In this document: in pieces, positions 1 to 64,000 of the stretch | Position numbering within the stretch: position 1 is the stretch's first letter | Layout: every line of letters starts with the position of its first letter | Assembly: GCA_964448395.1 (NCBI GenBank) | Contig: CAYUWM010000001.1 | Location: 21,997-85,996, forward strand | Direction: 5' to 3' | Length of the DNA: 64,000 nucleotides | Origin: an uncultured Dehalococcoidales bacterium | GTDB lineage: Bacteria; Chloroflexota; Dehalococcoidia; E44-bin15 | The notes under the pieces: model-generated | The model's database searches: none | What the model saw: only the letters and a program-made list of their open reading frames with translations | Told to the model about the DNA's origin: nothing | Translations under genes and position numbers: made by a program

Positions 1-84
1 GTGGGTCAGGTTATGCGGGAGACCAAAGGGCGCGCCAACCACGCTGTGGTGACGAAATTATTGATAGAGAGGCTGGGGGAATAG
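1..84 (+). CDS. 3' end of a GatB/YqeY-domain protein (gene starts upstream of the window)
   Basis: Frame +1 is open from base 1 and reads VGQVMRETKGRANHAVVTKLLIERLGE-stop (TAG 82-84). This resembles the conserved G-x-VM-x-x-TKG-x-A C-terminal tail of GatB / YqeY domains. Confidence 0.5.
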   Translation: MGQVMRETKGRANHAVVTKLLIERLGE

Positions 85-85
85 T

Positions 86-307
86 ATGGAGACTTACCTG
101 TATGTTGCTCAAATAATACTTGCCGTTGTGCTGATCGCCGTTTTCCTGCTTCAGGTGAGGGGTGGCGGACTTGGAGGCATATTCGGCCAGCAGACCGGCA
201 TGTATCGCACTAAGCGGGGGATAGAGAAAACTCTGTTCCGCTTCACCATAATCCTGATGTTGATATTCGTTATTATCTCGATACTGGCAGTCCAGACGAG
301 CGGTTAG
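86..307 (+). CDS. secG: preprotein translocase subunit SecG
   Basis: 73-aa protein with two TM helices. The LLQ-x-x-GGGLGG-x-FG ... K-RG ... R-x-T pattern matches SecG. Confidence 0.8.
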   Translation: METYLYVAQIILAVVLIAVFLLQVRGGGLGGIFGQQTGMYRTKRGIEKTLFRFTIILMLIFVIISILAVQTSG

Positions 308-311
308 TTCC

Positions 312-1115
312 ATGGCAATCATCACCCTGACCACCGATTTCGGTGTCGATGACCCTTACGTGGCAGTGATGAAGGGTGTGATACTCTTAATCAACCCTGA
401 CGCTAACATCGTGGACATATGCCACACCGTAAAGCCGCAGGACGTGGCGCAGGGGGCATTCATCCTGAGCACCACACATCGCTACTACCCCAAAGGCTCG
501 ATACATATCGCGGTGGTGGATCCGGGTGTGGGCACCGAGCGACAGGCGGTATTGCTGATTACCTCTCAGGGGTTTTTCATTGGACCGGACAATGGCGTGC
601 TGAGCTATGTGGTAGAAGAGTCATTGCCGGATATCGAGGCTATCGCGCTGACCAACGAGCGCTACTGGCTATCTCCGCTAAGCAGCACCTTCCACGGGCG
701 GGATGTATTCGCTCCGGTTGCAGCCCACCTGTCTAAAGGGGTACCTCCGGGCCAATTCGGTGATCCCATTCCCTCGATTGCCACAATCCTTATCCCCAGA
801 CCACAAGCCGGTGAGGATGGTGTTCTCAAAGGAAGGGTGATCCATATCGATCGCTTCGGGAACCTGATCACCGACATCAGGGAGCCCGACCTGCCTGAGG
901 GGAGGCTCTTCGTTGAGGTCGGCGGCCACATCATCGATGACTTGAGTCCGTCGTATGAAGAGGGCGAGGAGCTGCTGGCGATCATGGGTTCGGAGAGCAG
1001 GCTGGAGGTATCGGTAAAGAAAGGCAGCGCTGCCAAGTTTCTCAAGTCCAAGGTAGGAGACGAGGTGAAGGTGGGGATTAACAAGGCATCGCTTAAGGGC
1101 AGATTCAGAAGGTAG
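312..1115 (+). CDS. SAM hydroxide adenosyltransferase family protein (DUF62, fluorinase/chlorinase-like)
   Basis: The N-terminal ITLTTDFG-x-DDPYV-x-VMKGV motif and the ~265-aa two-domain length are typical of this family. Confidence 0.85.
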   Translation: MAIITLTTDFGVDDPYVAVMKGVILLINPDANIVDICHTVKPQDVAQGAFILSTTHRYYPKGSIHIAVVDPGVGTERQAVLLITSQGFFIGPDNGVLSYVVEESLPDIEAIALTNERYWLSPLSSTFHGRDVFAPVAAHLSKGVPPGQFGDPIPSIATILIPRPQAGEDGVLKGRVIHIDRFGNLITDIREPDLPEGRLFVEVGGHIIDDLSPSYEEGEELLAIMGSESRLEVSVKKGSAAKFLKSKVGDEVKVGINKASLKGRFRR

Positions 1116-1118
1116 GCC

Positions 1119-2024
1119 ATGGCTGACTTGAAAATCTGGTTCTTGGAGACCAGGCCCAGCTTTCTGCTGCTGGTGCCGGTTTGCGTATTCACCGGCGTTG
1201 CTGTATCACTGTATGACGGCTACCCCTTCCGTCCCCTTTACTTTGCCCTGGCTTTCATCGGTGCCCTGTTCGCTCACATCAGCGTCAATGTGCTGAATGA
1301 GTATTCAGACTGGCGGACAGGGATAGATTTCCGTACCCAGAGAACACCCTTCAGCGGCGGCAGCGGCCTGCTGCCCGCGGGCCTGCTGAAGCCAGTACAG
1401 GCGCTGATGCTGGGTCTGGGTAGCCTGGCTATAACCGTTGCCATCGGCATCTACTTCGCCGTTATCTATACATGGGCTATCCTGCCCTTAGGGATCGTTG
1501 GGGTTTTACTAATCCTTCTGTATACGCCTTACCTGACCAAGCTGACGGGGATAACCGAGCTTGTAGGGCCAGGGCTGGGCTTCGGGCTGATGGTGCTTGG
1601 CACGTATGTCACCCAGTCCGGCGATTACCATGTATCGTCAGTGCTGGTGTCGCTGGTGGCTGGCCTGCTGATCGCCAACCTGCTGCTGATCAACGAGTTC
1701 CCCGATGTGGAGGCCGACCGGCCGGCTGGCAGGAAACACCTGCCCATAATCTTAGGAAGGGCGAAGGCTGCTTGGATATACTGCGCGATAGCCGTGATGG
1801 CTTATGCGGTGATAGTGGTGGGCGTTGCTATCGAATCGCTCCCGCTGTGGGCGCTGCTGGGGCTGGCCACGCTGCCGCTGGGGGTGAAGGCGATGGCGGG
1901 GGTGCTCAAGCATCACAGTGACATGCCCAGGCTAATGCCTTCACTGGGAATGAACGTCATGTCCGTGTTGCTGACCCCTACGCTGATGTCTGTCGGTATC
2001 ATCATCGCAACTTACACCGGGTAG
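1119..2024 (+). CDS. UbiA-family (MenA-like) polyprenyltransferase
   Basis: Polytopic membrane protein with the N-x-x-NEYSD-x-x-TGID aspartate-rich motif and a second NEFPDVEAD motif typical of UbiA/MenA prenyltransferases. Confidence 0.8.
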   Translation: MADLKIWFLETRPSFLLLVPVCVFTGVAVSLYDGYPFRPLYFALAFIGALFAHISVNVLNEYSDWRTGIDFRTQRTPFSGGSGLLPAGLLKPVQALMLGLGSLAITVAIGIYFAVIYTWAILPLGIVGVLLILLYTPYLTKLTGITELVGPGLGFGLMVLGTYVTQSGDYHVSSVLVSLVAGLLIANLLLINEFPDVEADRPAGRKHLPIILGRAKAAWIYCAIAVMAYAVIVVGVAIESLPLWALLGLATLPLGVKAMAGVLKHHSDMPRLMPSLGMNVMSVLLTPTLMSVGIIIATYTG

Positions 2025-2033
2025 TTAGCCTTT

Positions 2034-3452
2034 TTATATCTTGCGGCGCCAGGCTGTGCCCTTCGCTGTATCCTCGAGCGTTATACCCAGTTCTGCCAGC
2101 CCGTTGCGGATGCTGTCAGCAAGTTCCCAACCCTTCTCTCTCCTTGCCTCGTTGCGCTTCTGGATCATCAGCTCTATATAAAAGGGCGCTGGCTGCGCTT
2201 CGCTGGGCAGCTCGATGCCGAGCGATCTCGCAAGCTCGATGAACAAAGTTGAATCCAGCTGGACCTCCCTTTCCTCCAGCGTCAGCCCCAGTATCCCTGC
2301 GGCCAGCTCTTTCAGCGTCGCCTGCGCCTCACTGACATCGTAGGCAGCCTCGGCTGCGCGGTTGATATCGCGCGCCAGGTCGAACAGCACGGCGAGACCC
2401 TGCGCGGTATTGAAGTCGTCATCCATAGCATCAATGAAACGCTGACGGTAAAAAGCGATATCGAGCTCGGAGGGTTTCGTGCCGCCCTCACGGCGGGCTG
2501 CGGCGCGGAGCCTCTCGGAACCGCGCTCTGCCGATTCCCAGCCTTCATCGCTGCAGGTGAGCGGGCTACGGTAATGGGAGCTCAATATGAACAGCCGTAT
2601 CGCATCCGGGGTATATTGCTCCAGCGCCTCCTTGACGGTTATCAGGTTGCCCAGGGACTTGCTCATCTTCTCCTCACCGAGCTGCAGCAGTCCGTTGTGC
2701 ATCCAGTATTTAACGAAAGGCTTGACCCCACTGAAGGCCTCGGACTGCGCTATCTCGTTCTCGTGATGGGGGAATATGAGGTCCTGGCCCCCGCCGTGGA
2801 TGTCCAGCGTTTCGCCGAGGTATTTCAGCGACATTGCGCTGCACTCGATGTGCCAGCCCGGCCTTCCCGGGCCCCAGGGGCTGTCCCACTGCGGCTCGCC
2901 TGGCTTAGCACCCTTCCATAGGGTGAAGTCCATGGGGTCTTTTTTCTCGACACACTCCGCCTGCTCGCTGATCATGTCGTCCAGCTTTCGATGGCTCAGC
3001 TTGCCATATTCGGGGAAACTATTGACGCGGAAGTATACATCCCCACCGGAGGCGTAAGCATGTCCTTTATCCACAAGCCCTGATATGACCTCTATAATCT
3101 TGGGTATCTCCCCGGTGGCGCGGGGGTACACATCTACACGCCTGACGTTTAGGGCGTCCATATCCTTGAAGTACTCCGCAATAAAGCCCTCCGCCAGCTC
3201 TTTAACGGTTGTGCCCGTCTGGTTGGAGCGGGCGATCAGCTTATCGTCTATGTCAGTGAAGTTCTGAACGTACTTAACCTTGTAGCCTCGATACTCCAGA
3301 TACCGCCGGATGACATCGAACAGGATGTAGCTCATGGCGTGACCGATATGACACTCGCTGTAGGGGGTGACCCCGCAGACATACATCTTCACCGTATCAC
3401 CGGTGGGAATGAACTCTTCCTTCCTGCCGGATAGCGTGTTATAGATCTTCAT
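2034..3452 (-). CDS. cysS: cysteine--tRNA ligase
   Basis: N-terminus [31 protein letters not shown] (HIGH motif), a KMSKSLGN motif, 472 aa. Confidence 0.95.
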
Positions 3453-3931
3453 TTATCACTCTCTTCATCGATCAGGGCTACCGCATATGCGGCAATGCCC
3501 TCTCCTTTTCCCAGGGGACCTACGCCGTTAGAACTGGAAGCTTTGACTGACACCCGACTACTATCGATGTTGAGGGCACCGCTGATATTGCCTGCCATGC
3601 GGGTGATATATTCTGCCAGCTTGGGCTTATCGCATACAATGGTGGCATCGGTGTTTACGATTCTGAACCCGCCCTCGGATAGTTTAATGCCGGTGCGCTT
3701 CAGTAACTCTATACTGGATATATCCTTGTAGCGCGAGTCGTTGTCCGGGAAGTGAAAGCCGATATCTTGCATGGAGGCAGCACCGAGCAGGGAATCGATC
3801 ACCGCGTGTACCAGCACGTCGGCATCGCTGTGCCCGCTGAGGCCACGCTCGTAAGTTATCGTTACGCCGCCGAGGATTAAGGGGCGTCCATCGACAAGAG
3901 GGTGTACGTCATATCCAATTCCGATACGCAT
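3449..3931 (-). CDS. ispF: 2-C-methyl-D-erythritol 2,4-cyclodiphosphate synthase
   Basis: [34 protein letters not shown] motifs, 160 aa. 4-nt overlap with cysS. Confidence 0.95.
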
Positions 3932-3948
3932 TATTCAGGCTCTTGCAG

Positions 3949-4656
3949 TCATCGTTCCAAGTTCTTCAGGATAGCCTCAGCGATGGCAATGTCATCGGGA
4001 GTGGTTACCTTGATGTTGGCGGGTGAGCCGGGGAATATCTTGACTTTATATCCCAGACGCTCCACCAGCGAGGCATCATCGGTGACTCCTCCCTTCGCTT
4101 TACTGTGGGCCTCGCTTATTATATCAAATCTAAATACCTGGGGGGTTTGCACTGTCCACAGGCGATCTCGCAGAAGCGTTTTCTGAACAAATTGATCTGC
4201 AGACACAACCTTAATGGTGTCGCTCACGGGAATTGCCGGGATGGCGGCCCCGCTGTCTCGGGCTGCCTTCAGTGCGTCTCGGATTATGCCCTGGCTCACA
4301 CAGGGACGCGCCCCATCATGAATCATCACCCACTGGCAGCCGGTAAGCCACTGCAGACCCGCCCTTACCGAATCCTGGCGGCGTTCACCGCCGGGGCATA
4401 CATCCCTCACCTTTGAGAGTTTATAGTCATCGATCAGCCGTTTCGCTGCATCCAACTTGTCCTCGGCAATCACCAGAACTATATCCTCAATGTCAGTGCA
4501 AGACTGGAAGGCGCCTAGAGTACGAGCCAGCAGAGGTTTTCCCGCCAGCGGCATGAAGATCTTGTCTGCGCTGGCCATGCGCCTGCCCGCGCCGGCTGCA
4601 ACAACGATTACACCGACCTTGTCCATCACTAAATCACCAAGGGGTTGCATCACCAC
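3949..4656 (-). CDS. ispD: 2-C-methyl-D-erythritol 4-phosphate cytidylyltransferase
   Basis: VGVIVVAAGAGRRM P-loop-like motif and an ispD-ispF pairing. The true start may be ATG 4650 (TGATG overlap with the upstream gene) or ATG 4626. Confidence 0.9.
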   Translation of the reverse strand: MVMQPLGDLVMDKVGVIVVAAGAGRRMASADKIFMPLAGKPLLARTLGAFQSCTDIEDIVLVIAEDKLDAAKRLIDDYKLSKVRDVCPGGERRQDSVRAGLQWLTGCQWVMIHDGARPCVSQGIIRDALKAARDSGAAIPAIPVSDTIKVVSADQFVQKTLLRDRLWTVQTPQVFRFDIISEAHSKAKGGVTDDASLVERLGYKVKIFPGSPANIKVTTPDDIAIAEAILKNLER

Positions 4657-5267
4657 GGGATCAGGAAGTCCAGCAGGAGGCGCAGGGTCCAGTATCCGGC
4701 GAAGGCAACCATCAAGCCTTTAACCGTCTTGCCAGCGAATACCACAAGCATATATTTCCAGAACGGGTAGTGCAGCGCACCGGCGGCAGCCCCCACGATG
4801 TCGAAGAAGAAGTTCGGTATGGCAGAGAACAGGAAAAGCACTATAGTGCCGCGCCGCTGCATCCACTCCCGCAGCTTAGTGTAGACTTTCCTGTTCTGCA
4901 TCGAGCTGCGGCCGCTGAATCCCGCCATATAGGCGGGTATTTCGCCGACGGGTTCACCGAGTCCCGCCATCAATCCCACCAGCCATGGATTGAGTATTGC
5001 ACCCATGATGAAAATGAAAGGCAGGTGCGGCACCGGCACGATTATCACAGCCGCTCCCAATATTGCAATTATGAAAACGCCTAGATAGCCATAAGCCTCA
5101 ACGTCACCGGTTAACCCTCCGCTGAAGTAGATGGCGATGCTGAGGACCACTATCGCAACGATGGTGGTCAGGCTTACCCAGTGTCGCCTGATCCAGCGCC
5201 GCTTGATTACCGGCGCTAGCTCCTCTTCGGCAATAACATCGAGAGCATCCTCGTGTTCATCCATCAT
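4650..5267 (-). CDS. VTT/DedA-type (YqaA-like) membrane protein
   Basis: Multi-TM protein with the G-x-x-x-P-x-E-x-x-x-x-x-AG and SAIPNFFFD-x-x-G-x-AAG motifs of SNARE-associated/VTT domains. The ATG at 5267 is preferred over the TTG at 5294. Confidence 0.7.
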   Translation of the reverse strand: MMDEHEDALDVIAEEELAPVIKRRWIRRHWVSLTTIVAIVVLSIAIYFSGGLTGDVEAYGYLGVFIIAILGAAVIIVPVPHLPFIFIMGAILNPWLVGLMAGLGEPVGEIPAYMAGFSGRSSMQNRKVYTKLREWMQRRGTIVLFLFSAIPNFFFDIVGAAAGALHYPFWKYMLVVFAGKTVKGLMVAFAGYWTLRLLLDFLIPW

Positions 5268-5355
5268 GCTTCTGTGGTGAAAGGTTACAGGCAAGCAGCA
5301 GGGAAGTCAAGGGCAGGCTCGCAAGATTCAATCCCCACGGGGAACGACGGTGATA

Positions 5356-7788
5356 CTATTTACCACTTTTCTTTTTAGATTTAGCAGAGAAAGTGAATCC
5401 GTCAGGGCTTGAGTCGACCGTGACACGGTCGCCCTCTTTGAATTCCCCCTGTAGTATCTTTGTCGATAGTGGGTTCTCAACGCGGCGCTGAAGGGTACGG
5501 CGTAAGGGTCGGGCGCCGAACGCCGGATCGAATCCTTCCTTAGCCAGCTGCGACTTTGCCTCCTCCGTAAGTTCCACGGATATTTTGCGCTCCTCAAGTC
5601 GCTTCTGGATATCCTTCATCATCAGGTCGACGATGAGCTTGATCTGCTCTTCAGTGAGAGGCTGGAATATCACCACCTCATCGAGGCGGTTGAGAAACTC
5701 GGGACGGAAGGTTTTTTTCAAGGCGTCCTCAACGGCACTTTTTCGTCTCTCCATCTCGCCATTTGTCTCCTTGGAAAAGCCTATGGACTGGCGCTGAAAC
5801 TCCTCCGTGCCCAGGTTCGAGGTCATGATCACCACCGTATTCTTGAAATTTACGGTCCTGCCATGCCCGTCGGTAAGCCTGCCGTCCTCCAGGATCTGGA
5901 GCAGGATGTTAAACACGTTGGGGTGAGCCTTCTCCATCTCATCAAGCAGGATCACTTTATACGGGCGGCGGCGCACCGCCTCGGTGAGCTGACCTCCTTC
6001 TTCGTAGCCGATGTAGCCCGGGGGAGCGCCGATGAGCCGCGAAACGGTATGCCTTTCCATGTACTCGGACATATCCAGCCGTACCATGGCCTCTTCGTCA
6101 TCGAACAGGAACTCGGCAAGGGCACGCGCCAGCTCTGTCTTGCCCACGCCGGTAGGCCCGAGGAAGATGAAGCTGCCGATCGGCCGCCGCGGGTCCTTGA
6201 GTCCGGCCCGCGCCCGCCTGATGGACTCGGAAACAACCCTGACGGCATCTTCCTGGCCGATGATCCTCTGGTGCAGCCTCTCTTCCATGTGGAGCAGCTT
6301 CTCGGTCTCCTCCTCCAGCATGCGGGATACGGGGATGCCGGTCCAGCTGGATACCAGCTCAGCGATATCCTCCTCGTCCACCATACCATCGATCTTCTCC
6401 TCCTGGAGCCATGTCTGCTTAGCTTTATTGTATTCTTCCTCGACAGATATCCGCTCCACCTTCAGCCGGGAGGCGCGCTCGTAATCCTGTTTCTCCGATG
6501 CCGCCTCCTCTTCTCGGACCAGTTGCTGCAGTTTCTTTTCCAGGTCCTTCACATTCTTGGGGGCGCTTTCCGTGTCAATTCTTAGCTTGGCTGCCGCCTC
6601 ATCTATAAGGTCAATTGCTTTGTCCGGAAGATAGCGATCGGAGATATAGAGATGGCTCAGATGTGCCGCCGCCTCGAGGGCGGAATCGGTGAACCGGATC
6701 TTGTGATGTGCTTCGTAACGCGGTCGCAGCGCCCGCAGCATCTCGATGGTATCCTCCTCGCTGGGCTCGTCCACGTAGACGGGCTGCAGCCGCCGTTCCA
6801 GCGCGGCATCCTTCTCGATGTGCTCCCGGTATTCATCCAGCGTGGTTGCCCCCACGCACTGCAGTTCGCCGCGGGCTAGGGCTGGCTTGAGCATGTTGCT
6901 GGCATCGATGGCGCCCTCGGCGGCCCCGGCCCCGACCACGGTGTGTATCTCGTCGATAAACAGGACGATTTCGCCCTGGGCCTGGCGAATCTCGTCCATC
7001 ACCGCCTTCAATCGTTCCTCGAACTCGCCGCGGAACTTCGAGCCGGCGACCAGCGCCCCCATGTCGAGCGCTATCACTCGCTTGTTTTTCAGTGAATCGG
7101 GGGCGTCGCCGCTCACGATCATCTGGGCCAGACCCTCCACGATAGCGGTCTTGCCTACGCCAGCCTCCCCGATGATGACAGGGTTGTTCTTGGTGCGCCT
7201 GGTGAGCACCTGCATAACACGTTTGATCTCGTTATCACGCCCGATCACGGGATCGAGTTTCCCCTCCTCGGCGAGCATGGTGAGATCGCGGCTGTACTTC
7301 TCAAGAGCGCCGTATTTGCTCTCGGCGTGGGGGTCTGTCGCACGGTGGCTGCCCCGGATGTCGCGCAACGCCGAATAAAGCTTCTCCTGGTCGATGCCGA
7401 AATCGCTAAGTATCCGTGAAGCATCTCCGTCACGTTCAGCTGCCATGGCTATCAGTATGTGCTCCGTGCCGATGAACTCATCCTTCAGACGGTCGGCCTC
7501 GGCGGCTGCGTTCTCCAGCAAGTTTACCGTCCGTGGCGTGGTATAGACCGTCGCTTCCTCGTATGAAACCTGGGGCGTCTGTGCCAGCGCCTCTTCAACG
7601 CGGCTGCGCACCTCGCTGGCTTTTACCCCCAGCTTCTTCAATATATCTCCGGTCAGGCCTTTAGGCTGCTGCAGCATAGCGAGCAGTATGTGCTCCACAT
7701 CCCACTGGCTGTGCTTATAGCTGCGCACCAGTTCCTGCGAGCGGGCCAGCGTTTCCTGTGCCTGTTCGGTGAATCTATCCTGCCTCAT
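5356..7788 (-). CDS. clpC: ATP-dependent Clp protease ATP-binding subunit, ClpC type
   Basis: Two AAA+ modules (GEAGVGKT and GPTGVGKT Walker A). A short middle domain carries a UVR-like [10 protein letters not shown] motif. An IGF loop (QSIGFSK) for ClpP docking is present. 810 aa. Confidence 0.85.
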
Positions 7789-7834
7789 TTCTCAGCTCCT
7801 CGTTACTTCACGAATTCCTACGTTCAAATCGTTG

Positions 7835-8215
7835 CTATTGCTTCTTTCTCGCTTGTGGACGGCGCCTGCTCGGCGGCAGCATACGCTTGGGCCAGAGCCC
7901 TGCCTCCCGCAAGCGGTCGATCTCGCGCTCGGTTTCTGCTATCTGCTGCTCGAGCGTCTCGATGCGCTCGGTCAGACGCAGAATAACCTCTACGCCAGCC
8001 AGGTTTATCCCGAGGTCGTTCATCAGCGTCCTCACCTGGCGCAACCTCTCGATGTCCCTGTTGGAATAAAGGCGCACTCTGCCGCTTGAACGGGACGGCT
8101 CGATTATCCCCGCCTTCTCGTAATAGCGCAGGGTCTGGGCGTGTACACCAATCATTCTGGCTACAACACTGATCACATAACACGGTTCAGAATCGTTAAT
8201 GTTCATCAATAGCAC
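7835..8215 (-). CDS. hspR: MerR-family heat-shock repressor HspR
   Basis: YVISVVARMIGVHAQTLRYYEKAGIIEPSRSSGRVRLYSNRDIERLRQVRTL..GINLAG closely follows the HspR HTH pattern. It lies between a DnaJ-like gene and clpC. Confidence 0.8.
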   Translation of the reverse strand: MLLMNINDSEPCYVISVVARMIGVHAQTLRYYEKAGIIEPSRSSGRVRLYSNRDIERLRQVRTLMNDLGINLAGVEVILRLTERIETLEQQIAETEREIDRLREAGLWPKRMLPPSRRRPQARKKQ

Positions 8216-8234
8216 CTCATCCTATCCAAGCCTG

Positions 8235-9176
8235 TTACCCTTTAGGCCGAAGCTTTCTCAATTCCTCAAAAAGCTGCTTCTCCCGCTCCTTCAAGTTCTC
8301 CGGTATAACTACTTTTACCTTGGCGATGAGGTCACCCCTTGAGGTATCTCCCATCACCGGCATCCCCTGCTGCTTCAAGCGGAACATCTTGCCGTTCTGG
8401 GTCTCCGGCGGGATCTTAAGGGAGAGATTCTTCCCCTTTAGCGACGGAACGCCAACCTCTCCACCGAGGACGGCATCAGCAAGGGGTACATCAACCTCAA
8501 CATTAATATCGTTCCCCTTGCGCTGGAACACGGGATGGGGTCTAACTGAGACAACGAGATACAGGTCGCCCCGCGGGCCTTCGCCCGGGCCGGGCTCGCC
8601 CTTTCCGCTGACCTTAATACGAGAGCCGTCCTTGACCCCCGATGGCACCTTGACCTCGAGGCGGTGGCCCAAAACGTCCTCAACGACCCGGGTGGTGCCG
8701 TAGAAGGCCTCTTCTAGGGTCACCTCGGCAGGATACTCAACGTTCCTCCCACGGCGCGGCCTCTGAGGCGCGACCCTGGCGCCGGCACCGCGGGCGAAAG
8801 TGGTGAATATATCACTAAGATCGCTGTAGTCGCCCATGTCGCCGAAATCGACGAACTGAACCCTGGTGCCCTGGCTTGGCCGCTTCGAGGAATCGGAAAA
8901 ACCGGTAAAACCGCCGAACGGCCCCTGCTGCTGGGCATCGAGCTGGTCGGCATATTTCCAGTTATCGCCGTACTTGTCGTAGGCCTTGCGCTTCTTCGGA
9001 TCGGAGAGGACCTCGTGGGCAGTGTTGATATCCTTGAACCTCGCCTCCGCCGATTTATCCCCTGGATTGACATCGGGGTGGTGCTTGCGTGCCAGCTTGC
9101 GAAAGGCCTGCTTGATATCCTTATCAGAGGCCGTTTTGCTCACTCCCAACACATCGTAAAAGTTCTTAGATGCCAT
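8235..9176 (-). CDS. cbpA: DnaJ-class co-chaperone without zinc finger (CbpA type)
   Basis: J domain ([29 protein letters not shown]), a G/F-rich linker and a C-terminal substrate-binding domain. There are no CxxCxGxG repeats. Confidence 0.85.
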
Positions 9177-9197
9177 AAATACCCCTAATCTAAAGTC

Positions 9198-9226
9198 ATT
9201 ATATAATAGATATGTTAATTTGTCAA
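9198..9226 (-). promoter_or_regulatory. sigma70-type promoter for the cbpA-hspR-clpC operon
   Basis: The minus strand reads TTGACA (9226-9221), a 17-nt spacer, then TATAAT (9203-9198). Both hexamers are perfect consensus. It sits about 22 nt upstream of the cbpA ATG. Confidence 0.7.
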
Positions 9227-9244
9227 TATATATTCTAACATCTA
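9207..9244. promoter_or_regulatory. imperfect inverted repeat overlapping the cbpA promoter (candidate HspR operator)
   Basis: TAGAT(AT)GTTA at 9207-9217 pairs with TAACATCTA at 9236-9244. The repeat spans the -35 hexamer and spacer of the minus-strand promoter. Confidence 0.3.
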
Positions 9245-9257
9245 CTAATAACTAGAC

Positions 9258-9286
9258 TTGACAATATGGTGTTAATGTGCTATATT
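9258..9286 (+). promoter_or_regulatory. sigma70-type promoter for hsp20
   Basis: TTGACA (9258-9263), a 17-nt spacer, then TATATT (9281-9286). A TTAAT-N7-ATTAA inverted repeat (9272-9288) overlaps the -10 hexamer. Confidence 0.65.
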
Positions 9287-9315
9287 AATTGAGGTAAAGA
9301 AAGGAGGTGAAATGG

Positions 9316-9855
9316 ATGAACCTGATACGCTGGGATCCGTTCCGGGAGCTGGTTGGGATGCGTCAGACGATGGACCGCCTGCTTGAAGGCGGGTACGTAA
9401 GGCCTTCGCGGCCGCTGGTAGGGTGGACCGAATGGGCGCAGCCTTCACTCGACATGTACCAGACGCCCAAGGAGGTGGTGATTAAGGCCGCCCTGCCCGG
9501 TGTTGACCCTGAGGATGTCGAAATCGAGATCGCGGGGAATACGCTGACAATCAAAGGCGAGATTAAGCAGGAAGAGAAGTCGGAAGAGGATGACTACCTC
9601 TGCCGCGAGTGCCACTATGGCAGCTATTACCGGGCCATCACCCTGCCTCAGTCAGTCAAGGGCGATAATGCAGAGGCCACCTTCGAAGACGGCATCCTCA
9701 CCCTGACTGTACCTAAGACTGAGGTGGAGAAGCCCAAGAAGATAGAGGTCAAGGCCAAAAAGGCTATCGAAGGCGGGCCAAATAAGCCCAAAACCGTCAA
9801 GTCTAGGGCGTCCAAGAAGAGCCCGAAGAAGAAAAAACCTGCTAAGGGCAAATAA
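9316..9855 (+). CDS. Hsp20/alpha-crystallin small heat-shock protein with a lysine-rich C-terminal tail
   Basis: MNLIRWDPFREL N-terminus and an alpha-crystallin core (A-LPGV-x-x-EDV-x-I..G-x-LTI-x-GE..A-x-F-x-DGILT-x-T-x-PK). AAGGAGG at 9301-9307 favours the ATG at 9316 over the GTG at 9307. Confidence 0.9.
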   Translation: MNLIRWDPFRELVGMRQTMDRLLEGGYVRPSRPLVGWTEWAQPSLDMYQTPKEVVIKAALPGVDPEDVEIEIAGNTLTIKGEIKQEEKSEEDDYLCRECHYGSYYRAITLPQSVKGDNAEATFEDGILTLTVPKTEVEKPKKIEVKAKKAIEGGPNKPKTVKSRASKKSPKKKKPAKGK

Positions 9856-9878
9856 ACCTGTCACAAAAATGCTTAGAG

Positions 9879-9910
9879 GAGAGTGGAGGAGATCCACTCT
9901 CTTTCTATTT
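9879..9910 (+). terminator. intrinsic terminator after hsp20
   Basis: A 9-bp stem (GAGAGTGGA 9879-9887 with TCCACTCTC 9893-9901), a 5-nt loop, then the T-rich run TTTCTATTT. Confidence 0.65.
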
Positions 9911-9916
9911 GCCGGA

Positions 9917-10525
9917 TCATCCGCCTGCCGGGAATGCGATCTCGATGAGCTGCCTGATGATCCTTGCCGTTGCTCCCCAGATGACGTTGCCCTGATACTC
10001 GAAAACGAACCCGGTGAGCAGCTCCCCGTTCAGATCGTACGCCTCTTCCCTGTAGTTGTGTTCATCGAGTAGCGCCGATATGGGCACCTCGATTAGCGTT
10101 TCGATTTCATCAGCGCTGACCTGGAATTCATAGGGATACGGGATTATCCCAACGTAGGGCGTGATCAGGAAATTGCTGGTGACAGTACCCATGCTGTCCA
10201 ACTCCCCCAGTATCCGCACGTCATTCGGATTGACGCCGACCTCTTCGAATGTTTCACGCAGTGCGGTGTCCTTTAGGTCGCGGTCAGTTTCATGTCGGGC
10301 ACCGCCGGGGAAACAGATCTGACCTTTGTGATACTCGAGCGTTTCGGTGCGTTTGGTGAACAAGATATGAAATTCGTTACCCTTCTCGAACAGAGGGACG
10401 AGCACGGCGGCAGGGGACAGGGGGGCATTGTGCAGGATAATCGTTTGTTTGACCCTAAGGTCGAGAACACCACGCAAGTTGTCGAGAAACATTCCCGAGT
10501 CTTGCTCTGGCGGCTGCCTATTCAT
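9917..10525 (-). CDS. Nudix hydrolase, CoA pyrophosphatase type
   Basis: Nudix box GGARHETDRDLKDTALRETFEEVGV preceded by FTKRT-x(8)-G-x-x-x-FPGG, which is close to the CoA-pyrophosphatase signature. Confidence 0.8.
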   Translation of the reverse strand: MNRQPPEQDSGMFLDNLRGVLDLRVKQTIILHNAPLSPAAVLVPLFEKGNEFHILFTKRTETLEYHKGQICFPGGARHETDRDLKDTALRETFEEVGVNPNDVRILGELDSMGTVTSNFLITPYVGIIPYPYEFQVSADEIETLIEVPISALLDEHNYREEAYDLNGELLTGFVFEYQGNVIWGATARIIRQLIEIAFPAGG

Positions 10526-11939
10526 CGTCCCCGCCGTTCAGGAATTCGTAGCGATCATTCAACCTGGAGAGCACGTTGGCTGCCCGGTCCATAGTGGGGT
10601 AATACAGTATCCTGCCCGATTTCTCTATCAGGGATACCGTCCCGTCTATGTCGGTACCATAGCACCACAGGAGGGCCGGTTTGTTATATTTCTCTGTCAG
10701 CTTGAATGCGTCAACCAGGGTGCTTATCAACGACATGTGGGCATCCGGGGAGGCGGTCTTAATATCGATGGGGGTTGCACCCGGCATGATTACCAGAAGG
10801 CCGTCTACGTTGCTGTCAGCCAGCATGGAATCGATCGCTGTATACAGCACCTCACCCAGCGGGTGCCCGGCTATGCGGGACGGCGGCCAGATATCGGCCG
10901 GGTTGGCGAAAGCTTGCCATTCGGGGGCTATCGCTCTCATCCTTGCGAGGCTACCGGTAGACAGTTCGGCCAGGTGGAGGTCGTGGCGCGCACACGCATC
11001 TGCAGCCAGTATACCACCGCCTCCGGTAATAGTAACTATCCCGACATTTCTTCCCGCCATCAGGGGCAGGTTCAAAAAAGCCTTGGAGAGGTCGTCAAAT
11101 TCTTGCTCGCTGTTGACCCGCATCACCCCGCATTGTTTAAATGCGGCATCATAGACCTCGTCCCTGCCTGCGAGGTTGCCGGTGTGCGACCGGGTGGCAC
11201 GGGCGGCGCCTTCGGATTTGCCACCCTTGAGGACGATGATCGGCTTCTTCCTGGCTACCCTGCGTGCCGCGTCCAAGAATCTACGGCCATCTTTGATGCC
11301 CTCGATGTACATAAGGACGACCTTGACCTCGGGATCATCCTCGAAATACTCGAGGCCGTCGGAGAAGTCGATATCGCCGGTGTTGCCCAGATCGATGCCC
11401 TTGCCCACCATCGGGAAACCGGGCAAGCCGCTCATGAACATCCCCGTCTGGCAGATAACGCCGATGGGTATACGGTGCATGTCCATCGGGACAAATGCCG
11501 AATTGTAGTTGCGGAATGCGTTGCCCGCTCCGAAGGTGTTCGGGCCCAGGATACGTGCGCCACCGTCGTTGGCGATGCGGATTATCTCCTGCTGAAGGGC
11601 CTTGCCGTCATCGTCGCCGTCAGCCAGCCCCTGGCCCACCACGATTATCGCCTTTATCCCCTTCTCCGTACATTCTCTAACCAGACCGGGGGCACTGGCA
11701 GGAGGCACAAGGATTACAGCTAAATCAACATCCCCCGGTATATCTTTTACGCTGGGATAACACTTGACGCCCAGTATCTCATCAGCTGCGGGATTGATGG
11801 GGTATAGTCTGCCCGCGTAGCCGTAGCGCAGCAGGTGCTCCAGGGTATTCCAGCTGGTGAAACCAGTATCCCTGGTGAGACCGACTAGAGCCACCGATCT
11901 CGGCTCCATGAAGAGCTTCATCTGGTCGACTGTATTCAC
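10518..11939 (-). CDS. ADP-forming acyl-CoA synthetase alpha-type subunit (CoA-binding plus ligase-CoA domains)
   Basis: PRSVALVG..YPINP CoA-binding N-terminus, an SHTGNLAG phosphohistidine-loop-like motif, 473 aa. There is no ATP-grasp (beta) part. Confidence 0.75.
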   Translation of the reverse strand: MNTVDQMKLFMEPRSVALVGLTRDTGFTSWNTLEHLLRYGYAGRLYPINPAADEILGVKCYPSVKDIPGDVDLAVILVPPASAPGLVRECTEKGIKAIIVVGQGLADGDDDGKALQQEIIRIANDGGARILGPNTFGAGNAFRNYNSAFVPMDMHRIPIGVICQTGMFMSGLPGFPMVGKGIDLGNTGDIDFSDGLEYFEDDPEVKVVLMYIEGIKDGRRFLDAARRVARKKPIIVLKGGKSEGAARATRSHTGNLAGRDEVYDAAFKQCGVMRVNSEQEFDDLSKAFLNLPLMAGRNVGIVTITGGGGILAADACARHDLHLAELSTGSLARMRAIAPEWQAFANPADIWPPSRIAGHPLGEVLYTAIDSMLADSNVDGLLVIMPGATPIDIKTASPDAHMSLISTLVDAFKLTEKYNKPALLWCYGTDIDGTVSLIEKSGRILYYPTMDRAANVLSRLNDRYEFLNGGDDE

Positions 11940-12541
11940 CGCTGCTTCTCCTCAAGAAGTTCCTCCCACAGGTCAAGCACCCTGATGCCAAGCTCAGCCA
12001 GGTCACAATTTGTATCGATAACCACATCGGCATGCTTAACCTTGTCTTCCGGGGGGAGTTGGGCAGCGATACGCGCCCGCGCCTGTTCCTCGCTCAGCCC
12101 GACGCGGTTCTGCAGACGGTCTATTACCTTTTCCGCGGGAGCGGTGGTAACCCATATCCGGTCGACGAGGTCGGTCCACTTGGCCTCTATGAGCACCGCA
12201 GCTTCGATAGCTACCACCGAGGCGCCCTCTGCCCTTAATCGCTTGAGCTCCTCCTCTATTATTTCTCGCATGCGCGGATGCACGATCTTATTGAGCAGGA
12301 TAAGGGCAGAGGGGTCGTGGAACACGATCTCGCCGAGTCTCTTGCGGTCTATCTCGCCGTTCTGCTTGAGTATCCACTCGCCGAAGGTGTCGACCAATTC
12401 CTGCCAGACGTCGGTATGGGGTTGGTAGGCCTGGTGACCGACCTTGTCGGCATCTATGATTACGGCTCCACGCTCAGCGAGCATCCCGGATACGGTGCTC
12501 TTACCACTGAGGATGCCGCCCGTCAGACCGATCACTATCAT
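11936..12541 (-). CDS. coaE: dephospho-CoA kinase
   Basis: MIVIGLTGGILSGKST P-loop, ~200 aa. 4-nt overlap with the downstream gene. Confidence 0.9.
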   Translation of the reverse strand: MIVIGLTGGILSGKSTVSGMLAERGAVIIDADKVGHQAYQPHTDVWQELVDTFGEWILKQNGEIDRKRLGEIVFHDPSALILLNKIVHPRMREIIEEELKRLRAEGASVVAIEAAVLIEAKWTDLVDRIWVTTAPAEKVIDRLQNRVGLSEEQARARIAAQLPPEDKVKHADVVIDTNCDLAELGIRVLDLWEELLEEKQR

Positions 12542-12620
12542 ATTATTGCACTTCGCAAGGCGTTTATACCGCTAACCCAGTCTAGCAATTTAGGATGTAA
12601 GCAGTCAAGCAGACCCGGGG

Positions 12621-12648
12621 TTGCGTCGGATGACGGATATGCTAGAAT
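12621..12648 (+). promoter_or_regulatory. promoter for the amrS-amrB-amrA operon
   Basis: TTGCGT (12621-12626), a 16-nt spacer, then an extended -10 TGcTAGAAT (12640-12648). AGGAGAAGG lies upstream of the start codon. Confidence 0.55.
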
Positions 12649-12666
12649 GGATTTAGGAGAAGGCCG

Positions 12667-13704
12667 GTGATGAGAGAGGCATTGCTTTACCAGCAACTCG
12701 CTGGCTCTAAGGTACAGTGCAACACATGCCAGTGGCGATGTAAGATAGCGCCGGGCAAAGACGGCGTTTGCCGGATGTATCGGAACATAGATGGAGTCCT
12801 GCACTCGCTTAACTACGCCGAGGTATCATCTGCAGCGGTAGACCCCATAGAAAAAAAGCCCTTGTTCCATTTCTATCCCGGGAGCAGGGTCTTCTCTCTA
12901 GGCACATGGGGCTGCAATTTCCACTGCAAGGGCTGCCAGAACTGGCAGATTGCCTGTACCGACGCCTCTGTCATCGAACGGGGATCGCGCATCATCTCGG
13001 CGGAGGATTCCGTGAAACTGGCCCAGCGCGAGGGCTGCCAGGGCATTGCCTGGACGTATAATGAGCCGGCTGTGTGGTTCGACTACACCCTTGATTCGGC
13101 CAGGCTGGCCAAGGAAAATGGCCTGTACACGGTCTATGTGACCAATGGATATATATCACAGGAAGCCCTCGACATGATTGGCCCCTGCCTTGACGGATAC
13201 TGCGTGGATGTGAAGGGATTCTCCGACAAGCTTTATCAAGACCTAGCCAAGATTTCACACTGGCAGGGAATCCTGGATATGACCGAACGGGCCAAGCACA
13301 GGTGGGGGATGCATGTGGAGGTAGTGACCAACATCATCCCGAATATGAATGATGACGATGAGCAGCTTGAGGGGCTTGCCACCTGGATCCGCGACAAATT
13401 AGGGGAACTGACACCGTGGCACGTCACCCGATTCTACCCCCAGCATGAGATGACGCATTTATCACCCACACCGGTATCGAGCCTGGAGCATGCCTACGAA
13501 ATAGGCAAGAGGGCGGGGCTAAGGTTTGTTTACACCGGTAATGTTCCCGGGCATGACGGAGAGAATACCACGTGTTATTCGTGCGGTAATAAGGTTATCG
13601 AGCGGGTGGGATACAGCGTAGATGCTGCCGGCTTGAAAGACTCCAAATGCAGATTCTGTGGTGCCGACCTTAACATAATAGTAAAGAGTGAGGGTGGGTC
13701 TTGA
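12667..13704 (+). CDS. amrS: AmmeMemoRadiSam system radical SAM enzyme
   Basis: CNFHCKGC (CxxxCxxC) radical-SAM cluster, an N-terminal CNTCQWRC...C cysteine set and a C-terminal CYSC...CRFC ribbon. It is followed by Memo-like and AMMECR1 genes. Confidence 0.85.
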   Translation: MMREALLYQQLAGSKVQCNTCQWRCKIAPGKDGVCRMYRNIDGVLHSLNYAEVSSAAVDPIEKKPLFHFYPGSRVFSLGTWGCNFHCKGCQNWQIACTDASVIERGSRIISAEDSVKLAQREGCQGIAWTYNEPAVWFDYTLDSARLAKENGLYTVYVTNGYISQEALDMIGPCLDGYCVDVKGFSDKLYQDLAKISHWQGILDMTERAKHRWGMHVEVVTNIIPNMNDDDEQLEGLATWIRDKLGELTPWHVTRFYPQHEMTHLSPTPVSSLEHAYEIGKRAGLRFVYTGNVPGHDGENTTCYSCGNKVIERVGYSVDAAGLKDSKCRFCGADLNIIVKSEGGS

Positions 13705-14510
13705 TAAGGAAGCCTGTAGTTGCCGGCATGTTCTATCCCGGTTCGGCCCCTTTATTAAGGCAGAAGATCGGCGAACTCGTCGATGAAGGGGCAGTTAAAG
13801 AGGATATACTCGGTCTGGTGTCGCCGCACGCCGGCTACATGTATTCCGGCCACGTGGCCGGCGCTGTTATCTCAAGAGTATTATTCAAGGATACTTTTGT
13901 TATCATGGGCCCTAACCATACGGGTCTGGGACAGCCGTTCAGCATCATGGTGGAAGGGGTATGGGAAACTCCGCTAGGCGATGTGGAAATAGATACGGAG
14001 CTGGCATCAGCCATATTGGAAGCAACCCCTTCTTTGAGAGAAGATTATGCAGCTCATTTAGAGGAGCACTCCATAGAGGTACAGCTGCCATTTCTACAAT
14101 ACTTCAAGCCGGATGTAAAGTTAGTGCCCATAGTGCTTGCCAAAGGTACCGCTGATATCTATAAAGAGGTCGGCCACGGGATCGCCGCATCCTGCAAGAG
14201 TCTGGGGAGAGAAGCGATTATCATGGCCAGCAGCGACATGAACCACTACGAGCCGCACCATATCGCCAATGACAAGGATAACAAGGCTATAGAGGCCATC
14301 CTGGCGCTGGATGAGGACGAACTGCTGAGCCGGGTGGCCGAGTTCAGGATATCGATGTGTGGACATGGTCCTGCGGTCGCCCTGCTCTCTGCCTGCAAGG
14401 AGATGGGGGCGGCCGGGGCTGAACTGATCTGCCATCAGACAAGCGGTGACGTGACTGGTGACCACCACAGCGTGGTGGGGTATGCCGGAATATTGATAAA
14501 GAGGGGGTGA
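13701..14510 (+). CDS. amrB: AmmeMemoRadiSam system protein B (Memo-like)
   Basis: [10 protein letters not shown]...[10 protein letters not shown]...MNHYE motifs of the Memo family. TTGA overlap with amrS. Confidence 0.85.
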
Positions 14511-14514
14511 TGCC

Positions 14515-15018
14515 GTGCATCCACTGGTTCAACTGGCAAAGGATACTATCGAAGTTTATATAAGGGAGGGGAAGATTCCCGAGCCTGGGGAATTGATACC
14601 GGAAATGAATGGCCGTGCCGGCGTGTTCGTATCGCTCAAGCTCGGCGGGTTGCTCCGGGGTTGTATCGGAACCTTCGAGCCGACAAGGGAGAATGTAGCC
14701 CAGGAGATTATTTCCAATGCCATAAGCTCAGCAACCCGGGACCCTCGTTTCCCTCAAGTGCAGCCCGATGAGCTTGACGGTCTGGAGTATAGCGTTGATA
14801 TTCTCTCCAAGCCGGAGCCGGTAACCGCCATGGATGATCTTGATCCCAAGCGTTATGGCGTGATCGTCGAAAGCGGTGGCAGGAGAGGACTTCTGCTACC
14901 CGATCTCGAGGGCGTTGATACTGTACAGAAGCAGATAGAGATATGTCGTGCCAAGGCGGGCATCTTGGCCGATGAGCCGGTAAAGCTGTACCGTTTTGAG
15001 GTTAGAAGGTACAGATAG
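14515..15018 (+). CDS. amrA: AmmeMemoRadiSam system protein A (AMMECR1 domain)
   Basis: [28 protein letters not shown]1 core, 167 aa. Confidence 0.85.
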
Positions 15019-15086
15019 CAAGATTTGGTAAATAGTGACCCGAGCGCAGTTGAGGGAAGGCTCGGTTGAATTAGGATTATATGGGG

Positions 15087-15116
15087 TTGGACAGACTTGA
15101 CTGGGTGTGATATAAT
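15087..15116 (+). promoter_or_regulatory. extended -10 promoter upstream of the TPR gene
   Basis: TTGGAC (15087-15092), an 18-nt spacer, then TGaTATAAT (15108-15116). This leaves a leader of about 140 nt before the ATG at 15262. Confidence 0.5.
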
Positions 15117-15261
15117 AATTAATTCTGCCCAAATAGGCGGTTTGTGTGATTGTGTGTAAATTTGATTTTTGCTTAAGGTTAAACGATGCTTAGAGTATGC
15201 AGAGGCAACATATCAAACGGATGTTGTGCCGATGCTATCTTGAGTCAAGGGGTGATTATCA

Positions 15262-16764
15262 ATGGCTGATAAAGAGTATCCGCAGGGGAGAACGATCCAC
15301 TACAGCGGCGGGATGGAGAGTTCTGCCGATAAGAAGAAGAAGGATAACTACAAACGCGCCGCTACCCTAATTGAACAGGGCAAGGAAGGGGAGGCCATTG
15401 AAATCTTCAGGAAGACTCTCGACTTGGACCCGACCATCAGCGAGAGGGCAGCCCTCTTCGTGCTCATAGGCAACTGCCATTTTGCGCTTGGCGAGATGGA
15501 TCAGGCCGCATCGCGGTACAGGGGTGCTGAATCTTCTGCAAAGCAGGCCAGAGACACCGAGGGGGCTGCTGCTGTTACGGCCAACCTGGGTCTTATCAAC
15601 CATGTAAATGGCGAGCTTGACCAGGCCCTGGAGATGTACGACGGCGCCCTGAATCTGGAGAGGGCGATAGGAAATCGGTCAGGGGCAGCTACTATACTTA
15701 CCAATGCAGGGCTTGCATACTGGCAGAACGGAGAGCTCAAGGCATCGCTCGATAACCTGGAGCAGGCTGTCGAGATATATAAGGATATTGAGGATAAAGA
15801 TAGCGAGAAGCTTGTTGCCGGGTATGCGAAAAAGGTTGATGCAGAGTTTAAAGAGGCTAAAGCTAAGAAGGAGGAGGAGCCAGAGCCCGAACCCGAGCCA
15901 GTGGCTGAGGAGAAGGAAGAGGAGCCAGAGCCCGAACCCGAGCCAGTGGCTGAGGAGAAGGAAGAGGAGCCAGAGCCAGAGCCCGAACCCGAGCCGGTGG
16001 CTGAGGAGAAGGAAGAGGAACCGGAGCCCGAACCCGAGCCGGTGGCTGAGGAGAAGGAAGAGGAACCGGAGCCGGTGGTGGAAGAGGTCAAGGCTGAGGC
16101 ACCAGATGAGAAGGGGGATGGCAGGGGTGCGATCGATAGGGCGGTGGAGGAGGTTCTAAGCGGAAGCGATGCTTCCCTCCAAATCCGGCCGGATGTGGCC
16201 AGTCGCATAGGGGCGGGGATAGGTCCCGGCGATGTCGGAGTGCTGTACTGGAGGAAGGGTGAGGTCGATAAAGCCCTCGAGCTTTACGAACAGGTATTCG
16301 AGATTGGCAGAGAGACCAGCCGCCGATTGGAGGAGGCCGCTGCCGCTCTGGCTACCGCACTTGGCAATGTGGGTATAATGTACAGCCTGCGGGGCGATCT
16401 GGATAATGCCCTTGGTTACTTCAAGCAATCGCTTACCATAAACAAGGATATCGGGCACCTTGCCGGGGAGGCTGAAGACCTGAGCAGTATCGGCAATATC
16501 TATCTGATGAGGCGTGAACTCGAAAAATCGCTCGAACTTTACACGCAGTCTCTGGAGATCGAGAGGAAGCTGGGGCGGAAGTGGGGAGAGGCTAATTCTC
16601 TGGGTAACATCGGTCTGGTGCGCGCTGCCAGGAGTGAGACGGATGAAGCGCTGGAAAGCCTAAACGAAGCGCTAAAGATATTTGAAGAGCTGGATGCTAA
16701 AGCAGAGGTGCAGCGCACCTCGCGGAACATAGAGGACATAAAGGGCAAATCGAAGGTCAGGTAA
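15262..16764 (+). CDS. TPR-repeat protein with a central acidic Pro/Glu tandem-repeat linker
   Basis: N- and C-terminal blocks of 34-40 aa TPR-like repeats (A-x-x-x-LG-x-x-Y-x-x-x-G-x-L-D-x-AL-x-x-Y-x-x-AL). They flank the repeat EEPEPEPEPVAEEKE. Confidence 0.8.
   Translation: MADKEYPQGRTIHYSGGMESSADKKKKDNYKRAATLIEQGKEGEAIEIFRKTLDLDPTISERAALFVLIGNCHFALGEMDQAASRYRGAESSAKQARDTEGAAAVTANLGLINHVNGELDQALEMYDGALNLERAIGNRSGAATILTNAGLAYWQNGELKASLDNLEQAVEIYKDIEDKDSEKLVAGYAKKVDAEFKEAKAKKEEEPEPEPEPVAEEKEEEPEPEPEPVAEEKEEEPEPEPEPEPVAEEKEEEPEPEPEPVAEEKEEEPEPVVEEVKAEAPDEKGDGRGAIDRAVEEVLSGSDASLQIRPDVASRIGAGIGPGDVGVLYWRKGEVDKALELYEQVFEIGRETSRRLEEAAAALATALGNVGIMYSLRGDLDNALGYFKQSLTINKDIGHLAGEAEDLSSIGNIYLMRRELEKSLELYTQSLEIERKLGRKWGEANSLGNIGLVRAARSETDEALESLNEALKIFEELDAKAEVQRTSRNIEDIKGKSKVR
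15874..16083 (+). repeat. 45-nt in-frame tandem repeat, about 4.5 copies
   Basis: The unit GAGGAGCCAGAGCCCGAACCCGAGCCAGTGGCTGAGGAGAAGGAA occurs at 15874-15918 and identically at 15919-15963. A 51-nt variant with an extra CCAGAG is at 15964-16014, a diverged copy at 16015-16059, and a partial copy follows. Confidence 0.95.
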
Positions 16765-17188
16765 CACCCCATCTGTTAAGCGTAAACCCTCTGCCTCGCA
16801 GCCTCTTTTTGAAGGGCTCGACAGAGGGTTTCGTTGTGAAGTAGAGCAAGTGAGACGGGCAGCGGCAATCGGAGGAACCGAACCCGAGCGCGATATCCGC
16901 TGAGCCAGGCAATTCGTGGGCCTCTCTGCACAACGTACATTCCAGCCTTTGGTCGCTGGATAAATACCAGACCTCCGCTATCTCGGCGAATTGTAACAAG
17001 TAGTCTATATGCCAATGAAGATGCTTGTCATGCTTCAGATGCCGGTTGATCCTCGCCTCGAGGCCACCGAGCGCACTGCCGAAGTATATGTAATAACCCC
17101 GGGGGAAATCGAATTCCCCCAGCTTGCCCACCGTTAAAGTCGTTTCGTTCTTGAGCTCTATGAGCAGGGCATAAGTCCCTTTGTCCAT
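16757..17188 (-). CDS. DUF123 / GIY-YIG superfamily protein
   Basis: GYYIYFGSA..L-x-x-RI-x-RH...HWHIDYL motif set typical of DUF123. The 3' end overlaps the convergent TPR gene by 8 nt. Confidence 0.75.
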   Translation of the reverse strand: MDKGTYALLIELKNETTLTVGKLGEFDFPRGYYIYFGSALGGLEARINRHLKHDKHLHWHIDYLLQFAEIAEVWYLSSDQRLECTLCREAHELPGSADIALGFGSSDCRCPSHLLYFTTKPSVEPFKKRLRGRGFTLNRWGVT

Positions 17189-17310
17189 AGTTCAGATTCT
17201 ACCTCCAAATGGACGCTTTGCTCAATACAGAGGTGTATAATAGACTAGCGCCATGATTACTATCGAATCGCGGGATGATGAATAGGATACGCGACATACG
17301 TCGCTAGTTA

Positions 17311-17835
17311 ATGATAAAGATAAAAGTGGAACTACTTAAAAGGTACACCAGCGAGATAGCCCTTTTCATTGCCGCCCTGTCAGTGGTCATCATCGATCAG
17401 GTAAGCAAGCACTTCATAAGGACGGAGCTGACACTGGGGCAGAAGATACCTGAAGAGGGCTTTTTCCAGATCACGCGCTGTAACAACACCGGCGGTGTCT
17501 TCGGGCTGTTTGCGGACCAGGCTTTTTTAATAACGATAGTAGCGGTGGTCGGCATAGTCGCCATCCTAGTTTACTCCCGCTACCCAGCTTTCAACGGGTT
17601 GCTGGTCAGGATATCCCTGGGGTTGCTCATGGGGGGCGCCATCGGCAACCTTATCGACCGCATTCGCTTCGGCTGGGTGACCGACTTCATCGACATCGGT
17701 GGTTGGCCGGTGTTCAACCTCGGCGATTCCGCCATCGTTATCGGCGTTATCCTTATCCTGTATCATTTTATATTTAGAACAAGGAAAATCGAGGCGCAGA
17801 CGCCGGAAGACGCAGAGGATGAGCATAAAGCTTGA
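17311..17835 (+). CDS. lspA: lipoprotein signal peptidase II
   Basis: NTGGVFG and FNLGDSAIVIG motifs, 4 TM segments. Confidence 0.9.
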   Translation: MIKIKVELLKRYTSEIALFIAALSVVIIDQVSKHFIRTELTLGQKIPEEGFFQITRCNNTGGVFGLFADQAFLITIVAVVGIVAILVYSRYPAFNGLLVRISLGLLMGGAIGNLIDRIRFGWVTDFIDIGGWPVFNLGDSAIVIGVILILYHFIFRTRKIEAQTPEDAEDEHKA

Positions 17836-18727
17836 GTTCGTTGTTTCCGGTTCAGTCACCCGGCTCGATATCTATGTAGTCGAGCGCTGCCCTCAAATGT
17901 CCCGCTCCCGTATCCAGCGACTGATTAAAGAAGGTTACATAACGGTAAACGGTCGTTCTGCAAAAGAGAGCCTTAAGCTCAAGGAAGGCGACCGGGTGCA
18001 AGCCATAATCCCTCCTTCCGATTCGCCCCTACCTGAGCCGGAGGATATCCCGCTGCACATCGTTTATGAGGACAGGGACCTGCTGGTCGTAGATAAGCCT
18101 GCCGGCATGACGGTGCACCCCGCGCCGGGGCACTCCCATCACACCCTGGTGAATGCTATCCTGGCACATTGTCCCGGTCTCGCGTCCGATGAATCGATGC
18201 GACCGGGCATCGTGCACCGGCTGGACAAGAACACCTCTGGATTGATGGTAGTCGCCAAGCATGAGAATGCGCGACAATACATTATGAATCAGTTCAAGTC
18301 ACGGACAGTGCTCAAACGATACATCGCATTGGTAGAAGGGCACCTGTCCCCGGAGGAAGGGATCATCGAGGCCCCCATCGGCCGGGAGCCGCGCAGCAGG
18401 AAGCGGATGTCGGTAGTAGCATACGGCCGCTATGCGCGCACCGAATATCATGTGCTCAAGTATATCGACGGCCATACCCTTTTAGAGCTGACATTGAAAA
18501 CGGGACGCACTCATCAGATAAGGGTACATCTATCCGCTATAGGCCATCCGGTGGTCGGCGATGATGTATACGGGCGTAAATCCCCCGCTTCGTCATTAAT
18601 GAGCCGCCAGTTCCTCCACGCCTGTCATCTAGGTTTCAAGCTGCCGTCGAGCGGTGAATGGGTGGAGTTCCACTCGGATCTACCGAAGGATCTCGAAGAG
18701 GCATTAGAGCGTATCTCCCTATTGTAG
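17819..18727 (+). CDS. rluD: RluA/RluD-family 23S rRNA pseudouridine synthase
   Basis: S4 domain followed by HRLDKNTSGLMVVAK and GRTHQIRVH motifs. The ATG at 17819 (MSIKLEF) overlaps the lspA 3' end by 17 nt, so the longer track ORF is read-through of lspA sequence. Confidence 0.9.
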   Translation: MSIKLEFVVSGSVTRLDIYVVERCPQMSRSRIQRLIKEGYITVNGRSAKESLKLKEGDRVQAIIPPSDSPLPEPEDIPLHIVYEDRDLLVVDKPAGMTVHPAPGHSHHTLVNAILAHCPGLASDESMRPGIVHRLDKNTSGLMVVAKHENARQYIMNQFKSRTVLKRYIALVEGHLSPEEGIIEAPIGREPRSRKRMSVVAYGRYARTEYHVLKYIDGHTLLELTLKTGRTHQIRVHLSAIGHPVVGDDVYGRKSPASSLMSRQFLHACHLGFKLPSSGEWVEFHSDLPKDLEEALERISLL

Positions 18728-18753
18728 CGATATGCGTTTGGTCTGGACGACTA

Positions 18754-18762
18754 TGGTATAAT
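18754..18762 (+). promoter_or_regulatory. extended -10 element upstream of the DUF4190 gene
   Basis: TGgTATAAT at 18754-18762. No good -35 hexamer is present. Confidence 0.4.
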
Positions 18763-18814
18763 TGTCACCAAAGTAGCGTTTTCCTATTAACCAGAGCAAC
18801 AAAGGAGGGCGAAT

Positions 18815-19090
18815 ATGTCACAGCATAGAACCAGCGGCATGGCGGTGACGGCACTGGTGTGCGGCATCTGCGGTCTGGTGATCCCTTATCTAGGACTTCT
18901 TCTGTCCCTGTTAGCCATAATATTTGGGGGAGTAGGCATAGCACAGACCGGTCGGGATGCATACCTGGGAGGTCGGGGGATGGCGATTGCCGGATTAGTA
19001 CTAGGCATTGTGGCCATCGTTATATGGATTATTGTATTCCTGCTAATCGGTTGGGCCTTCTGGTCGAGTAGCTCAGTTATGTACTATTAG
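18815..19090 (+). CDS. small DUF4190-like membrane protein
   Basis: Two hydrophobic helices with the A-x-x-A-L-V-x-G-I-x-G-L pattern. AAGGAGGG lies 6 nt upstream of the ATG. Confidence 0.7.
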   Translation: MSQHRTSGMAVTALVCGICGLVIPYLGLLLSLLAIIFGGVGIAQTGRDAYLGGRGMAIAGLVLGIVAIVIWIIVFLLIGWAFWSSSSVMYY

Positions 19091-19106
19091 CAGAAGTTGT
19101 ATTATC

Positions 19107-20795
19107 TTAAAGCTGTTTCTCGATCTTGGCCCATGAATCGCGCAATGATATCGTGCGGTTGAACACGAGATGCTCGGGTGAGGAATCCTTCGAGTCGGTA
19201 CAGAAATAGCCCAGCCTTTCGAACTGGTAGCGGCTCCCCGGAGCCGCACTGGCAAGGCTGGGCTCAACGTAACCGTTGACTACCTGAAGCGAATCCGGAT
19301 TTAGAACACCCAGGAACCCTTCGCCCTCGACGGCCTCCATGGGGTTCTCTACGGTAAACAGCCGGTCATATAAACGTACCTCGGCCTCCAGCGCGTGCGG
19401 CGCGGAAACCCAGTGGATGGTCCCCTTGACCTTGCGACCGTCCGGCGTGGTTCCACCACGGGACTGCGGGTCGTACGTGCAGTGCAACTCGATCACTTCC
19501 CCTGTACGCTCGTCCTTTTTCACATCGACACAGGTTACCAGATAGGCATATCGCAGCCGCACCTCGCGGCCGGGGGCCAGGCGGTAGAATTTACCCGGCG
19601 GGTCCTCGCGGAAGTCGTCCCGCTCGATATACAGCACGCGTGAGAAGGGCACCTTGCGCGTCCCCATGCCGGGGTCCTCGGGATTGTTGATCGCATCCAT
19701 CTTCTCCACCGGGCCTTCAGGGTAATTGTCAATGACCAGTCGGATGGGGTTCAAAACGGCCATGACTCGAGGAACGCGCTTATTTAAATCTTCCCTGATG
19801 CAGTGCTCCAGCAGCGCGATGTCTATAATGCTGTCGGTCTTGGCAACGCCGACGCGCTCACAGAAATCATGTATGGCCTCCGGTGTGTACCCCCTCTGGC
19901 GCAGGCCCGCTATTGTCGGCAGCCGGGGATCGTTCCAGCCATTGACGTATCCACCCTCCACCAGTTGAAGCAGCTTACGCTTGCTCATCACAGTGTAGCT
20001 CAGATTGAGACGGGCGAACTCGATCTGCTGCGGATGATACACGCCCAGCTGGTCCAGAAACCAGTCGTACAGCGGGCGGTGGTCCTCGAACTCCAGCGTG
20101 CAGATGGAGTGAGTGATGCCCTCGATGGAATCCTCCAGGCCGTGGGCCCAGTCGTACATCGGGTAGATGCACCACCTGTCGCTGGTGCGGTGGTGCGTTG
20201 CGTGCAGTATGCGGTACATCGCCGGGTCGCGCATGTTCATGTTGGGCGATGCCATGTCGATCTTGGCGCGGAGCACCCGCGAGCCGTCGTCGAACTCGCC
20301 GGCTTTCATGCGCTGGAACAGGTCGAGGTTCTCATCCACCGGCCGGTTGCGGTGAGGACTCTCCCTGCCAGGGTCGATCAGCGTGCCGCGGTACTGCCGT
20401 ACCTCCTCCGCGCTCAGGTCGTCCACATAGGCCCTGCCCGCCTCGATCAACCGAACAGCATAGTCATACATCTGCTCGAAATAGTCCGACCCGTAGTACA
20501 GCCTGTCCTCCCAGTCGAACCCGAGCCAGCGCACGTCCTCCATGATGGCCCTGACGTATTCGGCCTCTTCCTTGGCGGGGTTGGTATCGTCGAAACGCAG
20601 GTTGCACCAGCCTTTATATTGGGCGGCGATGCCGAAGTTGAGGCAGATGGACTTGGCGTGCCCGATGTGCAGGTAGCCGTTAGGCTCCGGGGGAAACCGC
20701 GTGTGCACACGGCCCCCGTATTTGCCGGTCTTGAGGTCTTCGTTGATAATATTCCGTATGAAGTCGGAGGGGGCTGCTGCTTCTGGTGCGGTCAT
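19107..20795 (-). CDS. glnS: glutamine--tRNA ligase
   Basis: [28 protein letters not shown] (HIGH) and VMSKRKL (KMSKS-like) motifs, 562 aa. Confidence 0.95.
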
Positions 20796-20932
20796 ATCAC
20801 TACTCTTCGATTCCTAGCTAAAACTACAGTGTCCGATTGCCTTTGTCAAGGGTCAGGCCGTCGGCGATTGCTCAGGTCACATAGACGGCCATTTATTATG
20901 ATGTTAGAATATGGGGCGGTCGATGGAGAGCT

Positions 20933-22417
20933 ATGAGTGAAGAAAGCGTCCGGGTGCGGGTGCGCTACGCCCCCAGCCCAACGGGGTACCCCCATATCGG
21001 GAATATAAGGACCGCCCTGTTCAACTGGCTGTTCGCCCGCCACAGCGGCGGCAAGTTTATCGTGCGTATCGAGGACACCGACCAGTCACGCAAAGTCGAT
21101 GGCGCGCTGGAGTCCATTCTGGAAAGCCTGCGCTGGCTGGGCATGGATTGGGATGAGGGGCCGGAGGTGGGTGGTGAACACGGACCGTATTTTCAGTCTC
21201 AGCGTGTCGAGCTATATCAGCAATACGCCCAGAAACTGCTGGAAGGCGGCAAAGCCTATAAATGCTATTGCTCACCGGAGCGGCTTGCCGACATGCGTGC
21301 CGATATGGCGCAGCGCAAGGAGTCGATGCGCAGCTACGACCGCCACTGCCGCGAGCTGAGCCCGGAGCAGCAGGCGAGACTGGAGGCAGAGGGCGTAACG
21401 CCGGTGATACGCTTCAAGGCACCCATCGGAGGTGAGACGACGTTTAATGACCTCATCCGCGGCGATATAACCTTTAACAACAGCGAGCTCGACGACCTGG
21501 TGCTGGTCAAGTCGGATGGCTACCCCACGTACCACCTGGCCAACATTGTCGATGACCATTTCATGCAGATTACACATGTCATGCGTGCCGACGAGTGGCT
21601 CTCGTCCACCCCGAGGCACGTCCTGCTTTATCGAGCGTTGGGCTGGGAACCGCCGCTGTTCGCCCACCTGCCGATGATACTGGGGCCGGACAAATCCAAG
21701 CTGAGCAAGCGCCACGGCGCTGCATCGCTGACTGAATACCGCGACCGGGGATACCTGCCGGAGGCGATGCTGAACTTCCTCGCGTTACTGGGCTGGGCGC
21801 TGGACGACAAGACCGACATCATCGACCGGGAGAGCCTGATCAAGCACTTCACCATTGATGGCATATCTAAAACCGGGGCTATCTTCAGCCATGAGAAGCT
21901 GGACTGGATGAACGGGATGTACATGCGACAGATCGTCGAGGAGAAAGGCATCGAGGAGTTCATCGAACGGGCGATGCCGTTCCTGGATGCGGGGATACCC
22001 GAGACAGTGGAACGTCCCCTCGATCGAGAATACCTGAACCGCATCGCGCCGCTGATCTACGAACGGGTGAAGCTGTTGAGTGACGCACCCGGGCAGGCCG
22101 AATTCTTCTTAATCGATGAGCTTGACTACGACAGCCATCTGCTGCTGGTTAAGGGATTAGAAAAGACCAAAGCTATAGAGGCGCTGGAGGTATCTAAAGA
22201 ACGGCTGAAGGTTTGTACATTTGATGCCACATCTCTGGAGGATCTCCTGCGCTCTCTAGCAGAAGAGTTGGGCCTCAAGACTGGCCAGCTGTTCGGCCTG
22301 CTGAGGGTGGCGGTCACCGGGCGCACGGCGGCCCCGCCGCTGTTCCAGACGATGGAGGTGCTGGGCAAGGATCGGTGCCTGAAACGTATCGCGGCGGCGG
22401 ATAGGTTACAGGATTGA
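20933..22417 (+). CDS. gltX: glutamate--tRNA ligase
   Basis: VRVRYAPSPTGYPHIGNIRTALFNWLFAR and KLSKRHG motifs, 494 aa. Confidence 0.95.
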   Translation: MSEESVRVRVRYAPSPTGYPHIGNIRTALFNWLFARHSGGKFIVRIEDTDQSRKVDGALESILESLRWLGMDWDEGPEVGGEHGPYFQSQRVELYQQYAQKLLEGGKAYKCYCSPERLADMRADMAQRKESMRSYDRHCRELSPEQQARLEAEGVTPVIRFKAPIGGETTFNDLIRGDITFNNSELDDLVLVKSDGYPTYHLANIVDDHFMQITHVMRADEWLSSTPRHVLLYRALGWEPPLFAHLPMILGPDKSKLSKRHGAASLTEYRDRGYLPEAMLNFLALLGWALDDKTDIIDRESLIKHFTIDGISKTGAIFSHEKLDWMNGMYMRQIVEEKGIEEFIERAMPFLDAGIPETVERPLDREYLNRIAPLIYERVKLLSDAPGQAEFFLIDELDYDSHLLLVKGLEKTKAIEALEVSKERLKVCTFDATSLEDLLRSLAEELGLKTGQLFGLLRVAVTGRTAAPPLFQTMEVLGKDRCLKRIAAADRLQD

Positions 22418-22458
22418 CAACCTCGTTTCGCTGATTTAATCTTGATACAGGAGGCCGG

Positions 22459-22662
22459 ATGTACTGCGACCTGTGTATGTATTTCAATGTGCCCGACGAG
22501 TGCAGCCTGCACGGCCGGTTGACGGCTGAGAAGAAGGTGCAGGGCTGCGAAAGCTTTATCGAGCGACCGTTCAGGATATGCGGCAGCCCGGGGTGCTGCG
22601 GCCTCTCTGGACTGCCCACTGCCGACCCACCGGAGGAGGTGGAGGCGGACAGGCAGCTTTAA
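22459..22662 (+). CDS. hypothetical small cysteine-rich protein (67 aa)
   Basis: AGGAGG lies 4 nt upstream of the ATG. The CxxC-x8-C-x14-C pattern plus a CGSPGCC motif is present. I recognise no family. Confidence 0.4.
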   Translation: MYCDLCMYFNVPDECSLHGRLTAEKKVQGCESFIERPFRICGSPGCCGLSGLPTADPPEEVEADRQL

Positions 22663-22688
22663 AAAGATAGGCATAAATATCGGCAAGC

Positions 22689-22762
22689 TGGGGAATCGTC
22701 TAGCGGTAGGACGACAGACTCTGGATCTGTAAGCCCAGGTTCGAATCCTGGTTCCCCAGCCA
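22689..22762 (+). tRNA. tRNA-Gln (anticodon CTG)
   Basis: Hand-folded cloverleaf. Acceptor TGGGGAA/TTCCCCA, D stem GTCT/GGAC, anticodon stem ACAGA/TCTGT with loop CT-CTG-GA, T arm CCAGG-TTCGAAT-CCTGG, discriminator G, encoded CCA. Confidence 0.9.
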
Positions 22763-22797
22763 TTTTTTATCCTTTTCGGAGTTTCGCGGGGTAAAGT

Positions 22798-23514
22798 TCA
22801 CTGCTTGGGCTTGGGGATGGGACGAAATCTCAATCGCATTAACCCCCCAAGGTCTTCGCGAACCGTTTTCATGATATCGACCCTGGTATCGGGATCCTCC
22901 ACCCAGGTAACCGGCACCTCTTTTATCTTGTAGCCCTTTCTGCCGGCGAGGATCAGCAGCTCGGTATCGAAAAACCACTCCTGGTTCCGGATAAGGGGTA
23001 CCAGTTCATCGACCGCTTTACGGCTCACCGCCTTGAACCCGCACTGGGCGTCGTGCCACCGGGTGAAGAACAGCGTCTTGATGATGAAGTTATAGCCCCT
23101 GGAGGTAAGTTCGCGCTTGAACGACCGCTTCACATCCGAGCTTCCCATGAGGCGGGAGCCGGTGGCCACGCCGTAGCCTTCCTCGATGGCATGGATGATC
23201 TTGGGGAATGCATCAAGGCCGGTGGAGAGGTCAACGTCCATGTAGCTGACGATATCGGAATCGCTCTCCATCCAGACCTTGCGCAAGGCGCGTCCGCGAC
23301 CCTTCTGGTCGATGTGCACCGCCACCACGTCGGGGTGCTCCTTATCCAGCCCCTGCGCTACCTCCCACGTCCTGTCGGTGGAGGCATTATCCGCGATTAT
23401 GATCTTCCACTGTTTATCCAGATTGGCCTTCAAAAACTGGCGGAGGGCGGCCACGCTCTGGGCGAGCACATGCTCCTCGTTGTAGACCGGTATCACCACG
23501 TCCACAGTGGTCAT
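22798..23514 (-). CDS. family-2 glycosyltransferase (polyprenyl-phosphate sugar synthase-like)
   Basis: VDVVIPVYNEE N-terminus and D-x-D-like DVD motif, 238 aa. Confidence 0.8.
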   Translation of the reverse strand: MTTVDVVIPVYNEEHVLAQSVAALRQFLKANLDKQWKIIIADNASTDRTWEVAQGLDKEHPDVVAVHIDQKGRGRALRKVWMESDSDIVSYMDVDLSTGLDAFPKIIHAIEEGYGVATGSRLMGSSDVKRSFKRELTSRGYNFIIKTLFFTRWHDAQCGFKAVSRKAVDELVPLIRNQEWFFDTELLILAGRKGYKIKEVPVTWVEDPDTRVDIMKTVREDLGGLMRLRFRPIPKPKQ

Positions 23515-23534
23515 ATCAACCTCCCTCTCAAGCG

Positions 23535-25064
<1,530 letters not shown>

Positions 25065-25213
25065 CTAGTACCTCCTTTATTTTGGTTCCGCATGTCGTTT
25101 GGAATCCTCTTTTTAATCAGCCGACATACTTGCCCGCAAATTGGGCTAATTCCATAAGGCTCGGCCGGTGATGCCTCTGCCATTTGTCGGACTGCCGTTG
25201 ACGGCGAGAACCT

Positions 25214-26245
25214 TCATGCTAAACTCACCCTGTTTTCACCTTCTTGCTCAATGACCTCGCCGATCACTTTAGACTCGGGTACCCCATCGATGAATTTATC
25301 GGCAGTATCGGGACTACAGATGACCATCATGCCTATCCCCATATTGAACACGCGGTACATCTCTTGCTCGTCGATATTGCCCTGTTGCTGGATCAGCGAG
25401 AATATCGCCGGCACCTCCCACGCCCCCTTATCGACCCTCGCTGCCAGCCCCTGGGGGATGGTACGGGGCAGATTGCCGGGTATGCCGCCCCCGGTGATAT
25501 GAGCGAGCCCTTTAATGCGGTTGAGCCACGGCTTCAATGTCGGGAAGTAGCAGCGGTGGGGCTCCAGCAGTTTTTCGCCCAGCGTAATGCCGAGTTGATC
25601 GCGGAACCGGTTGAGCACCGAGGGGTCTTCATCCGTGTTGAACACCTTTCGTACCAGGGAGTACCCGTTGGTGTGCAGCCCGCTGGAAGGCAGGCCGATG
25701 ATTCGGTCTCCGGCTGCAATCGAGGCACCAGTTAATATGCCGTCCTTCTCCACCGCGCCGACGATGAAGCCCACGAGGTCGTATTCTCCCTCGGGATACA
25801 GGCCCGGCATCTCGGCGGTCTCCCCCCCAATGAGAGCACACCCCACTGCGGCCAGAGCGTGCGCCATGCCGCCGGTGACGCTGGCTATCACCTCCGGGAT
25901 GAGCTTCGCCATAGCGATATAGTCCTGAAAAAACAGGGGGGAAGCGCCGCAGGCGAGGATGTCATTCGTACAGTGGTTTACAATATCGATACCGACGGTA
26001 TCATGTTTGCCGAGGGCGCAGGCGATCTTCAGCTTGGTGCCCACACCGTCGGTGCTGGATACCAGAACCGGCTCTCTGTAACCCTTGAGCTCGAAAAGCC
26101 CGCCGAAAAAGCCAACGTCGCTCAACACCCCGGGGGTAAATGTAGCCCGGGCCTGCTCCCGCACCACCTTAACCAGGCTCTCGGCAGTATCGATATCCAC
26201 ACCGGCATCGCGATAAGTTCGCTTCGGTCCCTCAGCACCCAACAA
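25214..26245 (-). CDS. purM: phosphoribosylformylglycinamidine cyclo-ligase (AIR synthase)
   Basis: YRDAGVDID...DGVGTK motifs, 343 aa. Confidence 0.95.
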   Translation of the reverse strand: MLGAEGPKRTYRDAGVDIDTAESLVKVVREQARATFTPGVLSDVGFFGGLFELKGYREPVLVSSTDGVGTKLKIACALGKHDTVGIDIVNHCTNDILACGASPLFFQDYIAMAKLIPEVIASVTGGMAHALAAVGCALIGGETAEMPGLYPEGEYDLVGFIVGAVEKDGILTGASIAAGDRIIGLPSSGLHTNGYSLVRKVFNTDEDPSVLNRFRDQLGITLGEKLLEPHRCYFPTLKPWLNRIKGLAHITGGGIPGNLPRTIPQGLAARVDKGAWEVPAIFSLIQQQGNIDEQEMYRVFNMGIGMMVICSPDTADKFIDGVPESKVIGEVIEQEGENRVSLA

Positions 26246-27637
26246 TCACCCCCTGACCGGCTCCAGGGCCATTTTGTCCATCCCCAACTGAACCGGTACC
26301 GGGTAATCGCCGGTAAAGCAGGCGAGGCAGAAGAGCTCCTCAGGCAGGTCAACCGCCTTTATAAGCCCCTCCATGCTCAGATATCCGAGGGTATCGGCGC
26401 CGATGAACTCCGCGATCTGCGGTATCTCCTTCTGGGCGGCTATCAGCTCCCAGCTGGTGGCCATATCCACGCCCAGGCAACAAGGGTAACGGATCGGCGG
26501 GGCGCAGACGCGCATGTGTATCTCGCTGGCACCCGCCCGCCTGAGCAAAGCGATCACCCGCGGTGTGGTGGTACCGCGGACGATGCTGTCATCTACCAGA
26601 ACTACCCGCTTGCCCTCTAACCTCTCCGGCATGGGGTTGAACTTGAGCTGAACGCCAAGGTCCCTGATCCGCTGATGCGGTTCGATGAAGGTACGCCCCA
26701 CATACCGATTCTTAAGCAAGCCTTCGGTGAAGGGTATGCCCGATTCCTGTGAGTAGCCGATGGCGGCGGCGGTAGCCGAGTCAGGGACGCCAATGACCAG
26801 GTCGGCGTCAACGGGATACTCATGGGAAAGCCTGGCTCCCATGGCCTCCCTGGCTGAATATATCCGACGCCCGGCGATCAAACTGTCGGGCCTGGCAAAG
26901 TATATATATTCGAAGATGCAGAGCCCACCCCTCTCTGCACGCTTGCCCTTGTGACTGTGCATCCCCTGAGCGTTGATAGCCAGTATCTCCGAGGGCGCCA
27001 CCTCGCGATGAAACTGGGCCCCGATGTGGTCCAGGGCACAACTCTCCGAAGCCAGAACCCAGCCGCCATTGAGCTTGCCCAAACACAGCGGGCGAACACC
27101 CAGCGGATCGCGGACCCCGAAGAGGGTGTCTTCGGTAAGGATCACCAGGGAATAGGCCCCCACCAGCCGTTTCATTGCGTGCCTTATCCGTTCCATCCAT
27201 GTCCTCTTGGGTGCGGAAAGGATGAGATAAGCGATGATCTCGGAGTCGGTGGTGGTAACGAACTGGAATCCCTGTTCCTCCAGTTGCCGGCGCAGCTCCA
27301 TGGCGTTTACGATGTTCCCATTGTGCGCCAAGGCTATCCTGCCCGCCGGCCCCTCGACAAGGATGGGCTGGGCATTGCTGGAACGGCTGGACCCGGTGGT
27401 CGAATAGCGGTTGTGACCGATAGCGAAGTCACCCTGGAGCTGGCTCAGTATCCGCTCATTAAAAGCCTGGGCTACCAGACCCATTTTGGTATGTACGCTT
27501 ATTTGCTGGCCATCTGAGGTAGCGATGCCGGAGCTTTCCTGGCCGCGGTGTTGCAGTGCGTAGAGACCAAAGAAGGTGAGCCTGGCCACATCTTCGCCCG
27601 GGGCATAAACCCCAAATAGGGCACAGCACTCATTCAT
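26246..27637 (-). CDS. purF: amidophosphoribosyltransferase
   Basis: N-terminal CALFGVY nucleophile region, HNGN, a PRTase motif VVLVDDSIVRGTT, and C-terminal Fe-S cysteines. Confidence 0.95.
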   Translation of the reverse strand: MNECCALFGVYAPGEDVARLTFFGLYALQHRGQESSGIATSDGQQISVHTKMGLVAQAFNERILSQLQGDFAIGHNRYSTTGSSRSSNAQPILVEGPAGRIALAHNGNIVNAMELRRQLEEQGFQFVTTTDSEIIAYLILSAPKRTWMERIRHAMKRLVGAYSLVILTEDTLFGVRDPLGVRPLCLGKLNGGWVLASESCALDHIGAQFHREVAPSEILAINAQGMHSHKGKRAERGGLCIFEYIYFARPDSLIAGRRIYSAREAMGARLSHEYPVDADLVIGVPDSATAAAIGYSQESGIPFTEGLLKNRYVGRTFIEPHQRIRDLGVQLKFNPMPERLEGKRVVLVDDSIVRGTTTPRVIALLRRAGASEIHMRVCAPPIRYPCCLGVDMATSWELIAAQKEIPQIAEFIGADTLGYLSMEGLIKAVDLPEELFCLACFTGDYPVPVQLGMDKMALEPVRG

Positions 27638-27692
27638 ACGTATTTATGTAGGCCCCCTCTATGTTTATTATATTCCTAGTCGAGATGAGGGG

Positions 27693-28472
27693 TCAATCCC
27701 CAGTAAACGATTGGGCTTTCAGCCAATCCATGGCGGCATCCATCGCCTGTGTGGAGAGGCGGAGCTGATGACCGGCCCCTTTAACGATGACGATATCCTT
27801 CGGTTCCGCGGCTGTGTTAAACAGGTTCTGCGAGCTTTCAACCGGAACTACATCGTCATCGGTGCTATGGATAATAAGGATCGGCCTCGGCGCAAGCTGC
27901 GACACCCACTCCAGCGAATAGACGTGGTTGAATCCTGCCATCCAGTCATCCAGCGACGGCGGAAAATCGTCATCCTTGATTATTCCCACGCTTCGGAACT
28001 CTGCGATCATTCGCTCTGCCACTTGGCGGTCGGTGCCGATACGTGATATCGTGGGGCAAGCGCATGATACGACAGATGATATCCGCCGGTCTCGCGCTGC
28101 TACATAGATAGCGACCGAGGCACCGGCGCTGAATCCCATCAGCGAGATGCTTTTGGGGTTCACCTCATCCACTCTACATACATAGTCCAACACTGCTCTC
28201 AAATCTCTGGTCCAGCCCAGCATATCGAAGTTGCCTTCGCTCTCGCCAGCGCCCCTGAAGTTGAAGATAACGGTCAGGAAGCCGGAATCCGCAAACCTGG
28301 CGGCGAGAGCCGGATATCCTCCGTCACCGGGGGCGGATGGCCTGCCACGTGGCAGGCCATGGCACAGACACAGGGCAGGATAAGGCATCGGACCAGCATC
28401 GGGGATATAGATCTCGCCTTTGAGCCGTATGCCCTCCAGTTCGAAATATACATCTCTCTTTATCATGGGCAT
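27693..28472 (-). CDS. alpha/beta-fold hydrolase
   Basis: GFSAGAS nucleophile elbow and a C-terminal D/H region (HSTDDDVV...GAGH). The start is placed at MPMIKRD (ATG 28472), or at ATG 28466 in an ATGA overlap with tlyA. Confidence 0.7.
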   Translation of the reverse strand: MPMIKRDVYFELEGIRLKGEIYIPDAGPMPYPALCLCHGLPRGRPSAPGDGGYPALAARFADSGFLTVIFNFRGAGESEGNFDMLGWTRDLRAVLDYVCRVDEVNPKSISLMGFSAGASVAIYVAARDRRISSVVSCACPTISRIGTDRQVAERMIAEFRSVGIIKDDDFPPSLDDWMAGFNHVYSLEWVSQLAPRPILIIHSTDDDVVPVESSQNLFNTAAEPKDIVIVKGAGHQLRLSTQAMDAAMDWLKAQSFTGD

Positions 28473-29188
28473 GCTTTTAACAGTACAAAGAACTCGCGGT
28501 TCCCCGCGGCGCCGAGGATGGGCGATGGGGTGAGGCCGCACAGTCTATAACCTGCCTCTATTACCCATGAGATGAAGTCGCCCAGGACCTGCGCATGAAC
28601 TCCGGGGTCTTTCACCAGTCCTCCCTTTTCGACCTGGGATCGCCCCGCTTCAAATTGGGGTTTTACCAGGCAGACCGTGCTTCCCCCCGGTTTTGCAAGC
28701 TGGGCTACCGTCGGAATAACTTTCTTCAGCGAGATGAAAGAAACGTCCATGGTGATCAGGTCAACCTTTTCCGGCAAGGCAAACAGATAGCGGGCATTCA
28801 CCCTCTCCATCACCGTTACTTTGGGATCTACCCTTAACCGATAGTCCAGCTGGCCGTAGCCCACATCCACGGCGTATACCCTGGCAGCACCCCGTTTCAG
28901 CAGGCAATCGGTGAATCCTCCGGTAGAGGCACCGACATCCATGGCAACCATGCCGGATACGTCGATGCTGAAATGTTCAAGCGCGTGCTCCAGCTTTGTG
29001 CCCCCCCTGCTGACGAAAGCCGGTTTCTGTCGTAGCTTAATAGGGGCATCATCGGGTACCAGTGTTGCCGGCTTGGCGACGACTTCGTCCCCGACGGAAA
29101 CGTCGCCGGCCAATACCATGGCATGCGCTTTCTCCCGGCTCCCCGCCATTTTGCGTTCCACCAAAAGCAGGTCTATACGCTTCTTCAC
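28463..29188 (-). CDS. tlyA: TlyA-family rRNA (cytidine-2'-O)-methyltransferase
   Basis: S4 domain (RIDLLLVERK) followed by an FtsJ-type SAM fold (DVGASTGGFTD). Confidence 0.9.
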   Translation of the reverse strand: MKKRIDLLLVERKMAGSREKAHAMVLAGDVSVGDEVVAKPATLVPDDAPIKLRQKPAFVSRGGTKLEHALEHFSIDVSGMVAMDVGASTGGFTDCLLKRGAARVYAVDVGYGQLDYRLRVDPKVTVMERVNARYLFALPEKVDLITMDVSFISLKKVIPTVAQLAKPGGSTVCLVKPQFEAGRSQVEKGGLVKDPGVHAQVLGDFISWVIEAGYRLCGLTPSPILGAAGNREFFVLLKACP

Positions 29189-29253
29189 GATTCTAGCATA
29201 AGCCCCCCGTCAAACAAAGGTCAAGCGAATGTGTCAAACCGATGTAAATTGTC

Positions 29254-29283
29254 TTGACACCTCTATCAGGTATATGGTAAATT
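29254..29283 (+). promoter_or_regulatory. promoter of the str/S10 ribosomal superoperon
   Basis: TTGACA (29254-29259), an 18-nt spacer, then TGgTAAATT (29275-29283). Confidence 0.55.
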
Positions 29284-29340
29284 AACAAGTTAGTGCCCAT
29301 TAACTGGCCCGATACAGGTCAAACGTCCGTAGGAAAAAGG

Positions 29341-29380
29341 GGCTAGTAAGGCCGCTTAGCCGTAAGGCTCGGCCTTTAAT
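29341..29380 (+). promoter_or_regulatory. structured rpsL leader element (GNRA-capped hairpin with an alternative pairing)
   Basis: AAGGCCG (29348-54) pairs with CGGCCTT (29370-76). The inner stem AGCC/GGCT is capped by a GTAA loop and followed by TTTAATTAT. Upstream GGCTA (29341-45) can instead pair with TAGCC (29357-61). Confidence 0.35.
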
Positions 29381-29398
29381 TATGTGTTGGAGGTATAA

Positions 29399-29827
29399 TT
29401 GCCGACAGTAAATCAGCTGGTGCGCAAGGGGCGCGCCAAAGCTAAAAGAAAGGTCAAGACCCCGGCTCTGCATTTCACCTACAATGCGCTCAAAAGGTCG
29501 ATGTTGAGCGGGGACGGCTCGCCGCAGAAGCGCGGGGTGTGTACCCAGGTCAAGACGGTGACCCCCAAGAAGCCTAATTCGGCTCTGCGGAAAGTTGCCC
29601 GTGTCCGGCTTACCAATGGCATGGAGGTTACGGCTTACATACCTGGAGAAGGTCATACCCTTCAAGAGCACTCCGTCGTTTTGATCCGGGGAGGGCGGGT
29701 GAAGGATCTCCCCGGCGTGAGATACCACATCATCCGTGGCGCCCTGGACTCGAGTGGCGTGGAGAACCGGCAACAGGGGCGCAGTAAATACGGGGCAAAA
29801 CAGACGAAACGCTCATCTGGAGAATAG
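29399..29827 (+). CDS. rpsL: 30S ribosomal protein S12
   Basis: [20 protein letters not shown] motifs. TTG start after GGAGGT. Confidence 0.97.
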
Positions 29828-29830
29828 AAT

Positions 29831-30301
29831 ATGCCACGGAAGGCGAAGACTACCAAAAGAGAGAGAAAAACCGATCCACGGTATCATTCCGATATAGTGG
29901 ACAGGTTAATTAACCGTATAATGAGCCGCGGCAAGAAAAGTACCGCGGAGCGCATCGTTTATCAAGCCCTCGATATCATTGCGAAGCAGACTAAAGAAAA
30001 CCCTGTGTCCACCCTTGAGCAGGCGGTCAAGAATGCCACGCCGCTACTTGAGGTAAAACCACGCCGTGTCGGTGGCGCAACATACCAGGTTCCCATTGAG
30101 GTTCGACCGAATCGGGGGCTGTCGCTTGCCATACGCTGGCTTATTAAGGCGTCGAAGTCCCGCGGCGGCAAGTCCATGGCGGAGAAGCTGGCGGGTGAGG
30201 TTCTGGATGCCGCCCAGCGGCAGGGAGCGACGATTAAAAAGAGAGAAGATACACATAAGATGGCGGAGGCAAATCGTGCCTTTGTTCACTATCGGTGGTG
30301 A
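29831..30301 (+). CDS. rpsG: 30S ribosomal protein S7
   Basis: MPRKAK..DPRY.. and [15 protein letters not shown] motifs. Confidence 0.97.
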
Positions 30302-30306
30302 GGAAG

Positions 30307-32388
30307 ATGTCCAGACAGTTCCCGTTAGAGAGAATAAGGAATATCGGCATTATCGCGCATATCGATGCAGGTAAAACAACGCTTACTGAGAGGATCCTGT
30401 ATTACACCGGCATAACCTACAAGCTGGGGGATGTGGATGATGGGACTGCGGTAATGGATTGGATGACCCAGGAAAAAGAGCGCGGTATTACTATTACCGC
30501 TGCTGCCACCACCTGCCACTGGCAGGATCATAAGATCAACATTATAGATACCCCGGGTCATGTGGATTTCACTGCCGAAGTCGAGAGGAGCCTTCGGGTG
30601 CTCGATGGAGGCATAGTGGTATTCGATGCGGTGGCCGGCGTACAGCCTCAGTCGGAGACCGTGTGGCGGCAGGCCGACCGCTACAAGGTCCCGCGGATCT
30701 GTCTGGTCAACAAGATGGATCGCACCGGGGCCGATTTCTTCCGCACCTTGAAAATGATCAGGGAACGGCTGGGTGCAACTGTGATACCGGTGCAACTGCC
30801 TCTGGGTGCAGAGGAGTCGTTTTCCGGGATAATAGATCTGGTTCATAAGCAGTTGCTAACCTTCTCCGGTGATCGGGGGGAAGAGCCTCAATGTGGCGAT
30901 ATCCCCGTCGAGTATGAGGAGATCGCGAGTCGATATCGTAATGAAATGATCGAAAAACTGGCCGAGTTTGATGATCAATTGATGATCCTCTATCTTGAAG
31001 GTGAAATCATCGATGCCGATGATATAAGCGGGGCTATCAGGCGAGCCACAATTGCGAATAAGGTGGTGCCGGCCCTCTGCGGGAGCGCGCTGCGCAATAA
31101 GGGGGTCCAGTCTGTGATGGATGCCGTTGTAGCTTATCTCCCCGCCCCATCCGATGTGCCCCCGGTGATAGGTATAGACCCCAGGGACGGCAAAGAGCTT
31201 CAGCGGTCTCCCAGCGATGGCAGCCCTTTTACCGCATTGGCCTTCAAGGTTGTCTCGGACCCTTTCATCGGCAGGTTAGTCTATATAAGGGTTTACTCCG
31301 GGACAGCTGAAGCCGGTGCTCAGGTATATAACTCAAGGAGCGAGCACAAGGAGAGGATCGGGCGTCTGCTGCAGATGCATGCCAACAGTCGTGAGGACAT
31401 AAAGCGGGTCGAGGCAGGTGATATTGCAGCCGCCATGGGTTTGAAGGATACCTTTACCGGCGATACACTGTGTCACCAGAACGCTAACATAGTGCTGGAG
31501 AGGATCCGGTTCCCGCTCCCCGTTTTGATGGTCACAATCGAGCCCAAGTCGCGGTCCGAACAGGATCGGCTCGATATCGCCTTGACCAAACTAGCCCAAG
31601 AGGACCCCACGTTCACCGCTCGTTACGATGAGGATACCGGTCAAACACTAATATCGGGCATGGGAGAGCTTCACCTCGATATTGTGGTGGAACGCCTGCT
31701 AAGCGAGTTCCAGGTGGAGGCACATGTAGGCAAGCCCCGTGTTGCCTACAAGGAAACTATCTCCAAGTCGGTCAAGGCCGAGGGGCGTTTTATCCGACAG
31801 AGTGGGGGCAGGGGGCAGTACGGCCATGTACTGCTCGAGTTGCACCCCGGCGAGCGGGGCTGCGGCTTCGAGTTCGTTAATGAAATCAAGGGTGGGACTA
31901 TTCCCAAAGGGTTCATTCCGCACATTGAGAGCGGGATCAGGGACGCGATGGAGGGTGGCGTTTTGGGAGGCTATCCCCTAGTAGATATTAAAGCTGTACT
32001 GTACGATGGAAGCTACCACGAGGTTGATTCCAGCGACATCGCTTTCAAGGCCGCTGGGGCCATAGCGCTGAGAGACGGTGCTAGGAAAGCCAGCCCTATC
32101 CTCCTCGAGCCTGTAATGAAAGTAGAGATCGTCACCCCTGAGGAATTCATGGGTGACATCCTGGGAGACCTCCACTCCAAACGGGGGCAGGTAACCAGTA
32201 TCGATAGCGAGAGGGACACCAAGATAGTGCACTGCTTGATCCCGCTGGCTGAGACCTTCGGCTATACTACCGATCTGAGGTCCATGAGCCAGGGGCGGGC
32301 CAGCTACACGATGGAGTTCTATCGCTATGAAGTGCTGCCCCCCGATCTGGCGGAGCAACTCATCATCAAAGTGGGAGGGCTGGCCTGA
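30307..32388 (+). CDS. fusA: elongation factor G
   Basis: [23 protein letters not shown] and NKMDR GTPase motifs. The ATG at 30307 ([12 protein letters not shown]) is preferred over 30295. Confidence 0.97.
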
Positions 32389-32696
32389 TGCCGAAGCAGA
32401 AGATCCGCATAAAACTCAAGGCCTTCGATCACCGCATACTGGATCAATCGGTTGAGCAGATCGTGGAGGCCGCCGAGCAAACCGGAGCCAAGGTAGTGGG
32501 GCCGGTACCCATGCCCACCCGGATAAAGAAGTTTTGCGTGATCCGCTCACCTCATGTGGATAAGGATTCCCGCGAGCAGTTCGAGATACGCACCCACAAA
32601 CGCCTTATCGATATACTGGATCCATCCTCAAAGACAATCGATACACTGACGCGGCTGGACCTGCCGGCGGGAGTGGACATTGAGATCAAGATTTAG
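32388..32696 (+). CDS. rpsJ: 30S ribosomal protein S10
   Basis: [17 protein letters not shown]...[19 protein letters not shown] overlap with fusA. Confidence 0.97.
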
Positions 32697-32716
32697 AGTT
32701 GAATATCGGTGACGCC

Positions 32717-33358
32717 ATGATAACGGGGATTATAGGAAGGAAACTCGGTATGACCCAGGTCTTCACTGAAGACCGGACGGTCGTGCCGGTTACCGCCATC
32801 GAGGCCGGCCCCTGTTTCGTGACCCAGATAAAGCGAGCAGCGGAGGATGGCTACAATGGCGTACAGCTGGGTTTCGGTGAGGCCAAGCGCCTTTCGTCAG
32901 CAGAGAAGGGTCACCTGAAGAAGCTGGGTATGCTCAAGCACCTGCGTGAATTCGAAGCCGATGATATCGATTCCGTCGCAGTAGGTCAAAAGATAGACGT
33001 GGGCATCTTCCAGCCTGGAGATCTGGTTAATGTAGCCGGCATATCTAAGGGCAAGGGATTCCAGGGTGGCGTCAAGCGGCACGGTTTCGCCGGCGGGCCC
33101 AAGACACACGGCCAGTCAGATCGCCATCGCGCACCAGGATCAGTAGGGGCAACATCCTCGCCGGGCAGGGTGTTCAAGGGACTCAGAATGGCGGGGCATA
33201 TGGGCAACCAAAATGTGACCATAAAGAAGCTCAGGGTGGTACAGGCGGATGCGGAACGCAACCTACTGCTGGTTCGCGGTGCGGTACCGGGGGCCAGAAA
33301 CGGCCTACTTAAAATAATGAAAGTAGCTAACCATGGGGGAAGCCCTGTCGAGGAGTAG
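32717..33358 (+). CDS. rplC: 50S ribosomal protein L3
   Basis: MITGIIGRKLGMTQVF N-terminus and GKGFQGGVKRH motif. Stop TAG at 33356-33358. Confidence 0.95.
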   Translation: MITGIIGRKLGMTQVFTEDRTVVPVTAIEAGPCFVTQIKRAAEDGYNGVQLGFGEAKRLSSAEKGHLKKLGMLKHLREFEADDIDSVAVGQKIDVGIFQPGDLVNVAGISKGKGFQGGVKRHGFAGGPKTHGQSDRHRAPGSVGATSSPGRVFKGLRMAGHMGNQNVTIKKLRVVQADAERNLLLVRGAVPGARNGLLKIMKVANHGGSPVEE

Positions 33359-33361
33359 ATA

Positions 33362-34561
33362 CTGTTTAAATTTGCGATATCCAGTGCCTTCAGGAGGAAG
33401 GGGATCGCTATATTTGCGATCTTCGGCACTTCCTTGGGTATAGCGCTAATGACCGTTTTACTGAGCATCTCCGCAGGCATGGATGACATGATGAACACTA
33501 TGATGACCGAGCTGGCAGGAGGGATTGGGATCTACCCTGCCGATAACCCCATGGCCTTCCTTACCGGTGGGGGTACACCATTCTCGGCCTCATATACATC
33601 CGATATCGAAGAAATTGACCACGTGGAGAGCGTTACCCCGATGGTCCTGTGGTTCATACCCACGCCTAGGGAGGGTGACCAGTTCGGCGCCGACTTCGGC
33701 GACCCCATGGGCGTCACTATAAGGGGGGTAGACTTTACGCAGGATGCCGAGCTGGACGGCCCCAGTGTTCACCTGACCGAGGGCAGCGCTCCAAAACCGG
33801 GTGAAAACCAGGTGATACTGGGAAACACGCTTGCCGCGTTTGCTCTTGCTGAGGGTGAGGAATTTGCCGACATCGGGGGAGAGTTCACTCTACTATCGGC
33901 AGAAAATCAACCGGTCACCTTCACCGTAGTGGGAATGTTTGAGACGGGAAGCAGCAGTATCGACTTTTACCCCTACACCGATATAGAGAGTGCAAGAGAG
34001 CTAGTCGGCATTGCCGGCGATGAGGTTAATTTTATTCACGTTGAAGTTGACACTACGGAGAACGTGGAGACGGTGAATGACGCTCTAATTGACCTGTTCG
34101 AGCGAGAGGGGGTTCCGGTACAGACAATGATCGCCACCGAACTTCTGGGATCCTTCAACGAGATGATGAGCACCATGAGCGGCTTCCTGTGGATCGTTTC
34201 GCTGGTGGCGGCGGTAGCCGGCGGCATCTCGATATTCATCGTCATGCTTATTTCAGTGATCGAACGTACCAAAGAGTTCGGCATACTGAAGGCTGCCGGC
34301 TGGTCCAATAACAATATCATCGGTTCGGTCATCGTGCAGTCTCTGGCGGTTGCTCTTCTGGGGGCGGCTGCAGGCCTGGGCTTCGGGTATTTAACGGGCC
34401 TCGGCATCGATCAATATCTAAATGTCAGCATAACCCTTATCACCTGGCAACTGGTACTTACAATAATAGGATTCGGGGTGCTGATGGGGGTAGTGGGAGG
34501 CCTTTACCCGGCACTCAGGGCGGCGCAGGTAAGCCCCATAGAGAGCATGAGGGCCGTATAG
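33362..34561 (+). CDS. MacB/FtsX-family ABC transporter permease (start codon uncertain)
   Basis: FtsX domain (ERTKEFGILKAAGW ... YPALRAAQVSPIESMR) and a ~200-aa extracytoplasmic domain. The family-typical N-terminus LFKFAISSAFRRKGIAIFAIFGTSLGIAL is encoded from 33362, upstream of the track's TTG at 33434. It begins right after the rplC stop, with only CTG/ATA as possible initiators. Confidence 0.8.
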   Translation: MFKFAISSAFRRKGIAIFAIFGTSLGIALMTVLLSISAGMDDMMNTMMTELAGGIGIYPADNPMAFLTGGGTPFSASYTSDIEEIDHVESVTPMVLWFIPTPREGDQFGADFGDPMGVTIRGVDFTQDAELDGPSVHLTEGSAPKPGENQVILGNTLAAFALAEGEEFADIGGEFTLLSAENQPVTFTVVGMFETGSSSIDFYPYTDIESARELVGIAGDEVNFIHVEVDTTENVETVNDALIDLFEREGVPVQTMIATELLGSFNEMMSTMSGFLWIVSLVAAVAGGISIFIVMLISVIERTKEFGILKAAGWSNNNIIGSVIVQSLAVALLGAAAGLGFGYLTGLGIDQYLNVSITLITWQLVLTIIGFGVLMGVVGGLYPALRAAQVSPIESMRAV

Positions 34562-35320
34562 GTGGCTGTTATGGAAGAACGCAGGACAAAGGCTGAACGT
34601 GGTGTAACAATATCCGATGCCAACTTCTGGCGCGATAACATCCTTGTCGTTCAAGATCTAACCAAGATATACGGCAAAGGCCCTACGGAAGTAGAAGCCC
34701 TCAAGAAGATAAACTTGAATGTGAAAAGAGGGGAGTTCATCGCCATACTGGGACCATCGGGGAGCGGCAAGACCACCTTCCTCAACATGCTGGGGGCTTT
34801 GGACCGGCCCACCAGCGGCCGCGTGGTTATCGATCGCATAGAGTCGAGCAGGGTTCCCGAGCGGCTGCTGTACCGGATACGGCGCGCCAAGCTCGGTTTT
34901 ATCTTCCAGACCTATTACCTGGTACCGACGCTGAATGCGTTACAGAATGTGCTCACCCCCGTATTGCCGGTAATAAATGGACGGCGGTATCATGGACGTG
35001 CCACCCGGTTGCTTCAGGTTGTAGGGCTCAAGAACCGTATGCATCATAAGCCGGGTGAACTCTCCGGCGGTGAGCAGCAGAGGGTAGCAATCGCCCGCGC
35101 CCTGATACTCAATCCAAAAGTGATCCTTGCCGATGAGCCTACCGGCAATCTGGATACCAGGACCAGTATGGAGATCATGGAATTGCTAAATCGCCTAAAC
35201 GTGAGGGGTGGAAAAACGTTGATTGTAGTTACTCATGACCGGCGCCTCGCCGAGAGTGCTGACAGGATACTGTACCTGATCGACGGGCAGTTGTTCGACG
35301 TCGCACCGGAGGGATTCTAA
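34562..35320 (+). CDS. ABC transporter ATP-binding protein (MacB/LolD-like)
   Basis: GPSGSGKTT Walker [16 protein letters not shown] signature, [11 protein letters not shown] Walker B. The GTG at 34562 abuts the permease stop; an alternative ATG is at 34571. Confidence 0.9.
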
Positions 35321-35977
35321 ATGCCACAGTTTGCGGTTCATAATGTTCAGGGAGAGGTCGTCGGCAACGTGAAGCTGCGTGACGACATATTTGCGGTGCC
35401 GATGAATCACGCCGTGGTTCACCAGGCTCTGGTGAGGCAACTGGCAAACGCCCGCCAGGGGACCGCCAGCAGCAAGACGCGCGGGCAGGTCTCAGGAGGG
35501 GGAGCCAAACCTTTCCGACAGAAGGGAACGGGGAGGGCGAGACGGGGAAGCTCTCGATCACCGCTGCTTAAAGGTGGCGGCGTAATATTCGGGCCCCAGC
35601 CTCGGGATCACCGACAGGATATGCCGAAGAAGATGCGCCGCCTCGCCCTGAGGTGTGTTCTATCAGCGAAGGCAGCAGAGAACGAGATGATCGTGGTGGA
35701 TAAGCTGAAAATGAAGGGGCCGAAGACAAGCGAGATGGCCCAAATACTGGAGGCGCTGGGGGTAGACACTTCGGTAATCATCGTAACCGCCGAGCCGGAT
35801 ATCAATATATACAAGTCGGCACGCAACATAAGCCAGACGAAAACACTGCCGGCAAGCATGCTCAATATCGGTGATCTGCTATCCCACCGGAAAATCATCC
35901 TTGCCAAGAAGGCGATACGGGCGGTTGAAGAGATTGCAGCAGCGGAACCGAAGAATGCGGTGAAATCAGCTACTTAG
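35321..35977 (+). CDS. rplD: 50S ribosomal protein L4
   Basis: KTRGQVSGGGAKPFRQKGTGRARRGS motif. The ATG directly follows the ABC ATPase stop, and the SD GGAGGG (35308-35313) lies inside that gene. Confidence 0.97.
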   Translation: MPQFAVHNVQGEVVGNVKLRDDIFAVPMNHAVVHQALVRQLANARQGTASSKTRGQVSGGGAKPFRQKGTGRARRGSSRSPLLKGGGVIFGPQPRDHRQDMPKKMRRLALRCVLSAKAAENEMIVVDKLKMKGPKTSEMAQILEALGVDTSVIIVTAEPDINIYKSARNISQTKTLPASMLNIGDLLSHRKIILAKKAIRAVEEIAAAEPKNAVKSAT

Positions 35978-35999
35978 ACATGCGGAGAGCATAACGAAA

Positions 36000-36284
36000 A
36001 TGCAGACAATGGAAGTGCTACAGCGCCCGATAATCACAGAGAAGAGCACCGCTCTCCAGGAACGGGGTAAGTACATCTTTGAAGTAGCGGGGAACGCCAA
36101 CAAACATCAGGTAAGGCAAGCTGTAGAGCAGACCTTCAAAGTAGAGGTAATAAAAGTAAACATGATCACAGTCCATCCCAAGTGGCGTGGACCGGGCAGG
36201 AGACGTGGCCTGACCTCAGCCTCAAAAAAGGCGGTGGTAACGCTCAAGCCGGGCCAGAAGATAGAATTCTTTGAGGGGATCTAA
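36000..36284 (+). CDS. rplW: 50S ribosomal protein L23
   Basis: L-x-RPIITEKS..FEV pattern and operon position. Confidence 0.95.
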   Translation: MQTMEVLQRPIITEKSTALQERGKYIFEVAGNANKHQVRQAVEQTFKVEVIKVNMITVHPKWRGPGRRRGLTSASKKAVVTLKPGQKIEFFEGI

Positions 36285-36367
36285 AAAAGGGTTGATATTC
36301 TGTATTATGATTGACGATGAAAATGAAGGCATTTCAAATACATACCGTGAAGGGGAAGGTTTAGCAG

Positions 36368-37201
36368 ATGCCGCTTAAGGTGTATAAACCCACATCACCG
36401 GGGCGCAGGGGGATGACCGGCGCCACCTTTGATGAGATAACCAAGACGAAGCCGGAGAGGTCGCTGCTGAGGCCCCTTAAGAATAAGGCGGGGAGAAATA
36501 ACCAGGGGCGGATGACTGTTCGTCATCGCGGTGGTGGTGCTAAACGGTTATATCGCGTCATCGATTTCAAGCGCGACAAGCAGGATGTTCCCGGTGAGGT
36601 GATTGCCATAGAGTACGATCCGAACCGTTCGGCGCGTCTGGCGCTGTTACAGTACGCGGATGGAGAAAAACGCTACATCCTGGCGCCCGTCGGACTCAAG
36701 GTGGGCGCTAGCATCAATTCGGGCGATGGTGCCGAGATAAAACCGGGGAACACCTTGCAATTGAGGTCGATACCCACTGGCACTTCAATTCACAATATCG
36801 AGCTCCACCGAGGCAAGGGAGGGCAGCTGGCCAGGGGGGCAGGTGCTTCGGCACAGCTTATGGCAAAGGAAGGCAATTATGCCCTGGTGAGGATGCCTTC
36901 CAGCGAGATAAGGAAGATTCACCTCGAGTGCCAGGCCACAATCGGCCAGGTGGGAAATGTTGATCATCAGCACATCAAGCTGGGCAAGGCGGGGAGGAAG
37001 AGGCATCTCAGGATTCGACCTTCGGTGCGTGGATCGGCGATGACACCAAGGGATCATCCGCATGGAGGCGGCGAGGGCAAGTCTCCCATAGGGTTGCCCG
37101 GCCCCAAGACCCCGTGGGGCAAGCCGGCACTGGGATACATCACACGGAAAAATAAACGCACCGATAGCATGATAGTCAGGCGCAGGAAGTCAGGAAGATG
37201 A
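36368..37201 (+). CDS. rplB: 50S ribosomal protein L2
   Basis: [13 protein letters not shown]-x-GR-x-T-x-RHRGGG and [17 protein letters not shown] motifs. Confidence 0.97.
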
Positions 37202-37213
37202 AGAGGTTAGACC

Positions 37214-37513
37214 ATGTCCAGATCTGCTAAGAAGGGGCCGTTTGTGGATCCCAAACTATTGCAAAAGGTGACAAGCCTGAACCAGTCAGGGGAGAAGGCG
37301 GTTATAAAAACATGGTCACGCGCATCAACCATAGTACCTGAAATGATCGGGCATACCATAGGTGTCCACGACGGCAGAAGGCATGTGCCCATTTTCCTCA
37401 CCGAAAACATGGTCGGGCACAAGCTGGGCGAATTCGCTTTCACCAGGACATTTAGAGGCCATTCCGCCAAGTCGGAAAGGGTAGCAACGATCAAGAAAAA
37501 GATGAAGAAGTAG
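37214..37513 (+). CDS. rpsS: 30S ribosomal protein S19
   Basis: [28 protein letters not shown] motifs. Confidence 0.97.
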
Positions 37514-37518
37514 CAATT

Positions 37519-37854
37519 ATGGAAGTAAAAGCCACCGCCAAGTATATCAGGACAACGCCGCGTAAGCTGAGGCCTTTCGCGGACCTGGTACGTGGCAAAA
37601 AAGTCGATGATGCACTGGCAGTGCTCAGGTTTATGCCTTCGCCATCAGCACGCACGGTAGCAAAGGTGGTGAAGTCGGCTGCCGCCAATGCGGAAAACAC
37701 CTATGAGATGACACCCGATGACCTGGTTATTACTGAAATATTCGTTGATGCAAGCAGAACCTTGAAACGTTTTCGTGCCGGGCCGAGGGGTCGTGTGAAA
37801 CCGATATTGAAACGATCCAGCCATATCACCGTAGTGGTCAAGGAGGAGGAATAA
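37519..37854 (+). CDS. rplV: 50S ribosomal protein L22
   Basis: A-x-x-x-YIR-x-x-PRK-x-R-x-x-ADLVRGK motif and operon position. Confidence 0.95.
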   Translation: MEVKATAKYIRTTPRKLRPFADLVRGKKVDDALAVLRFMPSPSARTVAKVVKSAAANAENTYEMTPDDLVITEIFVDASRTLKRFRAGPRGRVKPILKRSSHITVVVKEEE

Positions 37855-39048
37855 TTGGGGCATAAAGTTCATCCGATTGGTTTCAGGCTGGGTTTTGTTA
37901 AGGATTGGCAGGCGAAGTGGTATGCCGATAAGGCCTATACCGTTCTTATCCAAGAAGACCTGAGAATCAGAAAGGCTATAGAGTATAAATATGGCTTTGA
38001 TGATATATCACGGGTCGAAATCGAGCGCTCGGCTAATCAGGTGACGGTAGCGGTCTATACAGCCCGTCCAGGAATAGTAATCGGCAGGGGCGGTCAGCGG
38101 GTTGACGAGATGAGGCAAGTGCTGGAGAAGACAGCTGGAAAGCGGGTGCGCCTGAATATCCTCGAGGTTGCTCAACCAGAACTGGACGCTTACCTTGTTG
38201 CTAGGAGCATCGCTCAGCAGATGGAGCGGAGAATATCACACCGGCGCGCTATGAAGCAGGCAATCTCCCGGGCGATGGAGAGGGGGGCACAGGGGATCAA
38301 GATCACCTGCGCCGGCCGGCTTTCCGGATCGGAATATGCAAGGAGGGAGACACTGCATCAAGGAAGGGTGCCGCTTCATACCCTGCGAGCAGATATCGAT
38401 TACGCGCAGGCGGAGGCACATACTACGTTGGGGCGAACCGGGGTGAAGGTCTGGATTTACAAAGGCGATGTTATCTCTGAGGCAGAAAAGATGTTCATGG
38501 AGAGGTCACTGCTGACCCCCGTTGAGGAAGTGGCACCTGCCGAGATTGAACCTGATGTAACAGAGGTTGCCACACTCAAGGACAGTGCGGGTGATGCCGA
38601 GGCGGAGGTAAAGGAGACGGCGGAGGTAGTGAACCTTGAGAAAACAGCAGAGGAACGAGGAGCGGCAGAGGAGGAAAATAAAGCAACGGCAGAGGTAGAA
38701 ACCGAGGGCGAGGCGAAGGCAGAGACTGTGATCGCGGATGAGCCCAAGGCTAAAGTTAAGGCGAAAGCCAAGATAAAGAAAGAAGCTGCCACAACGGAGG
38801 AGCCGAAAGCTAAAGCCAGGTCTAAGGCAAAAGAAGGGGACAAGGCCGCGGCCAAGACGGCGGAGAAGACCGGAGCCCGATCTAAGACCAAGGCCAAGAA
38901 GGAAATCGAGCCGGCAGATAAGCCTGCAACCAAAACCAAGAGCAAGGCTGAGAAAAAGACCGACACCGGGATATCAGGTGATTCCGAGACGAAATCCAAG
39001 AAAAAGGCGAAGCCCAAAGAGCCGGCAGAACCACAAAATGCTGATTAA
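37855..39048 (+). CDS. rpsC: 30S ribosomal protein S3 with a ~175-aa low-complexity C-terminal extension
   Basis: [14 protein letters not shown]-terminus (TTG start), then KH and S3-C domains to about aa 215, then an acidic Glu/Ala-rich segment followed by a Lys/Ala-rich segment. 397 aa in total. Confidence 0.93.
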
Positions 39049-39058
39049 GGTATAAAAC

Positions 39059-39493
39059 ATGTTACAGCCAAAGAGGGTTAAATATCGCAAACAACAGCGG
39101 GGACGCCGCCGGGGAGTAGCTCAGGCGGGCAATGCCATTAACTTTGGTGAATACGGGCTTCAGGCTCAGGGAGCCTGCTGGCTTACTGCGAGACAGATCG
39201 AAGCTGCAAGAAGGGCTATTATCCGCCACGTCAGGCGGGGGGGCAAGGTCTGGATACGGGTATTCCCCGACAAACCGGTAAGCGCTAAACCGGCTGAGAC
39301 CCGTATGGGCAGTGGGAAGGGTGCAGTGGACCACTGGGTCTGCGTTACCAAGCCGGGCAGAATACTGTTCGAGATCGCTGGGGTTAAGGAAGAGGCAGCC
39401 CGGGAGGCGATGCGTTTAGCTTCCCATAAGCTGCCCATCCCGACCAGGTTCGTGATCCGGGATGCCGAAACCGCGCACAGGGAGGGAGCGTAG
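39059..39493 (+). CDS. rplP: 50S ribosomal protein L16
   Basis: [17 protein letters not shown]-terminus and RMGSGKG motif. Confidence 0.97.
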
Positions 39494-39494
39494 T

Positions 39495-39686
39495 TTGAAA
39501 GCGCAAGAATTGCGCACTTTCAGCCAGGAGGAATTGAAGGGGCAGTTGAACGACTCTTACAGAGAATTGCTCAATTTGAGGTTCCGCCTTGCAACCAAGC
39601 AGCTGGTGAATTACCATGAGATACGCAACGTAAAGAAACGAATTGCCAGGATTAAGACTGTCATCCGGGAGAGAGCTCAAGAGTGA
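39495..39686 (+). CDS. rpmC: 50S ribosomal protein L29
   Basis: MKAQELRTFSQEEL..LNLRFRLATKQL. The TTG at 39495 follows the L16 stop; the longer track ORF overlaps L16. Confidence 0.9.
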   Translation: MKAQELRTFSQEELKGQLNDSYRELLNLRFRLATKQLVNYHEIRNVKKRIARIKTVIRERAQE

Positions 39687-39699
39687 GGAGTGAAGTTCG

Positions 39700-39969
39700 T
39701 TGGTAGCTGATGCTGATAAGAAGCAGAAGATAAAGCAGGGGCGCGTGGTCAGCGACAAGATGGATAAAACTGTAGTCGTTGCAGTCCAGTATTACCGATC
39801 CCATCCGCTGTACCGGAAAAAGGTGAAACGGATCAGGCGGTTCAAGGCTCACGATGAGAGCAACTCCTGCCGGATGGGAGATGTGGTGCGGATTGTAGAG
39901 ACCCGACCCCTTTCCAGAGAGAAGCGGTGGAGGGTTGAAGAAATTGTGGCTAGAAGCGAGCTGGAATGA
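39700..39969 (+). CDS. rpsQ: 30S ribosomal protein S17
   Basis: [25 protein letters not shown] motifs. Confidence 0.95.
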
Positions 39970-40334
39970 TACAGCACATGACCAGGGTCAAGGTGGCCGA
40001 TAACACGGGTGCTAAAAGCATCATGTGTATCAACGTTCCCGGCGGAAGCCGCAAGCGGTATGCCAGCGTAGGGGATATCATAGTTGCTTCGGTAAAAGAG
40101 GCAACCCCGGGAGGTGCAGTCAAGAAAGGTGAGGTGGTCAGAGCGGTGGTAGTGCGCACCGCCAAATCTTATCGGCGCCCCGACGGCTCATCGATCAGGT
40201 TCGATGAGAACGCCGCGGTGATACTGACCGACAAGAATAACCCCAAGGGAACACGCATATTTGGGCCCGTAGCCCATGAGCTGCGACAGAAGAATTTCAT
40301 GAAGATCCTGTCTCTGGCTCCCGAGGTGTTATAG
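39966..40334 (+). CDS. rplN: 50S ribosomal protein L14
   Basis: [18 protein letters not shown]-terminus. ATGA overlap with rpsQ. Confidence 0.97.
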
Positions 40335-40336
40335 AC

Positions 40337-40648
40337 ATGAAATTGAGAAAAGGCGATACGGTCATCGTCCTCACTGGCAGAGATAAGTGGCACAAGGGGA
40401 AAATACGCAAATCACTGCCGGAAAAGGGCTGCGTCATCGTCGAGGGAGCGAACAAGGTAAAGCGCCATACAAAACCCAGGGGACAGGCGAAGCAGGCGGG
40501 TATAATCGAGCAGGAATCGGCCATGCCCGTATCGAACGTAATGCTTATTTGCAGTAAGTGCAATCACCCAACCCGTCCCAAGTCTGGTGAACTGAAGGAC
40601 GGCACTAGAGCCAGGATATGCCGTAATTGCGGCGAGGTAATGGACTGA
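40337..40648 (+). CDS. rplX: 50S ribosomal protein L24 (Cys4 ribbon form)
   Basis: [21 protein letters not shown] motif. The C-terminus carries CSKC-x21-CRNC. Confidence 0.95.
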
Positions 40649-41190
40649 TGGAGCGACTCAAAGAAAAGTACATGAACGAGGCTGTTCCCGCCTTAATGCA
40701 GGAATACGGTTACAAGAGCGTTATGCAAGCGCCTCGTTTAACTAAAGTGGTGGTAAATGTCGGCCTGGGTGAAGCGACCCAGAATGCCCATGCGGTTGAG
40801 GCGGCGGTTAAGGATATCGCTGCCATCACGGGGCAGCAACCGGTGATTACCAAGGCTAAAAAACCGATCTCCGGTTTCAAGATACGCAAGGGGATGCCGA
40901 TAGGGGTAATGGTTACTCTGCGGGGGAGTCGAATGTATTATTTCCTCGATAAACTGATGAGTATTACCCTGCCGCGGATACGTGATTTTCAGGGGATGCC
41001 GTCAGAATCGTTCGATGGCAGTGGTAACTACACCATGGGGTTGAGAGAGCAGATCATATTCCCCGAGATCGATTATGAAAAGGTGGACAAGGTAAGGGGC
41101 TTAGAGATATCAATCGTCACTACCGCTCCTACCGATGCGGAGGGGAGAAGGCTATTAGAACTGCTGGGGATGCCCTTTGTCCATCAGTGA
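40648..41190 (+). CDS. rplE: 50S ribosomal protein L5
   Basis: [27 protein letters not shown]. The ATG at 40648 overlaps the L24 TGA by 1 nt. Confidence 0.95.
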
Positions 41191-41237
41191 TATTGGAGTA
41201 ATGTATAAATACTAGCCGAGAGCGGGTATAGATAAAT

Positions 41238-41423
41238 ATGGCAAAAACATCGAAGATCGTAAAGTCAAAGAGGGAACCTAAATACGAGGTGCAGAGGAGA
41301 AACCGCTGCAGCCTGTGCGGCAGGCCACGTGCCTTTATACGCCAATTTGGGCTCTGCCGCATCTGTTTCCGCAAGCTGGCCCTTGAGGGAAAGCTGCCGG
41401 GAGTGAGGAAATCGAGCTGGTAA
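41238..41423 (+). CDS. rpsN: 30S ribosomal protein S14, zinc-binding type Z
   Basis: 61 aa with [20 protein letters not shown]. Confidence 0.95.
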
Positions 41424-41477
41424 ATATGAGGTCGCTAGATGCCTTATGCTGGGTGATCTAATAGTGAGGGTAGGACG

Positions 41478-41873
41478 ATGACAACAGACCCGGTCGCCGA
41501 TATGCTAACCAGAATACGTAATGCAGTGCTTGCAAGGCATGATTTTACCCTTGTACCCGCTTCGAGCATCAAGCTGGCCATAGCCAAAATTCTCCGGGAA
41601 GAAGGGTTCATCCACGATTATGAGGTAGTAAAAGGCAAGCCTCAGCGAATGATCAAGATATACCTCAAATATTCCGAGGATAGCGGACCGGTAATAGCCG
41701 GGCTGAAGCGGGTTTCCAAGCCAGGTCTAAGGATTTACACCCAGCGCAAGGAAATTCCCCGAATTATGGGGGGGCTAGGCATCGCCATTCTATCAACGCC
41801 TAAAGGAGTGCTGACTGGACAGGAGGCATGGCGACAGGGGGTCGGCGGCGAATTGCTATGCTATATATGGTGA
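41478..41873 (+). CDS. rpsH: 30S ribosomal protein S8
   Basis: [14 protein letters not shown]-terminus. Confidence 0.97.
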
Positions 41874-41886
41874 GAGAGGGATTATA

Positions 41887-42438
41887 GTGTCACGTATCGG
41901 TAAAATGCCCATCGCCATACCACAGGGCGTAGAGGTAAACATCGAAGGCAATGAGGTCCATGTAAAGGGCCCTAAGGGGGACCTATCTTGCTCCTTCAAC
42001 CCGGACATGGAAATATCTTTAAACGGCGACACCCTGACGGTAGCCAGGCCGAGCGATAGCCGCATTCATCGCTCGCTCCACGGATTAACCCGGAGCCTGC
42101 TGGCGAACATGGTTGAGGGGGTAAGCAAGGGGTTCCGCAAAGAGCTGGAGCTTGTCGGTGTGGGCTATCGTGCTCAAAGCGTGGGCCAGAAGGTCGTGCT
42201 ACAGGTGGGCTATTCCCATCCCGTGGAGATTAACCCGCTGCACGGTGTGGCGATCACGGCCACCGACGCACAGCACATCCTGGTACAGGGCATTAGCAAG
42301 GAAAAGGTCGGTGATATGGCGGCCAGAATCAGGTCGGTCAGGCCACCGGATCATTACAAGGGTAAAGGCATAAGGTATGCCGGGGAACGGGTCCGCCTGA
42401 AACCAGGAAAATCAGGGAAGGTAGGTGTCGGCAGATAG
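41887..42438 (+). CDS. rplF: 50S ribosomal protein L6
   Basis: SRIGKMPI-x-x-P-x-GV-x-V N-terminus. GTG start. Confidence 0.95.
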
Positions 42439-42803
42439 TGCAGGTGAAGGATGCCAGAGCGGCACGGATAAGGAGGCACAAACGGGCACGGGGGAGGTTT
42501 CGTAGAATCAACGATCGCCCGCGCCTGTGCGTATTCCGCAGCTTGAACCACATTTACGCCCAGATAATAGATGATAGACAGGGGCTCACCCTCGTATCAG
42601 CGTCGACATTGGACCCGGCGATTAAACAGGAGGCAAACGGAAAGAACAAGGTCGAGATCGCGGCACTGGTGGGCGCATCGATAGCCAAGAAAGCGACAGG
42701 TGACGGTATCACCAAGGTCATGTTCGATAACGGGGGCTATAAATACCACGGCAGGGTCAAAGCATTGGCAGAAGCTGCCAGAGATTCAGGCCTGGAGTTC
42801 TAG
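42438..42803 (+). CDS. rplR: 50S ribosomal protein L18
   Basis: R-x-RRHKR-x-R...RPRL-x-VFRS-x-x-HIYAQ-IDD motif. Confidence 0.95.
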
Positions 42804-42804
42804 T

Positions 42805-43311
42805 ATGGAGTATATGGAACAAGAAGAGCCAACCTTTGAAGAGAAACTAGTCAATATAAAGCGTGTTGCCAAAGTGGTGAAGGGTGGCAGGAGATTCAGC
42901 TTCACCGCCCTGGTAGTCGTGGGGGACGGGCATGGTCAGGTCGGCGCTGGATTGGGAAAGGCAAAGGAAATCCCGGAAGCCATCCGCAAGGGCGCCGCAG
43001 CCGCCAAGAAACGTTTGATAAATGCCCCAATGCGGGATGGAACCATACCCTATACAATAGTAGCCAAGTACGGGGGGGCAAAAGTTTTACTCAAGCCAGC
43101 ATCGCCGGGGACGGGATTGATAGCTGGCGGTGGGGTACGGGCGGTACTGGAGGTTTGCGGGATCACCGATATACTTACCAAAAGCTTGGGCAGTGCCAAT
43201 CAGGTAAACGTAGTGAGGGCAACGATACAGGGATTAAGCCAGATCAGGGACCCCAAAGAGGAGGTGGCCAAACGGAAGGCCAAGCCAGCGGGAGAGGTGG
43301 CACATGGCTAA
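42805..43311 (+). CDS. rpsE: 30S ribosomal protein S5
   Basis: [27 protein letters not shown]-x-G-x-VG-GLGKA motifs. The ATG at 42805 lies just after the L18 stop; the longer track ORF overlaps L18. Confidence 0.95.
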
Positions 43312-43495
43312 GCTACTGGTTACCTGGATCAAGAGCGATATCGGCCATCCCAGAGATCAGCGGAGGACACTCAAATCGCTTGGGCTTCGTCGTTTACACC
43401 AGAGCGTTGAGCACGATGATTCTGCAGCTATAAAGGGGATGATCATGAAGGTCAGACACCTGGTGAAAGTGGAGGAGAGCGGTGAGGCAAAATGA
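43304..43495 (+). CDS. rpmD: 50S ribosomal protein L30
   Basis: 63 aa with an I-x-x-x-R-DQR-x-TL-x-x-LGLRR pattern. Confidence 0.9.
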
Positions 43496-43925
43496 GTTGG
43501 CCCCGCCTACAGGGGCTAAACATAAAACAAAGAGGCTGGGCCGCGGGCTTGGTAGCGGTCATGGCAGAACCTGTGGAAAGGGAACCAAGGGGCAAAAGTC
43601 GCGCACCGGTTATCACACGCGCCCCGGCTTCGAGGGGGGGCAGAACCCGCAGACTAAACGGCTTCCGGAGCTCAGGGGGTTTACCAATATATTCAGGAAA
43701 GAGTACACAACCATAAATATCGAGCGCCTGAATCATTTCGAAGCGGATAGCGAGGTTACCCCGGAGGCTCTGGTGCAAGAGAGGATTATAAAATCCTTGA
43801 AACGCCCGATAAAAGTCCTCGGTAACGGCGAAATCGACAGGCCTCTTACGGTGAAGGTTAATAAGTTCACCCAGTCGGCACGGCGCAAGATTGAGGAAGC
43901 CGGAGGGAAAGCGGAGGAGCTATAA
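43482..43925 (+). CDS. rplO: 50S ribosomal protein L15
   Basis: NEL-x-P-x-x-GA-x-x-x-x-KR-x-GRG-x-GSG-x-G-x-T-x-G-KG motif. Confidence 0.95.
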   Translation: MRQNELAPPTGAKHKTKRLGRGLGSGHGRTCGKGTKGQKSRTGYHTRPGFEGGQNPQTKRLPELRGFTNIFRKEYTTINIERLNHFEADSEVTPEALVQERIIKSLKRPIKVLGNGEIDRPLTVKVNKFTQSARRKIEEAGGKAEEL

Positions 43926-43927
43926 CA

Positions 43928-45271
43928 GTGACCCAGGAGAGAAAGAGCACCCGACCACAGCTCCTGCAAGCGATGATCGACGCCTTCGGGCAATCAGATC
44001 TCAGGCGCAAGATCTTAATTACCCTCGGCCTGCTCTTAGTTTTTCGCTTTGTCGCCCATGTGCCGGTTCCAGGCGCTGATTTAGCAGCGATGAAGGAGTT
44101 CCTCGGCGGGGGGGGCAGTGGCGGCGCCCTGGTAGGTATGCTTGATCTCTTCAGCGGTGGCGCCATGAGGAACATGAGCATCGCCGCCATGGGCGTCTAT
44201 CCGTACATAACCGCAATGATAATCATGCAGCTAATGGTTCCGATTATTCCTCGACTGCAGGCGATCTCCCGTGAAGGGGATGCCGGGAGAGCCAAGATAA
44301 ACATGTACACCCATTGGCTGACCGTGCCTCTTGCGGTGCTACAGGGATATGGGCAATTGATATTGATTCAACAGTACGGCGTGATAAGCGATATAGGTCT
44401 TTCCGGCCCCAATCTGCTGCCTACAGCCACAATGGTGATAGCGATGACGGCGGGTACGATGTTCCTCGTTTGGCTGGGAGAGTTGATAACTGAATACGGT
44501 ATCGGTAATGGCGTATCGCTGATCATCTTCGGCGGCATCGTGGCGACCCTTCCGCAACTGATCGGTCAAGGCTATCTCGTCCCGGGGTCTGCGGGGGGTA
44601 TGTGGGGGTTGATACTGTTCTTGATTATGGCACTGGCAATCCTGGTAACCATCGTTATCTTCACCGAGGCTCACCGGCGAATCCCGGTGCAGTACGCACG
44701 CAGCTTATACCGGGGGGGCAAGATGTATCGCCAATCTGGCGGCACTCACATCCCAATCAGAGTAAACTCAGCGGGCATGATACCGGTGATATTCGCTATG
44801 GCATTGTTGATATTCCCCGGTGTGGTAGCCGGCTTTTTCGCCAACCCGCCAAGCGAAGTGGGGAATTTCGCCAACACCATCGTGAACCTGTTCTCATCGA
44901 CACACTGGTTCTATTGGCTGGCGTACTTCGTGCTGGTACTGTTCTTTACCTTCTTCTATGCCATGATAATCTTTCAGCAACAGAACCTGGGGGAAACCTT
45001 GCAGCGGCAGGGAGCGTTCCTCCCCGGGATCCGCCCGGGCAAGGCCACCCAGCAATACCTGAACCGGGTGCTAACCAGGGTTACCTGGGGTGGAGCTCTG
45101 TTCCTGGCTGTCGTTGCCATATCGCCGTTTATTATTCAAAGCATCACCGGTGTGCAGGCTCTGGTGCTGCCGTCGATCGGCATGCTCATCGTAGTTGGCG
45201 TCGCCCTGGATACCATGAGGCAATTGGAGTCCCAGCTTGTAATGCGCCGGTATGAAGGCTTCCTTAAGTAA
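43928..45271 (+). CDS. secY: preprotein translocase subunit SecY
   Basis: 10-TM protein with LGLLLVFRF..PG and MGV-PYITA-II-QL motifs. Confidence 0.97.
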   Translation: MTQERKSTRPQLLQAMIDAFGQSDLRRKILITLGLLLVFRFVAHVPVPGADLAAMKEFLGGGGSGGALVGMLDLFSGGAMRNMSIAAMGVYPYITAMIIMQLMVPIIPRLQAISREGDAGRAKINMYTHWLTVPLAVLQGYGQLILIQQYGVISDIGLSGPNLLPTATMVIAMTAGTMFLVWLGELITEYGIGNGVSLIIFGGIVATLPQLIGQGYLVPGSAGGMWGLILFLIMALAILVTIVIFTEAHRRIPVQYARSLYRGGKMYRQSGGTHIPIRVNSAGMIPVIFAMALLIFPGVVAGFFANPPSEVGNFANTIVNLFSSTHWFYWLAYFVLVLFFTFFYAMIIFQQQNLGETLQRQGAFLPGIRPGKATQQYLNRVLTRVTWGGALFLAVVAISPFIIQSITGVQALVLPSIGMLIVVGVALDTMRQLESQLVMRRYEGFLK

Positions 45272-45283
45272 GGAGATATTGTA

Positions 45284-45931
45284 GTGCATGTTGTACTTCT
45301 GGGGGCGCCGGGGTCAGGCAAAGGAACGCAGGCCGGGTTGGCAGCGGATAAGCTGGGGATCAGCCATATCGCCTCCGGAGATCTGTTCCGCGCCGCGGTC
45401 AACAGGGGGGAAGAACTGGGCAGCCAGGTAAAATCTTACATGGAGAAGGGGCTTCTGGTCCCCGATGATATAACGATCAAGATGATAATGCAGCGAATAA
45501 GCGAGCCTGATTCCGCCACCGGATTTATGCTTGACGGGTTCCCGCGGACACTGGAACAGGCCAAGGCGTTGGATAGGGCGATGGGGGAGAGTGGGTCGGA
45601 AATCGATCGGGTTATCTATATCAATGTTCCAACCGATGAACTGGTTAGGCGATTGGGGGGGCGCTTCATCTGCCGTGAATGCCAGACACCGTACCACACG
45701 GTATCGTCCCCACCCAAGACCCCCGGGAAGTGCGATAAGTGTGGCGGGGAACTATACCAGCGCTCCGACGATACCCCGGAGACGGTAAAGAAAAGGATCA
45801 GCGTCTACCTATCAGATACCGCACCGCTGATTGAATACTACAATGCTTCAGGTAAGCTGGTTGAGATCAGCGGGGAAGGAAATATCGACAGCATCAGCAG
45901 AAGCCTTATAGGTGCGATTACCGAGGGTTGA
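45284..45931 (+). CDS. adk: adenylate kinase (zinc-lid form)
   Basis: LLGAPGSGKGTQ P-loop. The lid carries CRECQ...CDKCGG. Confidence 0.97.
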   Translation: MHVVLLGAPGSGKGTQAGLAADKLGISHIASGDLFRAAVNRGEELGSQVKSYMEKGLLVPDDITIKMIMQRISEPDSATGFMLDGFPRTLEQAKALDRAMGESGSEIDRVIYINVPTDELVRRLGGRFICRECQTPYHTVSSPPKTPGKCDKCGGELYQRSDDTPETVKKRISVYLSDTAPLIEYYNASGKLVEISGEGNIDSISRSLIGAITEG

Positions 45932-45932
45932 T

Positions 45933-46685
45933 ATGGGCATAATAATCAAGTCGCAGCGTGAGCTGGATATTATGAGAAAAGCGGGCCGCATCGTGGCCAC
46001 TATACTTGACATATTGCAGAAAAAGGTCGAACCTGGTATCATCACTGAAGAGCTCGATAGAATAACGGTTGAGGAGATGAAGCGACACGGGGTCACCTCC
46101 TCTTTCAAGAACTACCGGGGCTTCCCGTCGCATCTGTGCGTGTCCGTGAATGAGCAGCTGGTCCACGGCATCCCCGGTAAGCGAATGCTCAGAGAGGGAG
46201 ACATCGTCTCTCTGGATTTCGGGGCGGTGCATGATGGGTTCCAAGGCGATGCGGCAGTCACCGTTGGAGTGGGGAATATCAGCCCTGAGGCAAGAAGCCT
46301 GATCGAGACGACGGAGGGGGCATTGCAGGCGGGGATCAAGGATGCCCGCAGTGGAGCCCATTTGGGTGACGTCTCGGCAGCAATTCAATCCTACGTGGAA
46401 TCGCGTGGATTTACGGTGGTGCGTGAGTATGTCGGGCACGGCATCGGCCGCCAGATGCACGAACCCCCCCAGATACCGAACTACGGCACGCCGGGGCAGG
46501 GTCCTGTATTGTCCGAAGGGATGACCCTGGCTTTGGAACCGATGGTCAATGTAGGCGGTTGGCGCACCAAGGTAGCGGGCGACGGGTGGACCGTTACCAC
46601 TGCCGACGGCAGCCTGTGTGCGCATTTCGAGAATACCATAGCGATTACCGGTGGAGAGGCGGAGGTCCTCACCAGGATCAATTGA
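45933..46685 (+). CDS. map: type I methionine aminopeptidase
   Basis: MGIIIKSQRELDIMRKAG N-terminus and metal-ligand regions (D-x-G ... HGIG ... E-P). The ATG at 45933 lies just after the adk stop. Confidence 0.95.
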   Translation: MGIIIKSQRELDIMRKAGRIVATILDILQKKVEPGIITEELDRITVEEMKRHGVTSSFKNYRGFPSHLCVSVNEQLVHGIPGKRMLREGDIVSLDFGAVHDGFQGDAAVTVGVGNISPEARSLIETTEGALQAGIKDARSGAHLGDVSAAIQSYVESRGFTVVREYVGHGIGRQMHEPPQIPNYGTPGQGPVLSEGMTLALEPMVNVGGWRTKVAGDGWTVTTADGSLCAHFENTIAITGGEAEVLTRIN

Positions 46686-46693
46686 TGTAAATC

Positions 46694-46912
46694 ATGGCTA
46701 AGAAAGAGAGCATAGAGGTCGAGGGAAAGGTAGTAGAGCCGTTGCCTAATACCATGTTTCGGGTTGAGCTGGCCAACGGGCACCGGGTTCTGGCTCACAT
46801 ATCGGGCAAGATGAGGATACATTATATTAAGATACTACCCGGAGATAAAGTATTGGTGGAACTCTCCCCCTACGACCTTACTAGGGGCAGGATCACTTAC
46901 AGGTTCCGCTAG
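46694..46912 (+). CDS. infA: translation initiation factor IF-1
   Basis: [36 protein letters not shown] motif. Confidence 0.97.
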
Positions 46913-46934
46913 ATCCAGAATAGAGGGATTAGTC

Positions 46935-47048
46935 ATGAAGGTTCGTGCTTCGGTTAAACCCAGATGTGAAAAGTGCAAGGTGGTAAAAAGAAAGGGAGTA
47001 GTACGGGTTATATGTGAGAACCCGAGACATAAGCAAAGGCAGGGTTAA
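46935..47048 (+). CDS. rpmJ: 50S ribosomal protein L36 (not in the ORF track)
   Basis: Hand translation gives [37 protein letters not shown]-stop, 37 aa, located between infA and rpsM. Confidence 0.93.
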
Positions 47049-47078
47049 TTTTATAGCTATTATGAGAAGGATGATAGT

Positions 47079-47462
47079 ATGGCGAGGATAGCGGGGGTAG
47101 ATCTACCCAAAAACAAGAGGGTCGAGGTCGGCTTATGCTATATATATGGGATCGGCCGCACTGCCAGTAAGCGGATATTGGAGCAGGCAAATATCAATCC
47201 CGATACCAAAATTAGCGACCTTACCGAAGGTGAAACCAGCCTGATCCGTGAAACTATTGAGCGTGAACATATAGTTGAAGGGGAGCTAAGGCGCAAGGTC
47301 AATCTCAATATAAAACGGCTAATAGAAATTGGCAGCTACCGTGGCATCAGACATCGCCGTGGTTTACCCCTTCGCGGACAGCGTACCCGTACTAACGCAC
47401 GTACCAAAAGGGGTGCCCGCAAGACTGTAGCCGGACGCCGCCGCACCGTTGCCAGGAAGTAG
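47079..47462 (+). CDS. rpsM: 30S ribosomal protein S13
   Basis: [15 protein letters not shown]-terminus and [16 protein letters not shown] motif. Confidence 0.97.
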
Positions 47463-47470
47463 AGGGCCAA

Positions 47471-47869
47471 ATGCCAGAAAAATCGAAAAAACCGACACGG
47501 GTGAAGAAGAGAGAACGGAAGGCCGTGCCCAAAGGGCATGCCTATATCCACTCAACCTTCAATAACACCATTATCACTATCACTGATCCCTCGGGCAACG
47601 CAATATCCTGGTCCAGCTCGGGAACAGCCGGATTCAAAGGATCACGTAAGGGAACACCTTATGCGGCACAGCTTGCCGCAGAGCAGGCGGCACGCAAGGG
47701 AATGGAACACGGAGTCAGGCAAGTCGACGTATACGTAAAGGGTCCGGGTAGTGGCCGGGAGGCGGCGATTCGCTCTCTTCAGGCGGCAGGTCTCACTATT
47801 ACCGGCATCCGGGATGTTACCCCCACCCCCCACAATGGCTGCCGGCCGAGAAAGAGGAGAAGGGTATAA
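47471..47869 (+). CDS. rpsK: 30S ribosomal protein S11
   Basis: [20 protein letters not shown] and DVTP-PHNGCRP-K-RR motifs. Confidence 0.97.
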
Positions 47870-47901
47870 TGTTTAGTTATGATAGGAGAGTGAAGTAAAC
47901 A

Positions 47902-48528
47902 ATGGCTCGCTATACAGGCCCGGTGTGTCGCCTCTGCAGACGCCAGGGAGAGAAGTTGATGTTGAAGGGGGAGCGGTGTACCACCAAGAAATGCGCCCTC
48001 GAGAGGCGCAACTTGCCCCCCGGACGCCAGCGGCCGCAGCGGCGGAAGATTTCCGATCGCGGCCTGCAGCTAAAGGAGAAGCAAAGGGCACGCCATACCT
48101 ACGGCGTTTTGGAAAGGCAGTTCCGCAGGCACTTCACTGAGGCTGAGCGTCGCCCCGGCGTCACCGGAGAGAATATGCTTCAGATCTTGGAGATGCGGCT
48201 CGATAACGTGGTCTATCGCGTCGGTTATGCCGACTCTCGGAACCAGGCCCGACAACTGGTGCGGCATGGGCACATCATGGTGAATGGACGTAAAACCGAT
48301 ATCCCGTCTTATCAGGTTAAGGCTGGCGATATCTTACAGTGGACGGCGCAAGGAACCAAAACCGAGTACTACAGGCAAATGATAGAGCAGATCGGAGACA
48401 GGATAATCCCCGACTGGCTGAATCTGGATCTTGACAAGGTATTAGCTCGTGTTCTTACGCCACCCAGCCGCAGCGATATCGATCTCAAGATAGATGACAA
48501 GGCAATAGTGGAATATTACTCTCGATAG
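47902..48528 (+). CDS. rpsD: 30S ribosomal protein S4 (Cys-containing N-terminus)
   Basis: [23 protein letters not shown] N-terminus and an S4 RNA-binding domain. Confidence 0.97.
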   Translation: [208 protein letters not shown]

Positions 48529-48545
48529 TGGATGGAGGTTTATTT

Positions 48546-49571
48546 TTGTCTGAGACAGTTACTCCACAGATAGAATGCGCAGAGCTCTCTGATAAATATG
48601 GACGTTTTGTCATTGAGCCCATGGAGAGAGGCTTTGGCATCACTCTGGGTAACGCCCTGAGACGGGTCATCCTCAGTTCGCTCCCCGGGGCTGCCGTTAC
48701 CTGGATCAGGATCGACGGCATTCAGCATGAGTTCTCAACCATACCACACATGAAGGAAGACACGGTTGATTTCCTGCTAAATGTCAAAACCATCAGATTG
48801 CGTCCCCTCACATCACACAGCGGCATTCTCAAGCTGGAAGCCGAGGGTGAGGGGGATGTTTTAGCTGGGAATATCCAGCCGTCGGCCGATTTCGAGGTGG
48901 TCAACCCCGATCTACATCTGGCCACACTGGATTCCACGAAGGCTAAACTGAACGTGGAGTTCAATATTGAAAAGGGTACCGGTTATCGGCCTGCCGGTCA
49001 GGGGTACCAGGGTTGGGAGCAGGGAGAGCACCTGCCCATCGGGGTGATCCCGGTGGACGCTATCTTTACCCCGGCACGTAAAGTCAACTATACAGTGGAG
49101 ACCACCAGCGTCGGGCAGCGCAGCTATGAAAGGCTAATACTCGATGTGTGGACCGACGGAACTACATCGCCGGTGGATGCTGTCAGCCACAGTGCTCACC
49201 TGCTGATAGAGCAGTTTCAGCTGTTCTACGAGCTGGCAAGGGTGCCGCTCAGGGTCGGTGAAAAGCAACCCCGTCTGCCAGTTCCGTTGGAGCAATACAA
49301 TCTGCCGATAGAAGAACTCGGCCTTTCCGTTCGCACTTTCAACTGCCTCAAGAGGGCCGGGATCACCAAGGCGGGTGAACTGCTGGAGAAGAGCGATGAT
49401 GAGCTGATTAACATAAAGAACTTCGGACAGAAGGCCCTGGATGAAGTTAAGCAGCAGCTCATAGCGAAGAGGTTCATCTCAGAGGATGAAGAGGCGGATA
49501 GTGAGCCTCTTCGAGAAGCAGGGGATTATTCAGCGCCAGCGGACGAAATGACAGCGGAGGACATCCCTTAA
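48546..49571 (+). CDS. rpoA: DNA-directed RNA polymerase subunit alpha
   Basis: [23 protein letters not shown] and a C-terminal domain ([17 protein letters not shown]). The TTG at 48546 lies 7 nt after GGAGG; the track's GTG at 48528 is an alternative. The protein ends in an acidic tail. Confidence 0.93.
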
Positions 49572-49924
49572 TGAGACACCACGTGAGCGGCAGGCGGCTG
49601 TCGAGGCCTACAGGACACAGGACGTTAATGTACCGTAACATGGTTACCGACCTGCTGCGTTATGAGAAGATCACCACCACTGAGGCCAAAGCCAAAGAGG
49701 TTCGAGGCATAGCGGAGAAGGTGATAACCCTGGGCAAGGACGGCTCTCTTCACAGCCGCCGCCGGGTGCTATCGATGATCAGCGATAACAAGGTGGTTGC
49801 CAAACTTTTCGGGGAATTAGCTCCGAGATATGCCAAACGCGGCGGCGGCTATACCCGAATTGTAAAGCTCGGCCCCCGGCTGGGCGATGCTGCACCTATG
49901 GTGCAATTGGAATTGGTTGAATGA
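49571..49924 (+). CDS. rplQ: 50S ribosomal protein L17
   Basis: MRH-x-x-GR-L-R-x-x-HR-x-x-M-RN motif. Confidence 0.95.
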
Positions 49925-50673
49925 ATACGAGGATTGCCCTTATAGTGGAATATGACGGTGCCAGATATCATGGTTCTCAAGTTCAGGAAGATTTGCCCAC
50001 AATTCAGGGTGAACTGGAGAACGCGCTGGAGAAGGTCACCGGGGAGAAGATCCGCACTGCATTTGCCGGGCGCACGGATCGAGGCGTTCACGCCAGAGGG
50101 CAGGTCGTTGCCTGTGACACAGAATGTTCTCTGGAACCGATGACTATCGCTCGAGCGCTCAATCACCATTTACCAGATGATATAGCTATCAAGAATGCCA
50201 TTGCAGTGAATCATGACTTCGATCCGAGGAGAGACGCCTTGAGCCGGGAATACTGCTATTACATCTGGAACGATACCAGCCCTTCTCCTCTGCGTCGCTG
50301 GAATGCGCTTTTCGTACAACAGCCGCTCGATATCGCAGGGATGGATAGGGCATGTCAGGCTATCGTCGGCACATACGATTTTGCCCCCTTCGCCAGCTCA
50401 CTGGACGACCTTCGCAACACGGTGCGTACTGTATACCGCGCAAACACGTTTCGAGAAGGCTCCATGGTGACCTGTCATATTGAAGCCAATGCCTTTTTGC
50501 CTCACCAGGTCCGCAATACGGTAGGATCCCTGCTGCAGGTGGGCCTTGGCAAAATAGACGTGGCAGGTTTCGAGGAGATTTTAGAGTCGAAGAGGGTTGC
50601 GGTTGCTGGCCCCCCCGCCCCTCCCCATGGGCTGTGTCTGTTGAAAGTAAATTACAATGGAAAGATGCAATGA
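49921..50673 (+). CDS. truA: tRNA pseudouridine(38-40) synthase
   Basis: YDGA-YHG-Q and [13 protein letters not shown] motifs. 4-nt overlap with rplQ. Confidence 0.93.
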
Positions 50674-51140
50674 AGACTTATAGCGCAAAAGCCTCAGAAC
50701 TTAATCCTCAGTGGCACATGATAGACGCCACAGACAGGACCCTGGGCCGTCTGGCGACTGAAGTGGCCACGTTGTTGATGGGTAAAAACAAGCCTACATA
50801 TACACCGAACATGAATACGGGAGACTTCGTCGTAGTAATTAACGCATCCAGAATCAGGGTAACCGGCAATAAGGGCCAGCAGAAGTTCTATTACCGTCAC
50901 TCCAATTATCCCGGGGGGTTAAAGAGTACCAGTCTTACCAGAATGATCGAGACTCATCCTACTCGGGTAATCGAACATGCGGTGAGGGGTATGATACCGC
51001 ACAACCGGCTCGGCCGAGCGATGATGAAGAGGCTTAAGGTGTATGCCGGGGACAAGCATCCTTATCAACCACAGATGGAGCAGGCTGCGCCAAAGAGCTC
51101 TCCTGAAGAGAAGAGTCGGAATAAGGGAGGGGCTAATTGA
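50670..51140 (+). CDS. rplM: 50S ribosomal protein L13
   Basis: [37 protein letters not shown] motifs. ATGA overlap with truA. Confidence 0.95.
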
Positions 51141-51532
51141 ATAGTAAAGCCTTTTTTCACGCCACCGGCAGACGCAAAAGTGCGGTGGCTAGGGTAAGAT
51201 TGCTGCCAGGCGAAGGTGCCATTGTGGTCAATGGCCGACCCTATGATGAGATATTCACCCAAGAGAGGCTTAAGAAGTCAATTATGGAACCGCTTACAGC
51301 AACCGATACTATTAAAAAATTCAGCATCAGCGTCAAGGTAACAGGTGGAGGCATTGTCGGTCAGGCAGGTGCAGTAAGACATGGTATCTCCCGTGCGCTG
51401 CTTGCTGCTGACGAGAACCTGCGCCCGATACTGCGAGGCCAGGGTTTCCTCACCCGCGATTCCCGTGTGAAGGAGCGTAAGAAGTACGGCCTCGTCCGCG
51501 CCCGCAAATCAAAACAGTATTCCAAGAGGTGA
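51137..51532 (+). CDS. rpsI: 30S ribosomal protein S9
   Basis: ATGRRK-AVARV-L-PG-G and a C-terminal RDSR-KERKKYG-x-x-ARK-x-QYSKR motif. TTG start. Confidence 0.95.
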
Positions 51533-51536
51533 GCGC

Positions 51537-52733
51537 TCATCCCCCTCTGGGGAGGCCGAGGCCCCTCTCTGCGAGTACGGTACGGATGATCTCCGAGGTG
51601 CCGGCCGCTATAGGGATTCCAACCGAATTCAGGTACATATCCGCCATCATCCCCTCCAGCGGCACCCATTTCGACCCCTGGCGCAACTGCCCGTAGAGCC
51701 CCATCATCTGGGTTGCCACAGTAGCAACCTGCTGGAATGTCTCCGCCGCCAGTACCTTTATCATAGCGCCCTCATAACCGGGCACGGCTTCCTTCATGCG
51801 CAGCCATACGATGCGGTAACCCAGCAGACGAGCGATCTCTACACGGGTGGCTAGCTCCGCTATCCTCTGTTTAAAGCTAGGGGTGTCCGATATTAAGCCT
51901 GCCCCCACATCGGTTTCTTTGACGAACCTTACCATCTCATCGACAAGTCGATAGCTCGCGGCGGTGAGCATAATACCAGCGGTCCTCTCGAAGGCCAGTG
52001 CAATCATGACATTGCGCCAGCCGCTGTTCTCCTCCCCGATACGGTTGGTCACCGGGACGCGAACATTATCGAAGAAGACCTCATTGAAGGTGTGGTGCCC
52101 GGCGAGGCTGAATATGGGGCGTATTGTAATACCCGGGGCCTTCATATCGACCATGATAAGGATAAGCCCGTGATGCTTCTTTGAGGCTTTCGGATTCGTC
52201 CTTACCAGCAGCAGACCCCAATCGGCGACATGCCCGGCGCTGGTCCATATCTTCTGCCCGTTGACGATGTATTCGTCCCCTTGAAGAGCAGCACCGCATT
52301 GGATATTTACCATATCCGAGCCGGCATCGGGTTCGCTGTATAAAGTGCACCACCACTCCTCACCTGCTGCCAGCGGCAAAAGGTGCCGTCTCTTCTGCTC
52401 CTCGGTGCCCAGGAGCAACAGCGTCGGGCCGACCCAGGTTATGCCCCCGATACCCATATCGAGGCCGGGAACCATGAGATAGGTCGCCTCTTCCTTGAAG
52501 ATCATGTGCTGGATCGGCGGAGCATCCAGACCACCGTATTCCCGGGGCCAGTCAATCGCCAGCCATTTCTTGGCCCCCAGCTTCTTAGCAACCTGCTTGG
52601 TGAATTCGAAGCGGTCGGGATCGAATTCCCCCTCCATCCCCCTCCAATAGCCTGGCGGCAACAGATCGCCTGTTATGTACTTGCGTACCTCCGCACGGAA
52701 TTCTTCTTCCTCCGCGGTAAAACCGAAGTCCAT
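51537..52733 (-). CDS. acyl-CoA dehydrogenase family protein
   Basis: 398 aa with typical ACAD regions (YSEPDAGSD, G-KIWTS-A, GTSEI). Confidence 0.85.
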   Translation of the reverse strand: MDFGFTAEEEEFRAEVRKYITGDLLPPGYWRGMEGEFDPDRFEFTKQVAKKLGAKKWLAIDWPREYGGLDAPPIQHMIFKEEATYLMVPGLDMGIGGITWVGPTLLLLGTEEQKRRHLLPLAAGEEWWCTLYSEPDAGSDMVNIQCGAALQGDEYIVNGQKIWTSAGHVADWGLLLVRTNPKASKKHHGLILIMVDMKAPGITIRPIFSLAGHHTFNEVFFDNVRVPVTNRIGEENSGWRNVMIALAFERTAGIMLTAASYRLVDEMVRFVKETDVGAGLISDTPSFKQRIAELATRVEIARLLGYRIVWLRMKEAVPGYEGAMIKVLAAETFQQVATVATQMMGLYGQLRQGSKWVPLEGMMADMYLNSVGIPIAAGTSEIIRTVLAERGLGLPRGG

Positions 52734-52772
52734 ATTCTCACCCCCCTCACCTTCGCCTTCCGCTATATGGTT

Positions 52773-53834
52773 TCAGGACTCAGATAGACGTTTCTTCAGA
52801 TGATCGATAGGCTCTACCGGGGACGGGTCAACCCCGTTCAATATCGCCAGATAGTAGCTGACATGGTCGCCAAGCGATACCGCGCTCATCAGCTGGGCCA
52901 GCTCGCTGTTACCCTCCGGTTCTACTACCTCGCTGGCGATCTCATGTTTTTGCAGCAGTTCACAGGTAACATCGTACCGCGTCAGTATTCGGGGGTTCAT
53001 TAGCGGGGACCGTAGCAGGACTATAGCAACTTTATGGTTAAGCCAATCGGGGAAGCTGTACCCTACCACCGCATTGTGGTTCAGCTCTGGAAAACACTCA
53101 GCGAAAGCCCAACCCTTGCTGCATTCATTGATCTGGGCCTTCCACCTATCGGCCACGCTGGACAGGAAATCCGCCCCGTATATAACCGCCAAATGTCCCT
53201 GGAGCTTGCTTGCCAGCTGCTTCGCCGGATTCCTTTCCAGTGGCACGTCCTTGCTCAGGTTACTACAGGCCTTATCGAGTACATCCATAGCCTCATCTAT
53301 ATCCCTATGCTCGACATTAATAAGCCTCATGCCTTGAAAAAAGGCCAGTATCGAAAAGAAGCTGTACCCCAGAGCGGCACGCGGTTCAGCCTTATAATGA
53401 AATACGAACATCGGGACGCCATTCTCAGCGGCGAGCGCCTGCAGCCTGCCGCCGGTGGTGATCACCAGCTTCTTGGCAGGAGATTTGAGAGCCTCCGAGA
53501 AAGCGGATATGGTCTCCTCAGTGTTCCCTGAATAGCTGGAGGCGATGACCAGAGTATGCTCATCGACCCAGCGGGGCAAGTAATAGTCTCGCTGAACTAC
53601 TATAGCGGCTTTCCCCACCTTTAGGGCCAGAGACCGCACGATATCGCCGCCGATGGCGGAGCCACCCATACCCAGTATAACTACCTTATCCACCTCGGCA
53701 AAATCGAGAGGCAATGGCAGATCGATAGCACCATGCCAGGCCATGCGGCACTGCCGTGGCAAGTCGGCGATCCGGTCGATCATGCCAGAAGGGTCAAACC
53801 GCTGATAAACCGCCGGGTCATCGAGGTTCGACAT
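52773..53834 (-). CDS. bifunctional phosphoglucose/phosphomannose isomerase (SIS domains)
   Basis: LDDPAVYQRFDPSGM N-terminus, GMGGSAIGGD and SYSGNTEET motifs. The ATG at 53834 is preferred over 53870. Confidence 0.8.
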   Translation of the reverse strand: MSNLDDPAVYQRFDPSGMIDRIADLPRQCRMAWHGAIDLPLPLDFAEVDKVVILGMGGSAIGGDIVRSLALKVGKAAIVVQRDYYLPRWVDEHTLVIASSYSGNTEETISAFSEALKSPAKKLVITTGGRLQALAAENGVPMFVFHYKAEPRAALGYSFFSILAFFQGMRLINVEHRDIDEAMDVLDKACSNLSKDVPLERNPAKQLASKLQGHLAVIYGADFLSSVADRWKAQINECSKGWAFAECFPELNHNAVVGYSFPDWLNHKVAIVLLRSPLMNPRILTRYDVTCELLQKHEIASEVVEPEGNSELAQLMSAVSLGDHVSYYLAILNGVDPSPVEPIDHLKKRLSES

Positions 53835-53838
53835 ATAT

Positions 53839-55263
53839 CTAAACCCCCGCCATTTCTCTGCCTGCGGCAATGAAGCGTTGCACCCTGTCCGGGCTGTCGC
53901 TCTCGGAATAGACCCGCATTATCGGCTCCGTCCCCGAGAAGCGGATGAGCAGCCAGGAGCCGTCTTCCATCAGGAAGCGAAAACCGTCGCTGGTGTCAAT
54001 CCTCTCGACGGTGGTGCTAACGATATCAGTAGGTCCCATCTTGGAGAGACGATCAATTATAGTTTCCCTTTCGCTTGCGGGAAAATCGACATCCTTGCGG
54101 TCATAATAGTGGGGGCCGACCTTGCTGAACAGGTAATCCAGCAATTGAGATGGGGTTTTCTGTTTACTGATCATGAAATCCAGGAAAAGGAGACCGGCCA
54201 GTATCCCGTCACGCTCGGGGAGGTGGCCGCGAAAACCGAAACCGCCGCTCTCCTCACCGCCGATCAAAGCATCTTCCGCTCTCATGACCGGGGCCACATA
54301 TTTGAATCCTACCGAGGTTTCGTGAACCGGCACCCCGTACATCTCGCCCAGGCGGTAGAGCATGTTCGTCGTGGTAACGGTTTTTACTATAGCTCCTTTT
54401 TCACCACGCACGTCCAAAAGATAAAGAGCGAGGAGAGCAAACACCTCTAGGGTGGTAAGGAACCTGCCGTTCTCATCCACGATGCCGATACGGTCGGCAT
54501 CGCCGTCGAGGGCAAGGCCCACGTCCGCCCCTTCGTCCTTCACCTTGGTCATGAGCTCCCTCAGGTTCGGCGCTATCGGCTCCGGCCGGAGGCCGGGGAA
54601 CGCCGGGTTTCGCTCGCCGTGTATCTCGGTAATCAAGGTTGTGCCACCGCCCAAAACCCTGCTGAAATACCCTGAGCCTGCACCGTACATCGAGTCCGCT
54701 ATAAGCTTGAGGCCGCTGTCCCGCAATCGGTCTAAATCGACCAGTTTTTCGATCTGCCGGTAATATACGGGGTATGGATCGATCCGCTCCACTGCGCCAG
54801 TCTCCAGTGCCTGCGCTAGCGGCATACGATTCACGTTGTACTCGCTCTGGATGCGAACGATATTCTTCTCTAGTTCGCCTATGACCTCTGTGGAGGCGCT
54901 GCACCCGATCTCCTCCTTGTACTTGAAGCCATTCCATCGTCCCGGGTTATGGCTGGCAGTTATCATGATCCCACCGCCAGCTTTTTGATACAGAACGGCA
55001 TAGCTGGTGACCGGTGTGGGGGCGGCTGCTTGGCACAGGAACACCTTGATGCCATTGGCGGCAACAACCTCGGCACTGGCTGCGGCGAAGTCCTCCGAAG
55101 CGAATCTGGTATCGTAGCCTATTACCAGACCACGGTTGTCAAGCCCCTCGCTTTTGAGATAATCGGCCACAGCCTGGGCACAGATTCTGACATTGTCGAA
55201 GGTGAAATCCTCGGCGATAATCGCCCGCCAGCCATCGGTCCCGAATTTTATCGGGGTGACCAT
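53839..55263 (-). CDS. phosphomannomutase/phosphoglucomutase
   Basis: FGTDGWRA, ITASHNP (catalytic Ser loop), DGDADR and GEESGG motifs. Confidence 0.9.
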   Translation of the reverse strand: MVTPIKFGTDGWRAIIAEDFTFDNVRICAQAVADYLKSEGLDNRGLVIGYDTRFASEDFAAASAEVVAANGIKVFLCQAAAPTPVTSYAVLYQKAGGGIMITASHNPGRWNGFKYKEEIGCSASTEVIGELEKNIVRIQSEYNVNRMPLAQALETGAVERIDPYPVYYRQIEKLVDLDRLRDSGLKLIADSMYGAGSGYFSRVLGGGTTLITEIHGERNPAFPGLRPEPIAPNLRELMTKVKDEGADVGLALDGDADRIGIVDENGRFLTTLEVFALLALYLLDVRGEKGAIVKTVTTTNMLYRLGEMYGVPVHETSVGFKYVAPVMRAEDALIGGEESGGFGFRGHLPERDGILAGLLFLDFMISKQKTPSQLLDYLFSKVGPHYYDRKDVDFPASERETIIDRLSKMGPTDIVSTTVERIDTSDGFRFLMEDGSWLLIRFSGTEPIMRVYSESDSPDRVQRFIAAGREMAGV

Positions 55264-56277
55264 CTAGACCCGCTCCCTCCAGTAGTTGAGCAGATCCCTG
55301 AGGGTCTGCTCGAAAGGAATCTCGTTCTTCCATCCGGTCAGCTCACGGAATTTGGTAGAGTCACAGATTAGGACCTTCACATCCGAGGGGCGGAATCGGG
55401 TGGGATCGGCTTTAACCTCTACGTCAACATCGGTCATGCCGAGCAGCATATCAAGCATTTCCTTCACCTCCAAGGCATGCCCGCTGCCGATATTGTACAC
55501 CTCCCCGGGGATGCCTTTTTCCGTCGCCAGCCAGTAAGCCCTCACGAAATCCCGAACATCTGACCAATCCCGCCTGCTAGAAAGGTCACCGGTGTAAATA
55601 ACCGGCTCTCTATGCCCCTTCTCGATCTCCGCTATCTGCTTGGCGAAACTGGATGTGACAAACACGTCACCCCGGCGCGGCCCTTCATGGTTGAATCCAC
55701 GGGTGACCACGGCCTTCAAACCATAGCTCCTATGATACTGGTATGCGAGCATCTCCTGAGCCACTTTGCTTACACCGTAAGGGCTCAGCGGGCGCAGCGG
55801 GTTTGTCTCTTTAACCGGCAGTTCCTCAGGCAATATATAGCCGTACTCTTCCGAGGAACCCGCGATGTGTATAACCGGATCGATACCGGCACCGCGCACT
55901 GCTTCGAACAAATTGACTTCCCCGATGATATTCGTATGCAGGGTCTCGGCAGGGGCCCACCATGAAGCCGGAACATAGCTCTGGGCGGCAAGGTGAAAGA
56001 TGCGATCCGGCCTCACCACACCCATCACGCGGTGCATGGAGAACGCATCGCCGATATCCGCCTCCATCAGATTGAGCTTCGATGAGTCGCCCTGCGGTGC
56101 GGAACCCGGTTCAGAAGCAATGATGTTTATCCGGCCACTGTTCTTCAGATCATCCAGGTTCTCCATCCTGCTGCGCCAGCGCAAGGTACCGTAAACCTCC
56201 AAACCCCCTTTCGCAAGCAGGTAGTCTGCCAGATGGCTCCCAGCCATCCCGGTAACACCTGTGATCAGTACACGCAT
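55264..56277 (-). CDS. GDP-mannose 4,6-dehydratase-like NDP-sugar dehydratase/epimerase (SDR)
   Basis: ITGVTGMAGSHL Rossmann motif, YGVSK catalytic motif, and FNHEGPRRG-x-FVT typical of Gmd-type enzymes. Confidence 0.75.
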   Translation of the reverse strand: MRVLITGVTGMAGSHLADYLLAKGGLEVYGTLRWRSRMENLDDLKNSGRINIIASEPGSAPQGDSSKLNLMEADIGDAFSMHRVMGVVRPDRIFHLAAQSYVPASWWAPAETLHTNIIGEVNLFEAVRGAGIDPVIHIAGSSEEYGYILPEELPVKETNPLRPLSPYGVSKVAQEMLAYQYHRSYGLKAVVTRGFNHEGPRRGDVFVTSSFAKQIAEIEKGHREPVIYTGDLSSRRDWSDVRDFVRAYWLATEKGIPGEVYNIGSGHALEVKEMLDMLLGMTDVDVEVKADPTRFRPSDVKVLICDSTKFRELTGWKNEIPFEQTLRDLLNYWRERV

Positions 56278-56297
56278 ATTAACCTCCCTAATTTAGA

Positions 56298-57389
56298 TTA
56301 TCGGTCTGCACCAGGCCATACCTCGGTACCCGCAGATAGTTTTTTACCGCTCTCCACCGTTACACCATGCCCCAGAACGCAACCCTCCATGATTTGGCTT
56401 CCATCTCCGATCGTGACGTTCTCTGCGATGACACATTCCTTCAACGACGCCCCGTCGCCGATGCGGGTGCCGTCCCATATTACTGCTCCTTCAACAGAGC
56501 TGTCTATCCCTACAATACAATCCGAACCGATAACGGCGGGGCCTTTCACTCGCGAACCAGAACCTATCTTACAGCCCCTACCGATAACAACGGGGCCCTC
56601 GAGGATAGCTTGGGGATGGATATCCGATACTTGCTCCACCCGTATCCTTTCCCCAGTAAGCTCATCAGCAAAACACCCGCCCGTCTTTCCGGAGAGCAGA
56701 TCGTGATTCACCCGCAGGTACTTCTGCGGTGTGCCGATATCGATCCAGTACCCGTCTGATTTGTATCCACAAACTACATCACCCCGATTTAGAAGTTCGG
56801 GAAACACCCCGTACTCGAACATGAAGTATTCGCCCTGGGGGATTAGGTCCAATACTTCAGGCTCCAGAATATAAAGCCCGGCATTCACCATATTGGTAGT
56901 CACCGCATCCCGGCTCGGTTTCTCGACGAATCGCTGCACCCTGCCCGTCCCGTTCGTTTCAACCAAACCGTAAGCGGTGGGGTCTTCCACCGGGGTCAGA
57001 GCGATACTGACCTTCGCCTTATGATTTCGGTGGAGCTTCAGCATCTCAGTGAGATTGATGTCAGTGAATGTGTCACCGTTGAAAACGAAGAATGTTCCGT
57101 CGATATGCTCCGCGACATTTTTAACCGCACCCGCCGTCCCCAGAGGGGAATCCTCGATAACGTAAGTTAATCTCACATTGAAGCTACCACCATCGCCGAA
57201 GTAGCTCCGGATGGGATCGGACAGATAGCCCATAGCCAGTATGATATCATCTATGCCATGAGCTTTTAGGTAATCGATCATATGGGCTAGGAAGGGTCGA
57301 TTCACGATTGGAACCATAGCCTTGGGTGTACTGAAGGTAAGGGGGCGCAGCCTGGTCCCCTCACCACCGACGAGGATAACCGCCTTCAC
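56298..57389 (-). CDS. sugar-1-phosphate nucleotidyltransferase with a C-terminal left-handed beta-helix
   Basis: MKAVILVGGEGTRLRPLT N-terminus and hexapeptide repeats in the C-terminal third. Confidence 0.85.
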   Translation of the reverse strand: MKAVILVGGEGTRLRPLTFSTPKAMVPIVNRPFLAHMIDYLKAHGIDDIILAMGYLSDPIRSYFGDGGSFNVRLTYVIEDSPLGTAGAVKNVAEHIDGTFFVFNGDTFTDINLTEMLKLHRNHKAKVSIALTPVEDPTAYGLVETNGTGRVQRFVEKPSRDAVTTNMVNAGLYILEPEVLDLIPQGEYFMFEYGVFPELLNRGDVVCGYKSDGYWIDIGTPQKYLRVNHDLLSGKTGGCFADELTGERIRVEQVSDIHPQAILEGPVVIGRGCKIGSGSRVKGPAVIGSDCIVGIDSSVEGAVIWDGTRIGDGASLKECVIAENVTIGDGSQIMEGCVLGHGVTVESGKKLSAGTEVWPGADR

Positions 57390-57442
57390 CTCTAATCCCT
57401 TTCTGGTACATGCATTACGCCAACGCCAGTTTAAGGATCGTA

Positions 57443-58654
57443 TTACTTGAGACCAGCTTCGGCTCGAAGCATGTCCGCCTTGTCAGTCTTTTCCCAGGGA
57501 AGGTCAATATCGGTGCGCCCGAAGTGACCGTAGCTGGCAGTCTGGCGGTAGATGGGCCGTCGCAGGTCCATATCCCGGATAATAGCCCCCGGCCTGAGGT
57601 CGAAGTGCTCATCGATCAGCTCGCTGATAGCCTCATCGGGGACATTATTCGTACCGAATGTCTCGATAGCTATCGACAACGGATGTGCCATCCCGATGGC
57701 GTATGATACCTGTATCTCCACCCGATCCGCCAGACCGGCCGCCACCACGTTCTTGGCCACGTACCGGGCGGCATATGCCGCTGAGCGATCAACCTTGGTG
57801 GGGTCTTTACCTGAAAACGCCCCTCCGCCGTGCCTGGCGATGCCACCGTAGGTATCTACCAGTATCTTGCGACCGGTAAGCCCGGCATCGCCCATCGGCC
57901 CGCCGATGACGAAACGTCCGGTGGCATTAACATAATACTTAGTTTTATCATCGACCAAGGATTCAGGTATCACCGGCCTCACGACGTTCTCAATGATATC
58001 TTTATATATTATATCGTGTCCCACCTTGGGATCATGCTGGGCAGCCATCAGGACAGTATCTATCCGCTTGGGCACGCCCTTGGAGTACTCAACCGTTACC
58101 TGAGACTTGCCATCGGGGCGAAGATACTTGAGGGTGCCATCCTTCCGTACCTCAGCCAGTCGTCGAGATAACTTGTGAGCCAAGGATATGGTCAGCGGCA
58201 TCTTCTCCGGGGTCTCATTGCAGGCGAAGCCCACCATCATCCCCTGGTCCCCCGCTCCCAGCGTAGCTATCTCATCCTCCTTTACCTTCTGCCCCCTGAT
58301 CTCCATGGCACTGCTTACACCCATGTCGATATCCTTTGACTGCTCCTTGACTGACACCATGACGCCACAGGTATCGCAGTCGAATCCGTACTTGGCACGT
58401 GTATAGCCGATATCCCGCAGCACCTCCCGGACGATATCCTGAATTTCGATGTAACAGGATGTAGTGATCTCTCCCATCACGAGAACGAGCCCGGTGGTTG
58501 CAGCGGTCTCACAGGCAACCCTGGCCATCGGGTCCTGCGCTAGAATTGCATCCAAGACAGAATCGGAAATAATGTCGCAGACCTTATCCGGGTGGCCCTC
58601 AGTCACCGACTCGGATGACAGGAATAGTGAGGGGGCGGTCATGAAAGTGGTCAT
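57443..58654 (-). CDS. metK: S-adenosylmethionine synthase
   Basis: [22 protein letters not shown] and [15 protein letters not shown] motifs. Confidence 0.97.
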
Positions 58655-58678
58655 AGGCTCCTCCTTCGTATCATCTTT

Positions 58679-60882
<2,204 letters not shown>

Positions 60883-61018
60883 CCTATATTCTCACTCCGT
60901 CCTATTGCTGATCTATCCACCGCACCACCTGTTCTAATACGCTATCGCGGTTCGATCTCGTCACCACAACAGTGGCAACATCTAGTGATTCACACCCTGA
61001 CTGTACAACCATCCGCCT

Positions 61019-61210
61019 CTAGCTGTGAATCTTGACGAACCGCTCTATAGAACGATCGTAGGTTCTCTCTACCTCCGGAGGGAAGAGACACCCCGGCAGC
61101 TCCCCCAGACTCTGGTGGTACCTTATACACTCGCAGCACTTGCCCTTGCGCGAGCAGGGCTCGTAGGTGCATGGGCACTTCGCCTTGTTGGCCTCTATGT
61201 TGCACTCCAT
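61019..61210 (-). CDS. small cysteine-rich protein (63 aa, 8 Cys, CPC and CCEC motifs)
   Basis: The ATG lies 3 nt after the upstream gene's stop and 7 nt after GAGGG. The cysteine pattern is C3, CPC (12-14), C19, CCEC (25-28), C41. Confidence 0.7.
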
Positions 61211-61213
61211 TTC

Positions 61214-62257
61214 CTAACCCTCTTTGATATACCTGCGCCTGTATTCCTTAGAGACATCCGCCAGAAGCTCGAGCGCCCACTCCGCCGCCTCCTCGGATGC
61301 CGGTTCCAGCCCGCAGGCAGGGGTCAGCAAGCATTGCCGCTTTAGCTTCTCAGGGCTAGCTCCTTTCCTCTCAAGCGCGCTCATTCCCGCCTCCAGGCGG
61401 TCTATTATTCCCTTCACCACCTCACCCTTCAGGTCGCCCTCTTCACGGGGCACTATGCCCCAGGCGATCACACCGCCACGTTCAAGGAACGACTTTACCT
61501 CTTCAGGGTAAAGAGAGATGGTGTAACCATAATTATAGGCATCGAAGTTCAGGATGTCGAGAGGGGTGGCCAGCAGCATCGACCAGTCAGTGTTGCCGCA
61601 GCAGTGCACCCCCTTCAGCCCATTGATTCCGGCAAACACCTCGCTGAGGAGACCTATCACCTGGTCGCGGGAGACGGATACAAACGCCGACCCGACAGAG
61701 GACATGTAAGGCTCATCGACGAATATGATGGTATCCGGCGCTCTGGGGCTCAGTACTGACTCTTGCCACGCCGCTTTCAGGTGTAGATGCTTGGCTATGG
61801 CATCGGCAAGCGTCTCATCATACAGAATGGGGCGCCGATCCTGGTCGGTGACCGTGAGCCCCCAGGTAACCGGTCCGGTCAGCTGTCCCTTTACCGCTCG
61901 GGCGGATCCAAGCTCCATATCTAGGAAGCTGTAGAGCCCGGCGGCGTACTCACTACTGATTGAATATTTCTCGACATCGTTTCCCAGGTAAGCGGTGTAT
62001 AGCTCCTGCAGGGGGCCATCCAGATCCTTGGTACGATCGACATATATGCGCTCCCCCTCGATAGCAATGCCGGGAAAACCCTCGCTGTACTGAGCATACA
62101 TATTCTCCAAAAAAGAGCGCTTTGGTAGCTGGGGCCAGACCGGTATCTCCGGCAGGAACTTAGAGATAATCGAACATGCCCGCTGCGGATCGGTGTGTGG
62201 CATGCTGCCTATCATCGTCGGCAGGCCGCTTAGCTCACATCCGGTTGACTTTATCAC
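61214..62257 (-). CDS. single-domain MetE-like / URO-D_CIMS-superfamily zinc methyltransferase (candidate folate-independent methionine synthase)
   Basis: VHCCGN (H-x-C) and TPACGLEP cysteine motifs in the positions of MetE/MT2 zinc ligands. The GTG at 62257 overlaps the mtnP TAG by 1 nt; the track's longer ORF runs into mtnP. Confidence 0.65.
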   Translation of the reverse strand: MIKSTGCELSGLPTMIGSMPHTDPQRACSIISKFLPEIPVWPQLPKRSFLENMYAQYSEGFPGIAIEGERIYVDRTKDLDGPLQELYTAYLGNDVEKYSISSEYAAGLYSFLDMELGSARAVKGQLTGPVTWGLTVTDQDRRPILYDETLADAIAKHLHLKAAWQESVLSPRAPDTIIFVDEPYMSSVGSAFVSVSRDQVIGLLSEVFAGINGLKGVHCCGNTDWSMLLATPLDILNFDAYNYGYTISLYPEEVKSFLERGGVIAWGIVPREEGDLKGEVVKGIIDRLEAGMSALERKGASPEKLKRQCLLTPACGLEPASEEAAEWALELLADVSKEYRRRYIKEG

Positions 62258-63123
62258 TACTTTACGTACTTCCCAATCAGGAGTGCGAGGTCTTGCTTGG
62301 TCCGCGCCGGTATCTTCTGCGGGTCGGTGAGGATGTTGGATCCGAGTGCGCTGGCGCAGGCGCACCCCCGGCTCTGCGGGATGCGCTCCGCCGCCATCCC
62401 GATAATCCTCTTGGCGGTATCCACATTCTTCTGCAGGTTGGCGACCGCCATCTCTATGTTCACCGATTCCTCGGTCTCATGCCAGGTATCGTAGTCGGTG
62501 ATACAGGCGATGGTCGCGTAGCACATCTCGGCCTCACGTGCCAGCTTGGCCTCGGGCAGGGCGGTCATGCCGATTATACTGGCCCCCCAGGAGCGATACA
62601 GGTTGGATTCCGCCTTGGTGGAGAAGAACGGCCCCTCCATCACTACATATGCGCCGCCCTTATGGACACTAGCCCCCGCGTCGCGAGCGGCCCGGTGAAG
62701 TATATCGCTGAGCACCGGGCAGAACGGCTCGGCGAACGGCAGGTGGGCCACCAGCCCCATGCCGTCGAAAAAGCTGTTCACCCGGCTCTTGGTGCGGTCG
62801 ATAAGCTGGTCGGGTACCACGATATCCAGCGGATGGACGCCCTCCCTGAGGCTGCCCACCGCATTGACCGATATGATCCACTCCACACCCAGCGATTTCA
62901 AGGCATAGATGTTGGCCCGAACCGGCACCTCGGTGGGGGTGAAGCGGTGCCCGCGACCGTGGCGGGGGAGAAAGGCGATGGTCTTGCCGTCGAGGTCACC
63001 GACCACTATGGAATCGCTGGGCTCACCGAACGGCGTTTTAACCTTTACCTCGTCGACGCCTGTCATCCCCTCCATCTCATACAGGCCGCTGCCCCCTATA
63101 ACGCCGATCTTAGATTCAGGCAT
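62257..63123 (-). CDS. mtnP: S-methyl-5'-thioadenosine phosphorylase
   Basis: KIGVIGGSGLY, FL-RHG-GH and PNP-family motifs. The ATG at 63123 follows GAAGGG; the ATG at 63141 is an alternative. Confidence 0.9.
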   Translation of the reverse strand: MPESKIGVIGGSGLYEMEGMTGVDEVKVKTPFGEPSDSIVVGDLDGKTIAFLPRHGRGHRFTPTEVPVRANIYALKSLGVEWIISVNAVGSLREGVHPLDIVVPDQLIDRTKSRVNSFFDGMGLVAHLPFAEPFCPVLSDILHRAARDAGASVHKGGAYVVMEGPFFSTKAESNLYRSWGASIIGMTALPEAKLAREAEMCYATIACITDYDTWHETEESVNIEMAVANLQKNVDTAKRIIGMAAERIPQSRGCACASALGSNILTDPQKIPARTKQDLALLIGKYVK

Positions 63124-63140
63124 GGTTAACCCTTCCCACA

Positions 63141-64000
63141 TCAGTCCTTTCTAAGTGCCAATTTCCGCAGGCTCTCTGTATACGGCTCACGAGCGATTCC
63201 CGCTTCCGTAATTATAGCAGATATGTAGCGGTGGGGGGTAACATCGAAGGCGGGATTGGCCACAGCCACGCCTTCGGGTGCGATGCGAACGCCTTTGATA
63301 TGGGTCACCTCTTCGGCATCCCTCTCCTCGATTGGTATCTCATCCCCGGAGCTTATGGAGAGGTCTAGCGTGCTTGTCGGGGCGGCGACGTAGAAGGGGA
63401 CGCCGTTCTCCATGGCCAGCACGGCGAGATTGTAGGTCCCTATCTTGTTGGCCACATCCCCATTGGCGGCAATCCTGTCGGCACCAACGATCGCGCAGTC
63501 GATTTCTCTCGAGCGCAGAAAATGCCCCACCATAGTATCGGTTATTAACGTGAACGGAATGCCGTACTTCTGCAGCTCCCAGGCGGTAAGGCGCGCCCCT
63601 TGAAGCAGGGGGCGGGTCTCAGTAACGAATACACTGACCTTTTCCCCGCTATCCCACGCCGACCTGATCACCCCCAGAGCCGTGCCGTAGCCCGCTGCCA
63701 AGGCCCCGGTGTTGCAGTGGGTGATGACAGTAAAGCCATCCCGGATCAGCCCTGCGCCGTAACCGCTCATCCTGCGCTCTGCCGCCTCATCCTCAGCGTC
63801 GATCTTGCGCGCCTCTGCGATAAGGGAAGCCTTTATCCGTTCGACGCTGTCACCCGCCTCCGCAACCTCGTTCATGCGGCGCAGCGCCCAGAAGAGGTTC
63901 ACCGCCGTAGGCCTGGTGCCGGCCAGCTCTGCGGAGATAGGTCGAAGTTTGTCGAGGAACTCTTCCTTAGAGCCCGCTTCGACGGCCTGGGCGCCCAGCG
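63141..64000 (-). CDS. mtnA: S-methyl-5-thioribose-1-phosphate isomerase (5' end outside the window)
   Basis: [22 protein letters not shown] and [15 protein letters not shown] motifs. The reading frame stays open to the window edge. Confidence 0.88.

Follow-up and report, generated by a model that had tools for sequence, protein, structure and literature searches.

Where does translation of a membrane permease begin when its gene follows a ribosomal-protein gene in the same frame and opens without a canonical start codon? This question is raised by a locus of an uncultured Dehalococcoidales bacterium, analysed here within a window of 64,000 nucleotides (the whole stretch of DNA under study) taken from a metagenome-assembled genome (MAG) that is 89% complete and comprises 93 contigs. 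An earlier note on this DNA had placed the permease N-terminus in the frame of ribosomal protein L3, behind the L3 TAG stop and with no canonical start before TTG 33434, and both the sequence and the list of open reading frames (ORFs) confirm this description. The note had proposed CTG or ATA initiation, reinitiation coupled to L3, read-through of the TAG or a sequencing error as possible explanations. We propose that CTG 33362 is the initiation codon, a reading to which we assign a probability of roughly 0.88; the canonical starts of orthologues align there, the CTG is invariant in a divergent clade and codons 2-29 are under selection.

The rplC/permease junction

The gene order in the window is fusA, rpsJ (32388-32696), rplC (to 33358), permease, ATPase, rplD (35321-35977) and rplW. 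The features that matter for the argument are the following:

32699..33358, + strand: rplC, ribosomal protein L3 (TIGR03625 L3_bact, E 1.1e-78; ORF list)
33351..33355, + strand: predicted Shine-Dalgarno sequence AGGAG, within GAGGAG 33350-33355, in the last two sense codons of rplC and 6 nt upstream of CTG 33362
33359..33361, + strand: ATA, predicted spacer triplet between the L3 stop and the start codon, judged not to be a start; the homologous triplet is variable among relatives
33362..33364, + strand: CTG, predicted initiation codon of the permease, aligned with the ATG/GTG/TTG of orthologues and invariant in 11 clade sequences
33362..34561, + strand: predicted MacB/FtsX-type (type VII) ABC transporter permease of 399 aa, stop TAG 34559-34561 (PF12704, PF02687, PDB matches, hydropathy, dN/dS)
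34571..35320, + strand: predicted ABC ATPase partner, LolD/MacB/FtsE-like (PF00005; TIGR02211, E 1.2e-68, below cutoff)
35321..35977, + strand: rplD, ribosomal protein L4 (TIGR03953, E 6e-73), its ATG directly after the TAA stop of the ATPase

The rplC ORF opens at TTG 32699, with ATG 32717 as the likely start from a reading of its 5' end, and closes at TAG 33356-33358, so that positions 33350-33364 read GAGGAG TAG ATA CTG. Past the TAG the same frame stays open as ATA (33359) CTG (33362) TTT AAA TTT GCG ATA TCC AGT GCC TTC AGG AGG AAG, which translates to (I)LFKFAISSAFRRKGIAIFAIFGTSLGIAL and, in a longer reading, to (I)LFKFAISSAFRRKGIAIFAIFGTSLGIALM... The first in-frame ATG, GTG or TTG in the ORF list is TTG 33434, codon 25 if counted from the CTG, followed by ATG 33449, codon 30 (Met30). 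At the other end of the gene, the ATPase likely starts at ATG 34571 and not at GTG 34562, which abuts the permease stop; an ATG aligned with 34571 is common to nearly all orthologues and agrees with the length of 249 aa given by gene callers.

The predicted transporter

The permease carries the Pfam domains MacB_PCD (PF12704, residues 19-244, 62.7 bits) and FtsX (PF02687, residues 279-393, 62.1 bits), both above the gathering score. A hydropathy scan of the sequence finds four hydrophobic segments at residues 13-40, 268-303, 318-347 and 353-385, from which four membrane helices are predicted, the first and second separated by a large extracytoplasmic domain. Among solved structures, matches are found to MacB (5gko, 5lil), Spr0694-0695 (5xu1), LolF (9w37) and YtrF (9o9x). 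Residue 4 of Spr0695 (5xu1_M) is aligned to residue 3 of the translated query, which indicates that N-termini of the family fall exactly at this position. Together with the adjoining ATPase of the MacB/LolD type (34571-35320, with PF00005 and a TIGR02211 score below cutoff), which is the cognate partner expected for this family, these features identify the protein, at the level of sequence, as a member of the MacB/FtsX superfamily and a predicted transporter. It scores below every NCBIfam equivalog cutoff (TIGR02212 lolCE: 85.6 bits against a cutoff of 362.45) and is therefore not LolC/E, MacB or FtsX proper.

In common with the type VII systems MacB, LolCDE and FtsEX, the permease has an N-terminal cytoplasmic stub with basic residues and a first hydrophobic segment, then a large extracytoplasmic MacB_PCD domain and three further hydrophobic segments with the FtsX domain, and the gene next door encodes a separate LolD/MacB-like ATPase. 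Unlike these systems, no adaptor gene is adjacent to the permease, and the gene sits inside the S10 ribosomal-protein operon. This placement of a transporter between rplC and rplD is specific to the order of the window, since rplC is directly followed by rplD in 28 other Dehalococcoidia families; nothing relevant was found when the literature was searched for ABC transporters within the S10 operon of Dehalococcoidia.

Orthologous start positions

Most genera of the family to which the window belongs, and the sister family, contain permease orthologues with 46-63% identity. Almost all of these genes lie between rplC and the ATPase/rplD genes, and three extra copies are located outside the operon (in genomes G005 and G047 and on one metagenome contig). 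The comparison of starts covered about 40 orthologous loci, of which 25 are in-operon loci from genomes of the window's order and the rest are metagenome relatives. Among these 25 in-operon orthologues, the codon aligned with CTG 33362 is ATG in six, GTG in seven, TTG in nine and CTG in three (G000, G001, G015); a canonical start thus stands at this position in 22 of 25. Every protein alignment begins at this codon, and no functional orthologue starts at the position of TTG 33434. Such a column, NTG followed by 28 codons conserved at the protein level, marks a start codon. In most relatives the sequence before the aligned start is the end of rplC, read in another frame, with an 8-nt overlap (NTGTTTAG) that places the L3 stop over permease codons 2-3. 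With L3 coding in another frame at this place, no longer N-terminus can be conserved.

The L3 stop lies within -8 to +11 nt of the permease start in every in-operon orthologue. The arrangement is the 8-nt overlap NTGTTTAG at 14 loci, a 1-nt gap at one, a 3-nt gap at 11 and a 10-11-nt gap at nine. None of the 26 tightly coupled loci (8-nt overlap to 3-nt gap) has an ATG start, compared with six of the nine where the gap is 10-11 nt, a distribution that is phylogenetically confounded. Non-ATG starts make up 19 of the 25 in-operon orthologues against about 39-44% for a crude genome baseline, where the cases are few and phylogenetically non-independent.

Conservation of the CTG codon

When metagenome relatives are included, the set of distinct sequences with CTG at the start position grows to 13. 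One clade with 57-100% identity accounts for eleven of them; its junctions were read from contigs of relatives found through a protein-collection search. In all 11 clade sequences, AGGAG is followed by a TAG or TAA stop, by a triplet that varies (ATA, ATC, ATT, AGA, CTC or CTT) and by the invariant CTG. The junctions of the metagenome members read:

P0004: GAG GAG TAG ATA CTG
P0005: CAG GAG TAG ATC CTG
P0008, P0025, P0088: AAG GAG TAA ATC CTG
P0012: AAG GAG TAG ATT CTG
P0017: AAG GAG TAG CTT CTG
P0018: AAG GAG TAA CTC CTG
P0020: GAG GAG TAG AGA CTG

In a maximum-likelihood tree, from which P0004, P0017 and P0018 are absent, seven CTG sequences form a clade that is sister to a TTG sequence, and P0020 is placed without resolution beside it. 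G015 and P0118, the latter an independent CTG case that reads ACC CTG in an overlapping arrangement, fall separately, each inside TTG clades. As judged from these sequences, a change from TTG to CTG appears to have occurred at least three times in the gene family, each time nested among TTG-bearing sequences.

Of 73 fourfold-degenerate sites in conserved columns, not one is the same in all of eight clade sequences compared, nor is any of 13 conserved leucine codons (codon 25 flips between TTG and CTG), while the start CTG is identical in all eight and in three more clade sequences. Any first-base change of CTG to A, G or T would yield a canonical start, yet none is seen in the clade; the C therefore appears to be held by selection. 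Across the same eight sequences, pN/pS is 0.10 for codons 2-29 compared with 0.28 for the rest of the protein. Between G000 and G001, a genome of the same genus, codons 1-24 differ by seven synonymous and four conservative changes (dN/dS 0.137; 0.089 for the whole gene). Strong purifying selection on codons 2-29 implies that the segment upstream of any canonical start is translated.

The weak CTG start thus appears to be kept by selection in the clade and looks maintained rather than merely tolerated. The selection argument comes from one clade and amounts to one origin plus retention. A weak predicted pairing of the Shine-Dalgarno sequence with CTGTTT could be another reason for the conserved C; RNAalifold gives a consensus fold of -7.5 kcal/mol at the junction, in which this pairing is only a part, and no covarying pair. 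A CAGGG...CCCTG hairpin further upstream, within the coding sequence of the L3 tail, is present in most clade members and absent in two.

Alternative explanations

Two other positions for the start deserve to be weighed, and we reject both, as improbable to the same degree. Translation could begin at ATA 33359, with the CTG as an ordinary second codon for leucine. NCBI table 11 lists ATA among the near-cognate starts, its activity in E. coli is about that of CUG, at 1-2% of AUG (bioRxiv 10.1101/063800), and the triplet is ATA, ATC or ATT in nine of the 13 sequences that carry CTG. In three clade members, however, the triplet is AGA, CTC or CTT, and it is ACC in the independent case, none of which is a start codon. 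A plain leucine CTG should moreover vary like the 13 conserved leucine codons, all of which do so. The spacing from the Shine-Dalgarno sequence to the ATA would be 3 nt instead of 6 nt, and the canonical starts of orthologues align with the CTG and not with the ATA. Of the two rare codons that had been suggested initially, it is therefore the CTG that holds, since the triplet before it varies among relatives and the CTG does not.

Equally improbable is a start further downstream, at TTG 33434 or ATG 33449, with the 24-29 codons before it untranslated. Public gene calls of the closest relatives point in this direction, as they give proteins of 357-371 aa that begin at the conserved Met30 or later. 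Against this stands the low pN/pS of codons 2-29, which is accompanied by abundant synonymous change, and the segment is included in all orthologues with canonical starts. Codon 25 behaves as an ordinary leucine codon; it is CTG in G001 and CTT, CTA, CTC or TTA elsewhere. Since the first hydrophobic segment spans residues 13-40, initiation at either codon 25 or codon 30 would truncate the first membrane helix. The view expressed early on, that a start at 33434 would delete the RRK motif and half of the first transmembrane helix, is borne out: the basic RRK anchor would be lost together with half or more of this segment.

We also reject, as still less probable, the view that the missing start reflects an error of sequencing or assembly, or that the gene is a decaying pseudogene. 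The source genome is an incomplete, fragmented MAG, and in genus g11 the transporter is truly reduced to a remnant. Logan contigs from four metagenome runs (three from salt marsh, one from marine sediment, one of which may be the source sample) nevertheless cover 33352-33372 with no differences, and no metagenome contig that covers the junction has an ATG or GTG at 33359-33364. G001, whose permease protein is 93% identical, has an identical TAG ATA CTG; CTG is found in 12 further distinct relatives altogether. The ORF is intact, with the dN/dS of 0.089 against G001 given above. As for transcription, a metatranscriptome contig of 151 nt (33246-33396) spans the L3/permease junction, and further short contigs lie inside the permease (34301-34460) and across the ATPase/L4 junction (35034-35352). 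These few short contigs are weak evidence; they are compatible with one transcript through the junctions and cannot address initiation.

Least probable of all is read-through of TAG 33356, by a suppressor tRNA or in a programmed manner, to yield a fusion of L3 and permease: the two do share one frame with only the TAG between them in G000, G001 and several relatives, but TAA replaces TAG in five clade members, in most orthologues L3 occupies another frame, with an 8-nt overlap at the start, aragorn finds no tRNA with a CUA anticodon in the genome (only a tRNA-Sec), and TAG is the commonest stop of the genome (546 of 1511 crude ORFs). Programmed read-through or recoding of the stop was rejected as a candidate on the grounds of the differing frame, the five TAA codons and the lack of a tRNA-CUA. 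We know of no precedent for a ribosomal protein fused to a membrane permease.

Proposed initiation at the CTG codon

In the reading that we prefer, the permease would initiate at CTG 33362 and give a 399-aa product beginning MFKFAISSAFRRKG. A CTG start codon is read by the initiator fMet-tRNA. The ribosome would be positioned by AGGAG (33351-33355), formed by the last two rplC codons, with the L3 TAG and the free ATA triplet as spacer. The AGGAG is invariant in all 11 sequences of the CTG clade and ends 6 nt before the CTG, in agreement with the genome-wide modal spacing of 5-6 nt between Shine-Dalgarno sequence and start. The 16S rRNA gene was not found in the MAG, hence no anti-Shine-Dalgarno sequence could be read.

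CTG initiation is not in general use in this genome. In a crude set of 1,511 ORFs, a Shine-Dalgarno sequence with CTG is not enriched in 5' ends that lack a start (3 of 97, against a background of 3.4%), which makes CTG initiation a property of the permease gene and not a lineage-wide habit. The two other matches look like chance; one is an open frame that precedes rplF, a gene with a GTG of its own.

With the L3 stop 3 nt before the start, a share of permease initiation probably comes from ribosomes that have just terminated on rplC. Coupling to L3 had been offered in the earlier note as one explanation, and the part of it that stands is its plausibility, given the short distance between stop and start in every in-operon orthologue; that initiation depends on L3 termination is our inference, and we regard it as probable. 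Termination-reinitiation coupling is known from polycistronic operons in which a stop codon adjoins or overlaps the next start codon. The locus shares with such systems the L3 stop 3 nt before the permease start, and the overlap or 1-11-nt gap in orthologues. It differs in that a good Shine-Dalgarno sequence is also present at the permease, so that independent 30S initiation is possible.

As to why a weak start codon would be selected, the most likely rationale is low synthesis: the codon would ensure that far less of the membrane transporter is made than of the ribosomal proteins encoded on the same mRNA. We further speculate, with considerable reservation, that the CTG could act as a selected translational step-down valve inside a ribosomal-protein mRNA. 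The transporter would then be made almost only by ribosomes that reinitiate after L3, while free 30S subunits with IF3 would largely reject the CTG. The change from TTG to CTG on at least three occasions in one gene, together with the lack of ATG in 26 tightly coupled arrangements, hints at such a role. If this were true, transporter output would track ribosomal-protein translation at a level about a hundredfold lower, and a drop in initiation fidelity or in the availability of IF3 could raise it.

Relation to known start codons and significance

Near-cognate bacterial starts (CUG, AUU, AUC and AUA) are listed in NCBI table 11, and AUU is used in E. coli infC and pcnB. The permease CTG shares with these starts, and with the CUG class, a codon one base from AUG behind a normal Shine-Dalgarno sequence and a very low expected efficiency. 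It differs from them in its conservation throughout a clade where synonymous change has reached saturation, and in having arisen at least three times in one family. To our knowledge, no autoregulatory logic of the infC kind applies to the permease gene. In E. coli, CUG initiates at 1-2% of AUG, and it is an annotated start in model genomes (Hecht et al., bioRxiv 10.1101/063800); the 30S/IF3 stage is where CUG is discriminated against (PMC11497404). Of 2,468 ancestral UUG starts covered by a survey of closely related genomes, a single one had switched to CUG (PMC5622118).

The finding bears on annotation. Public gene calls shorten the permease relatives by 29 residues and leave about 93% of the query covered. 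Standard gene callers accept only ATG, GTG and TTG as starts. In an exact look-up, the 375-aa and 399-aa forms were not present in the protein collection, while the 370-aa form that begins at Met30 was. Gene calls from Met30 delete the basic anchor and most of the first helix, so that predictions of topology or structure based on such database entries are wrong.

Altogether, the CTG start described here is a fresh example of a known rarity and changes no general principle. It is somewhat unusual in how deeply it is conserved, in having arisen repeatedly within one gene and in its setting in the S10 operon. For comparative work it is a clean case of a very weak start codon that looks maintained, and it is useful as a correction of annotation. 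It also illustrates how a cell might express a membrane protein of low copy number from inside an operon that is among its most heavily translated.

Ends of the L3 gene

The two ends of rplC, the gene for ribosomal protein L3, lie in the window as follows.

32699-32719, rplC 5' region: the open reading frame opens at TTG 32699, the family N-terminus at ATG 32717
33300-33358, rplC 3' region with the L3 C-terminal tail, ending ...NHGGSPVEE

The N-terminus characteristic of the L3 family, MITGIIGRKLGMTQ, starts from ATG 32717 rather than from TTG 32699, and the L3 profile match leaves out the first nine residues of a protein begun at that TTG, setting in at residue 10. At the other end, L3 has a divergent C-terminal tail (in the window ...NHGGSPVEE) throughout the CTG clade, that is, the 11 related sequences in which AGGAG, a stop and a variable triplet lead to an invariant CTG permease start. 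L3 of this clade terminates in the frame of the permease itself; in most relatives the two genes overlap by 8 nt and L3 is read in a different frame. The arrangement of stop, 3-nt gap and CTG was apparently created by an indel in the L3 tail. Most members of the clade also carry a hairpin-like repeat, CAGGG...CCCTG, immediately 5' of the SD.

The genome of the window encodes a tRNA-Sec with anticodon TCA (4571-4668 of its contig) and therefore probably makes selenoproteins, which is unrelated to the TAG at the end of rplC. A further ribosomal protein gene, that of S3, has a long C-terminal extension: Pfam S3 domains stop near residue 201 of 397.

37855-39048, ribosomal protein S3 open reading frame, 397 aa

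Permease stop and ATPase start

34559-34573, permease/ATPase junction: TAG, then GTG 34562 and ATG 34571

The ATPase frame as listed opens at GTG 34562, abutting the permease TAG. Gene callers place the start three codons further on, at ATG 34571, which is preceded by AGGTG, is common to nearly all ATPase orthologues and gives a protein of 249 aa. Nearly all orthologous permeases end in TAG, because TAGGTG serves also as the SD of the ATPase.

Distribution of the transporter pair

33362-35320, MacB-type permease and ATPase, inserted between rplC and rplD (loci L002-L031 and L044-L073)

Further copies of this pair lie away from the ribosomal operon on G005:C79 (L003), G047:C1 (L027) and a metagenome contig (L043); these copies start with ATG, preceded by AGGAGG, in two cases and otherwise with GTG. 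G005 has two copies, one inside the operon and one outside.

Essentially all pair-bearing genomes of the order to which the window belongs (families f1 and f2) have the pair between rplC and rplD, and rplD directly follows rplC in 28 other families of the class Dehalococcoidia. The insertion is thus a trait at the level of the order. In genus g11 (L019, G024:C47; L020, G011:C181) the transporter has shrunk to a remnant, permease residues ~2-144 fused to ATPase residues ~204-252, which keeps its position between rplC and rplD and looks like an internal deletion en route to loss of the insert.

Follow-up and report, generated by a model that had tools for sequence, protein, structure and literature searches.

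A type VII ABC transporter gene pair between rplC and rplD in the S10 operon of an uncultured Dehalococcoidia clade

Two ABC transporter genes lie between rplC and rplD in the S10 ribosomal operon of the window (the whole 64-kb stretch of DNA that was analyzed). The features of the locus are as follows.

32717-33358, + strand: rplC, ribosomal protein L3 (Pfam Ribosomal_L3), stop codon TAG 33356-33358
33350-33355, + strand: Shine-Dalgarno-like GAGGAG for the permease, in the last rplC codons, 6 nt 5' of CTG 33362
33362-34561, + strand: type VII (MacB/FtsX-type) ABC permease, 399 codons with a predicted CTG start, stop codon TAG 34559-34561
34571-35320, + strand: ABC ATPase of the LolD/MacB/MJ0796 type (Pfam ABC_tran), probable start at 34571, stop codon TAA 35318-35320
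35308-35313, + strand: Shine-Dalgarno-like GGAGGG for rplD, read in the sequence inside the 3' end of the ATPase gene
35321-35977, + strand: rplD, ribosomal protein L4 (Pfam Ribosomal_L4, 2.4e-69), its ATG abutting the ATPase stop

A preliminary description of this DNA had placed a MacB/FtsX-type transporter at this position, and the Pfam assignments bear this out: MacB_PCD and FtsX domains were found in the permease and ABC_tran in the ATPase, with Ribosomal_L3 and Ribosomal_L4 on the flanks. The junctions it gave were reproduced when the coordinates were rechecked. The permease frame is open from 33359, directly after the rplC stop; the permease stop abuts GTG 34562; and the ATPase stop abuts the rplD ATG at 35321. 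Both Shine-Dalgarno sites were read within the preceding genes, again as described. The rplC-permease, permease-ATPase and ATPase-rplD gaps are 3, 0-9 and 0 nt, respectively, with all genes on the same strand, and the GC content is flat across the insert (0.54-0.56). Elsewhere in the window, secY, adk and map are located at 43928-46685. The ecf genes are missing at rplQ-truA, as had been noted, with rplQ (49571-49924) overlapping truA (49921-50673). An Rfam scan of the whole window returned one tRNA only, with no ribosomal leader or riboswitch near the transporter pair, and exact-product database look-ups of the window ATPase and L4 gave no match.

The rplC open reading frame opens at TTG 32699, and the start codon is most likely ATG 32717, which would yield a protein of 213 aa matching the database protein P0121 (213 aa, 100% identical to the window L3). 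The C-terminal extension encoded by rplC (...SPVEE) carries the permease Shine-Dalgarno site, and an L3 end of the form ...SPV(E/K/Q)E-stop is also found in the relatives L001 and L036-L038.

The permease matched MacB_PCD with a Pfam E value of 7.6e-17 (62.7 bits against a cut-off of 27) and the FtsX domain (PF02687) over residues 279-393 with an E value of 6.5e-17 (62.1 bits against a cut-off of 25.5); the latter domain is C-terminal and forms TM2-TM4. The chain begins with an amphipathic helix, which is followed by TM1, an extracytoplasmic domain of ~205 aa and TM2-TM4. The AF2 model (pLDDT 81.6) contains four TM helices and an extracytoplasmic domain, with helices at residues 14-52, 259-302, 304-312, 317-354 and 363-389 and a mixed alpha/beta domain at residues 55-258. 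The permease thus displays the type VII arrangement, with MacB_PCD between TM1 and TM2, four TM helices, long stalk helices and a coupling helix. Foldseek returned 65 PDB matches with E <= 0.001, the best of which was 5xu1_M (TM 0.68, E 5e-18); the probability was 1.00 against 5xu1, LolE, MacB, YtrF and HrtB, and the best 50 of the 65 matches were all MacB, Lol, YtrF, HrtB, Bce, YbbP, YknZ or FtsX. The ATPase matched ABC_tran with an E value of 7.7e-33 (114 bits), and its translation contains intact Walker A (GPSGSGKT), signature (LSGGEQQR), Walker B (ILADEP) and H-loop (THD) motifs. Against PDB sequences, values of 2.3e-65 for MJ0796 and 1.6e-58 for 5xu1_A were obtained, and the top NCBIfam matches were LolD, MacB, YbbA, FtsE and DevA. 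These data show the permease and ATPase to be a stand-alone type VII (MacB-superfamily) ABC machine.

Assignment at the subfamily level, for which the preliminary description had proposed HMM classification of the periplasmic domain, did not follow, as no MacB, LolCE or FtsE model reached its cut-off. The permease scored 85.8 against lolCE (TIGR02212, cut-off 362.45); the ATPase scored 231 against LolD (TIGR02211, cut-off 307.75) and 196.2 against FtsE (TIGR02673, cut-off 264.85); and the MacB model NF007826 (cut-off 966) gave 58.3 for the permease and 207.4 for the ATPase. The occurrence of ATPase and permease as separate rather than fused genes does not fit a MacAB-TolC system. No gene for a membrane-fusion protein (MacA/HlyD-type) was found among the ORFs of the 64-kb window, and a Pfam scan of its ten unassigned ORFs likewise revealed no membrane-fusion protein. 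The gene order, permease then ATPase, does not fit FtsEX, and FtsX structures appear only 46th and 50th in the Foldseek listing.

No ATG, GTG or TTG is present in the permease frame upstream of TTG 33434; this missing canonical start codon had been overlooked in the preliminary description. Homologues have ATG, GTG or TTG at the codon that aligns with CTG 33362, and on this alignment initiation of the permease is predicted at CTG 33362. Over the 30 codons from this CTG to the first ATG (33449), 183 synonymous and 66 non-synonymous codon differences were counted, which indicates that the stretch evolves as coding sequence. A protein started at the CTG would open with (f)Met-Phe-Lys-Phe-Ala-Ile-Ser, and one started at the first ATG with MTVLL. 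The permease therefore combines the features of a near-cognate start: no canonical start codon, coding constraint upstream of the first ATG and a Shine-Dalgarno site, GAGGAG, at a distance of 6 nt. The CTG is common to the window, L001 and L036-L038, and the CTG of L010 arose separately. The same geometry recurs in relatives as AAGGAG or AGGAGG, 6 nt and then TTG or CTG; in 17 of 23 genome loci the permease has a start codon other than ATG, which in the relatives is mostly TTG or GTG. Alternatively, the permease may start at ATA 33359, or reinitiation may not require a strict start codon. Initiation at CUG in E. coli reaches ~1-2% of the AUG level, and that at GUG and UUG 10-100% (bioRxiv 10.1101/063800), values that may not hold for the initiation machinery of Dehalococcoidia. 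Since standard gene callers disallow CTG, the permease is truncated in public gene calls by ~30 residues, which removes half of TM1, and database entries for the clade are consequently wrong.

For the ATPase, the start codon is probably ATG 34571, with GTG 34562 as the alternative. AGGTGG at 34560-34565 lies 5 nt upstream of this ATG, and a candidate ATG is found 9-10 nt past the permease stop in 20 of the 21 scorable loci (the exception being L021); a GTG directly after the permease stop occurs in only about half of the loci.

Promoter- or terminator-like sites were not found at the junctions, in agreement with the preliminary description; the promoter scan used the sigma-70 consensus, which may not fit a Chloroflexota genome, and promoters may lie inside coding sequence. 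Region-wide counts of promoter- and terminator-like sites did not exceed those in shuffled sequence. The RNA at the three junctions was no more stable than shuffles (z = 0.68, -0.22 and +1.75), that at the ATPase-rplD junction being less structured (z = +1.75), and folding of the junctions from two relatives gave no structure more stable than shuffles. With no structure above shuffles, a coupling hairpin or hidden terminator at the junctions was dropped as a candidate. Across related loci, the rplC-permease distance ranges from -8 to +11 nt, the permease-ATPase distance from 0 to +10 nt and the ATPase-rplD distance, in the related loci that were scored cleanly, from -1 to +4 nt. Given that the pair has no intergenic space, it would be transcribed within a fused str-S10-spc-alpha unit. 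Of the earlier proposal that the pair is obligatorily co-transcribed and probably translationally coupled, the embedding stands, as there is no room for intergenic signals of its own. Translational coupling with the ribosomal-protein neighbours is probable, and the conservation of the junctions in ~30 contigs strengthens this view.

Misassembly of the rplC-permease-ATPase-rplD locus, a concern raised in the preliminary description, is excluded: all three junctions are exact in L039 and L040, which come from different JGI samples and are 99.9% identical over 5.2-5.4 kb. The sequence TAG-ATA-CTG was read in all five contigs with identical L3. JGI 3300062498 and 3300062788 are among the source samples. 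The synteny comparison that had been proposed revealed the order rpsJ-rplC-permease-ATPase-rplD-rplW-rplB in ~30 related contigs of uncultured Dehalococcoidia, comprising 24 species-representative genome contigs together with metagenome contigs, including L035-L041. In every embedded locus the flanks are rplC and rplD. Permease identity across these loci is 43-93%, and the embedded permeases form one clade in a neighbour-joining tree. Taken together, the comparisons show the pair to be a genuine, old and apparently vertically inherited guest in the S10 operon of an uncultured Dehalococcoidia clade. The earlier term "inserted" does not hold in the sense of a recent event. Recent horizontal acquisition had been considered as a candidate and was rejected on the flat GC content and the single clade of embedded permeases. 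No locus from the cultured genera Dehalococcoides and Dehalogenimonas was present among the 32 loci of the homologue search.

Between the window and L001, dN/dS is 0.089 for the permease and 0.086 for the ATPase, compared with 0.01-0.12 for ribosomal-protein genes and fusA; both transporter genes are, as judged from these ratios, under purifying selection similar to that on ribosomal proteins. The amino-acid identity between window and L001 is 93% for the permease and 82-83% for L3 and L4. Separately, the tract 33500-34100 was observed to be unusually similar between the two. The pair is missing from two relatives nested among the carriers, L033 and L034, and is thus dispensable in some lineages. 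Frameshifted permease frames were observed in L021 and L030; the near-identical database protein P0100 is intact and lacks the L021 frameshift, which is thus probably an assembly error. Related S10 clusters also carry unrelated guests: an HD-domain gene separates rpsJ from rplC, and small ORFs are found around rplW. These guests suggest that the operon tolerates insertions generally in this class. Nothing relevant was returned by literature searches on ABC, MacB or FtsX genes within S10 or at rplC-rplD, or on ribosomal gene order in Dehalococcoidia; in the literature searched, a published description of a transporter pair inside the S10 operon was not found.

The explanation that we favor, with a probability of roughly 0.6, is that an old, vertically inherited guest with coupled and throttled expression serves as a constitutive exporter, the functional step being the least certain. 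Ribosomes ending rplC at TAG 33356 would encounter the Shine-Dalgarno site in the rplC coding sequence and, 3 nt further on, reinitiate at CTG 33362; translation of the ATPase would restart 0-9 nt past the permease stop, and that of rplD directly after the ATPase stop. The weak permease start codon (CTG here) would act as a throttle, such that one very abundant mRNA would yield much ribosomal protein and, by comparison, only a small fraction of membrane transporter. The pump would be expressed constitutively and would serve, as a housekeeping exporter, to remove a toxic amphipathic small molecule or peptide. It may have descended from efflux pairs under repressor control (TetR/MarR) and become hard-wired to growth-linked expression by entering the operon. 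Homologues outside the operon favor an efflux role, as a copy or relative in L008 lies directly behind a MarR gene and relatives in L023 and L024 lie directly behind a TetR gene. Such regulators were found in three of nine out-of-operon loci, with unrelated genes in the rest, and no membrane-fusion protein gene was found near the homologues at these nine loci. The efflux assignment rests on these three neighbourhoods together with a structural match at 19% identity.

A possible, though rather unlikely, alternative is an envelope housekeeping machine resembling FtsEX, LolCDE or YtrEF. Here, ATP-driven movement of the extracytoplasmic domain would extract, hand over or activate an envelope component (a lipid, lipoprotein, S-layer or division factor), and the S10 position would tie envelope growth to ribosome synthesis. 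The best NCBIfam matches, lolCE and LolD, point in this direction though under cut-off, as do the LolE, LolC, YtrF and FtsX structures among the Foldseek matches and the higher conservation of the permease than of L3 and L4 between window and L001. Constitutive growth-linked expression would be expected of such a machine, as it is for secY, adk and map in the spc operon of the window; together with the very high conservation, it would fit an envelope role equally well. However, the lolCE, LolD and FtsE scores are far under the curated cut-offs, no partner gene is adjacent, the pairing of out-of-operon relatives with TetR/MarR repressors is atypical of housekeeping machines, and two nested relatives lack the pair.

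It is doubtful that the pump is functionally wired to translation and not simply housed in the operon, for instance by constitutively exporting a natural product that targets ribosomes or a toxic by-product of translation. If this were true, each round of L3 synthesis would license a small set amount of transporter, the dose relative to ribosomes being fixed by obligatory termination-reinitiation at a near-cognate CTG or TTG start, and the locus would represent a new kind of stoichiometric coupling of ribosome production with an envelope machine.

Dedicated ribosome protection, in which the pump would export macrolide, pleuromutilin or peptide inhibitors that bind near L3, L4 and L22 and would be placed beside their genes for that reason, is decidedly unlikely. 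The family name and the closest solved homologues (MacB, Spr0694-0695) belong to resistance pumps, the out-of-operon relatives are paired with TetR/MarR genes and the rplC-rplD position is conserved, but nothing links the substrate to ribosome inhibitors and no supporting literature was found. Resistance pumps are, moreover, usually inducible and not hard-wired. The unrelated genes at other positions of the relatives' S10 operon (the HD-domain gene and the ORFs around rplW) make the location of the transporter look opportunistic. The link to ribosome-targeting compounds or to L3, L4 and L22 drawn in the preliminary description is thus not sustained, given these unrelated guests, the absence of any subfamily score above cut-off and the two relatives without the pair.

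It is very improbable that the pair is a neutral hitch-hiker that landed by chance and was kept, free of any selected function, because precise excision is unlikely or polar. The other guests, the two relatives without the pair and the frameshifts in L021 and L030 would be in keeping with such a history, yet it is strongly disfavoured by the purifying selection on both genes (dN/dS ~0.09) and by a protein conserved down to 43% identity with its motifs intact; the L021 frameshift also loses weight with P0100 intact. An artefact or recoding, by a chimeric junction or by readthrough of TAG 33356 into an L3-permease fusion, has negligible probability: rplC and permease do share a frame, a TAG and one codon apart, in the window, L001 and L036-L038, but contigs from different samples show identical junctions, the rplC stop can be TAA (L036), TAG also terminates the permease gene as an ordinary stop, and in most relatives the two genes lie in different frames (8-nt overlap or 11-nt spacer), so that a fusion is not conserved. 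The readthrough fusion was accordingly rejected, the shared frame being confined to one sub-clade.

Few bacterial gene orders are conserved as rigidly as that of the S10 operon, and a transporter kept between L3 and L4 throughout a clade indicates that even this operon can accept foreign genes. With the favored combination of weak starts and termination-reinitiation, the locus would be a natural case of very different protein outputs from one mRNA. Its abundance in uncultured Dehalococcoidia of the subsurface and of sediments makes the transporter a reasonable candidate for characterization in a heterologous host.

Several known systems resemble parts of this arrangement. E. coli infC and pcnB use an AUU start codon as an expression throttle. 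As with these genes, a near-cognate start would be selected in the permease where the product level must be low or controlled; unlike them, the predicted codon is CUG and is joined with termination-reinitiation 3 nt past an upstream stop. The closest solved structure to the permease is that of Spr0694-Spr0695 of Streptococcus pneumoniae (PDB 5XU1), a MacAB-like pump of a Gram-positive bacterium, which likewise consists of a separate ATPase and a four-TM permease with a MacB-type extracytoplasmic domain and gives strong sequence matches to both window subunits, although permease identity is only 19%. In the pneumococcal system a membrane-fusion partner gene, Spr0693, lies upstream and the order is ATPase then permease, whereas the window pair has the order permease then ATPase, lies inside a ribosomal operon and has no partner gene in the window. 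Among solved structures, MJ0796 of Methanocaldococcus jannaschii (PDB 1F3O, 1L2T), which is LolD-like, matches the ATPase sequence best and belongs to the same MacB/LolD/FtsE nucleotide-binding-domain class, but the window ATPase has an N-terminal extension of ~25 residues. MJ0796 is not known to lie in a ribosomal operon and has no known physiological substrate. LolCDE and LolDF share the fold and domain order of the window pair; lolCE and LolD are its top NCBIfam matches, far below equivalog cut-offs, and LolE, LolC and LolF are among the PDB matches of the permease. The Lol system sorts outer-membrane lipoproteins in diderm bacteria, a role not established for the lineage of the window.

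As guests of ribosomal operons, the closest parallels are secY-adk-map in the spc operon and ecfA1-ecfA2-ecfT in Bacilli, housekeeping and transport genes that are co-transcribed with ribosomal-protein genes and that include a membrane protein (SecY) and ABC ATPases (Ecf). The available text of a survey of 204 Gammaproteobacteria and Bacilli genomes places ecfA1-ecfA2-ecfT after the alpha operon in Bacilli and most of the insertions analyzed in detail between operons (PMC8046335). These guests are very widespread and lie at operon ends or in the spc operon, whereas the window pair lies inside S10 between rplC and rplD, is of type VII rather than ECF and is confined to one Dehalococcoidia clade. 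It nevertheless has the characteristics of a guest of this kind, being contiguous with its neighbours on the same strand, free of consensus promoter sites and stable hairpins at its junctions and conserved across its lineage.

The region with the transporter pair opens a + strand ribosomal supercluster in which str, S10, spc and alpha are fused, in the order rpsG, fusA, rpsJ, rplC, two transporter genes, rplD, rplW, rplB and onward, with secY, adk, map, infA, rpoA, rplQ, truA, rplM and rpsI further along. The stop codon of fusA and the start codon of rpsJ overlap (TGATG, 32386-32390) with no tuf gene between, so the str and S10 operons are fused; the fusA-rpsJ adjacency recurs in related loci. 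A transporter pair between rplC and rplD had been reported in the preliminary description. This observation was confirmed, and all stops, starts and Shine-Dalgarno-like motifs agreed with the sequence:

33350-33355, + strand: Shine-Dalgarno-like GAGGAG, read from the sequence
33356-33358, + strand: rplC stop TAG, with the open permease frame from 33359
34559-34561, + strand: permease stop TAG, with GTG next at 34562
35308-35313, + strand: GGAGGG, read from the sequence
35318-35320, + strand: ATPase stop TAA, with the rplD ATG next at 35321

Pfam assigned MacB_PCD and FtsX to the permease, ABC_tran to the ATPase, and L3 and L4 to the flanking products. The reported lack of a promoter or terminator was borne out by a consensus scan, which found no such sites at the junctions and no excess in the region over shuffled sequence. 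At none of the three junctions did RNA stability exceed that of shuffled sequence (z = 0.68, -0.22 and +1.75), and GC content was flat across the insert (0.54-0.56). Further downstream, rpsC (37855-39048) encodes a ribosomal protein S3 of 397 aa, whose Lys/Ala/Glu-rich C-terminal tail of ~190 residues (38470-39048) has no Pfam domain and is the stretch least conserved (identity 0.54-0.60) against L001, a close relative used for pairwise comparison.

The arrangement is not an assembly artefact: independent metagenome contigs reproduce the junctions exactly. Five contigs, each from a different JGI metagenome sample, encode an L3 protein 100% identical to that of the window, and all five read GAGGAG TAG ATA CTG TTT. 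Three of these, L039-L041, gave gap-free alignments with the window (99.9% identity, 3.7-5.4 kb), and all three junction sequences were exact in L039 and L040.

A motif scan for the permease, taking one genome per GTDB species, yielded 32 loci, for which gene order was determined by tblastn using the window fusA, rpsJ, rplC, permease, ATPase, rplD, rplW and rplB as queries. The order rpsJ-rplC-permease-ATPase-rplD-rplW-rplB, or the part of it that the contig covers, was found in 24 of these loci, with permease identity to the window ranging from 93% down to 43%. All 24 carriers are MAGs, labelled Dehalococcoidales, Dehalococcoidia or Chloroflexota, and in one case only 'bacterium'; metagenome contigs L035-L038 likewise have this gene order. 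The spacing from rplC stop to permease start was -8, +1, +3 or +10/11 nt, a candidate ATPase ATG lay 9-10 nt 3' of the permease stop in 20 of 21 scorable loci, and the ATPase stop was -1 to +4 nt from the rplD start in cleanly scorable loci. In a neighbour-joining tree the embedded permeases formed one clade, within which nested the copies of loci L008 and L014, not beside ribosomal genes. Homologues of 36-41% identity fell outside this clade, none in ribosomal context; L020 and L023-L027 are from Patescibacteria, Saccharimonadales, an unclassified bacterial bin and a bin labelled Nanoarchaeia, and L028 and L029 are from Chloroflexota bins. Comparison of the window with L001 gave dN/dS values of 0.089 (permease) and 0.086 (ATPase), which fall inside the 0.01-0.12 spanned by fusA and the flanking ribosomal-protein genes. 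The conserved order and spacing, single clade and low dN/dS indicate that the arrangement is old, inherited and under selection; recent insertion is ruled out by the clade-wide conservation and dN/dS.

Several features of individual sequences were also observed. Identity to L001 peaked at 0.92-0.94 over 33500-34100, encoding the permease extracytoplasmic domain, against a baseline of 0.78-0.83 and only 0.91 for rpsJ; permease dS was 0.43 versus 0.6-1.5 for neighbouring genes. This segment may be a recent recombination tract. The pair of L020 (DASVHF010000025.1), in a bin labelled Candidatus Nanoarchaeia, is 38% identical, and its permease groups with the Patescibacteria-group copy L027; horizontal transfer or a mis-binned contig could account for it. 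In two genome bins a frameshift interrupts the permease frame (L021, 3931-3986; L030, 6657-6678). Given that a near-identical intact protein (P0100) is known from another assembly, the L021 frameshift is likely to be an assembly error.

The window permease frame contains no ATG, GTG or TTG upstream of TTG 33434, and public permease calls for the closest relatives are consequently short (357-371 aa), covering only 89-93% of the frame. Because they start from a Met inside the frame, the calls for the CTG-start sub-clade (P0001-P0009, P0012, P0017, P0018, P0020 and P0024; 357-371 aa) are missing the N-terminal helix and half of TM1; the permease call in L035 is instead too long, reaching into rplC (422 aa). 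An alignment of 31 homologues revealed a strongly conserved N-terminus, xFxFxIxNAFRRKGIAxFAIxGTALGxALM, and in full-length relatives the first residue, M, V or L, is encoded precisely where the window has CTG 33362. At the DNA level, the start codon is ATG in 6, GTG in 6, TTG in 8 and CTG in 3 genome loci, the window included. CTG also occurs in L036-L038 of the window's sub-clade, at permease identity down to 60%, and has a separate origin in locus L010. A GGAG-type Shine-Dalgarno sequence lies ~6 nt upstream of the permease start in each case. Over the 30 codons from CTG to the first ATG, pairwise comparison gave 183 synonymous versus 66 non-synonymous codon differences, which indicates that this stretch is translated.

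L3 in the window's sub-clade ends in a short C-terminal extension (SPVEE), and its gene, which is in frame with the permease, stops 3 nt before the CTG. An L3-permease readthrough fusion is not a sensible reading of this, because other sub-clades have an 8-nt rplC/permease overlap or an 11-nt spacer, and frame sharing is thus not conserved beyond the window's sub-clade. In E. coli, CUG initiates at ~1-2% of AUG, GUG and UUG at 10-100%, and just two non-canonical starts are confirmed, AUU in infC and pcnB (bioRxiv 10.1101/063800). The predominance of weak start codons would set transporter output far below that of ribosomal proteins on the shared mRNA. The earlier proposal of co-transcription and probable translational coupling is supported by the comparative evidence of order and spacing; termination-reinitiation, which stop-start proximity would allow, is a step that we infer. 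The permease stop was TAG in 21 of 22 scorable loci, likely because it is kept as part of the AGGTGG Shine-Dalgarno sequence for the ATPase ATG 9-10 nt downstream.

In an AlphaFold2 model of the permease (pLDDT 81.6), an amphipathic helix at the N-terminus is followed by a long helix that forms TM1 and stalk and by an extracytoplasmic domain of ~205 residues with mixed alpha/beta structure; after it come the helix of TM2 and stalk, a short coupling helix, TM3 and TM4. The best 50 Foldseek matches in the PDB listed were MacB-superfamily throughout, headed by 5xu1_M (S. pneumoniae Spr0695; E 5e-18, TM 0.68), then LolE, MacB, YtrF, HrtB, YbbP and BceB, with FtsX lower. The ATPase, with intact Walker A, signature, Walker B and H-loop motifs, matched MJ0796 (2.3e-65), 5xu1_A, LolD and MacB. 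Given that no NCBIfam equivalog cut-off was reached (lolCE 85.8 versus 362; LolD 231 versus 308; FtsE 196 versus 265; MacB far below 966), the pair is a type VII ABC superfamily member outside every characterised subfamily. A gene for a membrane-fusion protein or other partner was evident neither next to the pair nor among window ORFs, including ten unassigned ORFs in a Pfam scan.

Related Dehalococcoidia have further guests in their S10 clusters. An HD-domain gene (~320 aa), unrelated to the ABC pair and overlapping the rplC start by 4 nt, lies between rpsJ and rplC in L007 (4413-5375), which also has the pair, and in L034 (3045-4004), which does not. In L030 one additional ORF lies between rplD and rplW (190 aa, 8630-9202) and another between rplW and rplB (132 aa, 9507-9905), and in L021 a gap of ~450 nt separates rplW and rplB. 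Insertions seem to be accepted unusually readily by the S10 clusters of this class. Both L033 and L034 have plain rplC-rplD, and their position among carriers in a rough neighbour-joining tree of concatenated fusA and ribosomal proteins, which carries no support values, suggests secondary loss. In L033, ~100 nt of non-coding DNA (4586-4686) separate rplC from rplD, an unusually long spacer that may be a deletion scar. These guests and losses count against a special tie to L3 or L4, and the suggested protection against ribosome-targeting compounds is unsupported.

The out-of-operon copies offer a different clue. That of L008, whose bin also has an embedded copy (L015), lies directly behind a MarR gene on the same strand (5404-5934), and the Patescibacteria-type homologues L023 and L024 lie directly behind same-strand TetR genes (5098-5691 and 305-898, respectively). 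Inducible efflux systems are usually laid out in this way, with a repressor gene ahead of the exporter. These neighbours speak, with modest confidence, for descent of the embedded pair from an efflux system and for its role as a constitutive exporter. In L024, a second MacB-type permease is found downstream (4140-5411).

Non-ribosomal genes in ribosomal operons are familiar, as with secY-adk-map in spc, present in this window too, and ecfA1-ecfA2-ecfT after alpha in Bacilli. Across 204 genomes of Gammaproteobacteria and Bacilli, a published survey recorded 163 rearrangement events in this supercluster, with the insertions examined in detail mostly between operons (PMC8046335). Our literature search found no clade-conserved MacB-type pair inside S10 between rplC and rplD with CTG, TTG or GTG starts. 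The transporter class is ordinary; the surprise lies in its well-conserved placement, and the start-codon usage is a neat detail.

Follow-up and report, generated by a model that had tools for sequence, protein, structure and literature searches.

The 347-aa protein encoded on the minus strand at positions 61214..62257 of the window, a stretch of 64,000 nucleotides from a Dehalococcoidales contig, is best read as MesB (core-MetE), the corrinoid-dependent single-barrel methionine synthase, and the 63-aa DUF6485 protein encoded directly behind it as a facultative, lineage-specific passenger or accessory and not as a subunit needed by MesB. To this joint reading, which is carried by homology, ligand conservation, fold and genomic distribution, we assign a probability of about 0.8. 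The MesB/core-MetE family and its operon context have already been published (Deobald et al. 2020, PMC7005905; Price et al. 2021, PMC7857596), and the enzyme assignment is not new. It explains methionine synthesis without MetH or MetE in an organism of salt-marsh or sediment Dehalococcoidia, as is already established for the class. The main remaining point of wider interest is DUF6485, a strongly conserved and apparently metal-binding family that is catalogued but unstudied.

In the proposed mechanism, Zn2+ held by H218, C220, D239 and C315 of the 347-aa protein would activate the thiol of homocysteine, and the resulting thiolate would be methylated by a methyl-Co(III) corrinoid protein instead of methyl-folate. 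The methionine formed would pass to MetK and homocysteine would be regenerated by AhcY, while methylthioadenosine would be recycled by MtnP and MtnA, which are encoded in the same gene string. DUF6485 would be a compact helical miniprotein, most likely with a metal centre (polynuclear Zn-thiolate or Fe-S) bound by its eight Cys and one His.

Identity of the 347-aa protein

In a BLASTP comparison over the full length, the 347-aa protein is 52% identical to MesB of D. mccartyi 195 (DET0516, Q3Z939) with a score of 364 bits, far more than the family threshold of Price et al., which was set as a phmmer score of at least 173 bits against DET0516. According to these authors (PMC7857596), the zinc ligands of DET0516 are residues 214, 216, 235 and 311 and its homocysteine contacts are residues 15, 69 and 177. 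In the D. mccartyi protein these positions are occupied by H, C, D and C and by S, W and D, respectively. Residue mapping assigns the zinc ligands to H218, C220, D239 and C315 of the 347-aa protein and the homocysteine contacts to S18, Y72 and D181. Three of the four ligands lie in the motifs VHCCGN (H218-x-C220) and TPACGL (C315), which the initial annotation had likened in position to the zinc ligands of the MetE barrel or of MT2 methyltransferases, and all four are unvarying across an alignment of 33 homologues. The differing contact, Trp69 in D. mccartyi and Tyr72 here, is located in a region described as variable by Price et al. (PMC7857596).

Homologues of mesB are found by the thousands in Dehalococcoidia, several of them annotated as methionine synthase. 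For a single-contig genome of 1.52 Mb from our class-wide scan (G021), an exact look-up placed the orthologue in a D. mccartyi 'methionine synthase' cluster that includes Q3Z939. Two general profiles stayed under their cut-offs with the 347-aa protein, namely Pfam Meth_synt_2 (13 bits) and the NCBIfam model NF002119 'methionine synthase' (E-value 1e-8), and searches of PDB sequences, either with the protein itself or with a MesB family profile, returned nothing useful.

The biochemistry of the family is known from the D. mccartyi orthologue CbdbA481, which after purification methylated homocysteine with methylcobalamin and not with methyl-THF (PMC7005905). Because of the similarity to Q3Z939, the kept zinc and homocysteine residues and this biochemistry, the 347-aa protein is, as judged from its sequence, an orthologue of the characterised MesB/core-MetE and an ordinary member of this family. 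Methyl transfer from a corrinoid to homocysteine, as carried out by the D. mccartyi orthologue, is predicted for it by analogy.

An AlphaFold2 model of the protein, built with 33 homologues, reached a pLDDT of 85 and a pTM of 0.87. When this model was compared to the PDB with Foldseek, the first 27 matches were all chains of MetE or of MesD (3rpd), with E-values from 2e-9 to 1e-6. The TM-scores against MetE structures were 0.55-0.62 when normalized on the query; normalization on the target, which has two barrels, gave about 0.30. The fold class to which MT2 enzymes belong, that of uroporphyrinogen decarboxylase, first appears at rank 28, and no URO-D profile from Pfam or NCBIfam matches the sequence. 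As modelled, the protein is a lone MetE-type (beta/alpha)8 barrel without the N-terminal folate-binding barrel, and its fold fits MetE and not MT2/UroD. The absence of the duplicated N-terminal barrel, already noticed in the initial annotation, is also reflected by the lack of any match to Pfam Meth_synt_1; the comparison of profile HMMs and predicted structures, which it had named as the way to tell MetE and MT2 enzymes apart, points to MetE.

Full-length MetE proteins, for example those of T. maritima (1T7L/1XDJ) and C. albicans (4L6H), are the best structural matches (Foldseek E-value around 1e-9, query TM-score around 0.6), and they share the same zinc-thiolate chemistry. Compared to these enzymes, the 347-aa protein has one of the two barrels and would use a corrinoid instead of methyl-folate as donor. 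The sequence similarity to them is too low for HMMER searches of PDB sequences.

Gene organization

The gene lies in a string of genes that are all located on the minus strand. Upstream is mtnA, encoding methylthioribose-1-phosphate isomerase (63141..63998, with the 5' end beyond the window), which scores 294 bits with Pfam IF-2B and occupies the mtnA slot of the D. mccartyi operon. It is followed by mtnP (62257..63141), encoding S-methyl-5'-thioadenosine phosphorylase, with 318 bits for TIGR01694 (MTAP), over the cut-off, and 162 bits for PNP_UDP_1. Behind mesB and the DUF6485 gene (61019..61210), a gene for a PfkB-family kinase is found (59929..60882; Pfam PfkB, 86.8 bits; no NCBIfam equivalog at cut-off), whose product is possibly the adenosine kinase of the methyl cycle. 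The string continues with ahcY (58679..59932), encoding S-adenosylhomocysteine hydrolase (AdoHcyase, 215 bits; AdoHcyase_NAD, 187 bits), and with metK (57443..58654), encoding S-adenosylmethionine synthetase with three S-AdoMet_synt domains of 146-232 bits. That the 347-aa protein is the homocysteine methyltransferase of the surrounding methyl cycle, as had been proposed from the sequence, is borne out by MesB orthology, by the MetE fold and by this mtnA-mtnP-mesB-...-ahcY-metK string.

The order mtnA-mtnP-mesB-DUF6485 is identical in D. mccartyi, where the DUF6485 protein is Q3Z940, and ahcY and metK are further operon neighbours in common. The D. mccartyi enzyme likewise lacks a folate domain, consists of one MetE-type barrel and has the same H-C-D-C zinc ligands and the Ser and Asp contacts (Deobald et al. 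2020, PMC7005905; Price et al. 2021, PMC7857596). The operon described here differs from that of many relatives in that it does not contain the genes for an NTPase and a 333-aa protein, which there come after DUF6485.

The reading frames are tightly packed. The start codon of mesB, GTG at 62255-62257, has one base in common with the mtnP stop codon TAG at 62257-62259, in agreement with the overlap of 1 nt first reported for this junction. At the other end, the mesB stop codon TAG (61214-61216) is followed by the single codon GAA and then by the ATG of the DUF6485 gene (61208-61210). A Shine-Dalgarno sequence GAGGG is situated within the end of mesB, 7 nt 5' of this ATG, and the whole coupling junction (61208..61225) reads GAGGG, TAG, GAA, ATG. 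A Shine-Dalgarno-preceded reading frame for a 63-aa protein with eight Cys, 3 nt past the stop, is therefore present exactly as initially described. From this arrangement, the DUF6485 gene is probably translationally coupled to mesB, and we infer that both genes are co-transcribed here. A search for RNA-seq support of this co-transcription yielded no RNA run with the locus, which was found in DNA metagenomes only (salt marsh, sediment). A terminator was likewise sought in the 136-nt gap 3' of the DUF6485 gene: a consensus scan revealed none that was convincing, and the gap folds no better than shuffled sequences (z-score -1.1). The scan of positions 56000-64000 against Rfam returned one chance sub-threshold match to a snoRNA only.

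The DUF6485 miniprotein

The 63-aa protein with its eight Cys matches Pfam PF20095 (DUF6485) with 34.7 bits at a gathering cut-off of 24. Within PF20095 it is a typical member that nothing sets apart, and its relatives appear at NCBI under the names 'DUF6485 family protein' or 'cytosolic protein'. More than 1200 homologues are known, and 1.84 billion representatives, searched exhaustively, yielded 349 clusters at an E-value of 0.001 or below. The best 150 of these 349 clusters comprise stand-alone proteins of 53-132 aa and no fusions. Since the TAG and the single codon behind it preserve the frame, an in-frame read-through product of mesB and DUF6485 had been considered; with zero fused homologues among these, this idea was dropped.

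In a set of 34 diverse members, C12, C19, C25, C28 and R53 are invariant, and C3, C14, C26, H32 and C41 are conserved in at least 90%. The resulting pattern, C-x8-CxC-x4-C-x5-CCxC-x3-H-x8-C, is present in the 63-aa protein together with a YDRS motif. The AlphaFold2 model of the protein is helical with a pLDDT of 91.5; a counterpart in the PDB was found neither by Foldseek (zero matches) nor by sequence. DUF6485 probably binds metal through the conserved Cys and His residues, and the nine conserved ligands, spaced as CxC/CCxC, suggest either an Fe-S centre or a polynuclear Zn-thiolate site. In the library of papers that was searched, DUF6485, DET0515 and cbdbA480 are not mentioned, and the gene next to mesB in D. 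mccartyi goes undiscussed in both MesB papers (PMC7005905, PMC7857596).

Linkage of DUF6485 and mesB in Dehalococcoidia

The pairing of both genes was analysed in 401 genomes of the same class, which were scanned with PF20095 and with a MesB profile before the coordinates were compared. DUF6485 is present in 85 of the 401 genomes, and each of these 85 also carries a MesB-like gene. In 39 of the 85, DUF6485 directly follows mesB in the same orientation, the HMM matches being 27-186 nt apart. These 39 genomes include D. mccartyi and all 17 DUF6485-bearing members of the source organism's own family, and 12 or more groups of the class at family level have the adjacent pair. The linkage is genuine, goes beyond chance and has remained unremarked in the literature; it is limited to part of one class.

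The two genes are also found apart. In 43 of the 85 DUF6485-bearing genomes mesB is located elsewhere, and the neighbours of the unlinked DUF6485 genes vary by lineage, comprising a P-loop kinase together with a dCMP deaminase, MgtC, ABC transporter genes or peptidyl-tRNA hydrolase. Seen from the enzyme, 139 genomes of the class have a strong MesB; DUF6485 is adjacent in 39 of them and absent from 57 (41%), complete single-contig genomes among the latter. In relatives of the same genus, family or order without DUF6485, mtnP-mesB is followed by the NTPase gene at a distance of about 110-420 nt, which in most cases is too small for a DUF6485 gene. DUF6485 was not found anywhere in those genomes of the same family or genus in which the slot is empty, and its presence differs even inside single genera (g2 and g224 of our scan). 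DUF6485 has been lost repeatedly in Dehalococcoidia without loss of mesB.

DUF6485 outside the class

Named genomes were scanned with a narrow DUF6485 alignment, which gave 595 loci, the best 80 of which are 68-92% identical to the query. These best 80 belong to Dehalococcoidia, Anaerolineae, WOR-3, Atribacterota, Zixibacteria, Moorella mulderi, Clostridia, Deltaproteobacteria, Bathyarchaeota and Thermoplasmata. A MesB gene within 6 kb of DUF6485 was detected in 35 of the best 80 loci; all but three of the 35 are labelled as Dehalococcoidia-type, and these three are labelled only as Chloroflexota/Chloroflexi. When 24 genomes with DUF6485 from outside the class were searched in full, a MesB-like gene was detected in 11 and none in 13, the lineages with DUF6485 and without MesB being Atribacterota, WOR-3, Clostridia and some Anaerolineales. 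The co-occurrence of the small Cys-rich gene with MetE-like genes, which the initial annotation had put forward as informative, is seen in all 85 DUF6485-bearing genomes of Dehalococcoidia, is lacking in 57 of the 139 strong-MesB genomes of the class and breaks down in these 13 genomes.

No single alternative conserved partner of DUF6485 emerged in 100 loci, where the neighbours depend on the lineage. In WOR-3 the gene is flanked by genes for the P-protein of glycine cleavage (GcvP), and in some Anaerolineae by DHDPS::Fae fusion genes.

Alternative interpretations

The identity of the enzyme and the role of the miniprotein can both be read in other ways. An MT2-type methylcobamide:thiol methyltransferase of the MtaA/MtbA kind, acting on a thiol other than homocysteine, would share with the 347-aa protein the zinc H-x-C...C motif and a single barrel of fitting size, and genes for MttB-family and corrinoid proteins do occur in the genome. 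However, the leading fold matches are MetE proteins with UroD only at rank 28, the Pfam URO-D model is silent and the family matches are methionine synthases only, the homocysteine-binding Ser and Asp are kept in an orthologue of a biochemically characterised MesB, and the gene resides inside a methionine/SAM cycle operon. By its MetE-type fold and MesB orthology the MT2 identity is effectively refuted, and we consider it highly improbable. For the miniprotein, a precedent exists in MesD and MesX (DUF1852) of aerobic bacteria, where likewise a core MetE-type barrel is encoded beside an uncharacterised DUF gene (Price et al. 2021). This precedent prompted the hypothesis that DUF6485 is a partner, that is, a dedicated MesB accessory of Dehalococcoidia acting as zinc donor or buffer for the Zn-thiolate active site, as redox protector or as adaptor between MesB and the methylated corrinoid protein, analogous to MesX for MesD. 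The stop-3 nt-start coupling with its Shine-Dalgarno sequence, the immediate same-strand adjacency in 39 genomes (D. mccartyi included) from no fewer than 12 family-level groups, the MesB-like gene in 85 of 85 DUF6485 genomes of the class and the nine conserved metal ligands all argue for such a function, and MesB alone did not rescue an E. coli metE mutant (PMC7005905), so that partners may have been missing. On the other hand, recombinant MesB is active by itself in vitro (PMC7005905), DUF6485 is missing in 57 of 139 strong-MesB genomes, complete single-contig ones and members of the same genus with an empty slot included, it is unlinked in 43 of 85, and Atribacterota, WOR-3, Clostridia and some Anaerolineales have it without MesB. 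MesX is a protein of about 330 aa that genetics shows to be required and whose gene nearly always adjoins mesD (PMC7857596), whereas DUF6485 has 63 aa, is lacking in 41% of the strong-MesB genomes of the class, is common without MesB and is far from 'almost always adjacent' in the sense of Price et al. As it is absent from many MesB genomes, found without MesB and not regularly adjacent as in MesD/MesX, DUF6485 is not an obligatory MesB partner, and a dedicated accessory appears unlikely. In view of the 85 of 85 genomes with a MesB-like gene and the 39 adjacent pairs, DUF6485 may still have a supportive function in vivo in Dehalococcoidia, the likelihood of which we rate as low. Of the initial idea that the Cys-rich protein is a metal or redox partner or a methyl-donor adaptor, the real linkage in 39 of 85 genomes stands; the strong-MesB genomes without the gene, the DUF6485 genomes without MesB and the activity of MesB alone speak against it. 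The enzyme assignment holds; with the linkage restricted and relatives lacking the small gene, the partner or adaptor idea is weakened.

DUF6485 might instead be a small Fe-S protein with a general redox function in strict anaerobes that has nothing to do with methionine synthesis and was captured by chance 3' of mesB in an ancestor of Dehalococcoidia. The family is confined to anaerobic lineages, with named loci in Dehalococcoidia, Anaerolineae, Atribacterota, WOR-3, Moorella, Bathyarchaeota and Thermoplasmata and with occurrence in two of 14 control genomes (Thermotoga maritima and Methanocaldococcus jannaschii only), its neighbourhoods are promiscuous, and its identity remains at 70-80% across bacterial and archaeal phyla. 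Yet the canonical ferredoxin motif CxxCxxC is not present, and the CxC/CCxC spacing with nine ligands suits Zn-thiolate clusters at least equally, so that we regard this explanation as conceivable but doubtful. Since DUF6485 also occurs with GcvP genes on both sides or with aldolase::Fae genes on both sides, a wider role with C1- or methyl-handling enzymes may be proposed. The protein would then be a new-fold Cys8His metal-cluster miniprotein that aids MesB in vivo in Dehalococcoidia, by supply or protection of the zinc-thiolate or by corrinoid hand-over, and perhaps C1/methyl enzymes of anaerobes generally, with its losses compensated by other factors; we think this quite improbable. Under the preferred reading, DUF6485 as a facultative passenger or accessory of MesB, the distribution data predict that any effect on MesB would be auxiliary. 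D. mccartyi, in which DUF6485 adjoins mesB, is a well-studied system from which a first insight into the function of the family might be gained.

Methionine synthesis and methyl donor

The source genome comprises 1.6 Mb in 93 contigs and is 89% complete. The window contains no other methionine synthase; the initial observation that metH and full-length metE are absent from it extends to the genome at this completeness, in which no MetE was found and in which, for MetH, isolated B12-binding and pterin-binding pieces were detected without a homocysteine-binding region. On another contig (C3), acsB (CdhC and ACS_CODH_B_C), two CdhD-family subunits of the CoFeSP (320 and 136 bits) and a pterin-binding methyltransferase are encoded consecutively, in the order acsB-acsD-acsC-acsE. 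The presence of these genes and the lack of MetH and MetE fit the published prediction that the methyl group for MesB comes from CoFeSP. [quoted passage not shown] D. mccartyi likewise possesses CoFeSP and is missing MetH and MetE; the AcsE-like pterin methyltransferase present here stands in contrast to what is reported for D. mccartyi.

A further difference from D. mccartyi is a second, paralogous MesB-like gene, located at C6:23576-24664. Its product is 32% identical to the first one, scores 145 bits against Q3Z939 and keeps H-x-C, D and C. The gene is situated near two MttB-family genes and near genes for a corrinoid protein and a pterin methyltransferase.

Conservation and gene context of DUF6485

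The sequence of DUF6485, the 63-aa eight-cysteine protein family (PF20095), is strongly conserved over long phylogenetic distances. Proteins encoded at loci of Bathyarchaeota (L076), Thermoplasmata (L082) and Moorella mulderi (L070) share 74-80% identity with the copy of the window (61019-61210, minus strand). Such identity between archaea and distant bacterial phyla is unusually strong for a protein of 63 aa; it implies that the sequence is under intense constraint, that it was recently transferred between lineages, or a combination of the two.

Within Dehalococcoidia, the string of mesB, encoding the core methionine synthase, and DUF6485 shows some variation. At three loci (L091, L107 and L109) a gene for a 592-aa multi-pass membrane, transporter-like protein lies between the two, which shows that mesB and DUF6485 can be separated without leaving their common string, and hence that their junction is variable. 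The usual arrangement in relatives, seen at L104, L078 and many other Dehalococcoidia loci, places an NTPase_1 gene (PF03266) and a gene for a conserved 333-aa protein without any Pfam match after DUF6485. The latter forms the N-terminal half of a 531-aa protein encoded downstream in D. mccartyi. In contrast to these relatives, the operon of the window contains neither the NTPase_1 gene nor the gene for the 333-aa protein. Here, a non-coding gap of 136 nt (60883-61018) separates DUF6485 from the PfkB-ahcY-metK genes. The gap had no match in Rfam searched to an E-value of 1, and its folding was not better than that of shuffled sequences (z -1.1); its only promoter-like site was a weak one at 61029-61000.

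Outside this string, genes for the glycine-cleavage P-protein are located on both sides of DUF6485 in WOR-3 (L069, L095), and DHDPS::Fae (formaldehyde-activating enzyme) fusion genes flank or adjoin it in some Anaerolineae (L073, L085, L094). Together with MesB, these are three C1-metabolism contexts of DUF6485, which could be a coincidence.

Related genes elsewhere in the genome

A second MesB-like gene (362 aa) is found in the same genome outside the window, within C6:11919-24664. Its product shows 32% identity to MesB of the window, scores 145 bits against MesB of D. mccartyi 195 (Q3Z939) and keeps H-x-C/D/C. Two MttB-family methyltransferases, a B12-binding corrinoid protein and a pterin-binding methyltransferase are encoded within a few kb; the cluster could represent a methyl source of the quaternary-amine or methylamine type, linked to a specialised methyltransferase for homocysteine or thiols. 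Another contig carries a B12-binding-domain match (C59:2840-3484; 121 bits to the MetH model) with one in-frame TAG. Loss of gene function, a sequencing error and codon recoding could each account for this TAG. An acsB-acsD-acsC-acsE-like cluster (C3:3158-8809) encodes, besides the ACS beta subunit, two CoFeSP subunits of the CdhD family and a pterin-binding methyltransferase. The genome has an AcsE-like gene, which distinguishes it from D. mccartyi as reported.
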